Shown: in pieces, positions 1 through 64,000 of the stretch
Layout: each line of letters starts with the position of its first letter
Position numbering within the stretch: the first letter of the stretch is position 1
Assembly (NCBI RefSeq): GCF_902713615.1
Contig: NC_052153.1
Coordinates: 191,317,394-191,381,393, forward strand
Reading direction: 5' to 3'
DNA from: Scyliorhinus canicula
Taxonomy: Eukaryota
Length of the DNA: 64,000 bases
Program-made: the position numbers and the translations under genes
Notes under the pieces: generated by a model
Databases searched by the model: none
What the model was told of the DNA's origin: nothing
The model's input: the letters and a program-made list of their open reading frames with translations, nothing else

Positions 1-100
1 TTTCAGCAGTTCCTTTACCTGAGGAAGGAGCAGTGCTCAGAAATCTAGTGATTCGAAACAAGCCTGTTGGACTTTAACCTGGTGTTGTAAGACTTCTTAC
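1..100 (+). mobile_element. Probable end of a Penelope-like repeat
   Basis: GAGGAAGGAGCAG..CCTGTTGGACTTTAACCTGGTGTTGTAAGACTTCTTAC resembles shark Penelope-like termini as I recall them; no ORF evidence. Confidence 0.35.
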
Positions 101-432
101 CAGTCTCCAAATAGTAAGAGATAGGGGAGGAAATCTGCAGTAAAATCGTGGCCACGTGGCCATTGTGACATTGGGCACTTTAATTACAGAAATATAGATT
201 GGACTATTCGAGTAAAGGGTAGAGGAAGTAAATGAATTTCTAGAATTTGTTCCGGGAACTCCCTTGATTAACATGCTGTCGGTTCGAATAGAAAGAACGC
301 ATTGCTCCATCTGGTGCTGGGAGATGAAATGGCGCAAGGCTCGTCGGGGGGAATACTTGGGTCAGAGTGATAATCGCATCATGAGGTGTAGATATTCATG
401 GAGAAGGGAAAGGAACAATCAATAGTAAGGGT

Positions 433-1040
433 CTGGATTCTCCGCACCCAGACGCCGAAATCGCGGCTGGCTCCGGGGCGGAGAATCCAGTTTCCCGCAT
501 GAAATTGGGACCTGTTCTCCGATTCCCCTGGCCCGGCCCCGCGCCACAGATCACCTACCTGCGGCCATTGCTGGAGGCCCACCCCACCACTCTGCCGACA
601 ACGTGGATCTAACATGGTCCTGCTGGTCAGGATACTAGTGTGGTGGCTGCGGACTCAGTCCGCGGCCGCCCTGGTCGTGGGCGGGCCAATCGGAGGGCAG
701 GGGGCCTGATATGCGGCCGGGCAATTTATGGGCGGGCGGTCAGGATCGGGCACGCGGCCAATTGGGGGCACTATGTTTAGGGTCCAGCTCCGTGGTCTGA
801 GTCCGCCTTGGAGCACAGCGCGGCTGCTGGAAGCTGCCGCTGTGCGTATGAGCGGCCTCCCACCGGGACGTCTGGGGGCCCGTATCTGCAGCAAAAGCTG
901 CTAGATCTACGCCGGGTCCCTGCTCGAACCCTGCAGGGCGAGGCATATGTGCCCCTTTCACACCAGTTTTTCTGGAGTGAAACTCCACAGTTCATAGGAT
1001 GGCGTGGGGACATAGTCCCAAAAACAGAGAATCCAACCCA
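433..1040. mobile_element. GC-rich non-autonomous MITE-like element with terminal hairpin
   Basis: CTGGATTCTCCGC (433-445) and its perfect reverse complement GCGGAGAATCCAG (478-490); shares GATTCTCC/GGAGAAT motifs with elements at 8325-9195 and 37601-38161. Confidence 0.45.
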
Positions 1041-1064
1041 AGATCTTTGATTTTCCATTTTTAC

Positions 1065-2940
1065 ACAGGACATTGAGATCACTGGCAAGGCCAGCATTTA
1101 TTGCCCATCCCTAATTGCTTCAGAAGGTGGTGGTGAGCCACCTTGCACCACATCAGTTCTTCTGGTGTAGGGACACCCACTGTGCTGTTGCAGGATTTCA
1201 CCCAGTGACAGTGAAGGAACGGCCGATATATTTCCAAGTCAGGGCGGTGAATGACCTGGAGGGGAACCTCCAGGTGGTGGAGTTCCAGGTATCTGCTGCT
1301 CTTGGCTTTTTAAATGGTGGTAGTGGTGGGTTTGGAAGGTGCTGACTAATGAAGTGCTCCTGTGAATTTTGGAGACAGTACACTCGACTGTCACTGTGCT
1401 CAGATGATGGGGGGAGTGGATGTTTCAGCCGGTGAATGGGGTGTCAATCAAGCAGGGCTGCTTTGTCCTAGGTGGTGTTGAGCTTCTGAAGTGTTGGAGC
1501 TGCACTCATCCAGGCAAGTGGAGAGTATTCCATTACACTCCTGACTTGTTCCATAGTCGAAAAGATAGACAGATTTTGGGGAGCCAAGAGGTGAGTTACT
1601 CTCCACAGAACTTCACAGCATTTATATGGGTGGTCATGTTCATTATCTGGTCAATGGTAACCTTGAGCATATTAATATTGGAGAATTCAGTGAAGGTAAC
1701 GACATTGAGTGTCGAGGAGGATGGTTGGATTGTCTCTTGTTTAAGATGGTCATTGCCTGGCACTTGTGTGGTGTGAATGTTACTTGCCACTTATCAGCCC
1801 AAGCCTGGATATTTTCCAGGTCTTGCTGCATTTGGACATTGTGGTAGTCACCACGAGCAGTATTATATGTATTACGGTAAGACACGTATACTAGAGGTAC
1901 ACAGGTAAATCCCTGCCTGCTGGCTCCGCCCAGTAGGCGGAGTATAAATGTGTGTGCTCGCCGGTGCTGCAGCTATTCTGGTTCCAGCTACAGGAGGCAC
2001 AACATCTTTGCTCAATAAAGCCTCGATTATTCCACTACTCCCATCTTTGTGGTAATTGATAGGGCATCAGACATGGCCTGCTTCAATGACTGAGGAGTTG
2101 CAAATGGTGCTGAACATTGGATTGGATTTGTTTATTGTCACATGTATCGCGGTAGAGTGAAAAGTATTGTTCTGCGTGCAGTTCAGACAGATCATTCCGT
2201 ACGTGAAAAGAAAATACATAATAGGGCAAACATAAAATACACAATGCAAATACATAGACCATAGAAAATTGAGCAGTCATCCGCAAACATCCCCACTTCT
2301 CACCTTAGGATGCAGGATGGGCATTGATGAAGCAGCTGAAAATGTTGCAGGTGGTCCTGCTGTGACCCCCTGGGACTCAGACGATTAACCTTCAACATCC
2401 ACAATCATCTTCCTTTGTACTACTCTAATCAATGAAGAGTTTCTCCCCGATTCACATTGACTCCAGTTTAGTTAGGGCTCCTCGACGCCGTACTCGGTCA
2501 AATGCTGCCTGGATGTCAAGGGCAGTCGCTCTCACCTCACCTCGAGTTCAACTCTTTTGTCCATGTTTGAACCAAGGCTGTAATGAGATCAGGAGCTGAA
2601 TGACCCTGGCGGAACCCAAACTGCATCAGTGAGCAGGTTATTGCTGAGTAAGTGCCGCTTGATAGCCCTGTCAACAGCACTTTCCATCACTTTACTGATG
2701 ATGGAGAGTAGACTGATAGGGCAGTAATTGGCTGGGTTGGATTTGACCTGCTCTTTGCGGACAGGCCATACCTGGGCAATTTTCCACATTGTCGGGTAGA
2801 TGCCAGTGTTGTAGCTGTACTGGAACAGCTTGGTTAAGGATGCAGCTAGTTCTGGAGCACGTCCCCAGTATTATTGCTGGAATATTGTCTGGGCCCATAG
2901 CCTTTCCAGTATCTCGTGTCTGCACTGAATTGGCTGAAGA
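1065..2940 (-). mobile_element. Degraded CR1/L2-group LINE (RT and 3' end), interrupted by a solo LTR and a Rex1-type tail
   Basis: Minus-strand RT remnants WKIAQVWPVRK..SNPANYCPISLLSIISKVME, KAMGPDNIPA, DLENIQAWADKWQVTF; many frameshifts. Confidence 0.75.
1840..2069 (+). mobile_element. Gypsy solo LTR, same family as the LTRs of the 39719-58994 element
   Basis: TG..CA termini, TATA (GTATAAAT), AATAAA, 5-bp TSD GACAT (1835-1839 / 2070-2074); shares GCTCCGCCCAGTAGGCGGAGTATAAATGTGTGTGC with the 39719 LTR. Confidence 0.9.
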
Positions 2941-2971
2941 CTGACATCTATGATGTCATCATAGATGACAT

Positions 2972-3288
2972 GGACAGCACGGTAGCACAAGTGGATAGCA
3001 CTGTGGCTTCACAGCACCAGGGTCCCAGGTTCAATTCAATTCCCTGCTGGGTCACTGTGCGGAGTCTGCACGTTCTCCCTTGTCTGTGTGAGATTCCTCC
3101 GGGTACTCCAGTTTCCTTCCACAGTCCAAAGACGTGCAGGTTAGGTGGATTGGCCATGATCAATTGCCCTGGTTAGGAGAGGTTATTGGGTTACGGGGAT
3201 AGGGTGGAAGTGAGGGCTTAAGTGGGTTGGTGCAGACCCGATGGGCCGAATGGCCTCCTTCTGCACTGTATGTTCTATGTTCTATGAT
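2972..3288 (+). mobile_element. HE1-type tRNA-derived V-SINE
   Basis: tRNA-like head, conserved GGGTTTCCTCC..CCACAGTCCAAAGA core, CR1-like tail GGGCCGAATGGCCTCC..(TGTTCTA)n; many near-identical copies in the window. Confidence 0.85.
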
Positions 3289-3735
3289 AAGACTGTAAGA
3301 AATAGGAACAGGAGTCGGCCATTTGGCCCTCGACACTGCTCCGTCATTCAATAGAATCACGGCTGATCTGACATTCTGCACATCCACTTTCCTGCCCTTT
3401 CCCTGTATTGATTTGCTTATTGATCGACGGCTCTCGGTGCTGCAAAGACTCACAACCCTCAAAGGAGAAATTCCTCCTCATCTCAGTCTTCAATTAACAC
3501 CCCTTTATTTTGGGACAATGCCCTCTGGTCCTAGACTCTCCCATGAAGGGAAACATCCTCTCAGCATTTACCCTGTCGAGCTCCTTAATAATCCGCCATG
3601 TTTCAATGAGATCCCTTCTCATTCTTCTAAGTTCCACTGAATAGAGTCCCAACCCGTTTAACCTTTGCTCAACAGGCAATCCCTCCATACTGGAGATCAC
3701 CTTGCTGAACCTTCCCTGAATTGTCTCCAATGAAG
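3289..3735 (-). mobile_element. CR1 LINE 3' fragment
   Basis: RLNGLGLYSVELRRMRRDLIETWRII..ESRTRGH, the CR1 ORF2 C-terminus. Confidence 0.8.
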
Positions 3736-3869
3736 GACTTCCACATTGAAGTCCCCCCACCCAGAGGTCCTCCTGTACCCTTGCCACCCTCAGTACTTCC
3801 TCCAAGTAGTTTTCAACATGAGGGAATAGCGATTCAGGAAGAAAATGGAGGGACAATATGAAATTCTAA

Positions 3870-5610
3870 CATGGTGGCAGGCACAGAGGATCATGCTGTA
3901 TATGTGCAAAAGTCATTGAAGGTGGCCGGACAGGTTGCGAGAACAGTTAATAATGCAGACATCATCCTCGGCTTTATTACGCCAGGGAAGTGTGACTTTA
4001 TTCGCTTTGGTCGCAAAAAAGAGAAAAGTAGAATTCTTTTAAAAAGTGAGGAACTTGCAAGTGTTGATGATCAAAGAGACTTGGGTGCTGTGGTGAACAT
4101 ATTGTACCAACCATTCACCACTGTATCACATTGTACCATGCTGTTGCCCATGTGGTCTCCACCTACGGACCATTGTACCGTACTACTCGGAATGTATCAG
4201 TTGGTGCCCTTGTGGGCTCCGCCCCTGGCTCCGCCCCCTTCAGGGGAAGTATAAAGAGCAGCTGCCCTGTAGGCGGCTCTCACTAGCAGAGCAGTCGCAG
4301 GCAGGCACTGTTCTAGTCGATTAAAGCCACAGTTTACTTCAACTCTGTCTCGCGTGAATTGATGGTCGCATCAGGTGCGTCTCGTACAAAAAACGCAGAA
4401 AGTTAACATACAGGTGCAGCAAGCAATTGGGAAGTTAACATGTCGTGTTGGTCTTTATTGTGAGGGGATTGGAGTACAGGAATAAAGAAGTCTTGCCACA
4501 GTTGTACAGAGTTTTGGTGAGGCCACATCTGGAGTACCGTGTGCAGTTTTGGTCTCCACATTTGAGAAAGGATATAGTTAAGAATGGATATACTTATTCT
4601 TGAACTGGAGGCGGTACAGTGAGGTCTCACGGAAGTGGTCCTTGGAATGCGGGGGTTGTCTGATGAGAGATTGTGTAAATTGGGCCTGTATTCTCTGGAG
4701 CGTAGAAGAATGAGAGGTAATCTGATTGAAACTTACAAGATTCTGAAATGGTTTAATAGGTTGGACGCTGAGAGATTGATTCCACTGGTCAGGGAATCGA
4801 AAACACGGCGGCACAGCCTCAGGTTAAGGGGATGATGATTTAGGAGTGAGATAAGGAGACATTAATTTACTCAAAGGGTTACAAATCTTCGGAATTGTCT
4901 ATCCCAGAGGGTTGTGGATGCCCAATCATTGAATACATTTAAGACTGGGGGAGACAGATTTTTGTCTATGGGAAATGGGTGGGAAAATGGAGTTGCACCC
5001 CAAGATTAGCGATGATCCTATTGAATGGTGGAGCAGGCTCGATGGGCCGAGTGGTCCACCCCAGCTCCTGTTTCTCGTGTTTTCATTAATGGGGGCAGAG
5101 ACTATAGGAGCAAGGAGGTTCTGTTCACCTTTGGCCTTAGATGGAGTATCGTATCCAGTTTTGGGTACCGCACTTTGGGAAGGATGAGAAGTCACTGGGG
5201 AGAAAAGGCTAACGGGAATTGTTGCCCGGATGAATAGTAAGATTGGAGAAGTTGGGACTATTTTCCTTGGACAAGAGAACGTTGAGAGGAGACTTGATAA
5301 ATGTATTCCAAATAATCGTGAGGGGTCTGGACAGAGTCGATATCCCCGCTCGTGAAAGGATCGAGAACCAGAGGGCATAGATTTAAAGTAATTTGCGAAA
5401 GGAGAAAAGAACGACGTGAGGGGAAAACTCTCTCCCACAGCGAGTGGTTAAGGTCTGGAATGCGCTTCGATGGGGACATGGCCAGTCAAAACTTTCAAGC
5501 AGGAAGCAGGCTGATATCTGAAAAGGGGTGAAGCTGGGATCATGGCACTCAGGGAATCGCTCATTCAGAGAGCCATGGGCAGACACGATGGGCCGAATGG
5601 CCTCCTCTGG
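3870..5610 (+). mobile_element. Several degraded CR1 3' fragments
   Basis: VRPHLEY.VQFWSPH and LGLYSLERRRMRGNLIETYKI motifs; CR1-type 3' ends near 5070 and 5600. Confidence 0.75.
4089..4373 (+). mobile_element. Solo LTR (related Gypsy-type family) inserted in CR1
   Basis: TGTGG..GCATCA termini, GTATAAA, ATTAAA, 5-bp TSD GGTGC (4084-4088 / 4374-4378). Confidence 0.85.
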
Positions 5611-5621
5611 CGCTATCTCCA

Positions 5622-5975
5622 AGGGCAGCACGGTAGCATTGTGGATAGCACAATCGCTTCACAGCTCCAGGGTCCCAGGTTCGATTCCGGCTTGGGGCAC
5701 TGTCTGTGTGGAGTCTGCACATCCTCCCCGTGTGTGCGTGGGTTTCCTCCGGGTGCTCCGGTTTCCTCCCACAGTCCAAAGATGTGCGGGTTAGGTGGAT
5801 TGGCCGTGCTAAATTGCCCTTAGTGTCCAAAATTGCCCTTAGTGTTGGGTGGGGTTACTGGGTTATGGGGATAGGGTGGAGGTGTTAACCTTGGGTAGGG
5901 TGCTCTTTCCAGGAGCCGGTGCAGACTCGATGGGCCGAATGGCCTCCTTCTGAAATGTAAATTCTCTGGATCTAT
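5622..5975 (+). mobile_element. HE1-type V-SINE
   Basis: Full-length match to the other SINE copies in the window. Confidence 0.85.
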
Positions 5976-6098
5976 GATAACAAATCTGTGAAATGTTAAC
6001 TTTTGGTGACGACATGACAGCTTGTGAAAGCAAAATGCGTGTGACGGGCAAAGCAATTATCAAAGTGACCTCAGCACTTCAGCATTCCGTGCAGTTCT

Positions 6099-6322
6099 TT
6101 TATTTTAAATATAAATTTAGAGTATAAATTTAAATGTCCAATTAAGGGACAATTTAGCGTGGCCAATCTACCGACCTGCGCATCTTTTTGGATTGTGGGG
6201 GTGAGGCCCACGCAGACATGGGGAGAATGTGTCAACTCTAGCGGACAGTGACCCGGGATCGAACCTGGGTCCTCAGCACCGTGAGGCAGCGGTGCTAACC
6301 ACTACGCCACCATGCCGCCCGA
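6099..6322 (-). mobile_element. Short HE1-related SINE with 16-bp TSD
   Basis: TSD CATTCCGTGCAGTTCT at 6083-6098 and 6323-6338; tRNA B-box-like GGTTCGATCCC on minus. Confidence 0.85.
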
Positions 6323-6608
6323 CATTCCGTGCAGTTCTAACATGTAATACATATGATACTGTCTAGATTTTGCTCGCGTGTGCTGATAACCTTTCTACAT
6401 CTCTATTTACTCTCCCCCTCCCCGTCCCACTCTCTCCATCCCACCCTCCCCTCTCCTTCCCCTGGTCAGGTATAAAGCCATGGGCAACACGGTTTGGGGG
6501 TGGCCATGGGAAGCTTTACTGTTGTGCTCGGGAACTGGGTCAAAACCTTTTATTTAACTCTTGAGTTGGCGTTGGCCCCTCCACTTCCACTGGCACCAAC
6601 TAACAGCC

Positions 6609-7105
6609 CTCTCCTCACACTGGGCTGGGGAGAAAGGGGACGCAGTGGCACTGTCACCCTCTCCTCACACCGGGCTGGGGAGAAAGGGGACGCAGTGGCA
6701 CTGTCACCCTCTCCTCACACCGGGCTGGGGAGAAAGGGGACGCAGTGGCACTGTCACCCTCTCCTCACACCGGGCTGGGGAGAAAGGGGACGCAGTGGCA
6801 CTGTCACCCTCTCCTCACACCGGGCTGGGGAGAAAGGGGACGCTGTGGCACTGTCACCCTCTCCTCACACCGGGCTGGGGAGAAAGGGGACGCAGTGGCA
6901 CTGTCACCCTCTCCTCACACCGGGCTGGGGAGAAAGGGGACGCAGTGGCACTGTCACCCTCTCCTCACACCGGGCTGGGGAGAAAGGGGACGCAGTGGCA
7001 CTGTCACCCTCTCCTCACACCGGGCTGGGGAGAAAGGGGACGCTGTGGCACTGTCACCCTCTCCTCACACCGGGCTGGGGAGAAAGGGGACGCTGTGGCA
7101 CTGTC
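6609..7105. repeat. Minisatellite, 10 x 50 bp
   Basis: Unit CTCCTCACACCGGGCTGGGGAGAAAGGGGACGC(A/T)GTGGCACTGTCACCCT, starting every 50 bp from 6611 to 7061. Confidence 0.97.
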
Positions 7106-7385
7106 GCTGGACTAGAAATCCAGAAACCCAGAGTCATGCTCTGGGGTCCAGGTTTCAAATCCCGCCATGGCAGATGGTCAAATCAACAAGAAGTCTAACG
7201 ATGACCATGAAACCATTGTTGATTGTCGTAAAAACCCATCTGGTTCACTAATGCCCTTTAGGGAAGGGAAGCTATTGTCCACAGAGGTGTGATCTGGCCG
7301 ACAGTGTGATTGACTCTTAAATGCCTTCAGGGATGACCAATAAATGCTGACCCAGCCAGCGATGCCCACAACACACGAATAAATG
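7095..7385 (+). mobile_element. tRNA-derived SINE, second family
   Basis: Head with B-box-like GGTTTCAAATCCC; body CTAATGCCCTTTAGGGAAG..GACTCTTAA..AAATGCTGACCCAGCCA is shared with 60656-60810. Confidence 0.6.
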
Positions 7386-7579
7386 ATAAAAGAGGCAATG
7401 GGCAACTGGGACTTCGGCTGCTGCCAGATTGACAAGCTTCTTGGCCAATCAGCGCTGTGGAAGAGGTGGCCCAGTCTCCAAAGCAGCCAATCAGCTTTGG
7501 TAATGATTGGGATCAGGCAGAAGCTTTTCCTGGATTGCATACATCTCTGTTTTAAATCATTTTAAACATCGATACTCAC

Positions 7580-7975
7580 CATTCACTGTCAGATTGGTTC
7601 CTTGCCGTACTTGAAATGTGTCGATGTTGAGCTCCACACGGCAGTGATAAACTTTGCTGTCCGCCCGGCTCAGTCGCTCCATCATTATTGAGGCATCATT
7701 GTTGCTGAGATTGCCCACGAATCGGATTCGGCTCCCAGCATCCCGCTGCTTCCCACTCTCACACGGTTCACCCTGTGAAGGGTCTGTACCAGGATATGTA
7801 CATCGGAAAGTTATTTCACGATTCCCTGGGTCAGAGGTGAACCACATCACGGAGCCGGTGATGCTCCGATTAGTGGGTGGGGGGTGGGTGAAACGACACG
7901 GCAGGACAGCCGTTCCCCCCTCCCCCACACTCACACCATCCGCCACGGTCATTGTCCAACGATTCAGTGAAAGCC
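7580..7975 (-). CDS. SIGLEC15: Gene A exon 2: Siglec-15-like Ig V-set domain (396 bp, phase 1-1), essential Arg intact
   Basis: Translation WTMTV..AVLPCRFTHP..VMW..FRC..C..RIRFVGNLSNNDASIMMERLSRADSKVYHCRVE..GTNLTV matches the Siglec-15 V-set pattern as I recall it (PCTFTHP, FRC..C extra Cys pair, YFCRVE). Polypyrimidine-CAG acceptor at 7976-7977 and G|GTGAGT donor at 7579-7578. Orthology versus paralogy is not established. Confidence 0.8.
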
Positions 7976-9209
7976 CTGTGCAGAGAGAGAGAGAGAGAAT
8001 ATTAACACAGCACAGGGACAGACATCAGTTAGGCCTGAATAACATTCAGGCTTGGGCTGAAAAGTGGTACGTTCAATTCATTGCATAGAAGTGCCATCCA
8101 ATAACCATCTCCAACAAGATAGGTCAATAAACAGGGGTCATAAGAACATAAGAACCAGGAGCAGGAGTCGGCCACCTGGCCCCTCGAGCCTGCTCCGCCA
8201 TTCAATGAGATCATGGCTGATCTTTCGTGGACTCAGCTCCACTTTCCAGCCCGAACACCATAACCCTTTATTCCTTTATCCTTAAAAAAATTGGATGGAA
8301 TTCCCCCCCCCCCCTCACGCCGGGTGGGAGAATCGCCGGGGCACCGCGCGGGTCCCGCCACCCCGCCCTGGCACGCGCACGGGATTCCTCCCCCCCCCCC
8401 CCCCCCCCCCCAAACAGGTGCTGCAAGATTCACGGCTGGTCGCTGGGAGAATCGCCGCTCGCCGTTTGTAATGTGCGGCGGGAACAGCGCGGGAACGCTG
8501 GGGGGGGGGGGGTGGTCTGTGGGGGGGGAGGAGGGGGGTTCTTGCAAGGGGGGGAGCCTCAAAAGGGGTCTGGCCCGCGATCCGTGCCCTCCAATCGGCG
8601 GGCCGGCCTCTCTGAAGGAGGAACTCCTTTCCTCCGCCGCCCCGGTAGATCCATCCGACATCTTCTTGCGGGGCGGCGGAGGAAAGGAGTTCCTCCTTCA
8701 GAGAGGCCGGCCCGCCGACGGGCCAGACCCCGTTTGAGGACCCGCCCCGGTGCAAGAACCCCCCTCCTCCTCCCACAGGCCGCCCCTCCCCCCCTCCCAC
8801 GTTCCCGCGCTGTTCCCGCCGGCAGCGACCAGGTGTGGACGGCGCCGGCGGGAACCTGTCATGTTGGGGCGGCCGCTCGGCCCATCCGGGCCGGAGAATT
8901 GCCGCGCGTGCGCGGGTAACTTCATTTACGTGGCGCCGGCTGTGTCATTTACGCTCCTAGCCCCCTGGTGGTGGGAGAATAGGGGGCTGGGAGCGGCCTC
9001 CGACGCCGGAGAGAACTCCGGGACACTTAGGGCGAGATTCTCCGCAAATGCGGAGAATTGTAAAGGCTGCCGTGGGACAGGCCGTGACCCACGGCGGCCT
9101 TCACGCCCACTTCCGGGGCCGATTCTCCCCCCCGGGCGGGGCTAGGAGCGCGGCCCCGTGTGTCACAGCGGCGCGGCCTTGACGATGGTCGTCAAGACCG
9201 CACGTCAAG

Positions 9210-20759: not shown

Positions 20760-23700
20760 AAAGGCGTAGGTGAATGTTGGAGGAGGAGTTTCCCCCGGGA
20801 ATGGTATGTCTGCTCGTTTGCAAACCCAGCAGAAAACAGTGAGAGACCTGGCTAAAGGGTTGGAAGAAACCTATGCTGCAGCAGTTACTGTAAACATGCA
20901 GGTGGGAGAAGGGTTGATGCAAGCTGGAAGTCCCCAGATGGAGTTGATGGCTTTTATTGAGGTGAAATTCTAGCAGCAGAGGGAGGAAATGCGACAGGAT
21001 CGCTCGAAGGCCATGGAAGGAGCTGTGGCACTCTGGAAGAGTTCTCTGGAACGGGTGCAGAAGTGTTTGGAGGTGCAGGGGTCGCGGATTCGGGAGATCG
21101 AAGCAGTGATCTCAGACCACAGCGATCGTGTGGTGGCTCTGGGGGTGGAGGTGGGGCTCCGAGGGGGACCTCTGTAAAATGTTGAAGGCAGAGCCTGTGT
21201 GGCTGCCTGAAGGAGTGGAAGGTGTGAGTGCAATGAGGTACATCTCGAAGATGCTGATGGGCTGGTGGCAGTAGGGTTTCTAGATTAGGCCCCTGAAGTG
21301 GACCGAGCACAGAGGTCCCTGAGGCAGAAGCTTCGAGTTGGGAGCCGCCGCGGTATCGGGAGACTCCACAAATTTGTGGAGAAAGAGCAGATTTTGCGAT
21401 GGGCCAGAGAGAAGCATACCTGCGACTGGGAGGGGAATAAGGGCCGAATTTATCAGGACATTGGAGCCGGGTTGACAAAGCGGCAGGCAGGCTTCAATAA
21501 GCAGGGCCGGCTCAAGGCACCGGCAACTCGGGCAGTCGCCCGGGGCGCCATGTGCTGGGGGGCGCCAGAGGCTCGGGTCCCGCGCATGCGCAGTTGGGCC
21601 GGTACCAACCAGCGCATGCGCGGTGGCCGCCCTCCCCCAAGGTGCCCCCCCCCGGTCCGCCCCCCCTCGGGTCCGCCCCCCCCCTCGGCTCTGCCCCGCC
21701 CCCCCTCGGCCCCGCTCCGCCCCCCCCTCGGCCCCGCTCCGCCCCCCCCTCGGCCCCGCTCCGCCCCCCCCCCCTCGGCCCCGCTCCGCCACCCCCTCGG
21801 CCCCCCGCCTCGCCCCCCCCCCTCGGCCCCCCCTTGGCCCCGCCCCCCCACCCCTCGGCCCCGCCCCCCCCCCTCGGCCCCCCCCACCCCTCGGCCCCGC
21901 CCCCACCCCTCAGCCCCCACCCCCCCCACCCCTCGGCCCCGCCCCCCCAAGGGCGCCGAAGTTCAGCTTGCCGGGGCGCCAGCAACCCTAGGGCCGGCGC
22001 TGTCAATAAGGCCCAGGCGGTGATGGGCTCAGGTACTACCCGGCAAAATTATGGGTGACGTTTGGAGGCCGGGAGTATTATTTTGAGACCCCAGGAGCGG
22101 CCGAAGACTTCATAAACTGGGGGAGAACTGAGCGGACAATGCTTGGGAACCAGGGTGCTGCCACTTTGGAATGGTCGGGAGCATGTTTGAAGTGGGGGCA
22201 GGGATTGGGGGATTTCTGTCTTTTTTGGGGGGTGGTTTGCACTTTCTTGTTGGAATTGTAAGGGGTTATGGGAGTGAAAATGTTATGTGAGGAAAGATGT
22301 TCCCGTCCCCCCCCCCCCCTCCTGTTTTATGGGACTGTTTGTGTTTAACATTTGTTTGTTTTTGGAGAAGGCTACCTGGAGTTCAGGAGAAGTCTTTGTT
22401 TGGGTGGGGGAGGGAGAGGTGAACAGGGAGCCTTCCTCCTTGAGCTGAGGGGTGGGCGGGGAGAAGGGGAGGTCACTGGGAGGTGTATTTGGGCAGGGGC
22501 AGCCACGCTAGCAGGTGATGCTGGTGAACGGAAGTGAGGTGGTGGGGGGGGGTTAGGCCGAGAAGGGTGGCAGGGTTGGCGGACGAGAGGTTGCTGTGGC
22601 GTAGCAGGGTGAGCGACGACATGGTCAGGGGCGGAGAAAGGGGCCATCTGGGATGGGCTAGGTATAGGGTGGAATTAAGGGGGCAGGAGTTAAATGGTGA
22701 CAGACGGCAGAGGGGATTGGAGGCGTAAGCCTCCGGTAAGGCTGGTAACGTGGAACTTCCGGGGACTGAATGGACCGGTTAAAAGGTCGCGGGGTGGTCT
22801 TTCTGCAGGATAGGCACCTCCATGTGAAGGACCAAGTTAGGTTAAGGAAGGGGTGGGTCGGGCAGGTTTTTCACTCAGAGTTTGATTCGATATCGAGGGG
22901 AGTGGCAAAGGAGGGGAGGGATCTGGGTGGGAGATATGTGATTGTGAGTGGGCTATTGGAAGGGGCACCTGTAGTGTTGGTAAATGTGTATGCCTCAAAT
23001 TGGGATGGTGTGGGTTTTATGAGGGGGTTGTTGGCAGCGAACCCGGATTTAGCCACATACCAGTTGATCATGGGAGGAGATTTTAACTGTGTCCTGGAGC
23101 CGAGGGTGGGTAGGTCGAGCCCCAGGTCGATGGGTAGGGTACGAACGGCAAGAGAGCTGGGGGGGTTTATGGAGAGGATGGGTATGGTGGATCCATGGCG
23201 CTTTTCTGAAAGTGGGAAGGGAGCATTCCTTCCTTTCACACGTCTCTTAGATTCGGTTTAGATCGGGACGGGAGCAGAGGCCAGAGTGGGGGTTTGACTC
23301 GGGGTTGTTGGCGGATGGAGGTTTTTGTGATAAGGTGCGGGTGGAGTAGAATCAGAATGGGGAGGTGTTGGCGGCCATTTTGTAGGAAGCACTGAAGGCA
23401 GCGGTCCGGGGGGGGGGAAATTGTTTCGTTTATGACTCGTGCGGATAGGGAAAGGAGGGCGGAACATGACCTTCTAGTGAGCGAGATAGTGGAGGTGGAC
23501 AGGGAATATTCGAGGGTGCCCACCGTGGAGGGATTGGCGAGGAGGAAAAAGTTGTGGGGGCAGTTTGACAGGCTGACAACGCGGAGGGCAGTAGGCCAAC
23601 TGCGTAGGGACAAGAGGGGTGCAATACGAGTATGGGGAGAAGGCGAGCCGCATGCTGGCGCACCAGCTACGGAGGCAGGCTGCGTCCAGGGAAATATTGA

Positions 23701-26410
23701 AGATACGGACTGGGGCTGGGGATGTGGTGCCAGAGCCAGGGAAGGTACATGGCGCATTCAGGGAGTACTACCAGGGACAGTACGAGGCAGACCTGGGGGA
23801 GAGGAGGGGGATATGGGGCGGTTTCTGGGCGAGCTGGAATTTCCCCAGGTGGAGGAAGCGCTGGAGGAGCCCCTGGGGTTCAGGCAGGTGCTGAATAGTA
23901 TCAGGGGTATGAAGCCGGGGAAGGCCCCTGGGCCGGATGGGTACCCGGCAGAATTTTATAAGGAATTTGCGACGGACCTGGCACCACATCTGTTTGGGGG
24001 CGTTTAATGAAGCACTGGAGAAGGGGGAGTTGCCAAAGACAATGAAGCAGGTAGTAATCACACTAATCCCGGGGGAATGTGGGCCAGATCACTATTGAAC
24101 ACGGATGTGAAGGTATTGGCTAAGTTGTTGGCGGGGTGGGTGGAGGATTGTGTCCCAGGGGTGGTTGCAGAAGATCAAACAGGCTTCGTAAAGGGCAGGC
24201 AGCTCACAGTAATATAAGACGACTGTTAAATGTGGTGATGAATCCGTCGGGGGCTGTGGTACCGGAGGTGGTGGTGTCCATGGACGCGGAGAAGGTATTT
24301 GATCGGGTGGAGTGGTGGTACAGTTCGAAGTTTTGGGAAGGTTTGGGTTTGGGCTGAGATTTGTGGCATAGGTGTGGTTGCTGTGTGTGGCACCAAGAAC
24401 GAGGGTGAGGACGAATGATATGAGCTCACAAAGCTTTGACTTACACAGGGGTATGAGGCAGGGGTGCCCGCTGTCGCCGCTGCTGTTTGCGCTGCCCATA
24501 GAGCCATTGGCGATGGCTCTCAGGGGGTCGGCGGAGTGGCGGGGGATTATGAAGGGATAGAGGGAGCATCGGGCGTCGCTCTGTGCCGATGACCTCCTGC
24601 TATATGTTTGGATCCGTTGGAGAGTATGGGAAGGATTATGAGCCTGTTGGGGAGGTTTGGAGGTTTGGGGTACAAGCTAAATGTCGGGAAAAGCGGTGAC
24701 TGAGCTGGGGGAGGGGCCAAATTGGGGGGCGTTGCCATTTACAGTAGCGAGGGATAGGTTTAGGTAGTTGGGGATTTAGGTAGTGAGGGAATGGACGGGG
24801 CTCCATAAATGGAACTTAACGAAGCTGGTGGAGGACGCCAGGGAGGATCTTAGGAGGTGGGATACACGGCACTTAACGCTGGCGGGGAGGGTCCAAGTGA
24901 TAAAAATGAATAGTCTGCCGAGGTTCTTGTTTATCTTTCAGGCTCTCCCGATCTTTATACTCAAGGCCTTTTTTTGGAAAGTGAACATGATCATTTCTGA
25001 CTTTGTACGGGCGGGGAAGGTGCCTCGGGTGAGGGGGACCCAGCAGGGGGGATGGCTATGCTGAACTTGCTTCATTATTATTGGGCGGCAAATGTGGACA
25101 AGGTGCGGCAGTGGTGGGAAGGAGAAGGGGTAGAGTGGGTTAGGATGGAGGAGGAATCTTGTAAGGGGTCTAGTTTGAGGGCTATGGTGACGGCAGCATT
25201 GCCAATGGCTCCGAGTAGGTATTCAGGGAGCCCAGTGGTGCAGGCCACGGTGAAGATATGGAATCAGCTGAGGAGGCATTTTAGGCTGGAAGGGATGTCG
25301 GTGCTCAGGCCGCTGTGCGTGAATCATGAGTTTGAGCCGGGGTGGGGCGGGGTGGGGGATGGATAGTGTGTACAGGAGGTGGAGGGAAGTGGGGCTGGTC
25401 AAGGTGAGGGATCTGTATTTGGATTTGCCAGTCTGGAGGAGCTACGGGAGAGGGTAGAGCTCCCGAGGGGGAGTGAGTTCAGGTATCTGCAGGTTAGGGA
25501 CTTTGTGCAAAGGGTCTGGAGGGGGTTCCCTAGGTTGCCAGGATACACCCTGCTGGAACGACTGCTGCTCCCGGATGTGGAAGGGGAGGGAAGAATTGGG
25601 GATATATATAAATGGCTGGGAGAGCAGGGAGGTGAGCAGGTGGTGAAGAGCAAGAAGAAATGGGAAGCGGAGTTGGGAGAGGAGATCAATTGGGGAATAT
25701 GGAGTGAGGCACTGCGTAGGGTAAACGGGACCTCCTCTTGTGCAAGGATGAGCCTGATACAGTTTAAGGTGGTGCACAGGGTGCATATGACTAGGGCGAG
25801 AAGGAGTGGGTTCTTTCAGGGGGCAGCAGATGAATGTGAGAGGTGTGGGCTGGGGGCCAGCGAATCATGCGCTTATGTTTTGGAATTGCAAAAAATTGGG
25901 AAGATTCTGGGCGGGATCGTTCGCGGTCTTAGCCAGGATAGTGGAGGAGGGGGTGGACCCGGACCCTTTGGTGGTGATATTTGGGGTTTCAGAGAAGCCG
26001 GAGCTCATGGAGAGGAGGAAGGCCGATGTTGTGACCTTCGCCTCTCTGATTGCACAGCGGCAAATTTTGCTGGAGTGGCGCTCTGCATCGCCACCGGGGG
26101 TAGCAGCATGGTTGACTGACCTGTACGACTTCCTGCGGTTGGAGGAGATAAAGGATGAGTTAAGGAGCTCAGCAGGGGGGGGGTTTGAGAAAAGGTGGGG
26201 GATGTTTGTGACCGTGTTTGAGGAGCTGATCGTTGCGGGGGTTAGGGGGGTGTGCGGGGAGGGGGGGGTGTGCGGGGAGGGGGGGTGGGCGGTGGAAAGG
26301 GTAACATTTTGTAGACTATATAGTTGATTGCTGGGAAGTATGTTTCCCGGGTGTTCGTGTGTTGTAACCTGTTTTGATACATGTTGGTAATAAAATATAT
26401 TTTTTAAAAA
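20760..26410 (+). mobile_element. Degraded near-full-length L1-clade LINE, copy 3 (different subfamily)
   Basis: Fragmented ORF1, endonuclease (TWNFRGLN, GGDFN), RT (QGCPLSP), SCARMSLIQFK and CCHC region; AATAAA and A-tail at 26388-26410. Confidence 0.85.
21502..22002. mobile_element. Non-autonomous hAT element (MITE) with C-rich core
   Basis: 8-bp TSD TCAATAAG (21494-21501 / 22003-22010); imperfect TIRs CAGGGCCGGCTC / CAGCGCCGGCCC. Confidence 0.88.
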
Positions 26411-27390
26411 GCAGCGCCACAGGAAACTGCACAAACCTCAGGGCGGCCAAGGTGAGTAGCCAGCAACCCCCGTCCCAAATACCCGTAACCCCCCTCTCTC
26501 TCCCCCCTACCCCTGGAGGGTGACCAGACTCCACCCTCACCACATGACAGACCCCAGACTGGCCGGATGCCCTGGCCACAAAGGACACCAGCTACCCACC
26601 CCCTGGGCTGCATGCGTCCGTCTGCCGAACACTGTACGCTTTCTGTATCCCCGTTATCCCCCCCCCCCCCCCCCACCCCCAGTAGAAGGCGGTGAACAAC
26701 CGCCGGGAGAAGGAAAGGACCCTGGAGGGGGGGGGGGGGGCAGACCTGCGGCCCCTCACTGCAGCGGAGCGCCAGGCTCTGGCCTGGTTGATGGGCCCAG
26801 GATCAGGACGGTCACCGAGGCAGTGATGGCATCGGGCGAGTACGTGAGACCCTGAGTTGCAGTTCCCCATGGAACGTGTGTCACCACCGCTGCCCCCACC
26901 ACCCCCCATCAACAGACCACCCCCACACATCCCCGCTTCACTCCCACATCCCACCTCCACCACCTCTATCCCAAAGCCCCACTCAGCACCATGCCTCCTC
27001 CACCACCCCCACCAACCCCTCCCGTCCCGTGACAGGGCTGCCGTGTACCAGAGCCACCTGGACATTGCAGCAGCGCTCAGTCGCGGTGGGTCATGGTTGA
27101 GGGCTTCGGCGGCATTGCCCTGCTGCTGGCTGGCCTCAGCCAGGCACCAAGAGGTGGCACAGTCACTGACTGATGTGGCACAGACCCAGAGAGAGGTGGT
27201 CCACTGCGCTGTGCTCCATGGCCACGAGCATTGAGACTCTGGTTGAGATGAGAGCGGGCCTCCAGGACTGGCAGCCAGGTGGCAGGATTGCCTCAGGGGT
27301 TAGCTCCGCTTGCACCCCCCTCCCAAGGAGTAGCCCAGGCCCCCGAGGGAGTAGGTGGTGATGGGGCCCGTGCCGGTGACCCTGCAGGGG
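26411..27390 (+). pseudogene. Possible remnant of a Harbinger-associated Myb/SANT gene
   Basis: Pieces translate as RKLHNLRAAK|GTGAGT ... CAG|..KAVNNRREKERT.GG.DLRPLTAAE, resembling the C-terminal half of MSANTD-like proteins; frameshifted, judged by eye. Confidence 0.4.
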
Positions 27391-27712
27391 AGGTGCCTGC
27401 AGCATAGTGGTTAGCACAGTGGTTATTCACAGCTCCAGGTTCAATTCCCGGCTTGGGTCACCGTCTGTGCGGAGTCTGCACGTTCTTCCCGTATCTGTGT
27501 GGGTTTCCTCCGGGTGCTCCGGTTTCCTCCCACAGTCCAAAGATGTCCAGGTTAGGTGGATTGGCCATGATAAATTGCCCTTAGTGTCCAAAAAGGTTAG
27601 GAGGGGTTACGGGGATAGGGTGGAGGAGTGGGGCTCAAGTAGGCTGCTCTTTCCAAGGGCTGGTGCAGACTCGATGGGCTGAGTGGCCTCTTTCTGCACT
27701 GTAAATTCTATG
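27391..27712 (+). mobile_element. HE1-type V-SINE
   Basis: Matches the other SINE copies. Confidence 0.85.
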
Positions 27713-28660
27713 ATACACCACAGAGGGGATGTTGGGGGTGGGCTTGGGCCAGGGTCTCCAGCTTGCCACTCTGGTGCATCACCCCCATCTCTCTATACCG
27801 CACCCCCCCGCTCCCCTTGCCTTCCCCACCACCATCCGCATCTCCACCATCCCAAGGGTTGGGTGGGACCGTGTGATGGAACGGCCAGCTTGCAGGCAAG
27901 AATAACCCAGGGGGACGGTGGAAAGGGCTACCGGGGCAGGAGCCATTGTCAAACGGCGTGGAGCACCAGAGCCCGTCGCAGAGCGGGTTGTCATCGTTCT
28001 CCGTCCCGTTGATCATACCCGCTGTTCCTGCCAACCCAGGGCCCGCACCCCATAGTGTGGCAGGTCGGGATCACGGAGGGTGTTGCAAGGGAGGGTGGGA
28101 GGTGGCACAGGGAGGGTGGCCATGGGAGGGGGTGATCGGCTGTGGGAGGGGCGGGATGGCCGTGTCGCTGGCACAGGGTGCTCAGGTCAGTGCAATCCAG
28201 CTCCTCTACCACCAGGTGGAGCTTTTCTCTCCCTTTGCAAATACTGCGGCTTCCTTCCTGAATAAACGCAGTTTTCACCCCCTTATGCTCTACACAGGAA
28301 ACGTGGCTGCACTTTAAGGAATGTTCTCAGTTTAAGCTTCAATTTGAGCCCTTTCCAGCCCCTGAGACAGAGTTAGAATGTTATAGAACTGCGGGTAATG
28401 GCTTGCACATTCTCGTTCTAGAGGTCTCTTGCACAGGCCTTGCTTCTTCCTGTGTCTTTTAAACCTGAGAGCCTCCACAGGCCAGACTGGCCGCTTCTAA
28501 AATCGCCAGGCAGGGTGAGCAGGTAAAGAGAGTGCCTTGCAGCTGCGACCTGGCTGAATCCTTTTCAAAACAATCTTGTTAAGTCCAATGGCGGACTGGC
28601 CAGGGTGTCAGCTTGCCCGATGGCAAGTGGGCCCCTGATGAAGTGGGCCCCCTATGTCAA

Positions 28661-29283
28661 ATAAAAATGCAATAAAGAAACAAACACAGACAACTGTTTT
28701 AGTAATAAAAAGGAATAAGAAAAAAAAGAGAACAGGACACAAATAAGCAGTGCATGAAAAGGAACGAAGCAGGGGAGGTAGTGGAAGGATGTGGAATAGG
28801 GGGGGCCGGGTCGGGCATAATTAAGGAAATTCCATGTTTTCAGCAAGAGTGTGTGAATTTAAAGATAAAGTTACAATTCGTGATTTGAGATGGTCGGCAA
28901 CTTCAAAGGATATCAAGCAGTAGTCTTGGTTCAGCCGGTACATCGGTGAATCTCTGAAGGGCCCTTAAAAATTATAATTAATTAGATAAATAAATCTCCA
29001 ACTTCTTTCCTGAGATTTGTATTCTAACTTAATAAAATATAATTGTTTTTAAGAAGAGCAACAACCAAATAAAAATGCAATAAAGAAACAAACAAATAAT
29101 CACTCAGTGTATGAAGGAACGAAGCAGTGTTAAACGGATGTGAAAAGGAGTGAGGGGGGGAGGGGTTCACCCGGGTCGGACATAGTTGGAAATCCACGTT
29201 TTCAGCAAGAGTGTGTGAATTTAAAGATAAAGTTACAGTTCGTGATTTGAGATGGTCGGCAACTTGAAAGGATATCAAGCAGT
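28661..29283. repeat. Imperfect direct duplication in the hAT subterminal region (~28661-28920 and ~29069-29283)
   Basis: Shared ATAAAAATGCAATAAAGAAACAAAC and TTTTCAGCAAGAGTGTGTGAATTTAAAGATAAAGTTACA..GGATATCAAGCAGTA blocks. Confidence 0.8.
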
Positions 29284-30164
29284 ACATAGGGTCGTAAGGT
29301 CACCGAAAAGGAGAAGCGGTACCTTTGACCGTGAATCATGAGGTCAAAGATATTGAAGTGATAAGCCATGATCGGTAAACTCAAAGGGTTGCGACTTGTA
29401 ACACTACACTGGTATCAAACTGAACATGTTAACTTTGGTCATGGGACCATTCTTAATGTCTTACTATAGTCGGACCAAACTTCTAAGTTTCAACAGTTGT
29501 CTCAGTTGCTTGCTGGTGTGAACACTGGACAGTGGATTGTCTTCTCTTCTGAAGCTGCATAGGCCACAGTAGTATTGACTAATGAACATAGCCTATTGAA
29601 GTGTAAGTAAGTTATTTTATATTTTTTTTACCAAGTAGGGGTTTATCTGGTGTTCCTTCAAGTTATTCTTGCAATCATCAATATTCATTTTTCCCAATGT
29701 GGGCTATTTTGAATAAAGTTTTTATTTCAGGAATATTACCCCTACCAGCATGGAAAAGAAAAAGCATAAATCTGGGTCACTAAAACGCAAAGAACAAAAA
29801 GAAGCAGAAAGGAAGGAATCAGCCAAGCGATGCAGGCCTATTACAGAGTTTATAATACCACAAGCACAATCCACATCAATATCCAGTTCTGCATCAAATA
29901 ATCAAGAAGCAAGAAACAATGCTCATGGTGATGATGCAATGACATGCGAGTTACAAGAACAGAGAAGAGCTACTTTGAATGTGGAGACAAATACAAGTGC
30001 ATCCATTACTGATCAACCCAGGCCCAATATTTCTTCTGGCTTCCTTGTTCCGGTATCTGTACTGCCTATAGTTGCAACATCTGAACACATAGCTTCAACT
30101 AGTGACAGGGAATCAGATATTCCTTCAAGCATAAATGACTTGGTTTCTGAAGCACATCCTGTAA

Positions 30165-30357
30165 ATGGAGTCTGCACATCCTCCCCATGACTGCGTGGGT
30201 TTCCTCCGGGTACTCCGGTTTCCTCCCACAGTCCAAAGATGTGCAGGTTGTGTGGATTGGCCATGAAAAATTGTCCAAAATTCTATGAATAACCTGGGAC
30301 AAAAGTTCGGCGCAACATCGTGGGCTGAAGGGCCTGTTCTGTGCTATATTTCTCTAT
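30165..30357 (+). mobile_element. Partial HE1-type SINE inside the hAT transposase
   Basis: SINE core and CR1-like tail interrupt the transposase frame. Confidence 0.75.
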
Positions 30358-30878
30358 CTACGCAAGAAAATGAAAGATCAATTACTGGAATCTTCCAATA
30401 TCCATCACGAGCAAAGCTAAAACAGTTTTTTGCTGAACATCCACTTCAGCCACTTGATGATCTGCCATTTGATGCTCGTTTGTATGAGAGGAAAATTATG
30501 ACTGACTCAGTCCCAAGAAAATGGCTAACACATAACAAAGAAAATAGATGCTTATATTGTTCATACTGCTTAGCCTTTGAGTTTCCCAACACTTGTAATC
30601 CATGACCCTTTGTACGTGGCTTTAGTGACTACAGGCGTATTAGCCAGAGCTTGACTTTACATGAATCGACAACAACACATGTCAGAAATGCTCAGCAATA
30701 TATCAGTGTGATTAATGATGGCACCTTAGATATTTTTTTTACAGCATCGCTAATTAAAAGGATAGAAGTATTGAAGCAGAGAAGTATTGTCATGAGGATT
30801 ATAGACATCATAAAGATGTTAGGCAAGCAAGCACTTCCTTTTCGAGGTCACAGAAATGAATCAGCCTACACTCTAGAT

Positions 30879-31221
30879 CAGGGGTGGGCAAACTTTTCCG
30901 TGCAAGGGCCACATTCAGAAATTCACAATTTTAAAGGGCTGCATAGTATATTAATTAATAGTTCCGGTTGTAACCAATTAGCGTGCGGCATATACCTCAG
31001 CGCTTCCCCCGGCGGCATCCTGCCTTTAGCCCTCTTTTTCTCTACTTTTCAAAAATGGCGCTTCACCCGGTTATGATTCTGGGCGCCTCATATAGAACAT
31101 AGAACATAGAACAGTACAGCACAGTACAGGCCCTTCGGCCCTCGATGTTGTGCCGAGCAATGATCACCCTACTCAAGTCAACGTATCCACCCTATACCAG
31201 TAACCCAACAGCCCACCCCTG
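30879..31221. mobile_element. hAT-Charlie-type MITE nested in the hAT transposase, carrying a CR1/SINE 3' tail (31090-31210, minus)
   Basis: Perfect TIR CAGGGGTGGG/CCCACCCCTG; 8-bp TSD CTCTAGAT (30871-30878 / 31222-31229) fits the Charlie NTCTAGAN preference. Confidence 0.9.
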
Positions 31222-33489
31222 CTCTAGATAATGAGGTTCTGAACATGGCAATTTTTTAGCTACAGTGCAGTTGATGGCAAAATATGACCCAATTATGGCA
31301 GCTCACATTTCTGCAGTGCAAAACAAGTCTAAACAAAGAATCAAATGATTAGAGCAACAAGGAAAGGCTCAAAGTAAAGGCCGTGGTGGACTTATATACC
31401 TGAGTAAAACAACTATAAACATGTTAATCAAAATTATGAAGAATATGATACAAGAAAGAATTAGTCATGAAGTTTCTCAAGCAAAATATTATTCTATTCA
31501 GTTTCATTCAACACAAGATAATTCATCCGTCGATCAGGTTAGCATTATTATTCGGTATGTGCTTAAAGGTATTATCTGTGAGCGACTACTTTCAGTTGTG
31601 CCAAGTAATGGTGGTACAGGACAGGGACTTTTTGATCTATTGATTGAAACATTACAGCATCTTAAAATTGACCCCCAAAAGTGTTTATCTGATAGCACAG
31701 ATGGCGCTGCAAGCTACCAAGGCCAGTATGATGGTTTACAAAGTAAAATTGCTGATGTGGCTGATCAACATGTTCATATATGGTGCTATGCCCATGTCTT
31801 GAATTTGGTGATAACTGAAACCACAAAATGTTGTGTGCCTGCAGTTTCTTTTTTCAATTTGTTCCAGAATATAGCAACTTTTGTGAAAGCATCATACAAG
31901 AGAATGGCTGTATGGATAGAAGTTGTTGGAAAACATCTAGGACAAGAAAAAATGAAATGATTAAAGCTAATTGGTGAGACCAGATGGTCAGGAAAATCCA
32001 ATGCAGCAACAATTATATTTGGATGTTTTGATGATGCCGCTGCCAGTACTTTCGTAAATCTATTGACATGCTTATCAATGATACAAGATTCAGAAAAGTT
32101 TGATGCAAAAACAAAACATGAAGCAAATGTTTTACTTCAAAGTCTTCTAAAGTTTGAAACCATATTGACAGCATTTACTTACTTGTATATATTTGAAACT
32201 ACAACCCCGTTATCAAGTTATCTACAGACAAGTGGTTTAGATATGTTTACTGCATGGAGTTTGTTAGATTCAGCTACAACAAAGTTGAAGGAACAGACAA
32301 GAACATTTGATAACGTTCACAGCAAGGCTTTGGAATTTGTAAATAAATGTAATGACAGGATTTCACAGATGAACATGGATGAAAATCAAACACTGGAAAT
32401 TGATGCGTTGGAAACAGCATTGCCAGTTAAGAGGCAGAGGAAGAAGAAAAGAATGGCAGATGAGCTTATTGATGATGAAAGAAATTCCTCAGATTCTCTA
32501 GCTGATTTTCGAGTAAATGTGTTTAACCTAATAATGGATCGCATTGTCCAGTCATTAGAATCACACTTTGTACAACACAAACAGTTGTATAAAGATTTGT
32601 CCTGCTTGGACCCAGTAAAGTTTAAAACTATTGCAGAGAAGGGCCTTGAAGATGAAGCATTGGAAGGTATTATTAAGCTGTTTCCACAAATCAGCAAAGA
32701 TCAAGTAATATTGGAATTGTTTTCTTTTGCTTCAAACTTTGATGTATTAAAGCTATTGCTTAATGATGGTGAGAATATGGATTCCAGTTGCAACAATTGT
32801 AAAATTTGAAGCACTTGCCCATCGTGTGTACTACAACTTCTGGCATCCAACAGACTTCATGACAAGGCATATGATAACCTTTATGAACTTTGTAAAGTCA
32901 TCTGCACACCATCAGTTACTCAAGTCCAATGTGAGAGGACATTTTCAAAGCTAAAGATCATAAAGACAAGGTTAAGAAATTTGCTGTCTGAGGAGAATTT
33001 GGAATTATACATGTTGCTATTCATTGAAAAGGAATTGTTAGATGAATTGGATGTAGAAGCAATTATTGGCAGATTCGCACAATCATCTAGCGAACACAAA
33101 CGATTGCTCTTAATATAGTGGACTGCATGCAATGCTCTATTGTGCTTTTGAACTATCTGTTAATGTGTAAATTGTGCAGTAAACTATTTAAAAATATCAA
33201 CCAATTACTTAAAATTTTAAAAAATAAATACAAAGTTCAATTATAACATTCTGTATTTACATTTGGTATCTACTGCCAGTAATATGTACAGTACATGTAC
33301 ACTGTAATTACTAAGAAATACACATTTGTTCCACAAAAATTTTAATTGTACCCTTTTTTCCATATGTATTTTAAAAATTGTTTATTTATTCGTTATGAAA
33401 ATTAAATGATAGCATTGTAGTTGTGGGTGGGCCCCTTTGTCTCCTGGCAACCAATATTTTTAGACCCAGTCTGCCACTGCCTTCAGCTG

Positions 33490-34410
33490 TATCAGCCCCA
33501 ACCTTGCGCAGGAAGTGGAGGCGTTTACCCTCCGGACCACCTCACACCAGAACCCCCCTTACATATCCTCTCCCAACCTTTGGTTGTCCAAAGATGTGCA
33601 GGTTAGGTGGATTGGCCATGATAAATTGCCCTTAGTGACCAAAAAGGTTAGGTGGGGTTATTGGGTTACAGGGATTGGGTGGAAGTGAGGGCTTAAGTGG
33701 GTCGGTGCAGACTCGATGGGCCAAATGGCTCCTTCTGCACTGTATGTTCTATGGAACTCTGCCTCCCACTTTGCCTTGATCCCAAAATAGCCTCGTTAAC
33801 TGCCGACACTACCCCTTTCTCCAGTCCCCCTGTCATCAGAACCTCCTCCAGCAACTTGTAAGCCGGCTCTACTGGGAAGCTCTATATCTCCTTTCTGGCA
33901 AAGTCTCGAACTCGCATGTATCTAAACTTTCTCCCTGCCCCAGCCCATACTTCGCTCCCAGCTCCTTCAATCCCGCAAAGCGATCCCCAAGAAACAAATC
34001 TTTTAGTGTCCTAATTCCTTTCTCCTCCATCTCCGAAAATTCCCATCCCACCTCCCTGGCTCAAATCTGAGGTTCCCCCGAATCGGCATTTCTCTTGACC
34101 CCGCCCCCAACCCGAAGTGCTGGCAAAACTGCCTCCAAATTCTCAATGAAGCTATTATTACCGGAATCCCTGAGTATTTCCCCGGGGCCCTCGGGAGCGG
34201 CGCTGTCGCGAGCGCCTTCAATCCCGACCCCCTGCACAAACTCTCCTCCATTCTGACCCATTGGGAGTCAACCCCTCTGACCCAGCTCCGCACCTTCTCC
34301 ACATTCGCTGCCCAGTAATAATACATCAGGTTCGGAAGACCCAAACCCCCTGCCCGCCTTCCTCTCTGTAGCAGCACCTTTCTAACTCTGGTCACCTTCC
34401 CCCCCCCATA
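33490..34410 (-). mobile_element. L1 ORF2 fragment, with a partial SINE at 33578-33752 (+)
   Basis: GGLGLPNLMYYYWAAN..IRTLKDLF motifs. Confidence 0.75.
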
Positions 34411-34519
34411 TGAATGAGGTAATTATTCCTTCAATCTCTCTAAAGAATGGACTACTGGTGGTGCTCGTGAGCGGGTCAGCCACATCGAGAGCAGCTCCCC
34501 CCCCCCCCCCCCCCAATTT

Positions 34520-35515
34520 CTGTTGGTCTATGGGGTTGTCCCGGGCGCCAAGCCGGGCCGGTTTGGGAATCGGTGAGGAACACCGCGTGTGTGTCGGGCT
34601 GCCGGAGCTGAGGCGTTGGGTCCGGGGAACGCGGTATTTGAAGCGGCGGGGGCTGAGCCAAACTGAAGACGAGGCTGTAGAGGCAGCAAGTCCGAAGCCA
34701 GGGTGCAATGCCACGGGGATGTTGCACATCGGGTGACTTCCACTTAAAATGTGTCCTTCAGAAGGCTGAAGTCCGGTCGGGGGATGATGTTTTTTTTTTA
34801 ATTCTTTATTTCTTTATTCTTTATTTTTCTGAATTTTTGTTTTTCAATTTTTTTTTTTGAAATTTTTTTTTAATGATCAAAGAAATAAAAATAATAAAGT
34901 CGTTAAAGGATGCGAAACGCAGCTGCGAAGAAGGGAGGATACACGGATTTTCCGTCGAATGAGAGGACCAGCAAAAAGCGCTGACAAGACGGCGGATGGC
35001 GGACCGCGTGGCGGGGCCGCACTGCTTACGCTGGAAAGGATGACCGAGGTGAAGGCTGCGGAGCTGGAGAAGCAGTTTGCGAGGCACCACGGAGGCGTTG
35101 AGGAAAGAGATGGCGGTCGCACTGAGATCATTGGTGGAGGAGGCAATCGCCCCGTTGAGGTTGGCTGTGGCAAAGACATCGGCCGAGGTGAGAGAGCAGG
35201 GCGAGAAGATGAAGGAAGTGGAGGAGGCCGTATCGCAGCACAGCCACCAGGTCACCTCGATGGGGGACCAGCTGCGGAGGGTGGTGGAGGCCAACAAAGG
35301 ACTCCGAGAAAAGCTCGAGGACTTGGAGAACCGCTCGAGGCGGCACAGTCTGAGAATTGTTGGCTTGCCCAAAGGGGCTGTGGGCCCGAGGCCAACAGAG
35401 TACTTCGCGAAGATGCTGAGGGTGAGAACACCTCCCGGTATGAACTGGACCGAGCTCATCGGTCGTTAAGGCCGAAACCCAAAGTAAACGAGCCACCAAG
35501 AGCAGTAATTATCTA
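34520..35515 (+). mobile_element. L1 5' region and partial ORF1
   Basis: EKLEDLENRSRRHSLRIVGLP..ELDRAHRSL..PRAVI; the upstream GC-rich segment is the presumed 5' UTR. Confidence 0.7.
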
Positions 35516-35592
35516 CTTTGTAAATGAAAATGGGAAAGATGCAGTTTGGAACAAAATACACAGAATAAAAGAAGCATATAAAAATATAAAAG

Positions 35593-35940
35593 GGCAGCAC
35601 GGTAGCATTGTGGGTAGCACAATTGCTTCACAGCTCCAGGGTCCCAGGTTTGATTCCAGCTTGGGCCACTGTCTGTGCGGAGTCTGCACGTCCTCCCCGT
35701 GTCTGCGTGGGTTTCCTCCGGGTGCTCCGGTTTCCTCCCACAGTCCAAAGATGTGCAGGTTAGGTGGATTGGCCGTGATAAATTGCCCTTAGTGTCCAAA
35801 ATTGCCCTTAGTGTTGGGTGGGGTTACTGAGTTATGGGTATAGGGTGGAGGTGTTGACCTTGGGTAGGGTGCTCTTTCCAAGAACCGGTGCAGACTCGAT
35901 GGGCCGAATGGCCTCCTTCTGCACTGCAAATTCTATGATA
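35593..35940 (+). mobile_element. HE1-type V-SINE
   Basis: Near-identical to 5622-5975. Confidence 0.85.
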
Positions 35941-36094
35941 TCAATGAAGAAACATATAGAAAATAGGTAAAGTAACATACAAGTGGGAATGGCGAACAGG
36001 CGGTGGAATGTGGCGACTAGGGGCTTTTCACAGTAACTTCATTTGAAGTCTCCTTGTGACAATAAGCGATTTTCATGTCATTTTCATGTCAAGA

Positions 36095-37400
36095 AGTTTT
36101 TAAAAGCTTGAGGCTAGCAAGCACAGAAGAGGTCAAAAGTTTGAGAAAAAACAACAGGCATGAGTTAGGATGGTTAAGAAAACCATGAATGTTTGAGATA
36201 GACCGGATATAGCTTTATTTTAGCAACAGTAACGCCTTCTGAAAGAAAGAGCAGTGGTGAGGAAAAAGGGAACTGGTGGTTAAGGAAACCTGGCAAGTTT
36301 GAGCAAAGTGCGACAACATTCGTTTATGAAGCTTAGCAGTCGTTAAAATCCTCTGAACAAATTGGGTTTTGCAAATGTGGCCGTCTTGGACAACCCAGCA
36401 CGTACAGGAACGGATGTGTTAGAAAGCTGCTCGTATTTTAAGTACAAAGAACATAGAGTGCAGAAGGAGGCCATTCGGCCCATCAAGTCTGCACCGACCC
36501 ACTTCAACCCTCACTTCCACCCTATCCCTGTAACCCAATAACCCCTCCTAAACTTTTTGGACACTAAGGGCAATTTATCACGGCCAATCCACATAACCTG
36601 CATATCTTTGGACTGTGGGAGGAAACCGGAGCACCCGGAGGAAACCCACGCAGACACGGGGAGAACGTGCAGACTCCACACAGACAGTGACCCAAGCCAG
36701 GACTTGAACCTGGGACCCTGGCGCTGTGAAGCCACAGTGCTACCCACTTGTGCTACCGTGCTGCCCAAATAGTAGACAGGAAATAGCTGTAGATTAGTTT
36801 ACGAAGCTTAACAGTCATAAAATCCTTGAACAAAAGGGAACTAATTGGGTTTTGCAAATGTGGCAGTCTTGGACAGGACGTGTATTTTTTAGGAAAGAGG
36901 AGACGAGTGGTTTTAAAATGTTTATCAGTCTTGAGCCAAGCGCAAGACCACAAGGTTTTTGAAATGTGACATATCTATAAGGGAAATTCTGAGACAATGC
37001 TTTGTGATTGAAATGTGCTGGAGAGCCAGGGTATAAAAAGTCTCGGATCGCCAGCAGGAAACCACCCCCGAACTCAGAGAACTCGGAGCACTGACACCCT
37101 GAGAGCATTCGGTTCGAATTCAACTCAGCTGATCGGTCTGTGGGAAACAGAAGAAGCTGGAAAACCGAAGAATAAGAACAGCCACCAGCTATCAGGACAG
37201 AAGAAGAATTGTTAAAGAGAGCTCTTGAAGTCTGATCAACGAAAAGAGACCTTTAAATACAAAGTAATTTGTTAAGAGTTTGTGAAAGCAAATAAAAACA
37301 AGTTTTATGTTAACTCCAAAACCTGAAACAGTGGTTTATTTTAAATCGGAACCTGAAATAACGGTTCACCCAAAAGACTCACTCAACAAATTCAACATTC
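36095..37400 (+). mobile_element. Possible long solo LTR, interrupted by a SINE
   Basis: Internal imperfect direct repeat (~36324-36393 vs ~36798-36875), GGGTATAAAAAG at ~37030, AATAAA at ~37290, ends ..CAACA; 5' end and TSD not identified. Confidence 0.35.
36450..36766 (-). mobile_element. HE1-type V-SINE
   Basis: Reverse complement of the SINE consensus seen elsewhere in the window. Confidence 0.85.
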
Positions 37401-37600
37401 AACTCGACATTCTCAACAAATCCAGGATATTGAATGGCAAATGAGTTAAAACACTTCCTTGTAGATTTGGGATCCAATAATAGCTTGAAATATAGTTTGA
37501 AATAGATTAGTTCCCATCTGGTATCAGCAAGGGATAGACGACCTTAGAGTAGCCAACTAGTTAAGAAGTTATAGGATATAGTAATTCAGAAAGAGTTAAT

Positions 37601-38161
37601 GGGCAGGAGTCTCCCCAATCTGCGCGATGGCCCGAAGCTGGCGTAACAAATGGCGCCAACCAGTCCGGTGTTGGGCCGACTAGAAGTTGCGGAATGCTCC
37701 GTATTTCCGGGGGCTAGGATGGCGCCGGAGGAGTTGGTGCCGCGCCGGCCAGCGCCAGCCAGCGCCGAAGGGCCGGCACAAGTTAGCGCATGCACAGAAC
37801 CGCCGACGTGGTTCCGCGCATGCGCAGACCGGCTGGTGTGGTTCCGCGCATGCGCAGACCGGCTGGCGTATTCTAACGCATATGCAGGGGGGGTGTCTTC
37901 TCCGTGCCAGCCATGGCGGAGCCCTACAGGGGCCGGCGCAGACTGAAGGAGTGTCCCCACGGCACAGGCCCACCCGCAGATCGGTGGGCCCCGATCGCGG
38001 GCCAGGCCACCGTGGGGGCCCCCCGGGCCGGATGCCCCCCCATGCCCTCCCCCGATCTGGCTGGTGCGGTCCTCGGGGGAGGGCGCGGGGGGGGGGGCAT
38101 CCGGCCCGGGGAGCCCCCACGGTGGCCTGACCCAGCGGGGGGGGGTCGGAAAATCCCACCC
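37601..38161. mobile_element. GC-rich MITE-like element with GCGCATGCGC repeats
   Basis: Imperfect TIRs GGGCAGGAGTCTCC / GGGTGGGATTTTCC; internal 30-bp duplication. Confidence 0.55.
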
Positions 38162-38775
38162 ATTATCTTTACTCTTGCCAACCCCACCGTCAAGTCCTGA
38201 TATATCTGAACTCGAGCACCATCGCACTGCACCTCGCGCTTCTGTTTCGCCCAGCTTAACACCTCCTCCTGCATGTGGTATTTATGGACGTTGTATTCTT
38301 GTGCTCAACTCTCGTTAAGAATACAGCGAAATCGATGCCTGCCCAAAAGGTTGTGGTAACACCCCCTTCCCTATCGCCTCCTCAAACATCCCCACCATCA
38401 GCGGTACCAGCTTATCCTTGAATTTTTTATAATATTTCACCGGAAACCCATCCGGCCCTGCCACCTTCCCCGACTGCATCCTCCCAATCGCATCCTTTAT
38501 CTCCTGCTCCACTATCGCCCCCTCTACTGTAGTCCTGTCCCCCTCCCCTAACCTCGGGTACTCCAGCCCATTTAGAAATTCCTGCATCTCCCGGCCTCCT
38601 CCAGGTGGCTCTGACCTGTACAACCTCTCATAGAATTCCTTAAAGACCTTGTCCATCTGATCCGGAGCCACCACCAACTTCCCTGCCCTGTCCCGTACCT
38701 GGACAATTTCCCTTGCCGCAGCCTCCCTCCGGAGCTGACACCGCCTTCTCTCCAGGCTCGTAAACAGCACCCCTA
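38162..38775 (-). mobile_element. L1 ORF1 and ORF2 fragments
   Basis: EVLSWAKQKREVQCDGARVQIYQDL; SGKVAGPDGFPVKYYKKF. Confidence 0.8.
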
Positions 38776-38927
38776 GTCCGCCTCAATTGGCGTACCGACT
38801 TAAAACCACCTTCGTCTGCACAATTAGGGATGGCCAATCAATTTTAGCCTTGCCAGCGACTCACAACCCTGTCAATGAATTCAAAATAAATGTAAAGATT
38901 GAACAGTTATTATTGGAAAGCACCTAC

Positions 38928-38994
38928 TATAACCCAGCAGCGGGGTCGACAGCAGGACTGTGGAGAGCCCAATGTAGACAGTAGTCATTGCCAT
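38928..38994 (-). CDS. Gene A exon 1: signal-peptide (leader) exon MAMTTVYIGLSTVLLSTPLLGY
   Basis: 67-bp ATG exon with a hydrophobic core, ending A|GTAGGT (phase 1, compatible with the V exon). It is an inverted homolog of 60032-60098 with the same length and donor. Splicing to 7975 is inferred. Confidence 0.7.
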
Positions 38995-39718
38995 TCCTCC
39001 AGTGTTTTTCATCTCTCTCACTCGCTGCTCCTTCTCACTTGGCACTGAAATGCAGAAGTTACTCGAAGTGAACTTCTGGTGAAATTCTCAAGATATTAAT
39101 CACTGTTGCTCAATTTAGCAGCGAATGTGATGTCCGCTTGCGGTGAGCAGGAGCTGAGATGTTTATTTAAAACTCGGAAATTTGGCACAAACCCCAGCAT
39201 TTGTAGAGAAGGAGAGATTCTGCATCGGCTTTCAATCTCGTCCTCAGACTGTCCATCACGTTCCATAGCGATCAAATTGATTAGTGGGGAGGAAGGGTGT
39301 TGGGACGATGGTGCACAAGTAACCCACTCCTATGTATCGTGCGGCACACCAGAGGTAAAATACGCGCTGTCTGCTGATTTCCCCATTGCCGTCTGCAGCC
39401 AGTCGTACACAAGCTGCGAACATCGGAAGGGGGGTGTGGCCATCTAAAATGGCCGCTCGCATAGATCGCTGGGAAATTTGGCCAAGCCCGAGTACAGACA
39501 GGCTGCCGCCTGCAAATAAACAAAAGCTGCAGCGCAGACGTATGCAGAAACTAACACAGGAGAAAAGCCATTAAAAGGCCAACCCGGGACAATGGATTCC
39601 AGGTAGAAACTGACAATAAGCGGCAGACTCAGCGGCGCCTGCTTTCCTTATTTGGGAAGGCCTACGTGCTTCGGACACAAGAGACTATGGCCGACCGGGA
39701 CCCGTCCGGCCATCAAGG
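38995..39718 (-). promoter_or_regulatory. Putative upstream/promoter region of gene A (left half of a split bidirectional region)
   Basis: About 80 bp upstream of the ATG is homologous to the gene B upstream sequence (TTCTGCATTTCAGTG..GGAGCAGCGAGTGAGAGAG). CpG-containing stretch with GGGTGTGGC (KLF/Sp-like) and AAAATGGCCGC (YY1-like) near 39430-39456. Motif matches alone are weak evidence. Confidence 0.35.
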
Positions 39719-39943
39719 TGTGGTAGTCACCACTATATGTATATATGACATATATGAGAAGTAATACGGTAAGGCTCCGCCCAGTAGGCGGAGTATAAAT
39801 GTGTGTGCACACCGAGCTGCAACCATTTCGGCAGCAGCTGCAGGAGGGAACACATCTCTGTGTAATAAACCCTCGATTACTCTCTACTCTCGTCTCGTCG
39901 TAATTGATAGTGCATCAATTTGTTAAGCAGAGATTTTACAGCG

Positions 39944-42558
39944 ATGGACCTCCGTATCAAGCCTGATCGCCTGCAGCTGCACCCTCAAGCAGACAACACC
40001 ATGTCGACCTTCGACCACTGGCTAGCTTGCTTTGAAGCCTACATCGGATCAGCGACAGAACCACCCTCAGAAGCACAGAAACTCCAGACCCTGTACTCAC
40101 GGGTGAGCTCCAATATTTTTCCCCTTATCCGGGACACGCCCACCTACAATGAGGCCATGGCGCTTCTGAAAGAGAGCTACATCCGGCCGATCAACAAACT
40201 CTACGCCAGGCACCTCCTGTCCACGTGGCAACAACTCCCCGGTGAGTCATCGGAAGGTTTCTGGCGCGCCCTGCACGCCCTGGCGAGGGACTGCGAATGC
40301 CAGGCAGTTTCGGCCGTTGAACATTCCGAACTCCTAATCAGGGACACTTTCATTACGGGCATAGGGTCAGCGTACATCCGCCAGCGCCTCTTCGAAGGGA
40401 GTACGCTCGACCTCGTGGCGATCAAGAAACTCGAGACCTCACTAATGGTAGCCTCTCATAATGTACAAGCGTACGCCCCCGACCGCACAGCGCCCCCCCT
40501 CCTGGACTTCGTGGACTCCACCAGCGACTGCCCCCCAGCCAACGCCAGGGAGCCCAGGTGCTATTTCTGTGGGCAGACAAAGCACCCAGGGCAACGCAGC
40601 CCAGCGCGGAGCGCAATCTGCAAGGCCTGCGGGAAGAAAGGACATTTCTCTGCCGTGTGCCAGGCCGGATCGATCGCCGCTGTATCCAGGCCCATTGTTC
40701 CTGCACCTCCCACGTGCGACCCGTGGGCGCCGCCATTTTCGTCCCCGCAGCCCACGTGCGGCCCGTGGGCGCCGCCATCTTCCTTGCATCAGAACACGTG
40801 CGGCCCATGGGCACCGCCACCTTCCCCCCATCAGACCTTTTGTGGCCTGTGGGCGCTGCCATCTTTAGCGGCACCCGCCACGTGCGCCCCGTGGGCGCAG
40901 CCACCTTCGGCACCATTTTGGACGGCGCGTCAGGACCCCTGCTCATCGGGCACTTCATCAGGCCGCTCATCGCCCGCAACCGCTGCCGACCAGCCCGGGG
41001 CCCGTCAACACCAGCCGCAGCTCGCCTCCATCACGCTCGACCAGTCCCGGCCACACAACCTCGCAACAGCGACAACAACGGTGAAGGTCGATGGCCAGAA
41101 GACACCTTGCCTTCTCGACTCCGGGAGCACGGAGAGCTTCATCCACCCGATACGGTAAGGAGCTGCTCCCTCGTGTTACACCCCATTACCCAACGAGTCC
41201 GGGGGTACTGCATCGCCACCCCCACTGTCCAGGGCATAGAGTTCAGCAACTTCCGGCTCTACGTCCTCCCCAACCTCTGCGCTGCCTTGCTACTCGGCCT
41301 GTACTTCCAGTGCAACCTCCAAAGTCTAACTCTGAAATTCAGCGGGCCCCTTCCACCCCTCACCGTATGCGTCATTGACTACAGTCAGACCATCAATTGG
41401 TACACGCAGCTCGACGCGCACCCCCTCCCATGCATATCTGATATGGTCAATCAGATTGCACAGTACCGGATCTTCTCTACAGTGGACCTGAAATCTGCCT
41501 ACCACCAGTTCCCCATCTGCAAGGCGGACCACCCGTACACTGCGTTCGAAGCAGACGGCCGTCTTTACCACTTCCTTAGGGTTCCCTTCAGCGTCGCTAA
41601 TGGGGTCTCGGTCTTCCAACAAGAAATGGACCGAATGGTTGACTGGTATGGGCTGCGGGCCACCTTCCCGTACCTCGATAGTGTCACCATCTACGGCCAC
41701 AACCAGCAGGACCACGACGCTAACCTTTTCAAATTTCTCCACACCGCCAAACTCCTGAACCTAATCTATAAGAAGGAGAAGTGCGTGTTCAGCACCAACC
41801 GCTTAGCCATCCTCGGCTATGTGGTGCAAAATGGAGTTCTAGGGCCCGACCCCGACTGCATACGCCCGCTCATGGAACTCCCCCTCCCCCACTGCCCCAA
41901 GGACTTCAAACGATGCCTGGGGTTCTTCTCATACTATGCCCAGTGGGTCCCTAACTATGCGGACAAGGCCCGCCCACTCATTCACTCCACAGTTTTCCCC
42001 CTGACGGCTGAGGCTCACCAGGCCTTCAACCGTATCAAGGCCGACATCGCCAAGGCCGCGATGCACGCGGTCGACGAGACCCTCCCCTTTCAAGTTGAGA
42101 GCGATGCATCAGACGTCGCTCTGGCCGCCACCCTCAACCAGGCAGGCAGACCCGTGGCATTCTTTTCCCGCACCCTCCATGCCTCCGAAATTCAGCACTC
42201 CTCCATCGAAAATGAGGCCCAAGCCATCGTTGAAGCTGTGCGGCATTGGAGGCATTACCTGGCCGGCAGGAGATTCACTCTCCTCACTGACCAACGGTTG
42301 GTTGCCTTCATGTTCAATAACACACAGCGGGGCAAGATCAAAAATGATAAAAATCTTGAGGTGGAGGATCGAGCTCTCCACCTACAATTACGAGATTTTG
42401 TATCGCCCCGGTAAGCTCAACGCGCCTCCCGATGTCCAATCCCGAGGTACATGTGCCAGCGCACAAAGGACCGACTCCGGGCTCTACACGATGGTCTCTG
42501 TCACCCAGGGATCACCCGGTTCTTTCACTTCATAAAGGCCCGCAACCTACCCTACTCC
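39944..42558 (+). pseudogene. Gypsy gag-pol, 5' part (gag, PR, RT with N-terminal deletion, RH, start of IN)
   Basis: ORFs 39920-41158 and 40558-42414; integrase HH motif LHDGLCHPG, cut at 42558. Confidence 0.88.
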
Positions 42559-43006
42559 GGATTTTCGGCGGGAGCAGGGGCCTGTCGGGAAGGTGAGTGT
42601 GTGCCTTTAAATTTGCTTGCCTTTCAGCGGGAGTGGCCTCTGGATTTTCGGCGGGAGCAGGGTGTTAACATGCACTAGATGCTGTGGTCTGAAGAGGCAA
42701 GAGTTCAGCTCCTTTTTCACCGACACACCTTTAATGGTTCAAACTCACTCTGCACAGAGCTCTACAGATCATCACAAGCTCCAGAGTCCACCTGAAGCCC
42801 CTTTACATATCAGTGTCAATCATTGAACACTTAACATAAATGAGACAATCATTGAACACTTAACATAAATGAGACAACTAATTGCAATGTCTCTTAACCC
42901 ATTACTTAACAGTCTCCCCTTCCTTGGGAAAAAAAAACAATTAGGTAAAAACAACATTTCAAGAAACTAACATTTCAAGAAACTAAAAGAAGAAGAAAAA
43001 AAACAT

Positions 43007-46000
43007 TCACAGAAACAGGCGCCCTTCATTCACGATATCTAATAGTTTCTGTGAACTAGCCCCTCTTTTCGTGAAACAGTCTGACAGTTGATAGCTACTG
43101 TCAACCCATTTAATTTTTGTTATTTCTCCTCTGTCCAACATCTGCTTTAAATTTGCGATGTCTATCCGTAACCTCTTTTCATTGACACTTTTTGTAGATT
43201 GCACATTTTCCCACAGAGATTTATTGTCAATGTGACAGTCAATAGGTATATTACCTAAATCCTCTAATCCCAAAATTTCTGTCAATATCTGACCTATATA
43301 AAAGGCCATATCCACCGCTTCCACTAAGCTTAATGTCTCAGCAGCCAAAGTGCTTTTTTAAAAATAAATTTAGAGTACCCAATTATTTTTCCAATTAAGG
43401 GGCAATTTAGCATGGCCAATCCACCTACTCTGCACATTTTTTGGGTTGTGGGGGCGAAACCCACGCAGACACGGGGAGAATGTGAAAACTCCACACGGAC
43501 AGTGACCCAGAGCCGGGATTGAACCTGGGACCTCAGCGCCGTGAGGCAGCTGTGCTAACCACTAGGCCACCGTGCTGCCCTGCCAAAGTGTTTTTGACCA
43601 CTCTCCTTATTTTCTTTGTTTCCCACACAAGAGGGCAACATTTACCATTGTTCCCCAAAAGGAAAATTATAAAACCTGCTGCGCTTGAAACTCCATCACA
43701 TAAATTTGCATAGGACACATCACTATAAACTATGAGTTTCAAATGCCTAGGATCACCTAAAACAGGGAACTTCAAAACACACTCCTGCATTTTTAGTTTG
43801 GCCAACACTTTATTTGCTCTTATTATATCTTCCACTTTGGGATCATTCATCTTTGTACTCAACTCTAAAACATCAAAACTCACGTCCGGTCTAGTCTGTC
43901 TTCCTAACCAGTTCAGTTGCCCAATTAAACTTCTCAGTTGCTCTTTTTCTATCTTCGAAACCATTGCGTCTTTTTGTGAAACCCGGCGACGACTAATTGC
44001 TATTGGACTGATGCTTTCCAAGTAAGATTGCTGATGTAAAGTTGCCCCTAACTGAGTCTGTCCTATTTCCAAACCAATATATTTAAATGCACCGGAAGCC
44101 TGACTTCCAACCCTGAATTCTTTCCTCAAACCAGAGATTATAATAGCTTCAAAATCACTAGTCCCACCCCACAAAAAATCATCGACATGCATCATGAAGA
44201 TGCCAGCAAGATTTCCTTTATAGTGCCAGTAAAACATTGCAGGATCTGCTTTCAACTGGCAACAGCCTAACTTTAACAAGACTGACCTCACCGAAAAGTA
44301 CCACACTCTCGATGCATCATTTAATCCATATACACATTTGTTCAACTTCCAGAGTACCCCTTCTGTGTTAGCTGCTTCTTTAGGAGGACGGAGAAAAATG
44401 TCTCTCTGGAGCTGATGCCCCTGAAAAAAGGCAGCTTTTATATCTATAGATTTACATTCCCATGCCTTTGTGGCTAATAGAGCCAAGAAGATCTTTAAAA
44501 TAACCTTTCCTGCTGTAGGTGAATCTACCCTTAAGTCCTGATCGTCTAAGTTTTCTTCAAATCCCCTTGCCACAAGCCTGGCCTTTGCCTTATAAGTTCC
44601 ATCTGGAAGAACCTTTTCTGTACAAATCCATCTGTGGGATAGAGCTCTTTGTCCCCTATCCGTACTTCCGTGTATACCCCAAATTCACTCCAACTATGTA
44701 ATTCTTGCTGTTTAGCATCTTTGATAACTTTTTCATCTAATTTATTTGAAGCCACCAAAATCTCACGTGCATGTGGGCTTCTACTTCTATTAGTATTCGT
44801 AGTCTTACTCCTGTTCCGAGATCTTGATAAACTACGTCCCCTTTCCTGCCTGGTATCTCGTTCTGTACTGCTACTGCTTGATCTTTCTCTTCTATAGCGG
44901 GATGTCCTTTCAATAGTTCTTGACCTTTTCCTGCGAACCTGTTCACTATCCGATGTACTACCTGAATTATGTCTTACATAAGGCCGTACATTATGTCTTA
45001 AAGCTCTGCGAATTCTTTCAGAGACTTCTGCTTCCTAAAAAGCTTTTCTACTGCTATGTAACACGTTTAAATGTTCAGCAAAACCTGAGCTAATTGTAGT
45101 CCCTTCCCAAGCTGGAGGCTGGTCATCAAAAATGGAGGGAATTTTAGGATTTCTACCAAACACTAATTGATAAGGACTATAGCCCCCAACCATCTGCAAT
45201 GAATTATTTGCATGTACCGCCCATGCTAAAGCTGAATTTAGCGTGCAGTTTGGTCGATCTCCCAAAATTTTCCGAAGCATGTCATCGATAACAGCATGAT
45301 TTATTTTGCAGACACCATCACTAAACAGGCTTTCGGCAACCGTGTTCATAACTCTGATATTCACGTTTTCACACATATCCCTAAACTCATCATCAGCAAA
45401 TTCTCCCCCATTGTCCGTAAAGAATTTTGCTGGTGGACCCATTCCTGTCCCGATCCATTTTTCCACAATTTTGTCCAAAATTACTCTCTTTTCTTTACTT
45501 CGTACAATCGGTGATTGACTAAATCTGGTAGCTAAATCTACAAAATTCAAAATAAATATATTATTTGCTTTATCCCAGATCTTAAGGTCCATGGCCACAA
45601 TGTTATTAAAATCCCTGGCCCAAGGTAGGGTTACTATTGGTCGTGCTGGTGTCCTTCTGTACTTCCTGCAAACTTCACAGCGATCACTAACCTGTTCTAT
45701 CAGCTTAGAATAGTCATCATCCCTTACCCCTGCATCCTTTAATAAATTTTTCAGCCTCCGAGGAGACGGATGTGCAAATTGCCAATGCAGTTTTACTACA
45801 ATAAGCTTTTTACCAGCTAAAGTCGCATTATCAACTGTCATTAATACATCCTTAACCACTCTACTTGAAACATTATTTATCAATAATGGAATACAATAAT
45901 GTCCCGACTGTGTAAATTGTAAGTCCACCGTCTTTCCAAAAACTGTTGCCTTATCCTGTTCCATATCCAGCTTCATGTGTGCTTTCTTCATCGACGGTCT

Positions 46001-47199
46001 GCTCAGAAGCAAAGGTATCTCACTTGATACAACATCTGTGCTAATAAAATGATTCACTCCAGCAATATTGCAAGGGATCACCACTCTTTTCAGCGACTTC
46101 AGAGTATTAGCATCCCCAAACCTGAACTTTTAAATTCCTTAACCTTGTTACGATTTTCAGCATCCAATGAGTCCAGATAACATTTTAACCAGTCAATCCC
46201 ACACACAGTAAATGTGCAGCCACTGTCCAATACAACACAGTTAAAGGATTCTGCAACCAACACCCTCATTACCGACGTAAAACAGCTTGTTAATAGGACA
46301 ATGCCTTCTTTCTGGTCACTATCTTTTTCCTCTTCTGACTCTTCCGTGTCATGTGTCGCTTCAAATACTCGATCATAATGAGTTGGACAGCTGAAAGCAT
46401 AATGGTATTGAGAGTCACATCGAAAACATCGATTTATCATGCCCCGTGCATTTCTGGGGTTCATCTTCCTATTGTAGGTTCTAACTGGGTTTCTGTCTTC
46501 ATAATTTCCTTGTCTCGGTCTTCTTTTATAGTCTTGAGGCCTGTTCGTAGCCATACGATTTTGCCATCCTGTTAGTAGTGTATCTTCCATATTCTGCCTT
46601 ATAGCAGGCTCACCTATTTGGGTCATCAGAGCCATTGGAATCGAATGTTTCCCCAAAAATCTTTTTAAAGCTGTTGTCATCTGTTCGAATAAGGTATCGT
46701 TATCCGTAAACTGAACTCCTGTCAAAACCAGGAGCCTATCCATGTTGCTCACTCTAGCACAGTCAAGTAATTTAATGGCCATCACAGATTGTGGCAATTC
46801 CAGCCTGTGTTTCTGCAGCTTTTTATATAGTCTGCCAAATTCCATTATATACTCTTCCATAGATACAGCCTCCATTTTCAGGAACTTATCAAAATCCGAC
46901 CATGCTTCATACGCACTTAACAAGTCATCTTTCTTATAAATCTTGTCCATATAAAGTAATAAAGTCGCCAGACCTTCTTCTGAGTCTAACTCTTCCAACT
47001 CCACCTCAGAAAGCACTTTGTTTCGGATTTTACTGCCATATGGTAAAGAAAGAGCCAATGCCATACCTTGTTTTCTCTTTCCTAAAGCAGTCACCTTAGT
47101 CCACATAACTACTGCACTTCTCCATTGGTCGTATGATTCCCTTTCAGAAAATAGGGGAGGATAATCATAACCAGGCATCTTTGTCCTGGGTTCAGCCAT
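43007..47199 (-). pseudogene. Copia gag-pol (gag with CCHC, PR LDSG, IN, RT, RNase H), disrupted
   Basis: ORFs 46099-47199, 45035-46084, 43533-44573 and 43007-43348; the integrase catalytic Glu position reads Lys (VCKINH); stop and frameshifts. Confidence 0.88.
43353..43581 (-). mobile_element. Short HE1-related SINE inserted in the Copia RNase H
   Basis: TSD core GCCAAAGTG (43344-43352 / 43582-43590); same family as 6099-6322. Confidence 0.85.
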
Positions 47200-47295
47200 G
47201 TTTCCCTTTTTGTTTCACTCCTAGGTTTGATCTGGAAAAATTGTATCTTTCAAGCCTTCACATTTACACATCAACCATTCTCTGCTACCATTGTT

Positions 47296-50200
47296 TTTTT
47301 TTAAATAATTTTTATTGAAAAATTTTGATTTTATACAACATTGACGCACCTTAGTAAAATACCGAAAATAACAATAATATTAACAGTCATATACATTCGC
47401 CCCAAGCCCATGAACAACCCAGCATTTTAACAACAACGCAAATGAACACACTATAAAGTTACAGAATAAACACTACAATAATGCACCCCCCCCACCGGGT
47501 TGCTGCTGCTATTGACCAAGATACCTATCTCTGAGCCAGGAAGTCCAGAAAAGGCTGCCATCGTTTATAGAACCCTTGTATTGATCCTCTCAGGGCAAAT
47601 TTGACCTTTTCCAATTTTTAATAAATCCCGCCATGTCACTGATCCAGGTCTCCACGCTTGGGGGCCTTGCATCCTTCCATTGTAACAGAATCCTTTGACG
47701 GGCTACTAGGGACGCAAAGACCAGGACACCGGCCTCTTTCGCCTCCTGCACTCCCGGCTCTACCGCAACTCCAAAAATCGCGAGTCCCCACCCTGGTTTG
47801 ACCCTGGATCCAACCACCCACGACACCGTCCCCGCCACCCCCTTCCAGAATTCTTCCAGTGCTGGGCATGCCCAGAATATATGGGCGTGGTTCGCAGGAC
47901 TTCCCGAACATCTGGTGCACCTGTCCTCACCCCCAAAGAACCTACTCATCCTAGTCCCGGACATGTGGGCCCGGTGCAGCACCTTAAATTGGATGAGACT
48001 AAGCCTCGCACATGAGGAGGAAGAGTTGACTCTCTCCAAGGCCTCCGCCCAAGTCCCGTCCTCTATCTGCTCCCCGAGTTCCTCCTCCCATTTAGCCTTC
48101 AGCTCCTCCACTGACGACTCCTCCACCTCCTGCATTACTTTATAGATGTCAGACACCTTCCCCTCTCCTACCCACACCCCCGAAAGCACTCTGTCCATCG
48201 TCCCCTGCGAGGGCAGCAAAGGGAATCCCCCTACCTGTCGCCGAGCAAACGCCTTTACCTGCAGGTATCTGAACATGTTCCCTTGGGGAAGGCCAAATTT
48301 ATCTTCCAGTTCCCCCAGGCCCGCAAACCTCCCGCCAATAAACAGGTCCCTCAATTTGCTGATGCCCGCCCTTTGCCACCCCCTGAATCCCCCATCCGTG
48401 TTCCCCGGGATGAACCGATGGTTGCCACCCAGTGGAGCCTCCATCGAGCCCCCTGTTTCCCCCCGATGCTGTCTCCACTGTCCCCAGATTCTTAGGGTCG
48501 CCGCCACCACCGGGCTCGTGGTAAACCTCTTAGGGGAGAGCGGCAACGGTGCCGTTACCATGGCACCCAGGCTCGTACCTCTACATGACGCCATCTCCAT
48601 TCTTTTCCACGCCGCCCCTCCCCCCTCCATCACCCATTTACGCACCATTGACACATTGGCTGCCCAATAGTACCCCAGAAGGTTGGGCAGCGCCAGCCCG
48701 CCTCTATCCCTTCCTCGCTCCAGGAACACCCTCCTCACTCTCGGAGTCCCATGTGCCCACACAAAGCTCAGAACACTGCCGGTCACCCTCCTAAAGAAGG
48801 CCCTGGGGATAAATATGGGCAGGCATTGAAAAAGGAACAAGAACCTCGGAAGCACCGTCATTTTGACGGACTGTACCCTCCCAGCCAATGACAATGGCAG
48901 CATGTCCCACCTCCTGAACTCCTCCTCCATCTGATCTACCAGTCTGGTGAAGTTATGCTTGTGGAGAGTCCCCCAGTCCCTGGCCACTTGCACCCCCAGG
49001 TACCTAAAGCTCTCCCCTGCCCGCCTAAGCGGGAGCCTACCAATTCCTTCCTCCTGATCTCCAGGGTGCACCACAAACACCTCGCTCTTGCCTAAGTTTA
49101 ATTTATAACCTGAAAAGGTCCCAAACTCAGCCAGCAACTCCATCACTCCCGGCATCCCTCCCACCGGGTCCGCCACATACAGTAACAGGTCGTCGGCATA
49201 CAACGACACCCTATGTTCCTCTCCACCTCGCACCAAACCTCTCCACTTCTCTGAATCTCTCAACGCCATCACCAGCGGCTCGATTGCCAATGCAAACAAC
49301 AAGGGGGACAGGGGGCAACCCTGCCTGGTCCCTCGGTAAAGCCGGAAGTACTCCGACCTCCTCCTATTTGTGGCCACGCACGCCATCGGGGCCTCATATA
49401 GCAGCCTTACCCATCTAATGAACCCTTCACCAAATCCAAACCTCCCCAACACCTCCCACAGGTACCCCCACTCCACTCTATCGAAGGCCTTCTCCGCATC
49501 CAGCGCCACCACTATCTCTGCCTCCCCCTCAATCGCCGGCATCATGATGACATTCAATAATCTCCGCACATTCGTGTTCAGCTGCCTTCCCTTCACAAAA
49601 TCTGTCTGGTCCTCGTGCACAACCCTTGGCACACAGTCCTCTATCCTGGTGGCCAGGATTTTTGCCAGCACCTTAGCATCCACGTTGAGGAGAGATATGG
49701 GCCTGTATGAACCACACTGCTGGGGGTCCTTGTCCTTCTTTAAAATTAACGAGATCAGCGCCCGCGACATCGTCGGGGGCAAAGTCCCCCCTTCCCGCGC
49801 TTCGTTGAGTGTCCGCACCAGCAAGGGGCCCACTAGGTCCACAAACTTTTTATAAAATTCCACCGGGAACCCATCCGGACCCGGTGCCTTCCCTGACTGC
49901 ATCTGCCTGATCCCCTTAACTAGCTCCTCCAGCTCAATCGGCGCACCCAGCCCCTCCACCTTCTCCTCCTGCACCTTCGGGAAAGAAAGCCCGTCGAGGA
50001 ACCTCTCCATTCCCCTTCTCTCCCCCGTTGGCTCCGACCGGTACAGTTCCCCGTAAAAGTCCTTGAAGACCTCATTCACCTCTACCCCCTTCCGCACCAC
50101 ATTCCCACTCTTGTCTCTCACTCCAGCAATCTCCTTAGCCACATCCCGCTTACGGAGCTGATGAGCCAGCATCCTACTCGCCTTTTCACCATGTTCGTAC

Positions 50201-53004
50201 ACTGCCCCTTGTGCCTTTCTCCACTGTGCCTCCGCCTTTCTAGTGGTCAGCAAATCAAATTTAGCCTGCAGGCTGCGCCTCTCCCCCAACAGTCCCTCCT
50301 CTGGTGCCTCTGCATACCTCCTGTCCACCTCCAGCATCTTTCCCACCAGTCTATCCCTCTCACTCCTCTCGCTCCTCTCCCTGTGTGCCCGGATGGATTT
50401 CAGCTCCCCATGAATTACTGCCTTCAGGGCTTCCCAGACCATCCCCACCTGAACCTCCCCCGTATCATTCACCTCAAGGTACCCCTCAATACTTGCCCGG
50501 ACCCTCCTACACACCTCCTCCTCCGCCAACAACCCCACATCCAACCGCCACAACGGACGTTGGTCCCGCACCTCCCCCATCTCCAACTCAATCCAATGCG
50601 GAGCGTGGGCGGAGATTGCAATGGCCGAATACTCGGCTTCCTCCACTCTCGGAATCAGTCCCCTACTCACCACGAAGAAGTCTATCCGAGAGTAGACCCT
50701 ATGTACGTGGGAGAAGAAAGAGTACTCGCGTGCCCTCGGCCTCACAAACCTCCATGGATCCACTCCACCCATCTGATCCATAAACCCTCTTAGTACCTTG
50801 GCCGCCGCTGGCCTCCTACCCGTCCTAGAGCTGGACCGATCCAGTGAAGGATCCAACACCATATTGAAGTTCCCCCCCCATGATCAGACCTCCCGCCTCC
50901 AGATCCGGGACCCGTCCCAACATACGCCTCATAAAGCCCGCATCGTCCCAATTTGGGGCATACACACTAGCCAGTACCACCTTCTCTCCTTGTAGCCTGC
51001 CCCTAACCATAACATACCTACCCCCCTTATCCGCCACCACCTCCGATGCCTCAAACAACACATTTTTCCCCACCAGAATCGCCACTCCCCGGTTCTTCAC
51101 ATCCAACCCAGAGTGGAAAACCTGCCCCACCCATCCCTTCCTCAGGCGGACCTGGTCCGCCACCCTCAGGTGGGTCTCCTGAAGCATTGCCACACCTACC
51201 TTTAGCCCCTTCAGGTGAGCCAGTACCCTCGACCGCTTCACCGGCCCATTCAACCCTCTCACATTCCAGGTGACCAACCGGATCAGAGGGCGTCCCGCCC
51301 CCCTCCCCCATCGGCTAGCCATAGCCCGTCGACTGCCCGCCCCAGGCCAGCACCCCCTGCCCGACCCCGTCCCCATAGCGACAACCCCTCACCTCTGTCC
51401 CCCCAGCCCCCACCAGCTCCTTCTTGACCCTACCAGCAGCAACCCGGTATTCCCCTTTCCCCCCCTCCCTTCCCCCCAGGCTAGGAACCCTCCCAGCCGC
51501 GAACCGTCCTCCATTGTACTTCCGTGGGTCAGCTAACTTCTGCTGACCCCGGAAACTCCCGCCAATAACCCGACCCCTCCCAAAGTGGGATCATCCCCCA
51601 ACCTATCCCTCCTCCAGGCACCGCTCCAGCGCGGGGAAGAACCAGTTAAGGCCCCGCCTCCCCCGTCACCGTCTCCACCCCCCAGCCCCGCAGCGCGGGA
51701 AACCAGAGGAAAGCCCGCGCTTTCGCCCTGCCCCACCACACCTTTCTGACGCAGCTCCCAAATATCAGCCCCACTCCATACCCCCACTCCGGCATAGAAT
51801 ACAACATACCCCCCCGACTCTCCCCGCAAGATACACAGCCCAAACAATGCCCCACAGCACAAGAACAAAAACATAGCAGAACAACCCCTCCGTAAATAAC
51901 CCTATCAAAATTGCAAATGTACTAAAACAAGAAGAAAAAAACAGAAGAAAAAGAGAACACAGCAACAGCAGAATCTAGCACTAATATCTTACAGTCGACC
52001 TCGCAACCCCCAACCCCTAGTTCAAGTCCAGTTTCTCCGTCCGCACGAAAGCCCACGCCTCCTCCGGGGAATCGAAATAATGGTGCCGGTCCGAATAAGT
52101 TACCCACAGGCGTGCGAGCTGCAACATTCCGAACTTTATCTTTTTTCTATAAAGCACCTCTTTCGTCCGATTAAATCCGGACCGCCGCTTAGCCACCTCC
52201 GCACTCCAGTCCTGGTAGATCCGCACTAACCCATTCTCCCACTTGCTGCTCTTCACCTTCTTGGCTCAGCGCAGCACACACTCCCGATCACTGAACCGGT
52301 GGAACCTCACCAGCACCGCACGCGGGGGTTCATCTTCCTTGGGCCAGCACCCTGTGCACTCCCTCCAGCTCCAAGGGCAGATGGAAAGACCCGGCCCCCA
52401 CTAGCGAGTTCAGCATTGTAGCCACGTAGGCTGTCAGGTCCGATCCCTCCAGCCCCTCCGCAAGGCCCAAGATCCGCAGGTTTTTCCGCCTCATGCGGTG
52501 ATCAAGCTCCTCGAAGCGTTCCTGCCACTTCTTGTGGAGTGCCTCGTGCCCCTCCACCTTACTCACGAGGACCACGGCCTCCTCCTCTCGTTCCGTGGCC
52601 TGCGTCTGCAACTCCTTGATGGCAGCACCCTGGGTGGACTGAATCTCTGACAGCCTTCTGTTCGTTTCCTGCAGAGAGCTCAGTACTTCATCCTTGAATT
52701 CTTTAAAGCAGCGCAGGAGATCAGTTTGTTGCTCCTGGGCCCAGAGCCTCCATTCCTCTGGAGCTCTGTCGGTGGCCATCTTGGATCCCTTCCCCCGTTT
52801 TCTCTGAGGAGCTGCTGCTGTTTTTTCCCCCTTTCCACTCCGAGTTCGAGGCATGGACTGCGGGGAAAGTCGTTCAGCACACCTTCCCCCACCGGGAGAC
52901 GTCGAAACATTTCCGTTTTGGGCTCTCAAAAGAGCCGAAAAGTCTCTTTAAAACGGGAGCTCCCAAATGTGTGGCTTCCTACTCCATCACAGCCATCGGA
53001 AGTC
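47296..53004 (-). mobile_element. Full-length L1-clade LINE, copy 2 (5.7 kb), inserted at the Copia LTR/PBS junction
   Basis: 16-bp TSD CTCTGCTACCATTGTT (47280-47295 / 53005-53020). ORF1 52854-52017 has a frameshift and a stop. ORF2 from 51322 has a 1090-aa open stretch and only two frameshifts, both in homopolymer runs. Confidence 0.96.
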
Positions 53005-53270
53005 CTCTGCTACCATTGTTAACATGTACTAGATGCTGTGGTATGAAGAGGCAAGAGTTCAGCTCCTTTTTCAACAACACACCTTTAATGGTTCAAACGC
53101 ACTCTGCACAGAACTCTACAGATCATCACAAGCTCCAGAGTCCACCTGAAGCCCCTTTACATATCAGTGTCAATCATTGAACACTTAACATACATGAGAC
53201 AATCATTGAACACTTAACATAAATGAGACAACTAATTGCAATGTCTCTTAACCCATTACTTAACACAGGG

Positions 53271-53625
53271 GCCTGTCGGGAAGGTGAGTGTGTGTCTTTA
53301 AATTTGCTTGCCTTTCAGCAGGAGCAGCCTCCGGATCTTCGATGGGAGCAGGGGCCTGTCGGGAAGGTGAGTGTGGGCCTTTCAATTTGCTTGCCTTTCA
53401 GCGGGAGTGGCCTCCGGATTTTCGGCGGGAGCAGGGACCTGTCGGGAAGGCGAGTGTGGGCCTTTCAATTTGCTTGCCTTTCAGCGGGAGCAGCCTCCGG
53501 ATTTTCGGCGGGAGCAGCGGACTGTCGGGAAGGTGAGTGTGGGCCTTTCAATTTGCTTGCCTTTCAGCGGGAGCAGCCTCCGGGTTTTCGGTGGGAGCAG
53601 GGGCCTGTCGGGAAGGTGAGTACCT
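53271..53625 (+). repeat. 83-bp tandem monomers of the CR1 5' UTR (plus ~1.25 units at 42559-42662)
   Basis: CTGTCGGGAAGG recurs at 53273, 53356, 53439, 53522, 53605. Confidence 0.92.
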
Positions 53626-53765
53626 GTATATAAGTTGGGCGGTTGCTAAAACCGAGACACTACACTTGTAGTGTCCCCCCACCCTTCCACCTCCTCTAAC
53701 CTAAGGGTTTGAGGGAATATCAGGTGAGCTCTTCCTTTCTTTTTCTTGTTTTTTATCTAGAGGGG

Positions 53766-54690
53766 ATGGCAGGGAAGGCAGTACAATGCCCCTCCTACAG
53801 AATGTTTGAGGTGAGGGACGCCGTCGGTGTCCCTGCTGATTTCATCTGTGGGAAGTGCACCCAACTCTAGCTCCTCAAAAACCGTGTTAGGGAACTGGAG
53901 CTGGAGCTGGATGAACTTCAGATCATTCGGGAGGCAGAGGGGGTCATAGATAGGAGCTTCAGGGAGGTAGCTACGCCAAAGAATAAAGATAGATGGGTGA
54001 CGGTGAGAGGGGCTGGGAGGAAGCAGTCAGTATAGGGATCCCCTGTGGTCATTCCCCTTAGTAACAGGTATACCGCTTTGGATACTGTTGGGGGGGGGGA
54101 CTTTCCAGGGGTCAGCCATGGGGTACAGGTCTCTGGCAGAGTCTGTCCCTGTTGCTAAGAAGGGAAGAGGGGAGAGGAGAAGAACATTAGTCATTGGAGA
54201 CTCCATAGTTAGGGGGATAGATAGGAGATTCTGTGGGAACGAGAGAGACTCGCGGTTGGTGTGTTGCCTCCCAGGTGCCAGGGTCCGCGATGTCTCGGAT
54301 CGTGTTTTCGGGATCCTTAAGGGGGAGGGGGAGCAGCCCCAAGTCGTGGTCCACATAGGTACCAATGACATAGGTAGGAAAAGGGATAGGGATGTAAGGC
54401 AGGAATTCAGGGAGCTAGGGTGGAAACATAGATCCAGGACAAACAGAGTTATTATCTCTGGGTTGTTACCCGTGCCACGTGCTAGTGAATCGAGGAATAG
54501 GGAGAGAGAGCAGTTCAACACATGGCTACAGGGATGGTGCAGGAGGGAGGGTTTCAGATTCCTGGACAATTGGGGCTCATTTTGGGGTAGGTGGGACCTC
54601 TACAAACAGGAAGGTCTACACCTGGACCAGAGGGGTACAAATATCCTGGGGGGGAGGTTTGCTAATGCTCTTCGGGAGGGTTTAAACTAG
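53766..54690 (+). pseudogene. CR1 ORF1: zinc finger, leucine zipper, SGNH/GDSL esterase
   Basis: VQCPSY..ICGKC, RVRELELELDEL, LVIGDSIVRG, VHIGTND, EGLHL; in-frame TAG and a frameshift. Confidence 0.85.
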
Positions 54691-57658
54691 TTCAGCAGGG
54701 GGTTGGGAACCTGAATTGTAGCTCCAGTACACAAGAAGTTGAGAGTAGTGAGGTCATGAGTAAGGTTTCAAAGTTGCAGGAGTGTACCGGCAGGAAGGAA
54801 GGTGGTCTAAAGTGCGTCTACTTCAATGCCAGGAGCATCCGGAATAAGGTGGGTGAACTCACCAGGTTAGTACCTGGGACTTCGATGTTGTGGCCATTTC
54901 GGAGACATGATAGAGCAGGGACAGGAATGGTTGTTGCAGGTTCCGGGGTTTAGATATTTCAGTAATCTCAGGGAAGGTGGTAAGAGAGGGGGAGGGGTGG
55001 CATTGTTAGTCAAGGACAGTATTACGGTGGCTGAGAGGACATTTGATGAGGACTCGAATACTGAGGTAGTATGGGCTGAGTTAAGAAACAGGAAAGGAGA
55101 GGTCACCCTGTTAAGGGTTTTCTATAGGCCTCCGAAAAGTTCCAGAGATGTAGAGGAAAGGATTGCAAAGATGATTCTGGATAGGAGCAAAAGTAACAGG
55201 GTAGTTGTTATGGGGGACTTTAACTTTCCAAATATTGACTGGAAACACTATAGTTCGAGTACTTTAGATGAGTCCATTTTTGTCCAATGTGTGCAGGAGG
55301 GTTTCCTGACGCAATATGTAGATAGGCCAACGAGGGGCGAGACCGTATTGGATTTGGTACTGGGTAATGAACCAGGACAGGTGTCAGATTTGGAGGTAGG
55401 TGAGCACTTTGGTGATAGTGACCACAATTCGATTACGTTTACTTTAGTGATGGAAAAGGATAGGTATATACCGTAGGGCAAGAGTTATAGCTGGGGGAAA
55501 GGCAATTATGATGTGATGAGGCAAGATTTAGGATGCATCGGCTGGAGAGGAAAACTGCAGGGGATGGGCACAATGAAAATGCGGAGCATGTTCAAGGAAC
55601 AGCTACTGCGTGTCCTTGATAAGTATGTACCTGTTAGGCAGGGAGGAAGTGGTCGAGCGAGGGAACCATGGGTTACTAAAGCAGTTGAAACACTTGTAAA
55701 GAGGAAGAAGGAGGCTTATGTAAAGATGAGACGTGATGGTTCAGTTAGGGCGCTTGAGAGTTACAAGTTAGCTAGGAAGGCTCTAAAGAGAGAGCTACGA
55801 AGAGCCAGGAGAGGACATGAGAAGTCTTTGGCAGGTAGGATCAAGGATAACCCTAAAGCTTTCTATAGATATGTCAGGAATAAAAGAATGACTAGGGTAA
55901 CAGTAGGGCCAGTCAAGGACAGTAGTGGGAAGTTGTGCGTGGAGTCCGAGGAGATAGGAGAGGTGCTAAATGAGTATTTTTCGTCTGTATTCACACAGGA
56001 AAAAGACAATGTTGTCGAGGAGAATACTGAGATACAGGCTACTAGACTAGAAGGGCTTGAGGTTCATAAGGAGGAGGTGTTAGCGATTCTGGAAAGTGTG
56101 AAAATAGGTAAGTCCCCTGGGCCGGATGGGATTTATCCTAGGATTCTCTGGGAAGCTAGGGCAGAGATTACTGAGCCTTTGGCTTTGATCTTTGATCTTT
56201 AAGTCATCTTTGTCTACAGGAATAGTGCCAGAAGACTGGAGGATAGCAAATGTTGTCCCCTTGTACAAGAAGGGGAGTAGAGATAACCCCGGTAACTATA
56301 GACCAGTGAGCCTTACTTCTAGTGTGGGAAAAGTCTTGGAAAGGTTTATAAGAGATAGGATGTATAATCATCTGGAAAGGAATAATTTGATTAGAGATAG
56401 TCAACATGGTTCTGTAAATGGTAGGTCGTGCCTCACAAACCTCATTGAGTTCTTCGAGAAGGTGACCAAACAGGTGGATGAGGGTAAAGCAGTTGATGTG
56501 GTGTATATGGATTTCAGTAAAGCGTTTGATAAGGTTCCCCACGGTAGGCTATTGCAGAAAATACAGAGGCATGGGATTCAGGGTGATTTAGCAGTTTGGA
56601 TCAGAAATTGGCTAGCTGATAGAAGACAGGAAGACAGGTGGTTGATGGGAAATGTTCAGACTGGTGTCCAGTTACTAGTGATGTACCACAAGGATCTGTT
56701 TTGGGGCCGCTGCTGTTTGTCATTTTTATAAATGACCTGGAGGAGGGCGTAGAAGGATGGGTGAGTACATTTGCAGATGACACTGAAGTCGGTGGAGTTG
56801 TGGACACTGCAGAAGGATGTTACAAGTTACAGAGGGACATAGATAAGCTGCAGAGCTGGGCTGACAGGTGGCAAATGGAGTTTAATGCAGAAAAGTATGA
56901 GGTGATTCATTTTGAAAGGAATAACAGGAAGACAGAGTACTGGGCTAATGGTAAGATTCTTGGTAGTATTGACGAGCAGAGAGGTCTCGGTGTCCATGTC
57001 CATAGATCCCTGAAAGTTGCCACCCAGGTTGAGAGGGTTGTTAAGAAGGCGTACGGTGTGTTAGCTTTTATTGGTAGAGGAATTGAGTTTTAGAGCCATG
57101 AGGTCATGTTGCAGTTATACAAAACTCTGGTGCGGCCGCATTTGGAGTATTGCGTGCAGTTCTGGTCGCCTCATTATAGGAAGGATGTGGAAGCATTGGA
57201 AAGAGTACAGAGGAGATTTACAAGGATGTTGCCTGGTATGGAGGGAAGATTTTACGAGGAAAGGCTGAAGGACTTGAGGCTATTTTCGTTAGAGAAAAGA
57301 AGGTTAAGAGGTGACTTAATTGAGGCATACAAGATGATCAGAGGATTAGATAGGGTGGACATTGAGAACCTTTTTCCTCGGATGGTGATGTCCAGCATGA
57401 GGGGACATAGCTTTAAATTGAGGGGAGATAGATAGAGGACAGATGTCAGAGGTAGGTTCTTTACTCAGAGAGTAGTAGGGGCGTGGAATGCCCTACCTGC
57501 AACAGTAGTGGACTCGCCAACACTAAATGCATTCAAATGGTCATTGGATAGGCATATGGACGATAAGGGAATAGTGTAGAGGGGCTTTAGAGTGGTTTTA
57601 CAGGTCGGCGCAACATCGAGGGCCGAAGGGCCTGTACTGCGCTGTACTGTTCTATGTT

Positions 57659-58740
57659 CTACTCCATTGCGGAAGTCAGGGCGGTCACCAAAGTCTACCA
57701 GGTCTGCGCTGAGTGCAAACCGCATTTCTACCGGCCAGACCGAGCACACCTGGTGCAGGCCTCCCATCCCTTTGAACGCCTCAGCATGGACTTCAAAGGG
57801 CCCCTCCCCTCCTCCGACCGAAACGCATACTTCCTGAACGTGGTCGATGAATACTCCAGATTCCCCTTTGCCGTCCCATGCCCTGATATGACGTCTGCCA
57901 CAGTCATCAAACCCCTCAATAGCATCTTCACTCTATTTGGTCTCCCCGCTTACGTCCACAGCGATCGGGGATGCTCCTTTATGAGTGATAAGCTGCGTCA
58001 ATTCCTGCTCAGCAAGGGCATTGCCTCGAGGAGGATGACCAGCTACAACTCCCAGGGAAACGGGCAGGTGGAGAGGGAGAACGCGAAGGTCTGGAACGCC
58101 GTCCAGCTGGCCCTACGGTCTAAAAATCTCCCGGTCTCCCGCTGGCAGGAAGTCCTCCCCGACGCCCTCCACTCCATCCAATCGCTACTTGGCACTGCGA
58201 CTAATGCAACCCCCCCCCCCATGAAGGGCTCCTTGCCTTCCCTAGGAAGTCCACCTCCGGGGTTTCGCTCCCAACGTGGCTGGCAGCTCCAGGACCCGTT
58301 CTCCTCCGCAAGCACATGTGGCTCCACAAGGCGGACCCGTTAGTCGAGAGGGTACAGCTACTCCATGCAAACCCGCAGTGGTGTACCCTGACGGCTGCCA
58401 AGACACAGTCTCCCTCAGGGACCTGGCACCAGCTGGTCCCCCCCCCCCCACCTCCAACTGCCCCGGCGCCACCCATCCTCCCCCCAGCGCACCTCACCAC
58501 AGCCCCCGCTCCAGGATGATCCGCCCTCTCATGGGTTCCACCCGGGGATGAAGATGAGGACTACACGCTCCCGGAGTCACCGGCGACCAAGCCTGCATCA
58601 TCACCGGGACTACGGCGCTCACAACGGGGGATCAAGGTACCCGACCGGCTAAATTTGTGAACTTTTCCCCAAACTGTACACTTTAAAAAGGCTCACATAC
58701 ATGCAAATAGTTTTTCCACCACCCCTGCTGGACTCTTTTT
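57659..58740 (+). pseudogene. Gypsy integrase, 3' part
   Basis: Resumes as YSIAEV..CAEC; SMDFKGP, HSDRGCSF, GNGQVERENA (DDE core); frameshifted downstream. Confidence 0.9.
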
Positions 58741-58994
58741 AACAGGGGGTGAATGTGGTAATCACCACTGTTTGTCTATATGACGCATATGAGAAGTAAT
58801 ATGGTAAGGCCCCTGTACTACAGGCACGGGGATAGATCCCTGCCTGCTGGCTCCGTCCAGTAGGCAGAGTATAAATGTGTGTGCTCACCGAGCTGCAGCC
58901 ATTTCAGCAGCAGCTGCAGCAGGCCACACATCCCTGTTGTAATAAAGCCTCGATTACACTCCACTCTCGTCTCGTCGTAATTGATAGTGCATCA

Positions 58995-60031
58995 CAAGGG
59001 GTCCGACCCCAATTGGTCAGGATAGATCAGGGTGATCGAGACCCTATCCATCCATTGGACCTTCACCTGGGACCACCCAAAAGGGTACGAAAGCTAGAAG
59101 GACGAAAGGTGCTGCGTAGCCCACCACTCGCTCTCTCGACAGCCAAGAACAACGGTGAATCCATCACCAACCAAGGGGAGAACCATCCACGCCATCCACA
59201 GAGGGACCAGAGCCGAGGACACAGGCATCCAGCTACAAGAACTCCAGCACTGCCACACTACCAGATCCTAGATAAGGCCATATCTGCTCTGTACTTGCCA
59301 GTCACCTGGAAGTTAAGTTAGGGTCATTTATAAGTGTATAAGTTCTGTCTTTGGTAACTGCACTTCCCTTTTTACGCTGTGGCAATGTAGTTCCCGTGCG
59401 GCTCTGCACAGCGAAATGATTCCGTCTGTGACATTTCGTACAGGTCTCGCTGAAGGCATTGTTTCACTGGGTGGGCGTGGCCACAGCTTTAACATGTTGC
59501 GTCGTGTGCAAAATGCCACCGTCGGGAGCACGCCGTTTTTTCAAGTGCGCCACGGAATCAGCCTGAGATCTGTTACGAAACAGTCAATTGTTTCACCTGC
59601 CTTTCTGGACACTTTTTGGGAATGGCAGATTGGCCATGCCAAGTATCGGGCCCGGGAATGCCTGCCCTCAAGAGATGGGGGTGATGGGAAGTTCAAAGAG
59701 CACCTACGTTGGGTGCAATGGGGGAGGGGGAGGTCCGTGAATACTCTCCCTGCATGGGGAGATGACCTCGTCAGTGCGGGAAAGGATGGAAGTGTGGCCC
59801 CGGTGACGCTATAGTCCCGTTAAACCGTGCCCGTTAACCCTGTTTGCCTCTCGACAATTTTTCTGCCACTTGTTTTGAATTAAACAGGTTTCCTGTTATT
59901 CAGTAAATTCAGGAAGCTGTCTCATCCATTTAGGGCGATTTCACAAGTGTGAACAAATATCTTGAGTAATTTCTGCATTTCAGTGTCAATAGACAAGGAG
60001 CAGCGAGTGAGAGAGGTGAAAGACTGAAGGA
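58995..60031 (+). promoter_or_regulatory. Putative upstream/promoter region of gene B (right half)
   Basis: Proximal ~80 bp shared with gene A; GGGTGGGCGTGGCC near 59469; TTCCTG/CAGGAAG ETS-like cores near 59890-59916. Confidence 0.35.
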
Positions 60032-60098
60032 ATGGCGGTGGCTTCTGTCTACGTTCGGCTCTCCACACTCCTGCTGTCTGTCCCGGTGCTGGGTTACA
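60032..60098 (+). CDS. Gene B exon 1: signal-peptide (leader) exon MAVASVYVRLSTLLLSVPVLGY
   Basis: ATG at 60032, hydrophobic leader, A|GTAGGT phase-1 donor at 60099; lies 885 bp upstream of the V exon acceptor. Confidence 0.75.
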
Positions 60099-60394
60099 GT
60101 AGGTGCTGCTTCTTCCTAATAATTCCTCAAAGTTGTTTTGAATTGTGCTTTTTATTACTTCCCTGTCGGATTCTAGAGTGGGTGATGTCCAAAGCAGAGC
60201 TGGTGGAACAGGGTGGGGTAGAATGATTGGGAAGATTTGAGCAAGGTGCAGAGAACATGATCCAGGACTAGGCCATGCAGCACCCCCCCCCCCCCCCCCC
60301 CCCCCCCTCCCCCAACTCGAGCCTGAGCCCAGATTCAATGATTGGGGTCTGAATTCCATCCACTTGGATCTGGCTCACTAACGCCCTTCAAGTT

Positions 60395-60810
60395 TCATAG
60401 AATCCCTACAGTACAGAAAGTCTGCACCCACCCTTTGAAAGACCACCCTATCTAGCCCCACTCCTCCGCCCTATCCCCATAACCCCACCCCACCTAACCT
60501 GCACACCTTTGGACCATGGGAGGAAACCAGAGCACTCGGAGGAAACCCACACTGACATGGGGAGAACGTGCAAACTCCACACAGACAGTGACCCAAGGCC
60601 GGAATTGAACCCGGGACCCTGATGCTGTGAGGCTGCAGTGCCAACCACTGTGCCGTCCAAGGGAAGGAAATCTGCCCTCCGTACCTGGTCTGGCCTACAT
60701 GTGACTCCAGACACACAGCAACTTGGTTGACTCTTAATTGACCTCGGGCATGGGCAGCAAATGCTGACCCAGCCAACGAGACCCACAGCCCATGAACGAA
60801 TATTTTTTAA
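60395..60810. mobile_element. HE1-type SINE (minus, ~60395-60655) adjoining a second-family SINE body (+, ~60656-60810) in gene B intron 1
   Basis: Similarity to the SINE copies at 36450 and 7095. Confidence 0.75.
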
Positions 60811-60983
60811 AAACGTGCAAGCCCGCACTGTCACTGCATCAGGATTGGACAATCGCAGTCTGACGAGATGATGTATCTATTTTCACTCTGTAACAGACTC
60901 AGTATATTGAGCCTCGCAGTTTGTTTTTGACACACTGCTGTCTGTCCCTGTGCTGTTTTAATATTCTCTCTCTCTCCGCACAG

Positions 60984-61379
60984 GGTATTCTCTGAATAAT
61001 TGGACAATGACCGTGGCGGATGGCGTGAGTGTGGGGGAAGGGGGAACGGCTGTCCTGCCGTGTCGTTTCACCCACCCCCCACCCCCTAATCAGAGCGTCA
61101 CCGGCTCCGTGATGTGGTACACCTCTGACTCAGTGAATCATGAAATAACTTTCCGATGTACATATCCTGGTGCAGACCCTTCACAGGGTGAACCGTGTGA
61201 GAGTGGGAAGCAGCGGGATGCTAGGAGCCGATTCCGATTCGTGGGCGATCTCCGCAACAATGATGCCTCAATAATGATGGAGCGACTGAGCCGGGCGGAC
61301 AGTGATGTTTATCACTGCTGTGTGGAGCTCAATATCGGCAAATTTCACACACTGAGAGGAACCATTCTGAAAGTGAGAG
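60984..61379 (+). CDS. SIGLEC15: Gene B exon 2: Siglec-15-like Ig V-set domain (396 bp, phase 1-1), essential Arg replaced by Cys
   Basis: Open exon of about 81% aa identity to the gene A V exon. (CT)n-CGCACAG acceptor ends at 60983; G|GTGAGT donor at 61380. Motif reads YHCCVE (TGT at 61319-61321) versus YHCRVE in gene A. Confidence 0.8.
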
Positions 61380-61659
61380 GTGAGTATCGATGTTCAGGGT
61401 GGCAGCTGCCCCCTCCACCTCCAGTTCAATGGGTAGAGACGCCCAAACGGCCGTGGAGGTGATTTATTTTGCTCCAAACGGTTTATAAACGGGACACATT
61501 TCCATTGACCTGATTGGATGGTCTTTCAGTGCACTGAATGGCCATTCAGGTAGAACGCTCTGATTGGCTACTCAGGGATTCCAGGGAGGCATTTCAGCAG
61601 GTGAGCGGCAACAGGGATAGTCAGAGTGTGAAAGGGAGTGAGAGAGTCGGAGTGAGCAT

Positions 61660-62355
61660 TCGTGAAAAAGAGTCAGAGAGAGTGAGGGGATAGAGGGAGA
61701 GAGTCAGAGTGGAGAAAGGAGAGAACGATAGAGAGTCAGAATGGGGAAAGGAGAGATAGAGAGTCAGAGTGGGGAAAGGAGAGAAAGATAGAGAGTCAGA
61801 GTGGGGAAAGGAGAGAAAGATAGAGAGTCAGAGTGGGGAAAGGAGCGAAAGATAGAGAGTCAGAGTGGGGAAAGGAGAGAAAGATAGAGAGTCAGAGTGG
61901 GGAAAGGAGAGAAAGATAGAGAGTCAGAGTGGGGAAAGGAGAGAAAGATAGAGAGTCAGAGTGGGGAAAGGAGAGAAAGATAGAGAGTCAGTGTGGGGAA
62001 AGGAGAGAAAGATAGAGAGTCAGAGTGGGGAAAGGAGAGAAAGATAGAGAGTCAGAGTGGGGAAAGGAGAGAAAGATAGAGAGTCAGAGTAGGGAAAGGA
62101 GAGAAAGATAGAGAGTCAGAGTGGAGAAAGGAGAGTCAGAGTGGGGAAAGGAGAGAAAGATAGAGAGTCAGAGTGGGGAAAGGAGAGAAAGATAGAGAGT
62201 CAGAGTGGGGAAAGGAGAGAAAGATAGAGAGTCAGAGTGGGGAAAGGAGAGAAAGATAGAGAGTCAGAGTGGGGAAAGGAGAGAAAGATAGAGAGTCAGA
62301 GTGGGGAAAGGAGAGAAAGATAGAGAGTCAGAGTGGGGAAAGGAGAGATAGAGAT
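61660..62355. repeat. Purine-rich minisatellite, ~20 x 32 bp
   Basis: Unit GTGGGGAAAGGAGAGAAAGATAGAGAGTCAGA recurs at 61769, 61801, 61833 ... 62333, with one 20-bp shortened unit at 62121. Confidence 0.95.
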
Positions 62356-62359
62356 TCAG

Positions 62360-63205
62360 GGTGGGTATTAAGATCCAGGAAGCAGAACGGGAGGGTGAAC
62401 ATCTGTTTATTTACAGTCACAAAAAGTCTGCCGATGGCAGCAAATATATACACAGACTAAAGTTCTGTTAGGACAGCCAACTTGCCGGTCCCTGGCTGGG
62501 TCGGCCTTTATACTGTGTTCATGTGAGCCCCAGCTGACCTGGCCTCCGCCCACTAGCGGGAAGCTCAGATTCCACGAGTCCCACAGGGAGATCAATCAGA
62601 GTATTCCCGTGGGCCACGCCTCAAATCTGAAAGCACCCCCTCTGCATAATCTGGAGGAGGCCTTCTGTGCCGCTTCCCACATGGTTGCGCTTCCGCCAGT
62701 GCCGGGCCTGGGTCAGGTGACATTTTTCGAGACCTCTGGAGGGATACAGCCGGGAGCCGGGGGGGGGGGGGGGGGGGGGAGAGGGGGGGGGGGGGGGTCT
62801 GCTCTGGACACGACATCGTCTGTGAGTGCAGGCGCTTTAGTGTCCATCTCCAAGCCTAAATTGTCATCGTCTTGACGGCCTGGGTTTTGAACCACAGCGG
62901 GCTGCATTCCTTGGAGTAGTCCATGAGGTGGTGGAGGTACCAACGTCTCTGGCCGGGCACCCTCTGAGGTGCGATCTCGAGATGGTCAATGTGCTGACGC
63001 AAGGCCTTCCCTTGGGTCTCGACCTGATAAGATACGGGCCCAGTTTTCTCCAACACACTCCCCGGGATCCAAAGGGCGCCGTCTCTAAAATTCCGGACAA
63101 AAATAATTGACAACGTCTCCTGACTTCCTGTGGTCACGATACTTCCTTTGCATATCTAGTTGCAGCTCGGTTTTCTGCCCAAACTTGGGTAAGTCAGACT
63201 TAAGC
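62360..63205 (-). mobile_element. Gypsy 3' fragment (integrase C-terminus and probable LTR)
   Basis: FVRNFRDGALWIPG..TGPVSYQV..RQHIDHL; TATAAA and AATAAA on minus within 62400-62515. Confidence 0.65.
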
Positions 63206-63720
63206 GGGTTATGAGTCAAGTGCTCGCCATTATGGTCGTATCGTCAGCAAACCTGTCGATGGAGGTGGAACCAAATTTTGCCACACAGTCGTGTGTGTAC
63301 AGGGGGTATAGTAGGGGACTAAGTACGCAGCCTGACGGGGCCCCGGTATTGAGGACTATTGTGGAGGAGGTGTTGGTGTTTATCCTTACCGATTGTGGTC
63401 TGTGGGTCAGAAAGTCGAGGATCCAGTTGCAGAGGGAGGAGCCAAGTCCTAGGTTTTGGAGCTTTGATATGAGCTTGGCTGGGATCATGGTGTTGAAGGT
63501 GAAATGAAAATGAAATGAAAATCGCTTATTGTCACGAGTAGGCTTCAATGAAGTTACTGTGAAAAGCCCCTAGTTGCCACATTCCGGCGCCTGTCCGGGG
63601 AGGCTGGTACGGGAATCGAACCGTGCTGCTGGCCTGCTTGGTAAGCCAGCGATTTAGCCTTGTGAGCTAAACCAGCCCCTAAACCAGGTGGAGCTGCAGT
63701 CTACAAATAGGAGTCTGATG
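63205..63720 (-). mobile_element. Rex1/Babar RT fragment
   Basis: [49 protein letters not shown]. Confidence 0.85.
63502..63680 (-). mobile_element. tRNA-derived SINE, third family, inserted in Rex1 RT; fragment also at ~35990-36090
   Basis: A-box-like TTTAGCTCAC and B-box GGTTCGATTCCC on minus; (TTTCA)n tail. Confidence 0.7.
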
Positions 63721-63904
63721 TAGGAGTCCTTGTTGCCGAGATGTGGTTTGTGGTTGGATTTGGGCGGTGATGGTGGCCATTTTGGGTGGGCGTGGAACCA
63801 AGGTAGGCCTGGAGTCAGCTCAATCTCCTCATGAGGTGGATGTGGCAGATAAAGGGGGGGGGGGTGTCAGAGACCCCCTGTCAGGATGGTCACGTAGCAC
63901 ATAG

Positions 63905-64000
63905 TCAGCACGGTGGTGCAGTAGTTGGCACTGCTGCCTACGGCGCCGAGGACCCGGGTTCGATCCTGGTCCCAGGCTACTGTCTGGTTCAGCACACTGG
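63905..64000 (+). mobile_element. 5' part of an HE1-type SINE at the window edge
   Basis: tRNA-like head with GGTTCGATCC. Confidence 0.6.

What the first reader, a model, noticed from the sequence alone, without database searches (positions are those of the whole stretch)
39719..58994. Four-level retroelement nest (Gypsy > CR1 > Copia > L1, plus SINE) with every TSD preserved, splitting the shared promoter
Seen: Gypsy (TSD CAAGG) has its integrase cut by a full CR1 (TSD CTACTCC). The CR1 5' UTR holds a Copia (TSD CAGGG), which holds an L1 (16-bp TSD) and a SINE. Removing the nest joins the two ATGs with only ~1,756 bp between them. Inference: a once-compact bidirectional promoter was uncoupled, and each insertion landed in or next to a promoter-bearing part of the previous element, suggesting a persistent open-chromatin sink.
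Basis: partly seen in the sequence, partly recalled or inferred. Interest (0 to 1): 0.7.

Follow-up and report, generated by a model that had tools for sequence, protein, structure and literature searches.

The report
Nested retrotransposon stack between two shark genes
A 19-kb pile of five jumping-gene copies, each inserted inside an older one, really does sit between the start exons of two back-to-back catshark immune-receptor genes, but this is ordinary in a genome that is two-thirds repeats, and nothing shows it broke a shared promoter.

Summary
All five elements and all five target-site duplications (TSDs) are present: Gypsy 39719-58994 (CAAGG), a CR1-like LINE in its integrase zinc finger (CTACTCC), a Copia in the CR1 83-bp 5' monomers (CAGGG), and an L1 (16 bp) and a SINE (9 bp) in the Copia. 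LTR divergence fits the order: Gypsy K2P 0.103, Copia 0.029.

The nest lies between the signal-peptide exons of two divergent Siglec-15-like paralogues. Cutting it out leaves exactly 1,756 bp from ATG to ATG. Gene A is annotated catshark LOC119970764. Its exon 1 (39012-38928) is joined to a V exon 31 kb away, and RNA-like contigs leave the genome at that donor.

- The start sites would be about 1.6 kb apart, beyond the usual 1-kb limit for bidirectional promoters, and the two spacer halves are unrelated.
- Each gene keeps 0.65-0.96 kb of its own upstream DNA, and gene A is still transcribed.
- Only 2 of 4 nested insertions hit promoter-bearing parts (P about 0.085, post hoc).
- The L1 site fits the usual TT|AA endonuclease target.
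- The genome is 68% transposable elements.

Verdict: a well-preserved but ordinary nested insertion, of low interest. The orthologous empty site could not be fetched.

The parts
39719..58994 (+). Ty3/Gypsy LTR retrotransposon, the outermost layer (4,169 bp of its own sequence). 5' LTR 39719-39917, 3' LTR 58754-58994; gag ORF 39920-41158; RT/RNase H ORF 40558-42414; integrase 42415-42558 and 57666-58343.
   Evidence: RVT_1, RT_RNaseH, rve in the order RT-RNH-IN; LTR K2P 0.103.
39714..39718 (.). Gypsy TSD CAAGG, left copy (right copy at 58995-58999).
42559..57658 (+). CR1-like LINE, second layer (4,492 bp of its own sequence: 42559-42662 plus 53271-57658). 83-bp 5' monomers; ORF1 with a GDSL/SGNH esterase 54088-54690; endonuclease 54907-55476; RT 56192-57093; no poly(A); TSD CTACTCC at 42552-42558 and 57659-57665.
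   Evidence: loose end at 42558 shows other Gypsy copies running straight on into the sequence that resumes at 57666 here.
42663..53265 (-). Ty1/Copia LTR retrotransposon, third layer. LTRs 42663-42911 and 53017-53265; integrase 45035-46084 lies upstream of RVT_2 43533-44573 on the - strand; initiator-tRNA-Met-type primer-binding site next to the 5' LTR; polypurine tract next to 42912; TSD CAGGG at 42658-42662 and 53266-53270.
   Evidence: LTR K2P 0.029.
47296..53004 (-). L1 LINE, fourth layer. ORF2 47590-50862, with the endonuclease start in a separate overlapping frame 50825-51376; ORF1-like coiled-coil ORF 52330-52929; short poly(A); 16-bp TSD at 47280-47295 and 53005-53020.
   Evidence: (E=6e-145 to human L1 ORF2p).
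43353..43581 (-). tRNA-headed SINE inside the Copia pol gene. TSD GCCAAAGTG at 43344-43352 and 43582-43590.
   Evidence: (similar to at least 8 other copies in the window).
38928..39064 (-). Gene A (LOC119970764) exon 1: 5' UTR plus signal peptide. ATG at 39012 (NCBI model) or 38994 (reader); donor GTAGGT at 38927-38922.
   Evidence: P0200 residues 1-28 match 39012-38929 at 100%. RNA-like contigs lie on 38927-39014 and 38927-39040, then run on elsewhere. Also.
59964..60098 (+). Gene B exon 1: 5' UTR plus signal peptide. ATG at 60032; donor GTAGGT at 60099-60104. It is 85% identical to exon 1A, in inverted orientation.
   Evidence: S. torazame P0206 has a 20/22-identical N-terminus and the same splice product.
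39065..39713 (.). A-side half of the original intergenic spacer. Single-copy DNA, CpG observed/expected 0.81.
   Evidence: (unique-level depth in DNA run X27; no RNA-like cover).
59000..59963 (.). B-side half of the original intergenic spacer. CpG observed/expected 0.63; no similarity to the A-side half.
7580..7975 (-). Gene A V-set exon, reached from exon 1A across an intron of about 31 kb filled with transposable elements.
   Evidence: P0200 residues 30-161, 99.2%.
60984..61379 (+). Gene B V-set exon, 885 bp downstream of exon 1B.
   Evidence: its words are held by RNA-like runs.

Best explanation
This is a passive stack of successive retrotransposon insertions in repeat-tolerant intergenic DNA, not a functional system or a targeted 'sink'.

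Order of events:
1. A Gypsy element integrated into the roughly 1.6-kb spacer between two divergently transcribed Siglec-15-like receptor paralogues.
2. A CR1-like LINE then retrotransposed into the Gypsy integrase.
3. A Copia integrated into the CR1 5' monomers.
4. An L1 and a SINE retrotransposed into the Copia. Their relative order is unknown.

Each event left its own mechanism's signature: 5-bp TSDs for the two integrase-driven LTR elements, a short TSD without poly(A) for the CR1, and a long TSD plus A-tail at a TT|AA site for the L1 and its likely passenger SINE.

The net effect is that the two first exons are now 21 kb apart instead of 1.8 kb. Each gene kept its own proximal upstream DNA, and gene A is still transcribed and correctly spliced.

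Shown: the anatomy, the order of nesting, the relative ages, the identity of the flanking exons, and transcription of exon 1A.
Inferred: that the insertions were neutral or tolerated, and that no chromatin targeting is needed to explain them.
For: - All TSDs and boundaries were read directly.
- The host sequence is restored across each insert. The integrase HHCC finger reads in frame. The 83-bp monomer register is kept. The Copia PBS matches the initiator-tRNA-Met 3' end across the L1 TSD.
- LTR divergence is 0.103 for the outer element against 0.029 for the inner one.
- Domain content and order fit each family, and the L1 ORF2 matches human ORF2p at E=6e-145.
- Other Gypsy copies in a DNA run read straight through the CR1 site, which serves as a paralogous empty site (loose end at 42558).
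- An independent DNA-like run bridges the Gypsy 5' junction with a 1,102-nt contig that differs at 5 positions (record 11).
- The rest of the window is equally repeat-rich: another L1 at 9213-14714, CR1 pieces, SINEs and a solo LTR.
- 68.14% of the catshark genome is transposable elements (PMC11979771).
- Exon 1A is covered by RNA-like contigs that stop at the GTAGGT donor, and NCBI's P0200 carries the exon 1A to V exon join.
Against: - Two of the four nested insertions do sit in or beside promoter-bearing parts (the CR1 5' monomers and the Copia 5' LTR/PBS edge), and the Gypsy itself landed between two gene starts. A mild preference for accessible DNA cannot be excluded with five events.
- The spacer has a somewhat raised CpG ratio (0.63-0.81 against 0.54).
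- No chromatin, methylation or expression comparison with an empty allele was possible.
- Use of gene B's exon 1 rests on homology and on the S. torazame annotation, not on reads laid here.
Confidence: 0.8

Rival explanations
1. The spacer was a compact bidirectional promoter shared by A and B. The nest uncoupled it, and persistent open chromatin at successive promoters attracted each new insertion.
For: - Head-to-head first exons, 1,756 bp from ATG to ATG once the nest is removed.
- The Copia sits in the CR1 5' monomers and the L1 at the Copia 5' LTR/PBS edge.
- The spacer CpG ratio is mildly raised.
- RNA-like runs X3 and X7 hold V exon B words but none of the exon 1A stretch. This is a weak hint that the two genes are not always co-expressed.
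Against: - The conserved 5' blocks are 1,618 bp apart, more than the 1 kb of the usual definition.
- The spacer halves are not homologous to each other.
- The CR1 and SINE insertions are not promoter-adjacent, and 2 of 4 gives P about 0.085 post hoc.
- The L1 target fits the endonuclease motif.
- The Gypsy LTR divergence (0.103) is about as large as the A/B exon divergence (0.10-0.13), so a compact state may never have lasted long.
- Runs X1 and X5, from one sample, hold both exon 1A and V exon B.
Confidence: 0.1
2. The nest has been co-opted. For example, the sense-oriented Gypsy 3' LTR, 1.0 kb upstream of gene B's ATG, acts as an alternative promoter or enhancer, or the 19 kb acts as a spacer or insulator that let the paralogues diverge in regulation.
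For: - The 3' LTR has the same orientation as gene B and keeps a TATA-like box.
- B has diverged from A: V exon K2P 0.097, with the ligand-binding Arg of A replaced by Cys.
Against: - No reads were laid on the B side, so no LTR-initiated transcript has been seen.
- The LTRs are old (about 10% diverged) and the 5' LTR has lost 41 bp.
- All internal genes are broken.
Confidence: 0.06
3. Assembly artefact: repeat copies were wrongly chained together.
For: All layers belong to multi-copy families, as shown by high depth in DNA run X27.
Against: - Five matched TSD pairs are present, and the host sequence is restored exactly across every insert.
- A contig from another individual bridges the Gypsy 5' junction (record 11).
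- DNA-like run X25 covers the Gypsy interior at unique-level depth with no differences (records 12-16).
Confidence: 0.02

Closest known systems
Nested retrotransposon blocks, as first described in maize intergenic DNA (SanMiguel et al. 1996) and later used to order transposon ages in mammals by 'defragmentation' (both cited from my own knowledge)
   Same: Younger elements sit inside older ones, TSDs are intact, LTR divergence rises outward, and the stack lies between genes.
   Different: This stack mixes four superfamilies (Gypsy, CR1, Copia, L1) plus a SINE in a cartilaginous fish, and it lies between two divergent paralogous immune-receptor genes. Nothing differs mechanistically.
Bidirectional promoters of head-to-head gene pairs (usual definition: start sites less than 1 kb apart, often a CpG island; from my own knowledge)
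   Same: Two divergently oriented first exons share a short unique spacer once the nest is removed.
   Different: The spacing is about 1.6 kb and the CpG enrichment is only mild. The genes are tissue-restricted immune-receptor paralogues, and no shared element or co-expression has been shown.
Shark Siglec-15-like activating receptor genes (annotated LOC119970764 in S. canicula; 'sialic acid-binding Ig-like lectin 15' in S. torazame and other sharks)
   Same: Genes A and B have the family's 21-23-residue signal exon with a phase-1 donor followed by a V-set exon. P0200 has a lysine in its transmembrane segment.
   Different: Gene A's first intron is about 31 kb of repeats, against 885 bp in gene B. 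Gene B has Cys where A has the ligand-binding Arg.

Membership tests
Ty3/Gypsy LTR retrotransposon | Direct LTRs ending TG..CA, flanked by a 4-6 bp TSD | tested here: met
   LTRs 39719-39917 and 58754-58994, TG..CA, TSD CAAGG on both sides.
Ty3/Gypsy LTR retrotransposon | pol domain order RT, RNase H, integrase | tested here: met
   RVT_1 and RT_RNaseH lie in 40558-42414. The HHCC finger is at 42460-42558 plus 57666-57720, and rve is in 57654-58343.
Ty3/Gypsy LTR retrotransposon | Primer-binding site after the 5' LTR and polypurine tract before the 3' LTR | tested here: inconclusive
   A purine run (AGGGGGTGAA) abuts the 3' LTR. No recognisable tRNA-complementary site was seen after 39917.
Ty1/Copia LTR retrotransposon | LTRs with a 5-bp TSD, integrase upstream of a Copia-type RT (RVT_2) | tested here: met
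   249-bp LTRs 97.2% identical, TSD CAGGG. On the - strand, rve (45035-46084) precedes RVT_2 (43533-44573).
Ty1/Copia LTR retrotransposon | Primer-binding site complementary to the initiator tRNA-Met 3' end | tested here: met
   TGGTAGCAGAG.ATGGTT lies next to the 5' LTR once the L1 and one TSD copy are read through. The tRNA 3' end is recalled from my own knowledge.
L1 LINE | ORF2 with an APE endonuclease and an L1-clade RT | tested here: met
   E=6e-145 to human L1 ORF2p over residues 153-904. R2 proteins reach only about 1e-23. Exo_endo_phos is found in 50825-51376.
L1 LINE | 3' poly(A), long TSD, TT|AAAA-like target | tested here: met
   A9 tail, 16-bp TSD, target ..TGTT|AACA...
L1 LINE | L1-type ORF1 | tested here: inconclusive
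   A 199-aa ORF lies at 52330-52929, but it had no Pfam L1 ORF1 match.
CR1 LINE (CR1/L2 group) | APE endonuclease plus RT; ORF1 with an esterase domain in many members; no poly(A); short repeats at the 3' end | tested here: met
   GDSL/SGNH esterase, Exo_endo_phos and RVT_1 are all present. The tail ends ..TGTTCTATGTTCTA without an A-run. It is only distantly related to L1 ORF2p (E=5e-8).
CR1 LINE (CR1/L2 group) | Placement of the RT inside the CR1 clade, rather than L2 or Rex1, by phylogeny | not tested
   No reference LINE set was available, so 'CR1-like' is the safe name.
tRNA-derived SINE | tRNA-like head, many copies, TSD | tested here: met
   The head reads like a tRNA (GGTGGCCTAGTGGTTAGC..GGTTCAATCCC), although ARAGORN did not call it. 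At least 8 related copies lie in the window. There is a 9-bp TSD.
Bidirectional (shared) promoter | Divergent start sites less than 1 kb apart | tested here: not met
   The conserved 5' blocks are 1,618 bp apart after excision, and the ATGs are 1,738-1,756 bp apart. The RNA-like contig reaches only 39040.
Bidirectional (shared) promoter | CpG island or shared regulatory element | tested here: inconclusive
   GC 0.51 and CpG observed/expected 0.63-0.81, against 0.54 for the window. There is no similarity between the two halves.
Bidirectional (shared) promoter | Co-expression of the two genes | not testable with these tools
   Only word shares are available. X1 and X5 hold both genes; X3 and X7 hold B only.

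The most novel reading that the evidence does not exclude
The short spacer between the divergent Siglec-15-like paralogues is a germline-accessible region that repeatedly captured retroelements. The resulting 19-kb wedge insulated the two promoters from each other, which allowed gene B to drift in regulation and in ligand binding (Arg to Cys) while gene A kept the ancestral state.
Probability: 0.08. Interest if true: 0.45.

Novelty: new member of a known kind. Interest (0 to 1): 0.22.

Why it matters
The locus is a clean textbook example. Five datable insertion events from five retroelement families are stacked in one place, each with its mechanistic signature intact. That makes it useful for ordering family activity in a shark genome and as an assembly-quality check.

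It also fixes the true 5' structure of two Siglec-15-like receptor genes: their signal exons, the GTAGGT donors, and a 31-kb first intron in gene A.

It does not by itself reveal any new biology of promoters or chromatin. If a related shark holds the empty site, the locus would become a natural experiment on whether wedging 19 kb between divergent paralogues changes their expression.

Tried and rejected
1. I first took the signal-exon donor to be G|GTTACA (phase 1, but weak). The RNA-like contigs and P0200 show that the real donor lies 6 nt further on (A|GTAGGT), also in phase 1.
2. Searching with the V exon alone found no catshark protein because of the length window. Searching with the full-length relative P0003 did find one.
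3. The orthologous empty site in S. torazame could not be read. P0201 is not on record. P0206 and P0205 are on record, but no DNA was served because the files are too large. No other gene is listed within 10 kb of the P0206 gene, but that says little.
4. I suspected a SINE in the gap 44574-45034 between the Copia ORFs. That stretch is only a Ser/Arg-rich linker with a broken frame. The SINE is at 43353-43581.
5. Rfam and tRNA scans added nothing for the nest.
6. No chromodomain or other domain was evident in the ORFs downstream of the Gypsy integrase, so heterochromatin targeting could not be argued either way.
7. No second signal-exon-like sequence exists in the window, so gene A has no nearer first exon.
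8. In one search the flanking halves of each interrupted element were joined, inside a script only, to serve as BLAST queries for other copies. Nothing was printed, the file was deleted, and I did not go on to test or restore reading frames.
Full report
**What is there**

ORF and Pfam scans show four coding retroelements in 39.7-59.0 kb:
- Gypsy-type RT/RNase H at 40558-42414 and integrase at 57654-58343, both on the + strand.
- Copia-type RVT_2 at 43533-44573 and integrase at 45035-46084, on the - strand.
- A 1,090-aa LINE ORF2 at 47590-50862, on the - strand.
- A second LINE on the + strand, with a GDSL esterase ORF1 (54088-54690), an endonuclease (54907-55476) and an RT (56192-57093).

The repeat search found the two LTR pairs and an 83-bp tandem array that is split into two blocks 10.7 kb apart.

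**Boundaries and TSDs, read directly**

- **Gypsy.** It spans 39719-58994. The LTRs are 199 and 241 bp and end TG..CA. They are 90.5% identical (K2P 0.103). The 5' LTR lacks a 41-bp piece that the 3' LTR and other genomic copies keep (loose ends at 39773). The TSD CAAGG is present on both sides.
- **CR1-like LINE.** It spans 42559-57658 with the TSD CTACTCC on both sides. It cuts the integrase between the His pair and the Cys pair of the HHCC finger. The two halves read ..LHDGLCHPGITRFFHFIKARNLPYS | IAEVRAVTKVYQVCAECK.. in one frame.
- **Copia.** It spans 42663-53265 with the TSD CAGGG. It lies 104 bp into the CR1, inside the monomer array, and the array's register is kept across the insert. 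The LTRs are 249 bp and 97.2% identical (K2P 0.029). The primer-binding site is of the initiator-tRNA-Met type, and a polypurine tract is present.
- **L1.** It spans about 47296-53004 with an A9 tail and a 16-bp TSD. The target was the Copia primer-binding site plus the first 4 nt of the 5' LTR. In the L1 sense it reads ..TGTT|AACA.., the usual TT|AA type of L1 endonuclease site.
- **SINE.** It spans about 43353-43581 in the Copia pol gene. It has a 9-bp TSD, extendable to about 14 bp with one indel.

All coding elements are decayed. The Gypsy pol stops at 42412. The CR1 is in at least six ORF pieces. The L1 ORF2 is split into two overlapping frames near 50,825-50,862. The Copia pol is interrupted by the SINE and by a broken linker.

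**Family assignments**

The L1 ORF2 matches human L1 ORF2p at E=6e-145. The other LINE matches it only at E=5e-8. It carries the esterase ORF1 and a tail without poly(A), typical of CR1-group elements. I did not run an RT phylogeny, so 'CR1-like' is the safe name. Domain order separates the Gypsy (RT-RNH-IN) from the Copia (IN-RT with RVT_2).

**Is it an assembly artefact?**

This is unlikely, for three reasons:
- There are five matched TSD pairs, and the host sequence is restored exactly across every insert.
- In DNA run X27, reads from other Gypsy copies continue past 42558 directly into the integrase sequence that resumes at 57666 in the window. This is a paralogous empty site for the CR1.
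- In the DNA-like run X25, a 1,102-nt contig with 5 differences spans 38701-39802. It bridges the Gypsy 5' junction in another individual.

**What flanks it**

Earlier notes of this scan named the genome (catshark) and the gene family (Siglec-15-like).
- The two V exons are at 60984-61379 (+) and 7580-7975 (-). They are 90.9% identical.
- The only two signal-peptide-like exons in the window lie right beside the nest, in inverted orientation and 85% identical: 59964-60107 (+) and 39064-38919 (-).
- Their peptides, MAVASVYVRLSTLLLSVPVLGY and MAMTTVYIGLSTVLLSTPLLGY, match the signal peptides of shark relatives.
- Removing the nest and one TSD copy leaves exactly 1,756 bp between the ATGs at 38994 and 60032.

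**Are these exons used?**

- NCBI's catshark protein LOC119970764 (P0200, 353 aa) maps with residues 1-28 on 39012-38929 (100%) and residues 30-161 on 7973-7578 (99.2%). Residue 29 is the split codon. So gene A's first intron is about 31 kb.
- RNA-like contigs of one sample (X1, X5) lie on 38927-39014 and 38927-39040 without a difference. They then run on for 45 and 54 letters that lie nowhere in the 5.9 kb laid. These runs give no cover on the unique DNA at 39170-39760. This fits splicing at the donor A|GTAGGT, with 1 nt of ambiguity equal to the first G of the V exon.
- The same donor is conserved in gene B (60099-60104).
- S. torazame 'Siglec-15 isoform X1' (P0206) starts with a 20/22-identical B-like signal peptide and shows the same splice product.
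- V exon B words are held by RNA-like runs.

**Is it a shared promoter?**

- After excision, the conserved 5' blocks are 1,618 bp apart. This is beyond the 1-kb limit normally used for bidirectional promoters (my knowledge of the definition).
- The two spacer halves (39065-39713 and 59000-59963) are single-copy where I could check. They show no similarity to each other at a word size of 7.
- Their CpG observed/expected ratio is 0.81 and 0.63, against 0.54 for the window. This is mild enrichment, not a clear island.
- The Gypsy went in 655 bp and 964 bp from the conserved blocks, so each proximal promoter stayed with its gene.
- The Gypsy LTR divergence (0.103) is about as large as the A/B divergence in the conserved blocks (0.097-0.13). 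A/B similarity also stops within 10-70 nt of each exon edge, which suggests an older duplication. The compact state may therefore have been short-lived relative to the paralogues' history.

**Is it a 'sink'?**

- The Copia (in the CR1 5' monomers) and the L1 (at the Copia LTR/PBS edge) are promoter-adjacent. The CR1 is 2,840 bp into a 4,169-bp Gypsy and more than 1 kb from either LTR. The SINE is in the pol gene. Neither of these is promoter-adjacent.
- If promoter-bearing parts make up about 13% of each host element, hitting them in 2 of 4 events has P about 0.085. The category was also chosen after the fact.
- The window outside the nest is just as crowded. It holds a 5.5-kb L1 at 9213-14714, CR1 pieces at 15.4-20.7 kb, L1 pieces at 23.6-25.2 kb and 33.8-38.8 kb, many SINEs and a solo LTR.
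- The catshark genome is 68.14% transposable elements, 34.2% of it LINEs (PMC11979771). Most new insertions must therefore land in older elements.
- Other nested elements have been noted in this genome by the scan. One example is a hAT inside a Gypsy gag, 211 kb before this window's start. I did not check that note.

**Verdict**

The thing itself is an ordinary nested insertion. Its position between two divergent receptor paralogues is real. The 'split bidirectional promoter' and 'open-chromatin sink' readings are unsupported by anything testable here. The decisive test is the orthologous locus in S. torazame or other sharks. It could not be run because no DNA was served for those assemblies.

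**Procedural note**

In one search the halves of each interrupted element were joined inside a script as BLAST queries only. Nothing was printed, the file was removed, and no frames were restored.

Noticed in passing
window 60934-60959 and 8003-8028, compared with 60071-60096: A 26-nt copy of the 3' end of the signal exon (23/26 identical) sits just upstream of the splice acceptor of both V exons. It is older than the A/B duplication and is not part of an open frame there. Its origin is unexplained.
   Followed up: partly
window 7976-38927 (- strand): Gene A (LOC119970764) has a first intron of about 31 kb made almost wholly of repeats, including a near full-length L1 at 9213-14714 that is 77% identical to the nest L1. 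Its paralogue B has an 885-bp first intron.
   Followed up: partly
window 59964-60107 / 38919-39064 and 60934-61394 / 7565-8029: A/B similarity ends abruptly within 10-70 nt of each exon edge, although the exons are 82-91% identical. This suggests an old duplication with constrained or homogenised exons rather than a recent one.
   Followed up: partly
window 39773 (5' LTR) compared with 58808-58848 (3' LTR): The Gypsy 5' LTR lacks a 41-bp piece that the 3' LTR keeps and that other genomic copies also keep (loose ends in all four runs).
   Followed up: yes
window 42559-42662 and 53266-53680: The CR1 5' end is an array of about 5.5 monomers of 83 bp. Other genomic copies extend further upstream (loose ends at 42555), so this copy begins inside a monomer.
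   Followed up: partly
window 6607-7105: A tandem array of 10 copies of a 50-bp unit at 99% identity, downstream of gene A's V exon.
   Followed up: no
window 1861-2069: A solo LTR of the same Gypsy family, 77-80% identical to the nest LTRs.
   Followed up: no
window 30304-30357 and 31103-31156: Two short copies of the last 54 bp of the CR1 tail (83% and 96% identical), in inverted orientation about 0.8 kb apart. They may be tails of SINEs or of truncated CR1 copies that use the same 3' end.
   Followed up: no
runs X3 and X7 compared with X1 and X5: Some RNA-like runs hold V exon B words (0.38-0.50) but none of the exon 1A stretch, while one sample holds both. This is a weak hint that A and B are not always expressed together.
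   Followed up: no
window 61319-61321: Gene B reads YHCCVELNI where gene A and P0200 read YHCRVELNI.
   Followed up: partly

Follow-up and report, generated by a model that had tools for sequence, protein, structure and literature searches.

Among proteins of solved structure, Siglec-15 comes closest to the first domain of the receptors dealt with here. An arginine on strand F of its V domain, R143, is salt-bridged to Neu5Ac's carboxylate and its exchange in R143A abolishes binding; the same domain has two disulfide bonds, C64-C142 and C95-C104, and CH-pi contacts are contributed by W44 and Y154 (PMC10264397). The zebrafish ortholog of Siglec-15 bound the tested glycans poorly (PMC7226832). 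Mutation of the essential arginine has been described for several primate Siglecs. Human Siglec-XII carries a fixed R122C exchange and has lost binding, chimpanzee keeps Arg at this position, and null alleles of Siglec-XII came later (PMC6288428; PMC12654080; PMC13358205). Great-ape Siglec-5 and chimpanzee Siglec-14 also carry mutations of the essential Arg (PMC6288428). Siglec-5/14 and Siglec-11/16 form pairs of activating and inhibitory receptors in which the ligand-binding domains are homogenised by gene conversion (PMC6288428; PMC5701461). PILR-alpha and PILR-beta make up another inhibitory/activating pair with a Siglec-like V-set fold and a critical sialic acid-binding Arg (PMC13358205), and some Siglecs, such as Siglec-6, are reported to bind ligands outside of the canonical pocket (PMC10122656).

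The stretch of DNA analyzed here (termed the window) comprises 64,000 nucleotides from the small-spotted catshark Scyliorhinus canicula, is free of N runs and has a CpG observed/expected ratio of 0.54. It contains the 5' parts of two related immunoglobulin superfamily genes, A and B. Gene B corresponds to LOC119970765 with isoforms X1 (XP_038661842.1, 347 aa) and X2 (XP_038661843.1), and thus both the gene and its residue Cys135, on which this analysis centers, are already annotated in RefSeq. Exon 1 (60032-60098, plus strand) consists of the ATG, the leader MAVASVYVRLSTLLLSVPVLGY and the first base of an Arg codon, is followed by a GT donor at 60099-60100 and matches residues 1-23 of XP_038661842.1. 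The first Ig domain, a V-set domain (Pfam E-value 4.2e-12), is encoded by exon 2 (60984-61379, plus strand), which is in phase 1 at both ends, with an AG acceptor immediately upstream and a GT donor at 61380-61381, and whose product is identical to residues 24-154 of the same protein. The remaining exons lie past the end of the window. From the complete RefSeq proteins, gene B encodes a leader, a Siglec-15-like first domain, a V-set-like second domain, a transmembrane segment with a Lys (VVILCIPLGVKLLPLLVMWII) and a short tail devoid of an ITIM, an architecture shared by gene A. The transmembrane Lys points at a DAP12-type 'activating' design.

Gene A is LOC119970764 and likewise already present in RefSeq (XP_038661840.1, 353 aa). 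Its exon 2 (7580-7975, minus strand) is in phase 1 with an AG acceptor and a GT donor, encodes a V-set domain (Pfam E-value 2.3e-13) and yields a product 100% identical to residues 30-160 of XP_038661840.1. Exon 1, with the ATG and the leader MKNTGGMAMTTVYIGLSTVLLSTPLLGY, was located at 38928-39012 (minus strand) in a tblastn search with residues 1-28 of XP_038661840.1 (100% identity), is followed by a GT donor and resides 31 kb upstream of exon 2 across retroelements, while the other exons lie ahead of the start of the window. The possibility that gene A is a lone duplicated exon is ruled out by this leader exon (39012-38928) and by the full 353-residue RefSeq protein. A third paralog, LOC119970771, has the same type of ectodomain and ITIM-bearing, i.e., inhibitory, tails.

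The two genes are arranged head-to-head with their leader exons 21 kb apart. The V exons (7565-8029 on the minus strand for A, 60934-61394 on the plus strand for B) are 91% identical over 465 bases and can be aligned together with about 50 bases of upstream and about 20 bases of downstream intron; the leader exon and 5' flank of gene A (38919-39068) and the inverted counterpart in gene B (60107-59961) are 85% identical. Outside these leader-exon and V-exon stretches, the two loci can no longer be aligned, and retroelements have taken the place of all that lies in between. Intron 1 measures 31 kb in gene A and 0.9 kb in gene B. In the former, 870-base direct repeats at 15273-16137 and 19870-20739, which are 94% identical and 4.6 kb apart, look like the two LTRs of a retrotransposon; in the latter, positions 60548-60597 fall within a SINE-like repeat. 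Further features of the window are two LINE-like copies in inverted orientation (9466-14714 and 52750-47484, about 78% identical) and an integrase-like ORF at 57654-58343. Intron 2 starts with a long tandem array in both genes. The arrays are non-homologous, that of gene A (6607-7105) being composed of 50-base units about 98-99% alike and that of gene B (61692-62365) of units of about 32 bases that are about 92-94% alike.

The difference at issue between the two V exons resides in a single codon. On the minus strand, gene A reads TAT CAC TGC CGT GTG GAG (YHCRVE), the conserved Arg being encoded by CGT at 7640-7638 and present in XP_038661840.1. On the plus strand, positions 61310-61327 of gene B read TAT CAC TGC TGT GTG GAG (YHCCVE), with TGT at 61319-61321 specifying Cys135 of XP_038661842.1. 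The motif YHCCVE is found in both RefSeq isoforms, each a complete protein with the transmembrane Lys. At this site, the C of a CpG in gene A is thus a T in gene B (TGC-CGT versus TGC-TGT). While four cysteines are encoded in the V exon of gene A (in the motifs LPC, FRC, EPC and YHC), there are five in that of gene B. Base by base, the original prediction was therefore borne out in that CGT in gene A is matched by TGT in gene B, that the change has the signature of a CpG transition and that it places a fifth Cys beside the canonical F-strand Cys.

The prediction had also named an assembly error as a caveat, and the reality of the base was checked by querying an index of sequencing runs with 61 bases (61289-61349) from which no 31-letter word can be drawn without position 61319 and which contain further gene B-specific differences at 61303, 61304, 61306 and 61333. 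Two words were sampled, and the outcome is to be read as evidence for presence only: Both T-spanning words occur in 13 runs of the same organism from six studies and at least nine samples. One of the six studies is a possible source of the assembly, such that runs from five studies besides the likely source carry the T, and several small runs were guessed to be RNA. In such runs, a longer query gave shares of about 0.4, close to the share of the exon in the queried stretch. Since T-spanning words are present in runs of six studies, an assembly error at 61319-61321 is very unlikely. One of the two words spanning TGT also turned up in a small run whose label names another organism; this run could stem from a close relative with the Cys allele or reflect a labelling or contamination issue.

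What is the function of the residue that has been replaced? In sequence comparisons, no solved structure matches the first domain better than human Siglec-15 (7zoz_A, HMMER E-value 1.6e-11) at about 30% identity, and in the HMMER alignment YHC-R-VE is superimposed on YFC-R-VE of Siglec-15, such that the site corresponds to R143, the canonical F-strand Arg. An AlphaFold2 model of the gene B first domain was calculated from 60 family sequences (mean pLDDT 81.5). When this model was submitted to Foldseek, 7zoz_A again came first (TM 0.76/0.79), followed by the lectin domains of sialoadhesin, Siglec-7, CD33, Siglec-10, -8 and -5. Among the best 26 matches in the PDB, all those identifiable by their title are Siglec lectin domains; four entries (6d48/6d49/6d4a) bear no title beyond 'Cell Surface Receptor'. 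An identity of the first domain as a member of the TIM family or as PILR was considered and rejected, as the best matches in sequence and fold include neither; PILR furthermore differs from the catshark proteins by its single-Ig ectodomain. Pfam and Foldseek thus concur in assigning an N-terminal V-set domain with Siglec-type fold to gene B.

The resemblance extends beyond the fold. LPC...YHC aligns with C64-C142 and FRC...EPC with C95-C104 of Siglec-15, and all four cysteines, corresponding to the B-F and the C'-C'' pair, are kept in genes A and B. The pocket aromatics are kept as well: W29 on the A strand and F143 on the G strand of XP_038661842.1 align with W44 and Y154, respectively, and in the family at large an A-strand W is found in 95 and a G-strand F/Y in 96 of 119 unique first domains. 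Together with the Y-x-C-R-V-E motif, in which the Arg immediately follows the F-strand Cys, and the transmembrane Lys on a short tail without ITIM, these features are shared with human Siglec-15 (PDB 7ZOZ; R143, K274), except that gene B has Cys where Siglec-15 has Arg and hence, by definition, lacks the essential Arg required of a functional Siglec. The F-strand Arg itself is present in gene A and in 95 of the 119 unique family first domains. Conservation does not extend to other Neu5Ac-contacting residues of Siglec-15, Y87, R153 and E155 (G-strand, C-C'), and this holds even for gene A with its Arg. The second domain is assigned to the V-set by Pfam and finds CD276, TIM-1/2/3/4 and the V domain of Siglec-15 among PDB sequences instead of the C2-set domain that occupies this position in Siglec-15. 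Furthermore, Siglec-15 is a single conserved gene, whereas the catshark proteins belong to a multigene family that comprises activating receptors as well as inhibitory ones with an ITIM. With its V-like second domain and its multigenic family, gene B is thus not a strict Siglec-15 ortholog, despite the two V-domain disulfides and the transmembrane Lys for coupling to DAP12/DAP10, without ITIM, that are typical of the Siglec-15 orthogroup.

Besides Arg>Cys, three changes at conserved positions are found in gene B only, T86A, G103R and N111D. In the D-E loop, gene B reads VGDLRNND (61247-61255) where gene A reads VGNLSNND (7712-7704), and the N-L-S glycosylation sequon has disappeared from gene B through N111D and S113R; in the family, 115 of 132 first domains have the Asn of this sequon. 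As Cys134 is the core-facing disulfide partner, the following Cys135 is expected to point outward on the GFCC' face and to be unpaired; strand geometry and the homology to R143 indicate that its side chain should be exposed there.

The direction of the change can be approached through the closely related Scyliorhinus torazame. The counterpart in this species, a protein named Siglec-15 (XP_072371756/7), reads YRCRVEL in the chromosome assembly and hence has the Arg, and so does a fragment from an independent draft assembly of 2018 (GCB82434.1). The S. torazame counterpart resembles gene B in its leader (21/23 residues identical), in the G strand (KFHTPKGTIVKVR against KFHTLRGTILKVR; KFHT..G..KVR) and in its activating anchor. 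Arg occupies the site in 11 of 11 close relatives aligned. Because the S. torazame counterpart and all eleven close relatives have Arg, this residue is ancestral, and Cys is a derived state that the S. canicula lineage acquired once it had parted from S. torazame. Three features of an Arg-mutated ('Roman-numeral') Siglec, a lineage-specific loss of the Arg, its presence in the sister lineage and an otherwise intact protein, are found for gene B. Like Siglec-XII, its closest precedent, gene B combines a lineage-specific Arg to Cys exchange in a V-set domain with an intact signalling part and a sister species that has the Arg. The two differ in that Siglec-XII is CD33-related, carries an ITIM, is inhibitory and has two V-set domains while gene B is Siglec-15-like and of the activating type with transmembrane Lys, and in that binding loss and its rescue by the restored Arg were demonstrated experimentally for Siglec-XII, whereas the loss is a prediction for gene B.

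Relations among the paralogs are complicated by mosaic similarities. V domains cluster by species, those of genes A and B of S. canicula with that of the inhibitory paralog and those of the S. torazame paralogs with one another, unlike leaders and membrane/tail parts that cluster by ortholog. The ectodomain of gene A is closest to that of the inhibitory LOC119970771 (112/131 identical residues in the V domain, 100/108 in the second domain), whereas its anchor and tail are of the gene B type (78/85 identical). The topology of the tree and the mosaic identities suggest that the catshark paralogs underwent gene conversion or exon shuffling as in Siglec-5/14. The grouping of V domains by species and of leaders and tails by ortholog indeed recalls Siglec-5/14 and Siglec-11/16; a difference is that the catshark V domains are 78-85% identical and do not form near-identical pairs.

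Gene B is part of a large family. An HMMER search of the full library returned 133 matches, 30 of them with E-values below 1e-10, and the profile search revealed a multigene family of sharks and rays with many paralogs per genome and with activating as well as inhibitory tails. Names given to its members at NCBI are inconsistent and range from Siglec-15, Siglec-12, sialoadhesin-like, pIgR-like and JAML-like to uncharacterized. A literature search for work on shark Siglec-15, including glycan binding by shark or ray members, retrieved nothing relevant from the collection of papers covered. About a fifth of the unique first domains (24 of 119) have replaced the Arg, and the event in gene B is therefore not singular. 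His is the most frequent substitute (nine), followed by Cys (four rows representing three genes), Gln and Gly (three each), Tyr (two) and Ser, Lys and Asn (one each). As His, Cys and Gln are products of single CpG transitions of CGN codons, mutation bias explains much of this spectrum. The three Cys genes, S. canicula gene B, Hemiscyllium ocellatum LOC132826502 and a gene for a 'Siglec-15' of Chiloscyllium plagiosum, fall into three separate supported clades of the tree, each beside Arg-bearing sisters, and Cys thus arose three times.

The distribution of the replacements over receptor types deserves attention. A residue other than Arg is found in 11 of 29 activating-type and in only 1 of 25 inhibitory-type members, for which the raw Fisher p of 0.003 is not readable as a probability because relatives share states. 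At least eight changes of the Arg state are required by the tree. Counting events gives a p of about 0.055 if seven of the eight changes fell on activating lineages, a split that is assumed and not derived from the tree, and a comparison of activating type and Arg loss in phylogenetically independent pairs leaves only two usable pairs and has no power. A bias of Arg loss toward activating members is accordingly suggestive only and not robust to phylogeny.

Taken together, we consider it most probable, at roughly 60%, that gene B encodes an intact two-Ig receptor in which the F-strand Arg went to Cys, with canonical sialoside binding lost or strongly weakened and the rest of the protein kept. 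A CpG transition from CGT to TGT in the S. canicula lineage, after the split from S. torazame, would have replaced the Arg, and canonical binding of sialosides would be expected to be lost or strongly diminished, while the V domain would have kept its fold, its A-strand Trp and its G-strand Phe, and the protein its second domain, membrane anchor and tail. Gene B may thus be an analogue, in a shark, of human Siglec-XII and other 'Roman-numeral' Siglecs. Loss of sialic acid binding is plausible by homology, and speaking of loss presumes a putative ancestral activity, against which stands the poor binding of the tested glycans by the zebrafish ortholog of Siglec-15. The divergence at Y87, R153 and E155, the V-set-like second domain and the three additional changes unique to gene B also speak against this reading. 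Gene B may conceivably continue to signal, and selection may have played a part, for instance if an activating receptor thereby escapes stimulation by self sialic acids. That T at 61319 is instead an error of assembly or sequencing or a rare variant private to the sequenced individual appears extremely improbable: Only two 31-letter words were sampled, but both are found in 13 runs, six studies and at least nine samples of the species and the RefSeq models carry the Cys as well. Much more serious is the case for relaxed constraint, in which the binding domain drifts after duplication or through redundancy with gene A, whose activating anchor and tail are the same, the hit at a hypermutable CpG is neutral and gene B, albeit with a still open frame, is turning into a pseudogene. 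The V exons of A and B differ in 36 of 393 aligned coding bases, ten of them in CpG context, and in 25 amino acids. These differences translate into Nd 30.5, Sd 5.5 and a dN/dS of 1.8, a value that is not different from 1 (Fisher p 0.41) and for which either relaxed constraint or diversifying selection could account. Neutral drift would also agree with the four changes that are unique to gene B at otherwise conserved positions, one of which contributed to the loss of the N-glycosylation sequon, with a terminal branch of 0.25 that is the longest among the S. canicula paralogs (0.036 and 0.17 for the others), with the prevalence of CpG-transition products among the Arg replacements of the family and with the path taken by human Siglec-XII, where R122C came first and null alleles followed (PMC6288428). 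On the other hand, the frame of 347 residues is fully open and the splice sites at exons 1 and 2 are intact, exon words are present in runs guessed to be RNA, and gene B is identical to gene A in 96 of 108 residues of the second domain and in 78 of 85 residues of the membrane-plus-tail region. Nor has its V domain diverged from the S. torazame counterpart (100/130 identical residues) to a greater extent than that of the Arg-bearing inhibitory paralog from its own counterpart (98/130), and the branch leading to the S. torazame activating counterpart is also long (0.19) yet the Arg is kept. We regard relaxed constraint as a rather unlikely explanation. The sequence comparisons argue against wholesale decay and would be compatible with relaxed constraint on the binding site. 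With this, the original interpretation is upheld in part. The Siglec-type V domain, the homology of the site to the essential F-strand Arg, with Siglec-15 R143 in the aligned position and Siglec-15 nearest by sequence and fold, and the parallel drawn to the Arg>Cys change of SIGLEC12, which is indeed R122C (PMC6288428; PMC12654080), have all stood, whereas the idea of a decaying copy sits badly with a complete 347-residue RefSeq protein, a tail so similar to that of gene A and a V domain that has diverged like that of the inhibitory paralog.

A different possibility is that Cys135, together with the new basic residues introduced by G103R and S113R, has conferred another ligand specificity or allows a covalent dimer to form via an unpaired exposed thiol, such that gene B would be a new receptor and not a disabled lectin. 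Following core-facing Cys134, the side chain of Cys135 should face out of the GFCC' sheet, judging from strand alternation and the homology to R143, and the cysteine count of the V domain is odd (five versus four). The three independent Arg>Cys exchanges in sharks and the enrichment of Arg loss in the activating type would be expected if activating receptors were selected away from self ligands, and binding beyond the canonical pocket is on record for some Siglecs, as reported for Siglec-6 (PMC10122656). However, a ligand, a dimer or selection is without direct evidence, Cys is the plain CpG-transition product of CGT/CGC and its recurrence can therefore be mutational, and the enrichment finds no support in independent contrasts (two usable pairs; p about 0.055 on the assumed split). 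We hold such a re-specialisation to be quite improbable. Somewhat less remote, albeit still doubtful, is a broader proposal that concerns the whole family: Arg loss may be no random decay but a recurrent, selected fate of DAP12-type activating members, in which signalling is kept and the site for self sialic acids is retired or retuned. Across more than 400 million years, this would be convergent with primate Siglec-XII, -5 and -14, and Cys135 of gene B would contribute a novel property such as covalent dimerisation or another ligand. An intact receptor that has lost or strongly weakened its canonical sialoside binding through Arg>Cys is the reading of gene B that we prefer over all of these.

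In itself, the finding concerns a single amino acid difference in an already annotated gene and is one of many such differences in the family. Siglecs without the essential Arg are, however, a classic sign of an immune lectin that has been retired or redirected, and so far they have been known mainly from primates. The same event is now seen in a cartilaginous fish, and our survey of first domains suggests that it is frequent and affects mainly activating-type receptors. This possible bias is the most interesting lead to emerge from the analysis. Genes A and B and the inhibitory LOC119970771 would form a handy natural Arg/Cys set for probing what shark receptors bind. If Arg loss is indeed frequent and biased in this way, paired-receptor dynamics around the recognition of sialic acid would be far older than the mammalian CD33-related Siglecs.

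Follow-up and report, generated by a model that had tools for sequence, protein, structure and literature searches.

Two Siglec-15-like genes in the window

In a 64,000-nucleotide stretch of the Scyliorhinus canicula genome (contig NC_052153.1, positions 191,317,394 to 191,381,393 of the forward strand; here called the window), two copies of a V-set exon differ more often in protein-changing than in silent codons. An earlier note on this DNA had read the excess as diversifying selection on the ligand-binding face of the encoded domain rather than as neutral decay. The question raised by the locus is what history produced these differences, and whether selection on ligand contact was part of it.

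The V-set exon of gene B (LOC119970765, a Siglec-15-like activating receptor) lies at 60984-61379 on the plus strand (Pfam V-set PF07686, E 5e-12). It is a phase 1 exon of two bases, 131 codons and one base, bounded by an AG acceptor at 60982-60983 and a GT donor at 61380-61381. Only one other copy lies in the window, at 7580-7975 on the minus strand; it needed no gaps in the alignment and is the paralogous V-set exon of gene A (LOC119970764; 91.8% identity by blastn, Pfam V-set E 3e-13). The translation of the A exon matched residues 30-160 of P0147 exactly (LOC119970764, Scyliorhinus canicula, 353 aa), and that of the B exon was identical to P0180 and P0178 (LOC119970765, 347 and 317 aa). 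A and B are both intact genes in the public annotation. Their annotated products consist of a signal peptide, the V-set domain, a second Ig domain (Ig2), a lysine-bearing membrane anchor and a short tail; Ig2 and an anchor with the motif G-V-K-L-L-P are present in P0147 and P0180. The Ig2 and membrane-anchor exons of both genes were searched for in the window by tblastn and none was found there; they lie beyond its two ends.

The leader (signal peptide) coding exons were located by tblastn, that of gene A at 38928-39012 on the minus strand (with P0147, 100% over residues 1-28) and that of gene B at 60032-60098 on the plus strand (with P0180). The two genes are arranged head to head, with the leader exons back to back and about 21 kb apart, and the first intron spans about 31 kb in A versus 0.9 kb in B. 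Two blocks of homology could be aligned between the genes. The first is a 146-base block that spans each leader and the bases upstream of it (38919-39064 versus 59964-60107); it was 85% identical, with 10 mismatches in 71 non-coding bases and a pS of 0.148 in the coding part. The second is an island of 465 bases that comprises about 50 intron bases, the V exon and 15 further intron bases (60934-61394 on the plus strand on the B side, pairing with 7565-8029 on the minus strand). Upstream of the exon 3 of the 49 aligned intron bases were mismatched, and the 15 intron bases downstream were identical. A search for collinear A/B intron homology beyond the island found only dispersed repeats.

The interval between the two leader exons, 39719-58994, is filled with repeats. 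Element copies occur in inverted orientation at 10404-14714 and 51732-47484 (77% identical) and at 9210-10211 and 53007-52013; one copy of the 4-5 kb element lies in the first intron of A and the other in the intergenic repeats. These inverted copies probably belong to one retroelement family rather than to the gene duplication. A dispersed repeat in intron 1 of B covers 60548-60597. Tandem arrays were present in intron 2 of B directly after the V exon (period 32 bases, 61631-62448), in intron 2 of A (period 50 bases, 6507-7205), and at 53266-53680 and 42492-42740 (period 83 bases).

Relationship to human Siglec-15

The best solved relative of the shark V domain by sequence was human Siglec-15 (7ZOZ_A, E 4.9e-14 in phmmer). 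The same chain was the top Foldseek match of the AlphaFold model (pLDDT 81), followed by sialoadhesin and other Siglecs, so that human Siglec-15 (PDB 7ZOZ) was the best match in both sequence and fold. In the shark products as in human Siglec-15, the V domain is accompanied by a second Ig domain and by a membrane anchor that contains a lysine. The differences are that identity to the shark domain is only about 32%, that the shark F-G loop is three residues shorter, that the shark family has several copies, some of them with an ITIM, and that gene B has a cysteine at the position of the essential arginine.

In Siglec-15-like receptors the essential F-strand arginine (R143 in the human protein) forms a salt bridge to the carboxylate of sialic acid, and the lysine in the anchor would serve pairing with a DAP12-type adaptor. 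The B-F disulfide, an extra C'-C'' disulfide and the pocket tryptophan W44 have been described for human Siglec-15 (PMC10264397). Human C64-C142 (B-F), C95-C104 (C'-C'') and W44 correspond to shark Cys26/Cys111, Cys58/Cys71 and Trp6 in both genes. In a family alignment of 66 sequences Cys26, Cys58 and Cys111 were invariant, and Cys71 and Trp6 were at least 90% conserved. Substitution of the human arginine (R143A) abolishes binding (PMC10264397). In gene A the aligned residue is Arg112 in a C-R-V-E motif, encoded by CGT at 7638-7640, versus TGT (Cys) in gene B at 61319-61321 on the plus strand. The sialic-acid contacts of the human protein, W44, Y87, R143, V150, R153, Y154 and E155 (PMC10264397), map by alignment to shark codons 6, 50, 112, a deleted position (V150), 119, 120 and 121.

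Distribution of the differences between the V exons

The counts given in the earlier note were reproduced. Between the two exons 36 of the 396 bases differ, and among the 131 codons 25 change the amino acid and 5 are purely silent. By the Nei-Gojobori method pN was 0.102 (Nd 30.5, N 299.2) and pS was 0.059 (Sd 5.5, S 93.8), which agrees with the claimed excess of pN. The alignment also bore out the claimed positions, with ten changes in the last 20 codons (112-131), four in the eight codons of the C-C' region (45-52), three in the five of the B-C loop (34-38), and identical framework blocks at codons 6-33, 64-79 and 91-106. The strand labels matched the assignments of the AlphaFold model. By the alignment and this predicted model, which was read without coordinates, codons 34, 36 and 38 lie in the B-C loop, codons 45-52 make up the C strand, the C-C' hairpin and the start of C', codon 112 is on the F strand, and codons 118-131 are on G and G'.

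The largest cluster is formed by codons 118-131 (61337-61378 on the plus strand in B, 7581-7622 on the minus strand in A), which cover the F-G loop and the G and G' strands and in which 9 of the 14 residues differ between the genes. Nine is also the maximum number of changed codons in any 14-codon window of the exon, and this clustering was beyond chance (permutation p 0.005). The changed codons preferred columns that are variable in the family (Mann-Whitney p 1e-4 over the whole exon and 0.028 within the core, codons 6-117). Seven of the 36 exon differences are CpG transitions, of which six, including R36Q, R52H and R112C, alter an amino acid. All six fall among the 15 protein-changing differences of the core, and this mutational bias raises the protein-changing count of the first 117 codons.

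One explanation for these patterns is that the exons diverged in place after a recent duplication, under diversifying selection on the glycan-binding face, and that all 25 changes are its product. The clustering in the B-C loop, the C-C' hairpin and the F and G strands is in line with this, and so is the enrichment of contact-homologous positions, of which 4 of 6 differ between A and B compared to 21 of 125 positions elsewhere (p 0.012). The proposed clustering on the ligand face holds, however, for only about two thirds of the changes. Codons 63, 80, 83, 88 and 90 are placed by the model strands in the C'-D-E region, distant from the pocket, and these codons, like the six protein-changing CpG transitions, count against this explanation.

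Tests of dN/dS along the exon

Over the whole exon pN and pS did not differ significantly (Fisher p 0.41 two-sided and 0.20 one-sided; binomial p 0.21). A pairwise codon model gave an omega of 2.3, a point in favour of diversification in place, but it could not be distinguished from 1 (LRT 3.33, p 0.068, likelihood interval about 0.95-7), and the expectation of a dN/dS above 1 was not borne out at this scale. In the core pN was 0.058 and pS was 0.051, with an omega of about 1.2 (1.15 by Nei-Gojobori; ML 1.38, LRT against omega = 1 p 0.56; p 0.5-0.56 over the two methods). The core, then, has an omega close to 1.

A different result was obtained for codons 118-131, where pN was 0.369, pS was 0.046 and the ML estimate of omega was not bounded (LRT 8.74, p 0.003; about 0.03-0.06 after a rough correction for overlapping windows, as the window was picked post hoc, and with low power as it holds only about 11 silent sites). 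Of its 12 differences 8 are at second codon positions, none of the six fourfold sites has changed, and the nine altered residues are accompanied by one silent change at most. When a homogeneous exon with one rate and omega = 1 was simulated, only 0.1% of the simulations yielded a window as extreme, and the homogeneous neutral model for the exon was rejected.

A segment such as this could also have reached its divergence by greater age. A depth-only model of the G strand was rejected against a model with both depth and omega (p 0.024), and the addition of a separate depth to a separate omega gave no improvement (p 0.35). The selection-only partition model fitted slightly better than the depth-only model, a point that also speaks for diversification in place. 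The density of protein-changing differences in the G strand exceeded the neutral density of the leader, the oldest local neutral estimate (p 0.005). At the silent sites of the G strand and the 15 adjoining intron bases 0-1 differences were seen versus 3.7 expected at leader depth (P 0.03-0.12). The positions of the G strand are among the most variable across the whole family, and part of the signal could stem from weak constraint on exposed residues instead of positive selection. Positive selection on the G strand is the more likely reading, and we hold it with moderate confidence. The claim of diversifying selection as opposed to neutral decay thus stood in part: uniform neutral decay was rejected by the clustering and by codons 118-131, while omega could not be told from 1 over the whole exon or in the core. 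The sign of probable selection is confined to codons 118-131, and outside them the exon looks neutral.

Mosaic history of the V exon

A protein search recovered a third S. canicula paralogue, gene C (LOC119970771, P0186), an ITIM-bearing, inhibitory receptor. The genes found in S. torazame were P0182 ('Siglec-15', activating), P0185 ('Siglec-12', inhibitory) and P0184. Comparisons with these genes were made by protein partitions and protein trees, and the DNA-level comparison was of A versus B. Different parts of the genes grouped in different ways. At codons 16-110 the informative sites either sorted by species (7 sites) or joined A and B, and at codon 1 and codons 118-131 they sorted by receptor type. 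Sorting by type was also seen in the leader and the anchor/tail, where A went with B, and in the 3' region of Ig2, where A went with C.

The percentages of identical residues changed in the same manner at the border of the G strand. Torazame Siglec-15 and Siglec-12 were 95% identical in the V core versus 29% in the G strand, and A and B were 88% identical in the core versus 36% in the G strand. In the G strand identity was 71% between B and torazame Siglec-15 and 79% between A and C (11 of 14 residues); codons 118-131 of A are of the G-strand type of the inhibitory paralogue and of torazame Siglec-12. B and torazame Siglec-15 have H121, I127, K129 and R131 in common. H121 and I127 were found only in these two among the Scyliorhinus sequences compared and were absent from 60 more distant members of the family. 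V122 is common to A and C, and N131 to A, C and torazame Siglec-12.

The trees supported these groupings. For the V core, the tree placed all three S. torazame sequences in a single clade (support 98/98), and AU tests on the core rejected the pairing of B with torazame Siglec-15 (p 0.011) and that of C with torazame Siglec-12 (p 0.021). With the partition of leader, G strand, 3' Ig2 and anchor/tail, A, B and torazame Siglec-15 were joined (99/98), C was joined with torazame Siglec-12 (100/99), and species clades were rejected (p 0.0013 and 2e-5). A clade of A, B and C in the V core was neither recovered nor rejected (AU p 0.13). At neutral positions the divergence between A and B was 13/91 in the leader block compared to 7/128 in the V core and the 49 intron bases (Fisher p 0.032). 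The grouping of the core by species and not by gene is a signature of gene conversion, and the V core appears to have been homogenized between paralogues, with strong support for S. torazame and only moderate support for S. canicula.

The states of the G strand are common to an orthologue or paralogue in S. torazame. The 3' cluster is for this reason older than both species, predating the split of S. canicula and S. torazame rather than being fresh divergence after the duplication. The same sharing argues against divergence in place, because six G-strand states of B are found in torazame Siglec-15, those of A are found in C and torazame Siglec-12, and states of this kind did not arise after A and B had duplicated; the G-strand type of B is already present in S. 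torazame. Divergence in place as the source of all 25 changes is for us an improbable account. An exon with more than one history cannot be validly summed up by one pairwise dN/dS.

A second explanation takes up the mosaic and leaves out positive selection. In this view the 3' cluster, together with codons 1-5, would be older sequence outside the conversion tracts, or would have been copied from C into A, and the rest would have drifted under relaxed constraint. The disagreement between the partition phylogenies, the lower neutral divergence of the V core compared to the leader block and the core omega of about 1 all agree with this, and there is a precedent in primates, where constraint is relaxed in the converted exons of SIGLEC11/16 (PMC5701461). 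An old patch should, however, carry silent changes, and codons 118-131 show none at the fourfold sites and at most one overall, next to 15 identical intron bases. The rejection of the depth-only model and the excess of protein-changing density over the oldest local neutral estimate also count against a mosaic without positive selection, which we consider unlikely but give slightly more weight than divergence in place.

Gene A is itself a mosaic, with a B-like leader and anchor/tail (anchor/tail 97% identical) and a C-like G strand (79%) and 3' Ig2 (94%). From these sequence relationships gene A may be the activating partner that corresponds to C. Some relatives from Chiloscyllium, Hemiscyllium, Stegostoma and other sharks (P0002, P0142-P0146, P0001) have 2-7 copies of the V domain in one predicted protein, which reflects either internal duplication or the fusion of tandem genes in the gene models.

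Loss of the conserved arginine in gene B

The change at codon 112 of gene B, R112C, is a CpG transition at a position where 88% of 60 family members have an arginine. With C, S. torazame and distant sharks as the reference, the core changes that occurred on B alone are at codons 63, 80, 88, 90 and 112 and probably 45, those on A alone are at codon 83 and probably 34, and both genes changed at codon 107 and probably 52. At codons 36, 38, 49 and 50 one of the two states is common with C. Several of the B changes hit positions that are conserved in the relatives, namely R112C, N88D, G80R, S90R and T63A, and 95% of the relatives have an asparagine at codon 88. Loss or change of function fits the hits of B at conserved sites (R112C, N88D, G80R) better than fine-tuning does.

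The N-glycosylation sites differ as well. The family site N88-L-S90 is absent in B (61245-61253) through N88D and S90R, and R5N in B creates a site, N5-W-T7 (60996-61004), beside the pocket tryptophan. Gene A has gained an N-L-T site, N127-L-T129, on the G' strand (7587-7595).

A third explanation is that gene B is in decay, and that after the loss of its arginine it has drifted as a functionless or nearly functionless copy, which inflated the count of protein-changing differences. The five hits at conserved positions, the core omega of about 1 and a terminal branch in the core tree about three times longer for B (0.13 versus 0.038 for A) would be expected in that case. But the reading frame and splice sites of B are undamaged, and RefSeq models two isoforms of it. 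Sequence words specific to the B exon were found at 0.5-0.78 in small runs, whose assignment to RNA is a guess, with little of the flanking intron in the same runs, an indirect hint of transcription; A shares only about 15% of the 31-base words of B. With S. torazame used for polarization, about 8 of the core changes fell on B versus 4 on A, an asymmetry that was not significant (relative-rate p 0.25), and A has a hit of its own at a conserved site, F83I. The earlier note had named two patterns that would count against selection, namely that all changes lie on the B branch and that they scatter as in a pseudogene. Neither was seen: changes were found on both branches, and they avoid conserved framework columns, both in the core (p 0.028) and overall (p 1e-4). 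The largest cluster, in addition, is type-specific and has been kept in the torazame orthologue. Decay of gene B is very unlikely to explain the differences, and B looks like a live gene rather than a pseudogene.

Gene B is Siglec-15-like by descent, but its function as a lectin is doubtful. That function has probably been lost or changed, and canonical binding of sialic acid is probably gone.

A probably converted core and older types of G strand

Our preferred explanation, which we consider probable though far from certain, joins mosaic V exons, a converted core, selected older G-strand types and the loss of the arginine in B. Gene conversion between activating and inhibitory members of the same species would have exchanged the V core (codons 6-117 and about 50 upstream intron bases). 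The exchange would account for a divergence of about 5.5% at neutral sites in the core compared to about 14% in the leader block. Protein-changing differences in the core have accumulated at about the silent rate. Codons 118-131, and probably codons 1-5, would have escaped homogenization and would represent two types that are older than the split of the species. B would hold the G-strand type of Siglec-15, and A would hold the type of its inhibitory neighbour LOC119970771. By homology with human Siglec-15, codons 118-131 are predicted to line the sialic-acid pocket, and with 9 of 14 residues changed and at most one silent change, selection on ligand contact most likely drove and maintained the difference. 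In B, R112C, the loss of N88-L-S90 and the gain of N5-W-T7 are added to this.

Some observations fit this explanation less well. The 14-codon window was chosen post hoc and its few silent sites leave a corrected p of about 0.03-0.06; these silent sites and the 15 intron bases look young for an older segment; the core clade of A, B and C was left at an AU p of 0.13; and the G-strand positions vary throughout the family.

A broader version of the preferred explanation is possible, and we propose it tentatively. Evolution of the domain would proceed in two tiers, in which conversion keeps the framework matched and a 'specificity cassette' (residues 1-5 together with the F-G loop and G strand) is selected as discrete types and reshuffled between activating and inhibitory backbones. 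Gene A, with an activating anchor and the G strand of an inhibitory gene, would be one such product, and paired Siglecs would have originated here independently of those in primates.

Comparison with Siglecs in primates

The locus reads as a shark instance of processes already known in Siglec evolution, namely copying between genes, rapid change of the V domain and loss of the arginine. In primates, gene conversion that joins activating with inhibitory members is known for the V exon of SIGLEC11/16, with a nearly neutral omega in the converted exons (PMC5701461), and for the V-domain exon of SIGLEC5/14 (PMC6288428). Like these pairs, the shark family has activating members with a charged residue in the membrane and inhibitory members with an ITIM, V exons that group by species, tails that group by type, and an omega close to neutral in the apparently converted part of the exon. 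In contrast to the primate pairs, the shark family is Siglec-15-like and belongs to cartilaginous fish, and homogenization stops before the G strand, which stays type-specific. Both genes in the window are activating, and their V exons are 91% identical and not nearly identical. Activating and inhibitory partners with near-identical ectodomains were not found in the comparison of A, B and C, in which A and the inhibitory C were 85% identical in the V domain.

The arginine loss has a close parallel in human Siglec-XII, where a universal R122C removes the essential arginine (PMC6288428), the same kind of change as R112C in shark gene B. Both this protein and Siglec-5 of the great apes lost the F-strand arginine in an otherwise intact, annotated gene (PMC6288428). 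The shark event differs in that it is independent and took place in another Siglec lineage. For the CD33-related Siglecs it has been reviewed that the first Ig domain evolves rapidly, with protein-changing differences concentrated around the sialic-acid pocket more than in neighbouring domains (PMC6288428), and in the shark genes such differences likewise concentrate in the V-set domain around the pocket. Here the significant signal is, in contrast, confined to 14 codons and comes from one pair of paralogues and protein comparisons.

Significance for the Siglec-15 family

Siglec-15, a target in cancer immunotherapy, is seen as a conserved activating receptor that occurs singly. To our knowledge the Siglec-15 lineage of mammals is single-copy and activating only, and has no inhibitory partner. 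The literature search returned no paper that deals with Siglecs together with Scyliorhinus. In sharks Siglec-15 is part of a family of several copies, in which both activating and inhibitory receptors occur. When paralogues such as these exchange sequence, a pairwise dN/dS between them mixes several histories and should not be taken at face value. The two types of G strand on a shared V framework offer a natural experiment on the ligand specificity of Siglec-15. The three processes known from the CD33-related Siglecs of primates, which are copying between paralogues, rapid change around the pocket and loss of the arginine, appear to be active in the shark family. If this is confirmed, the dynamics of paired receptors would be ancient in the evolution of Siglecs and would have recurred in it.
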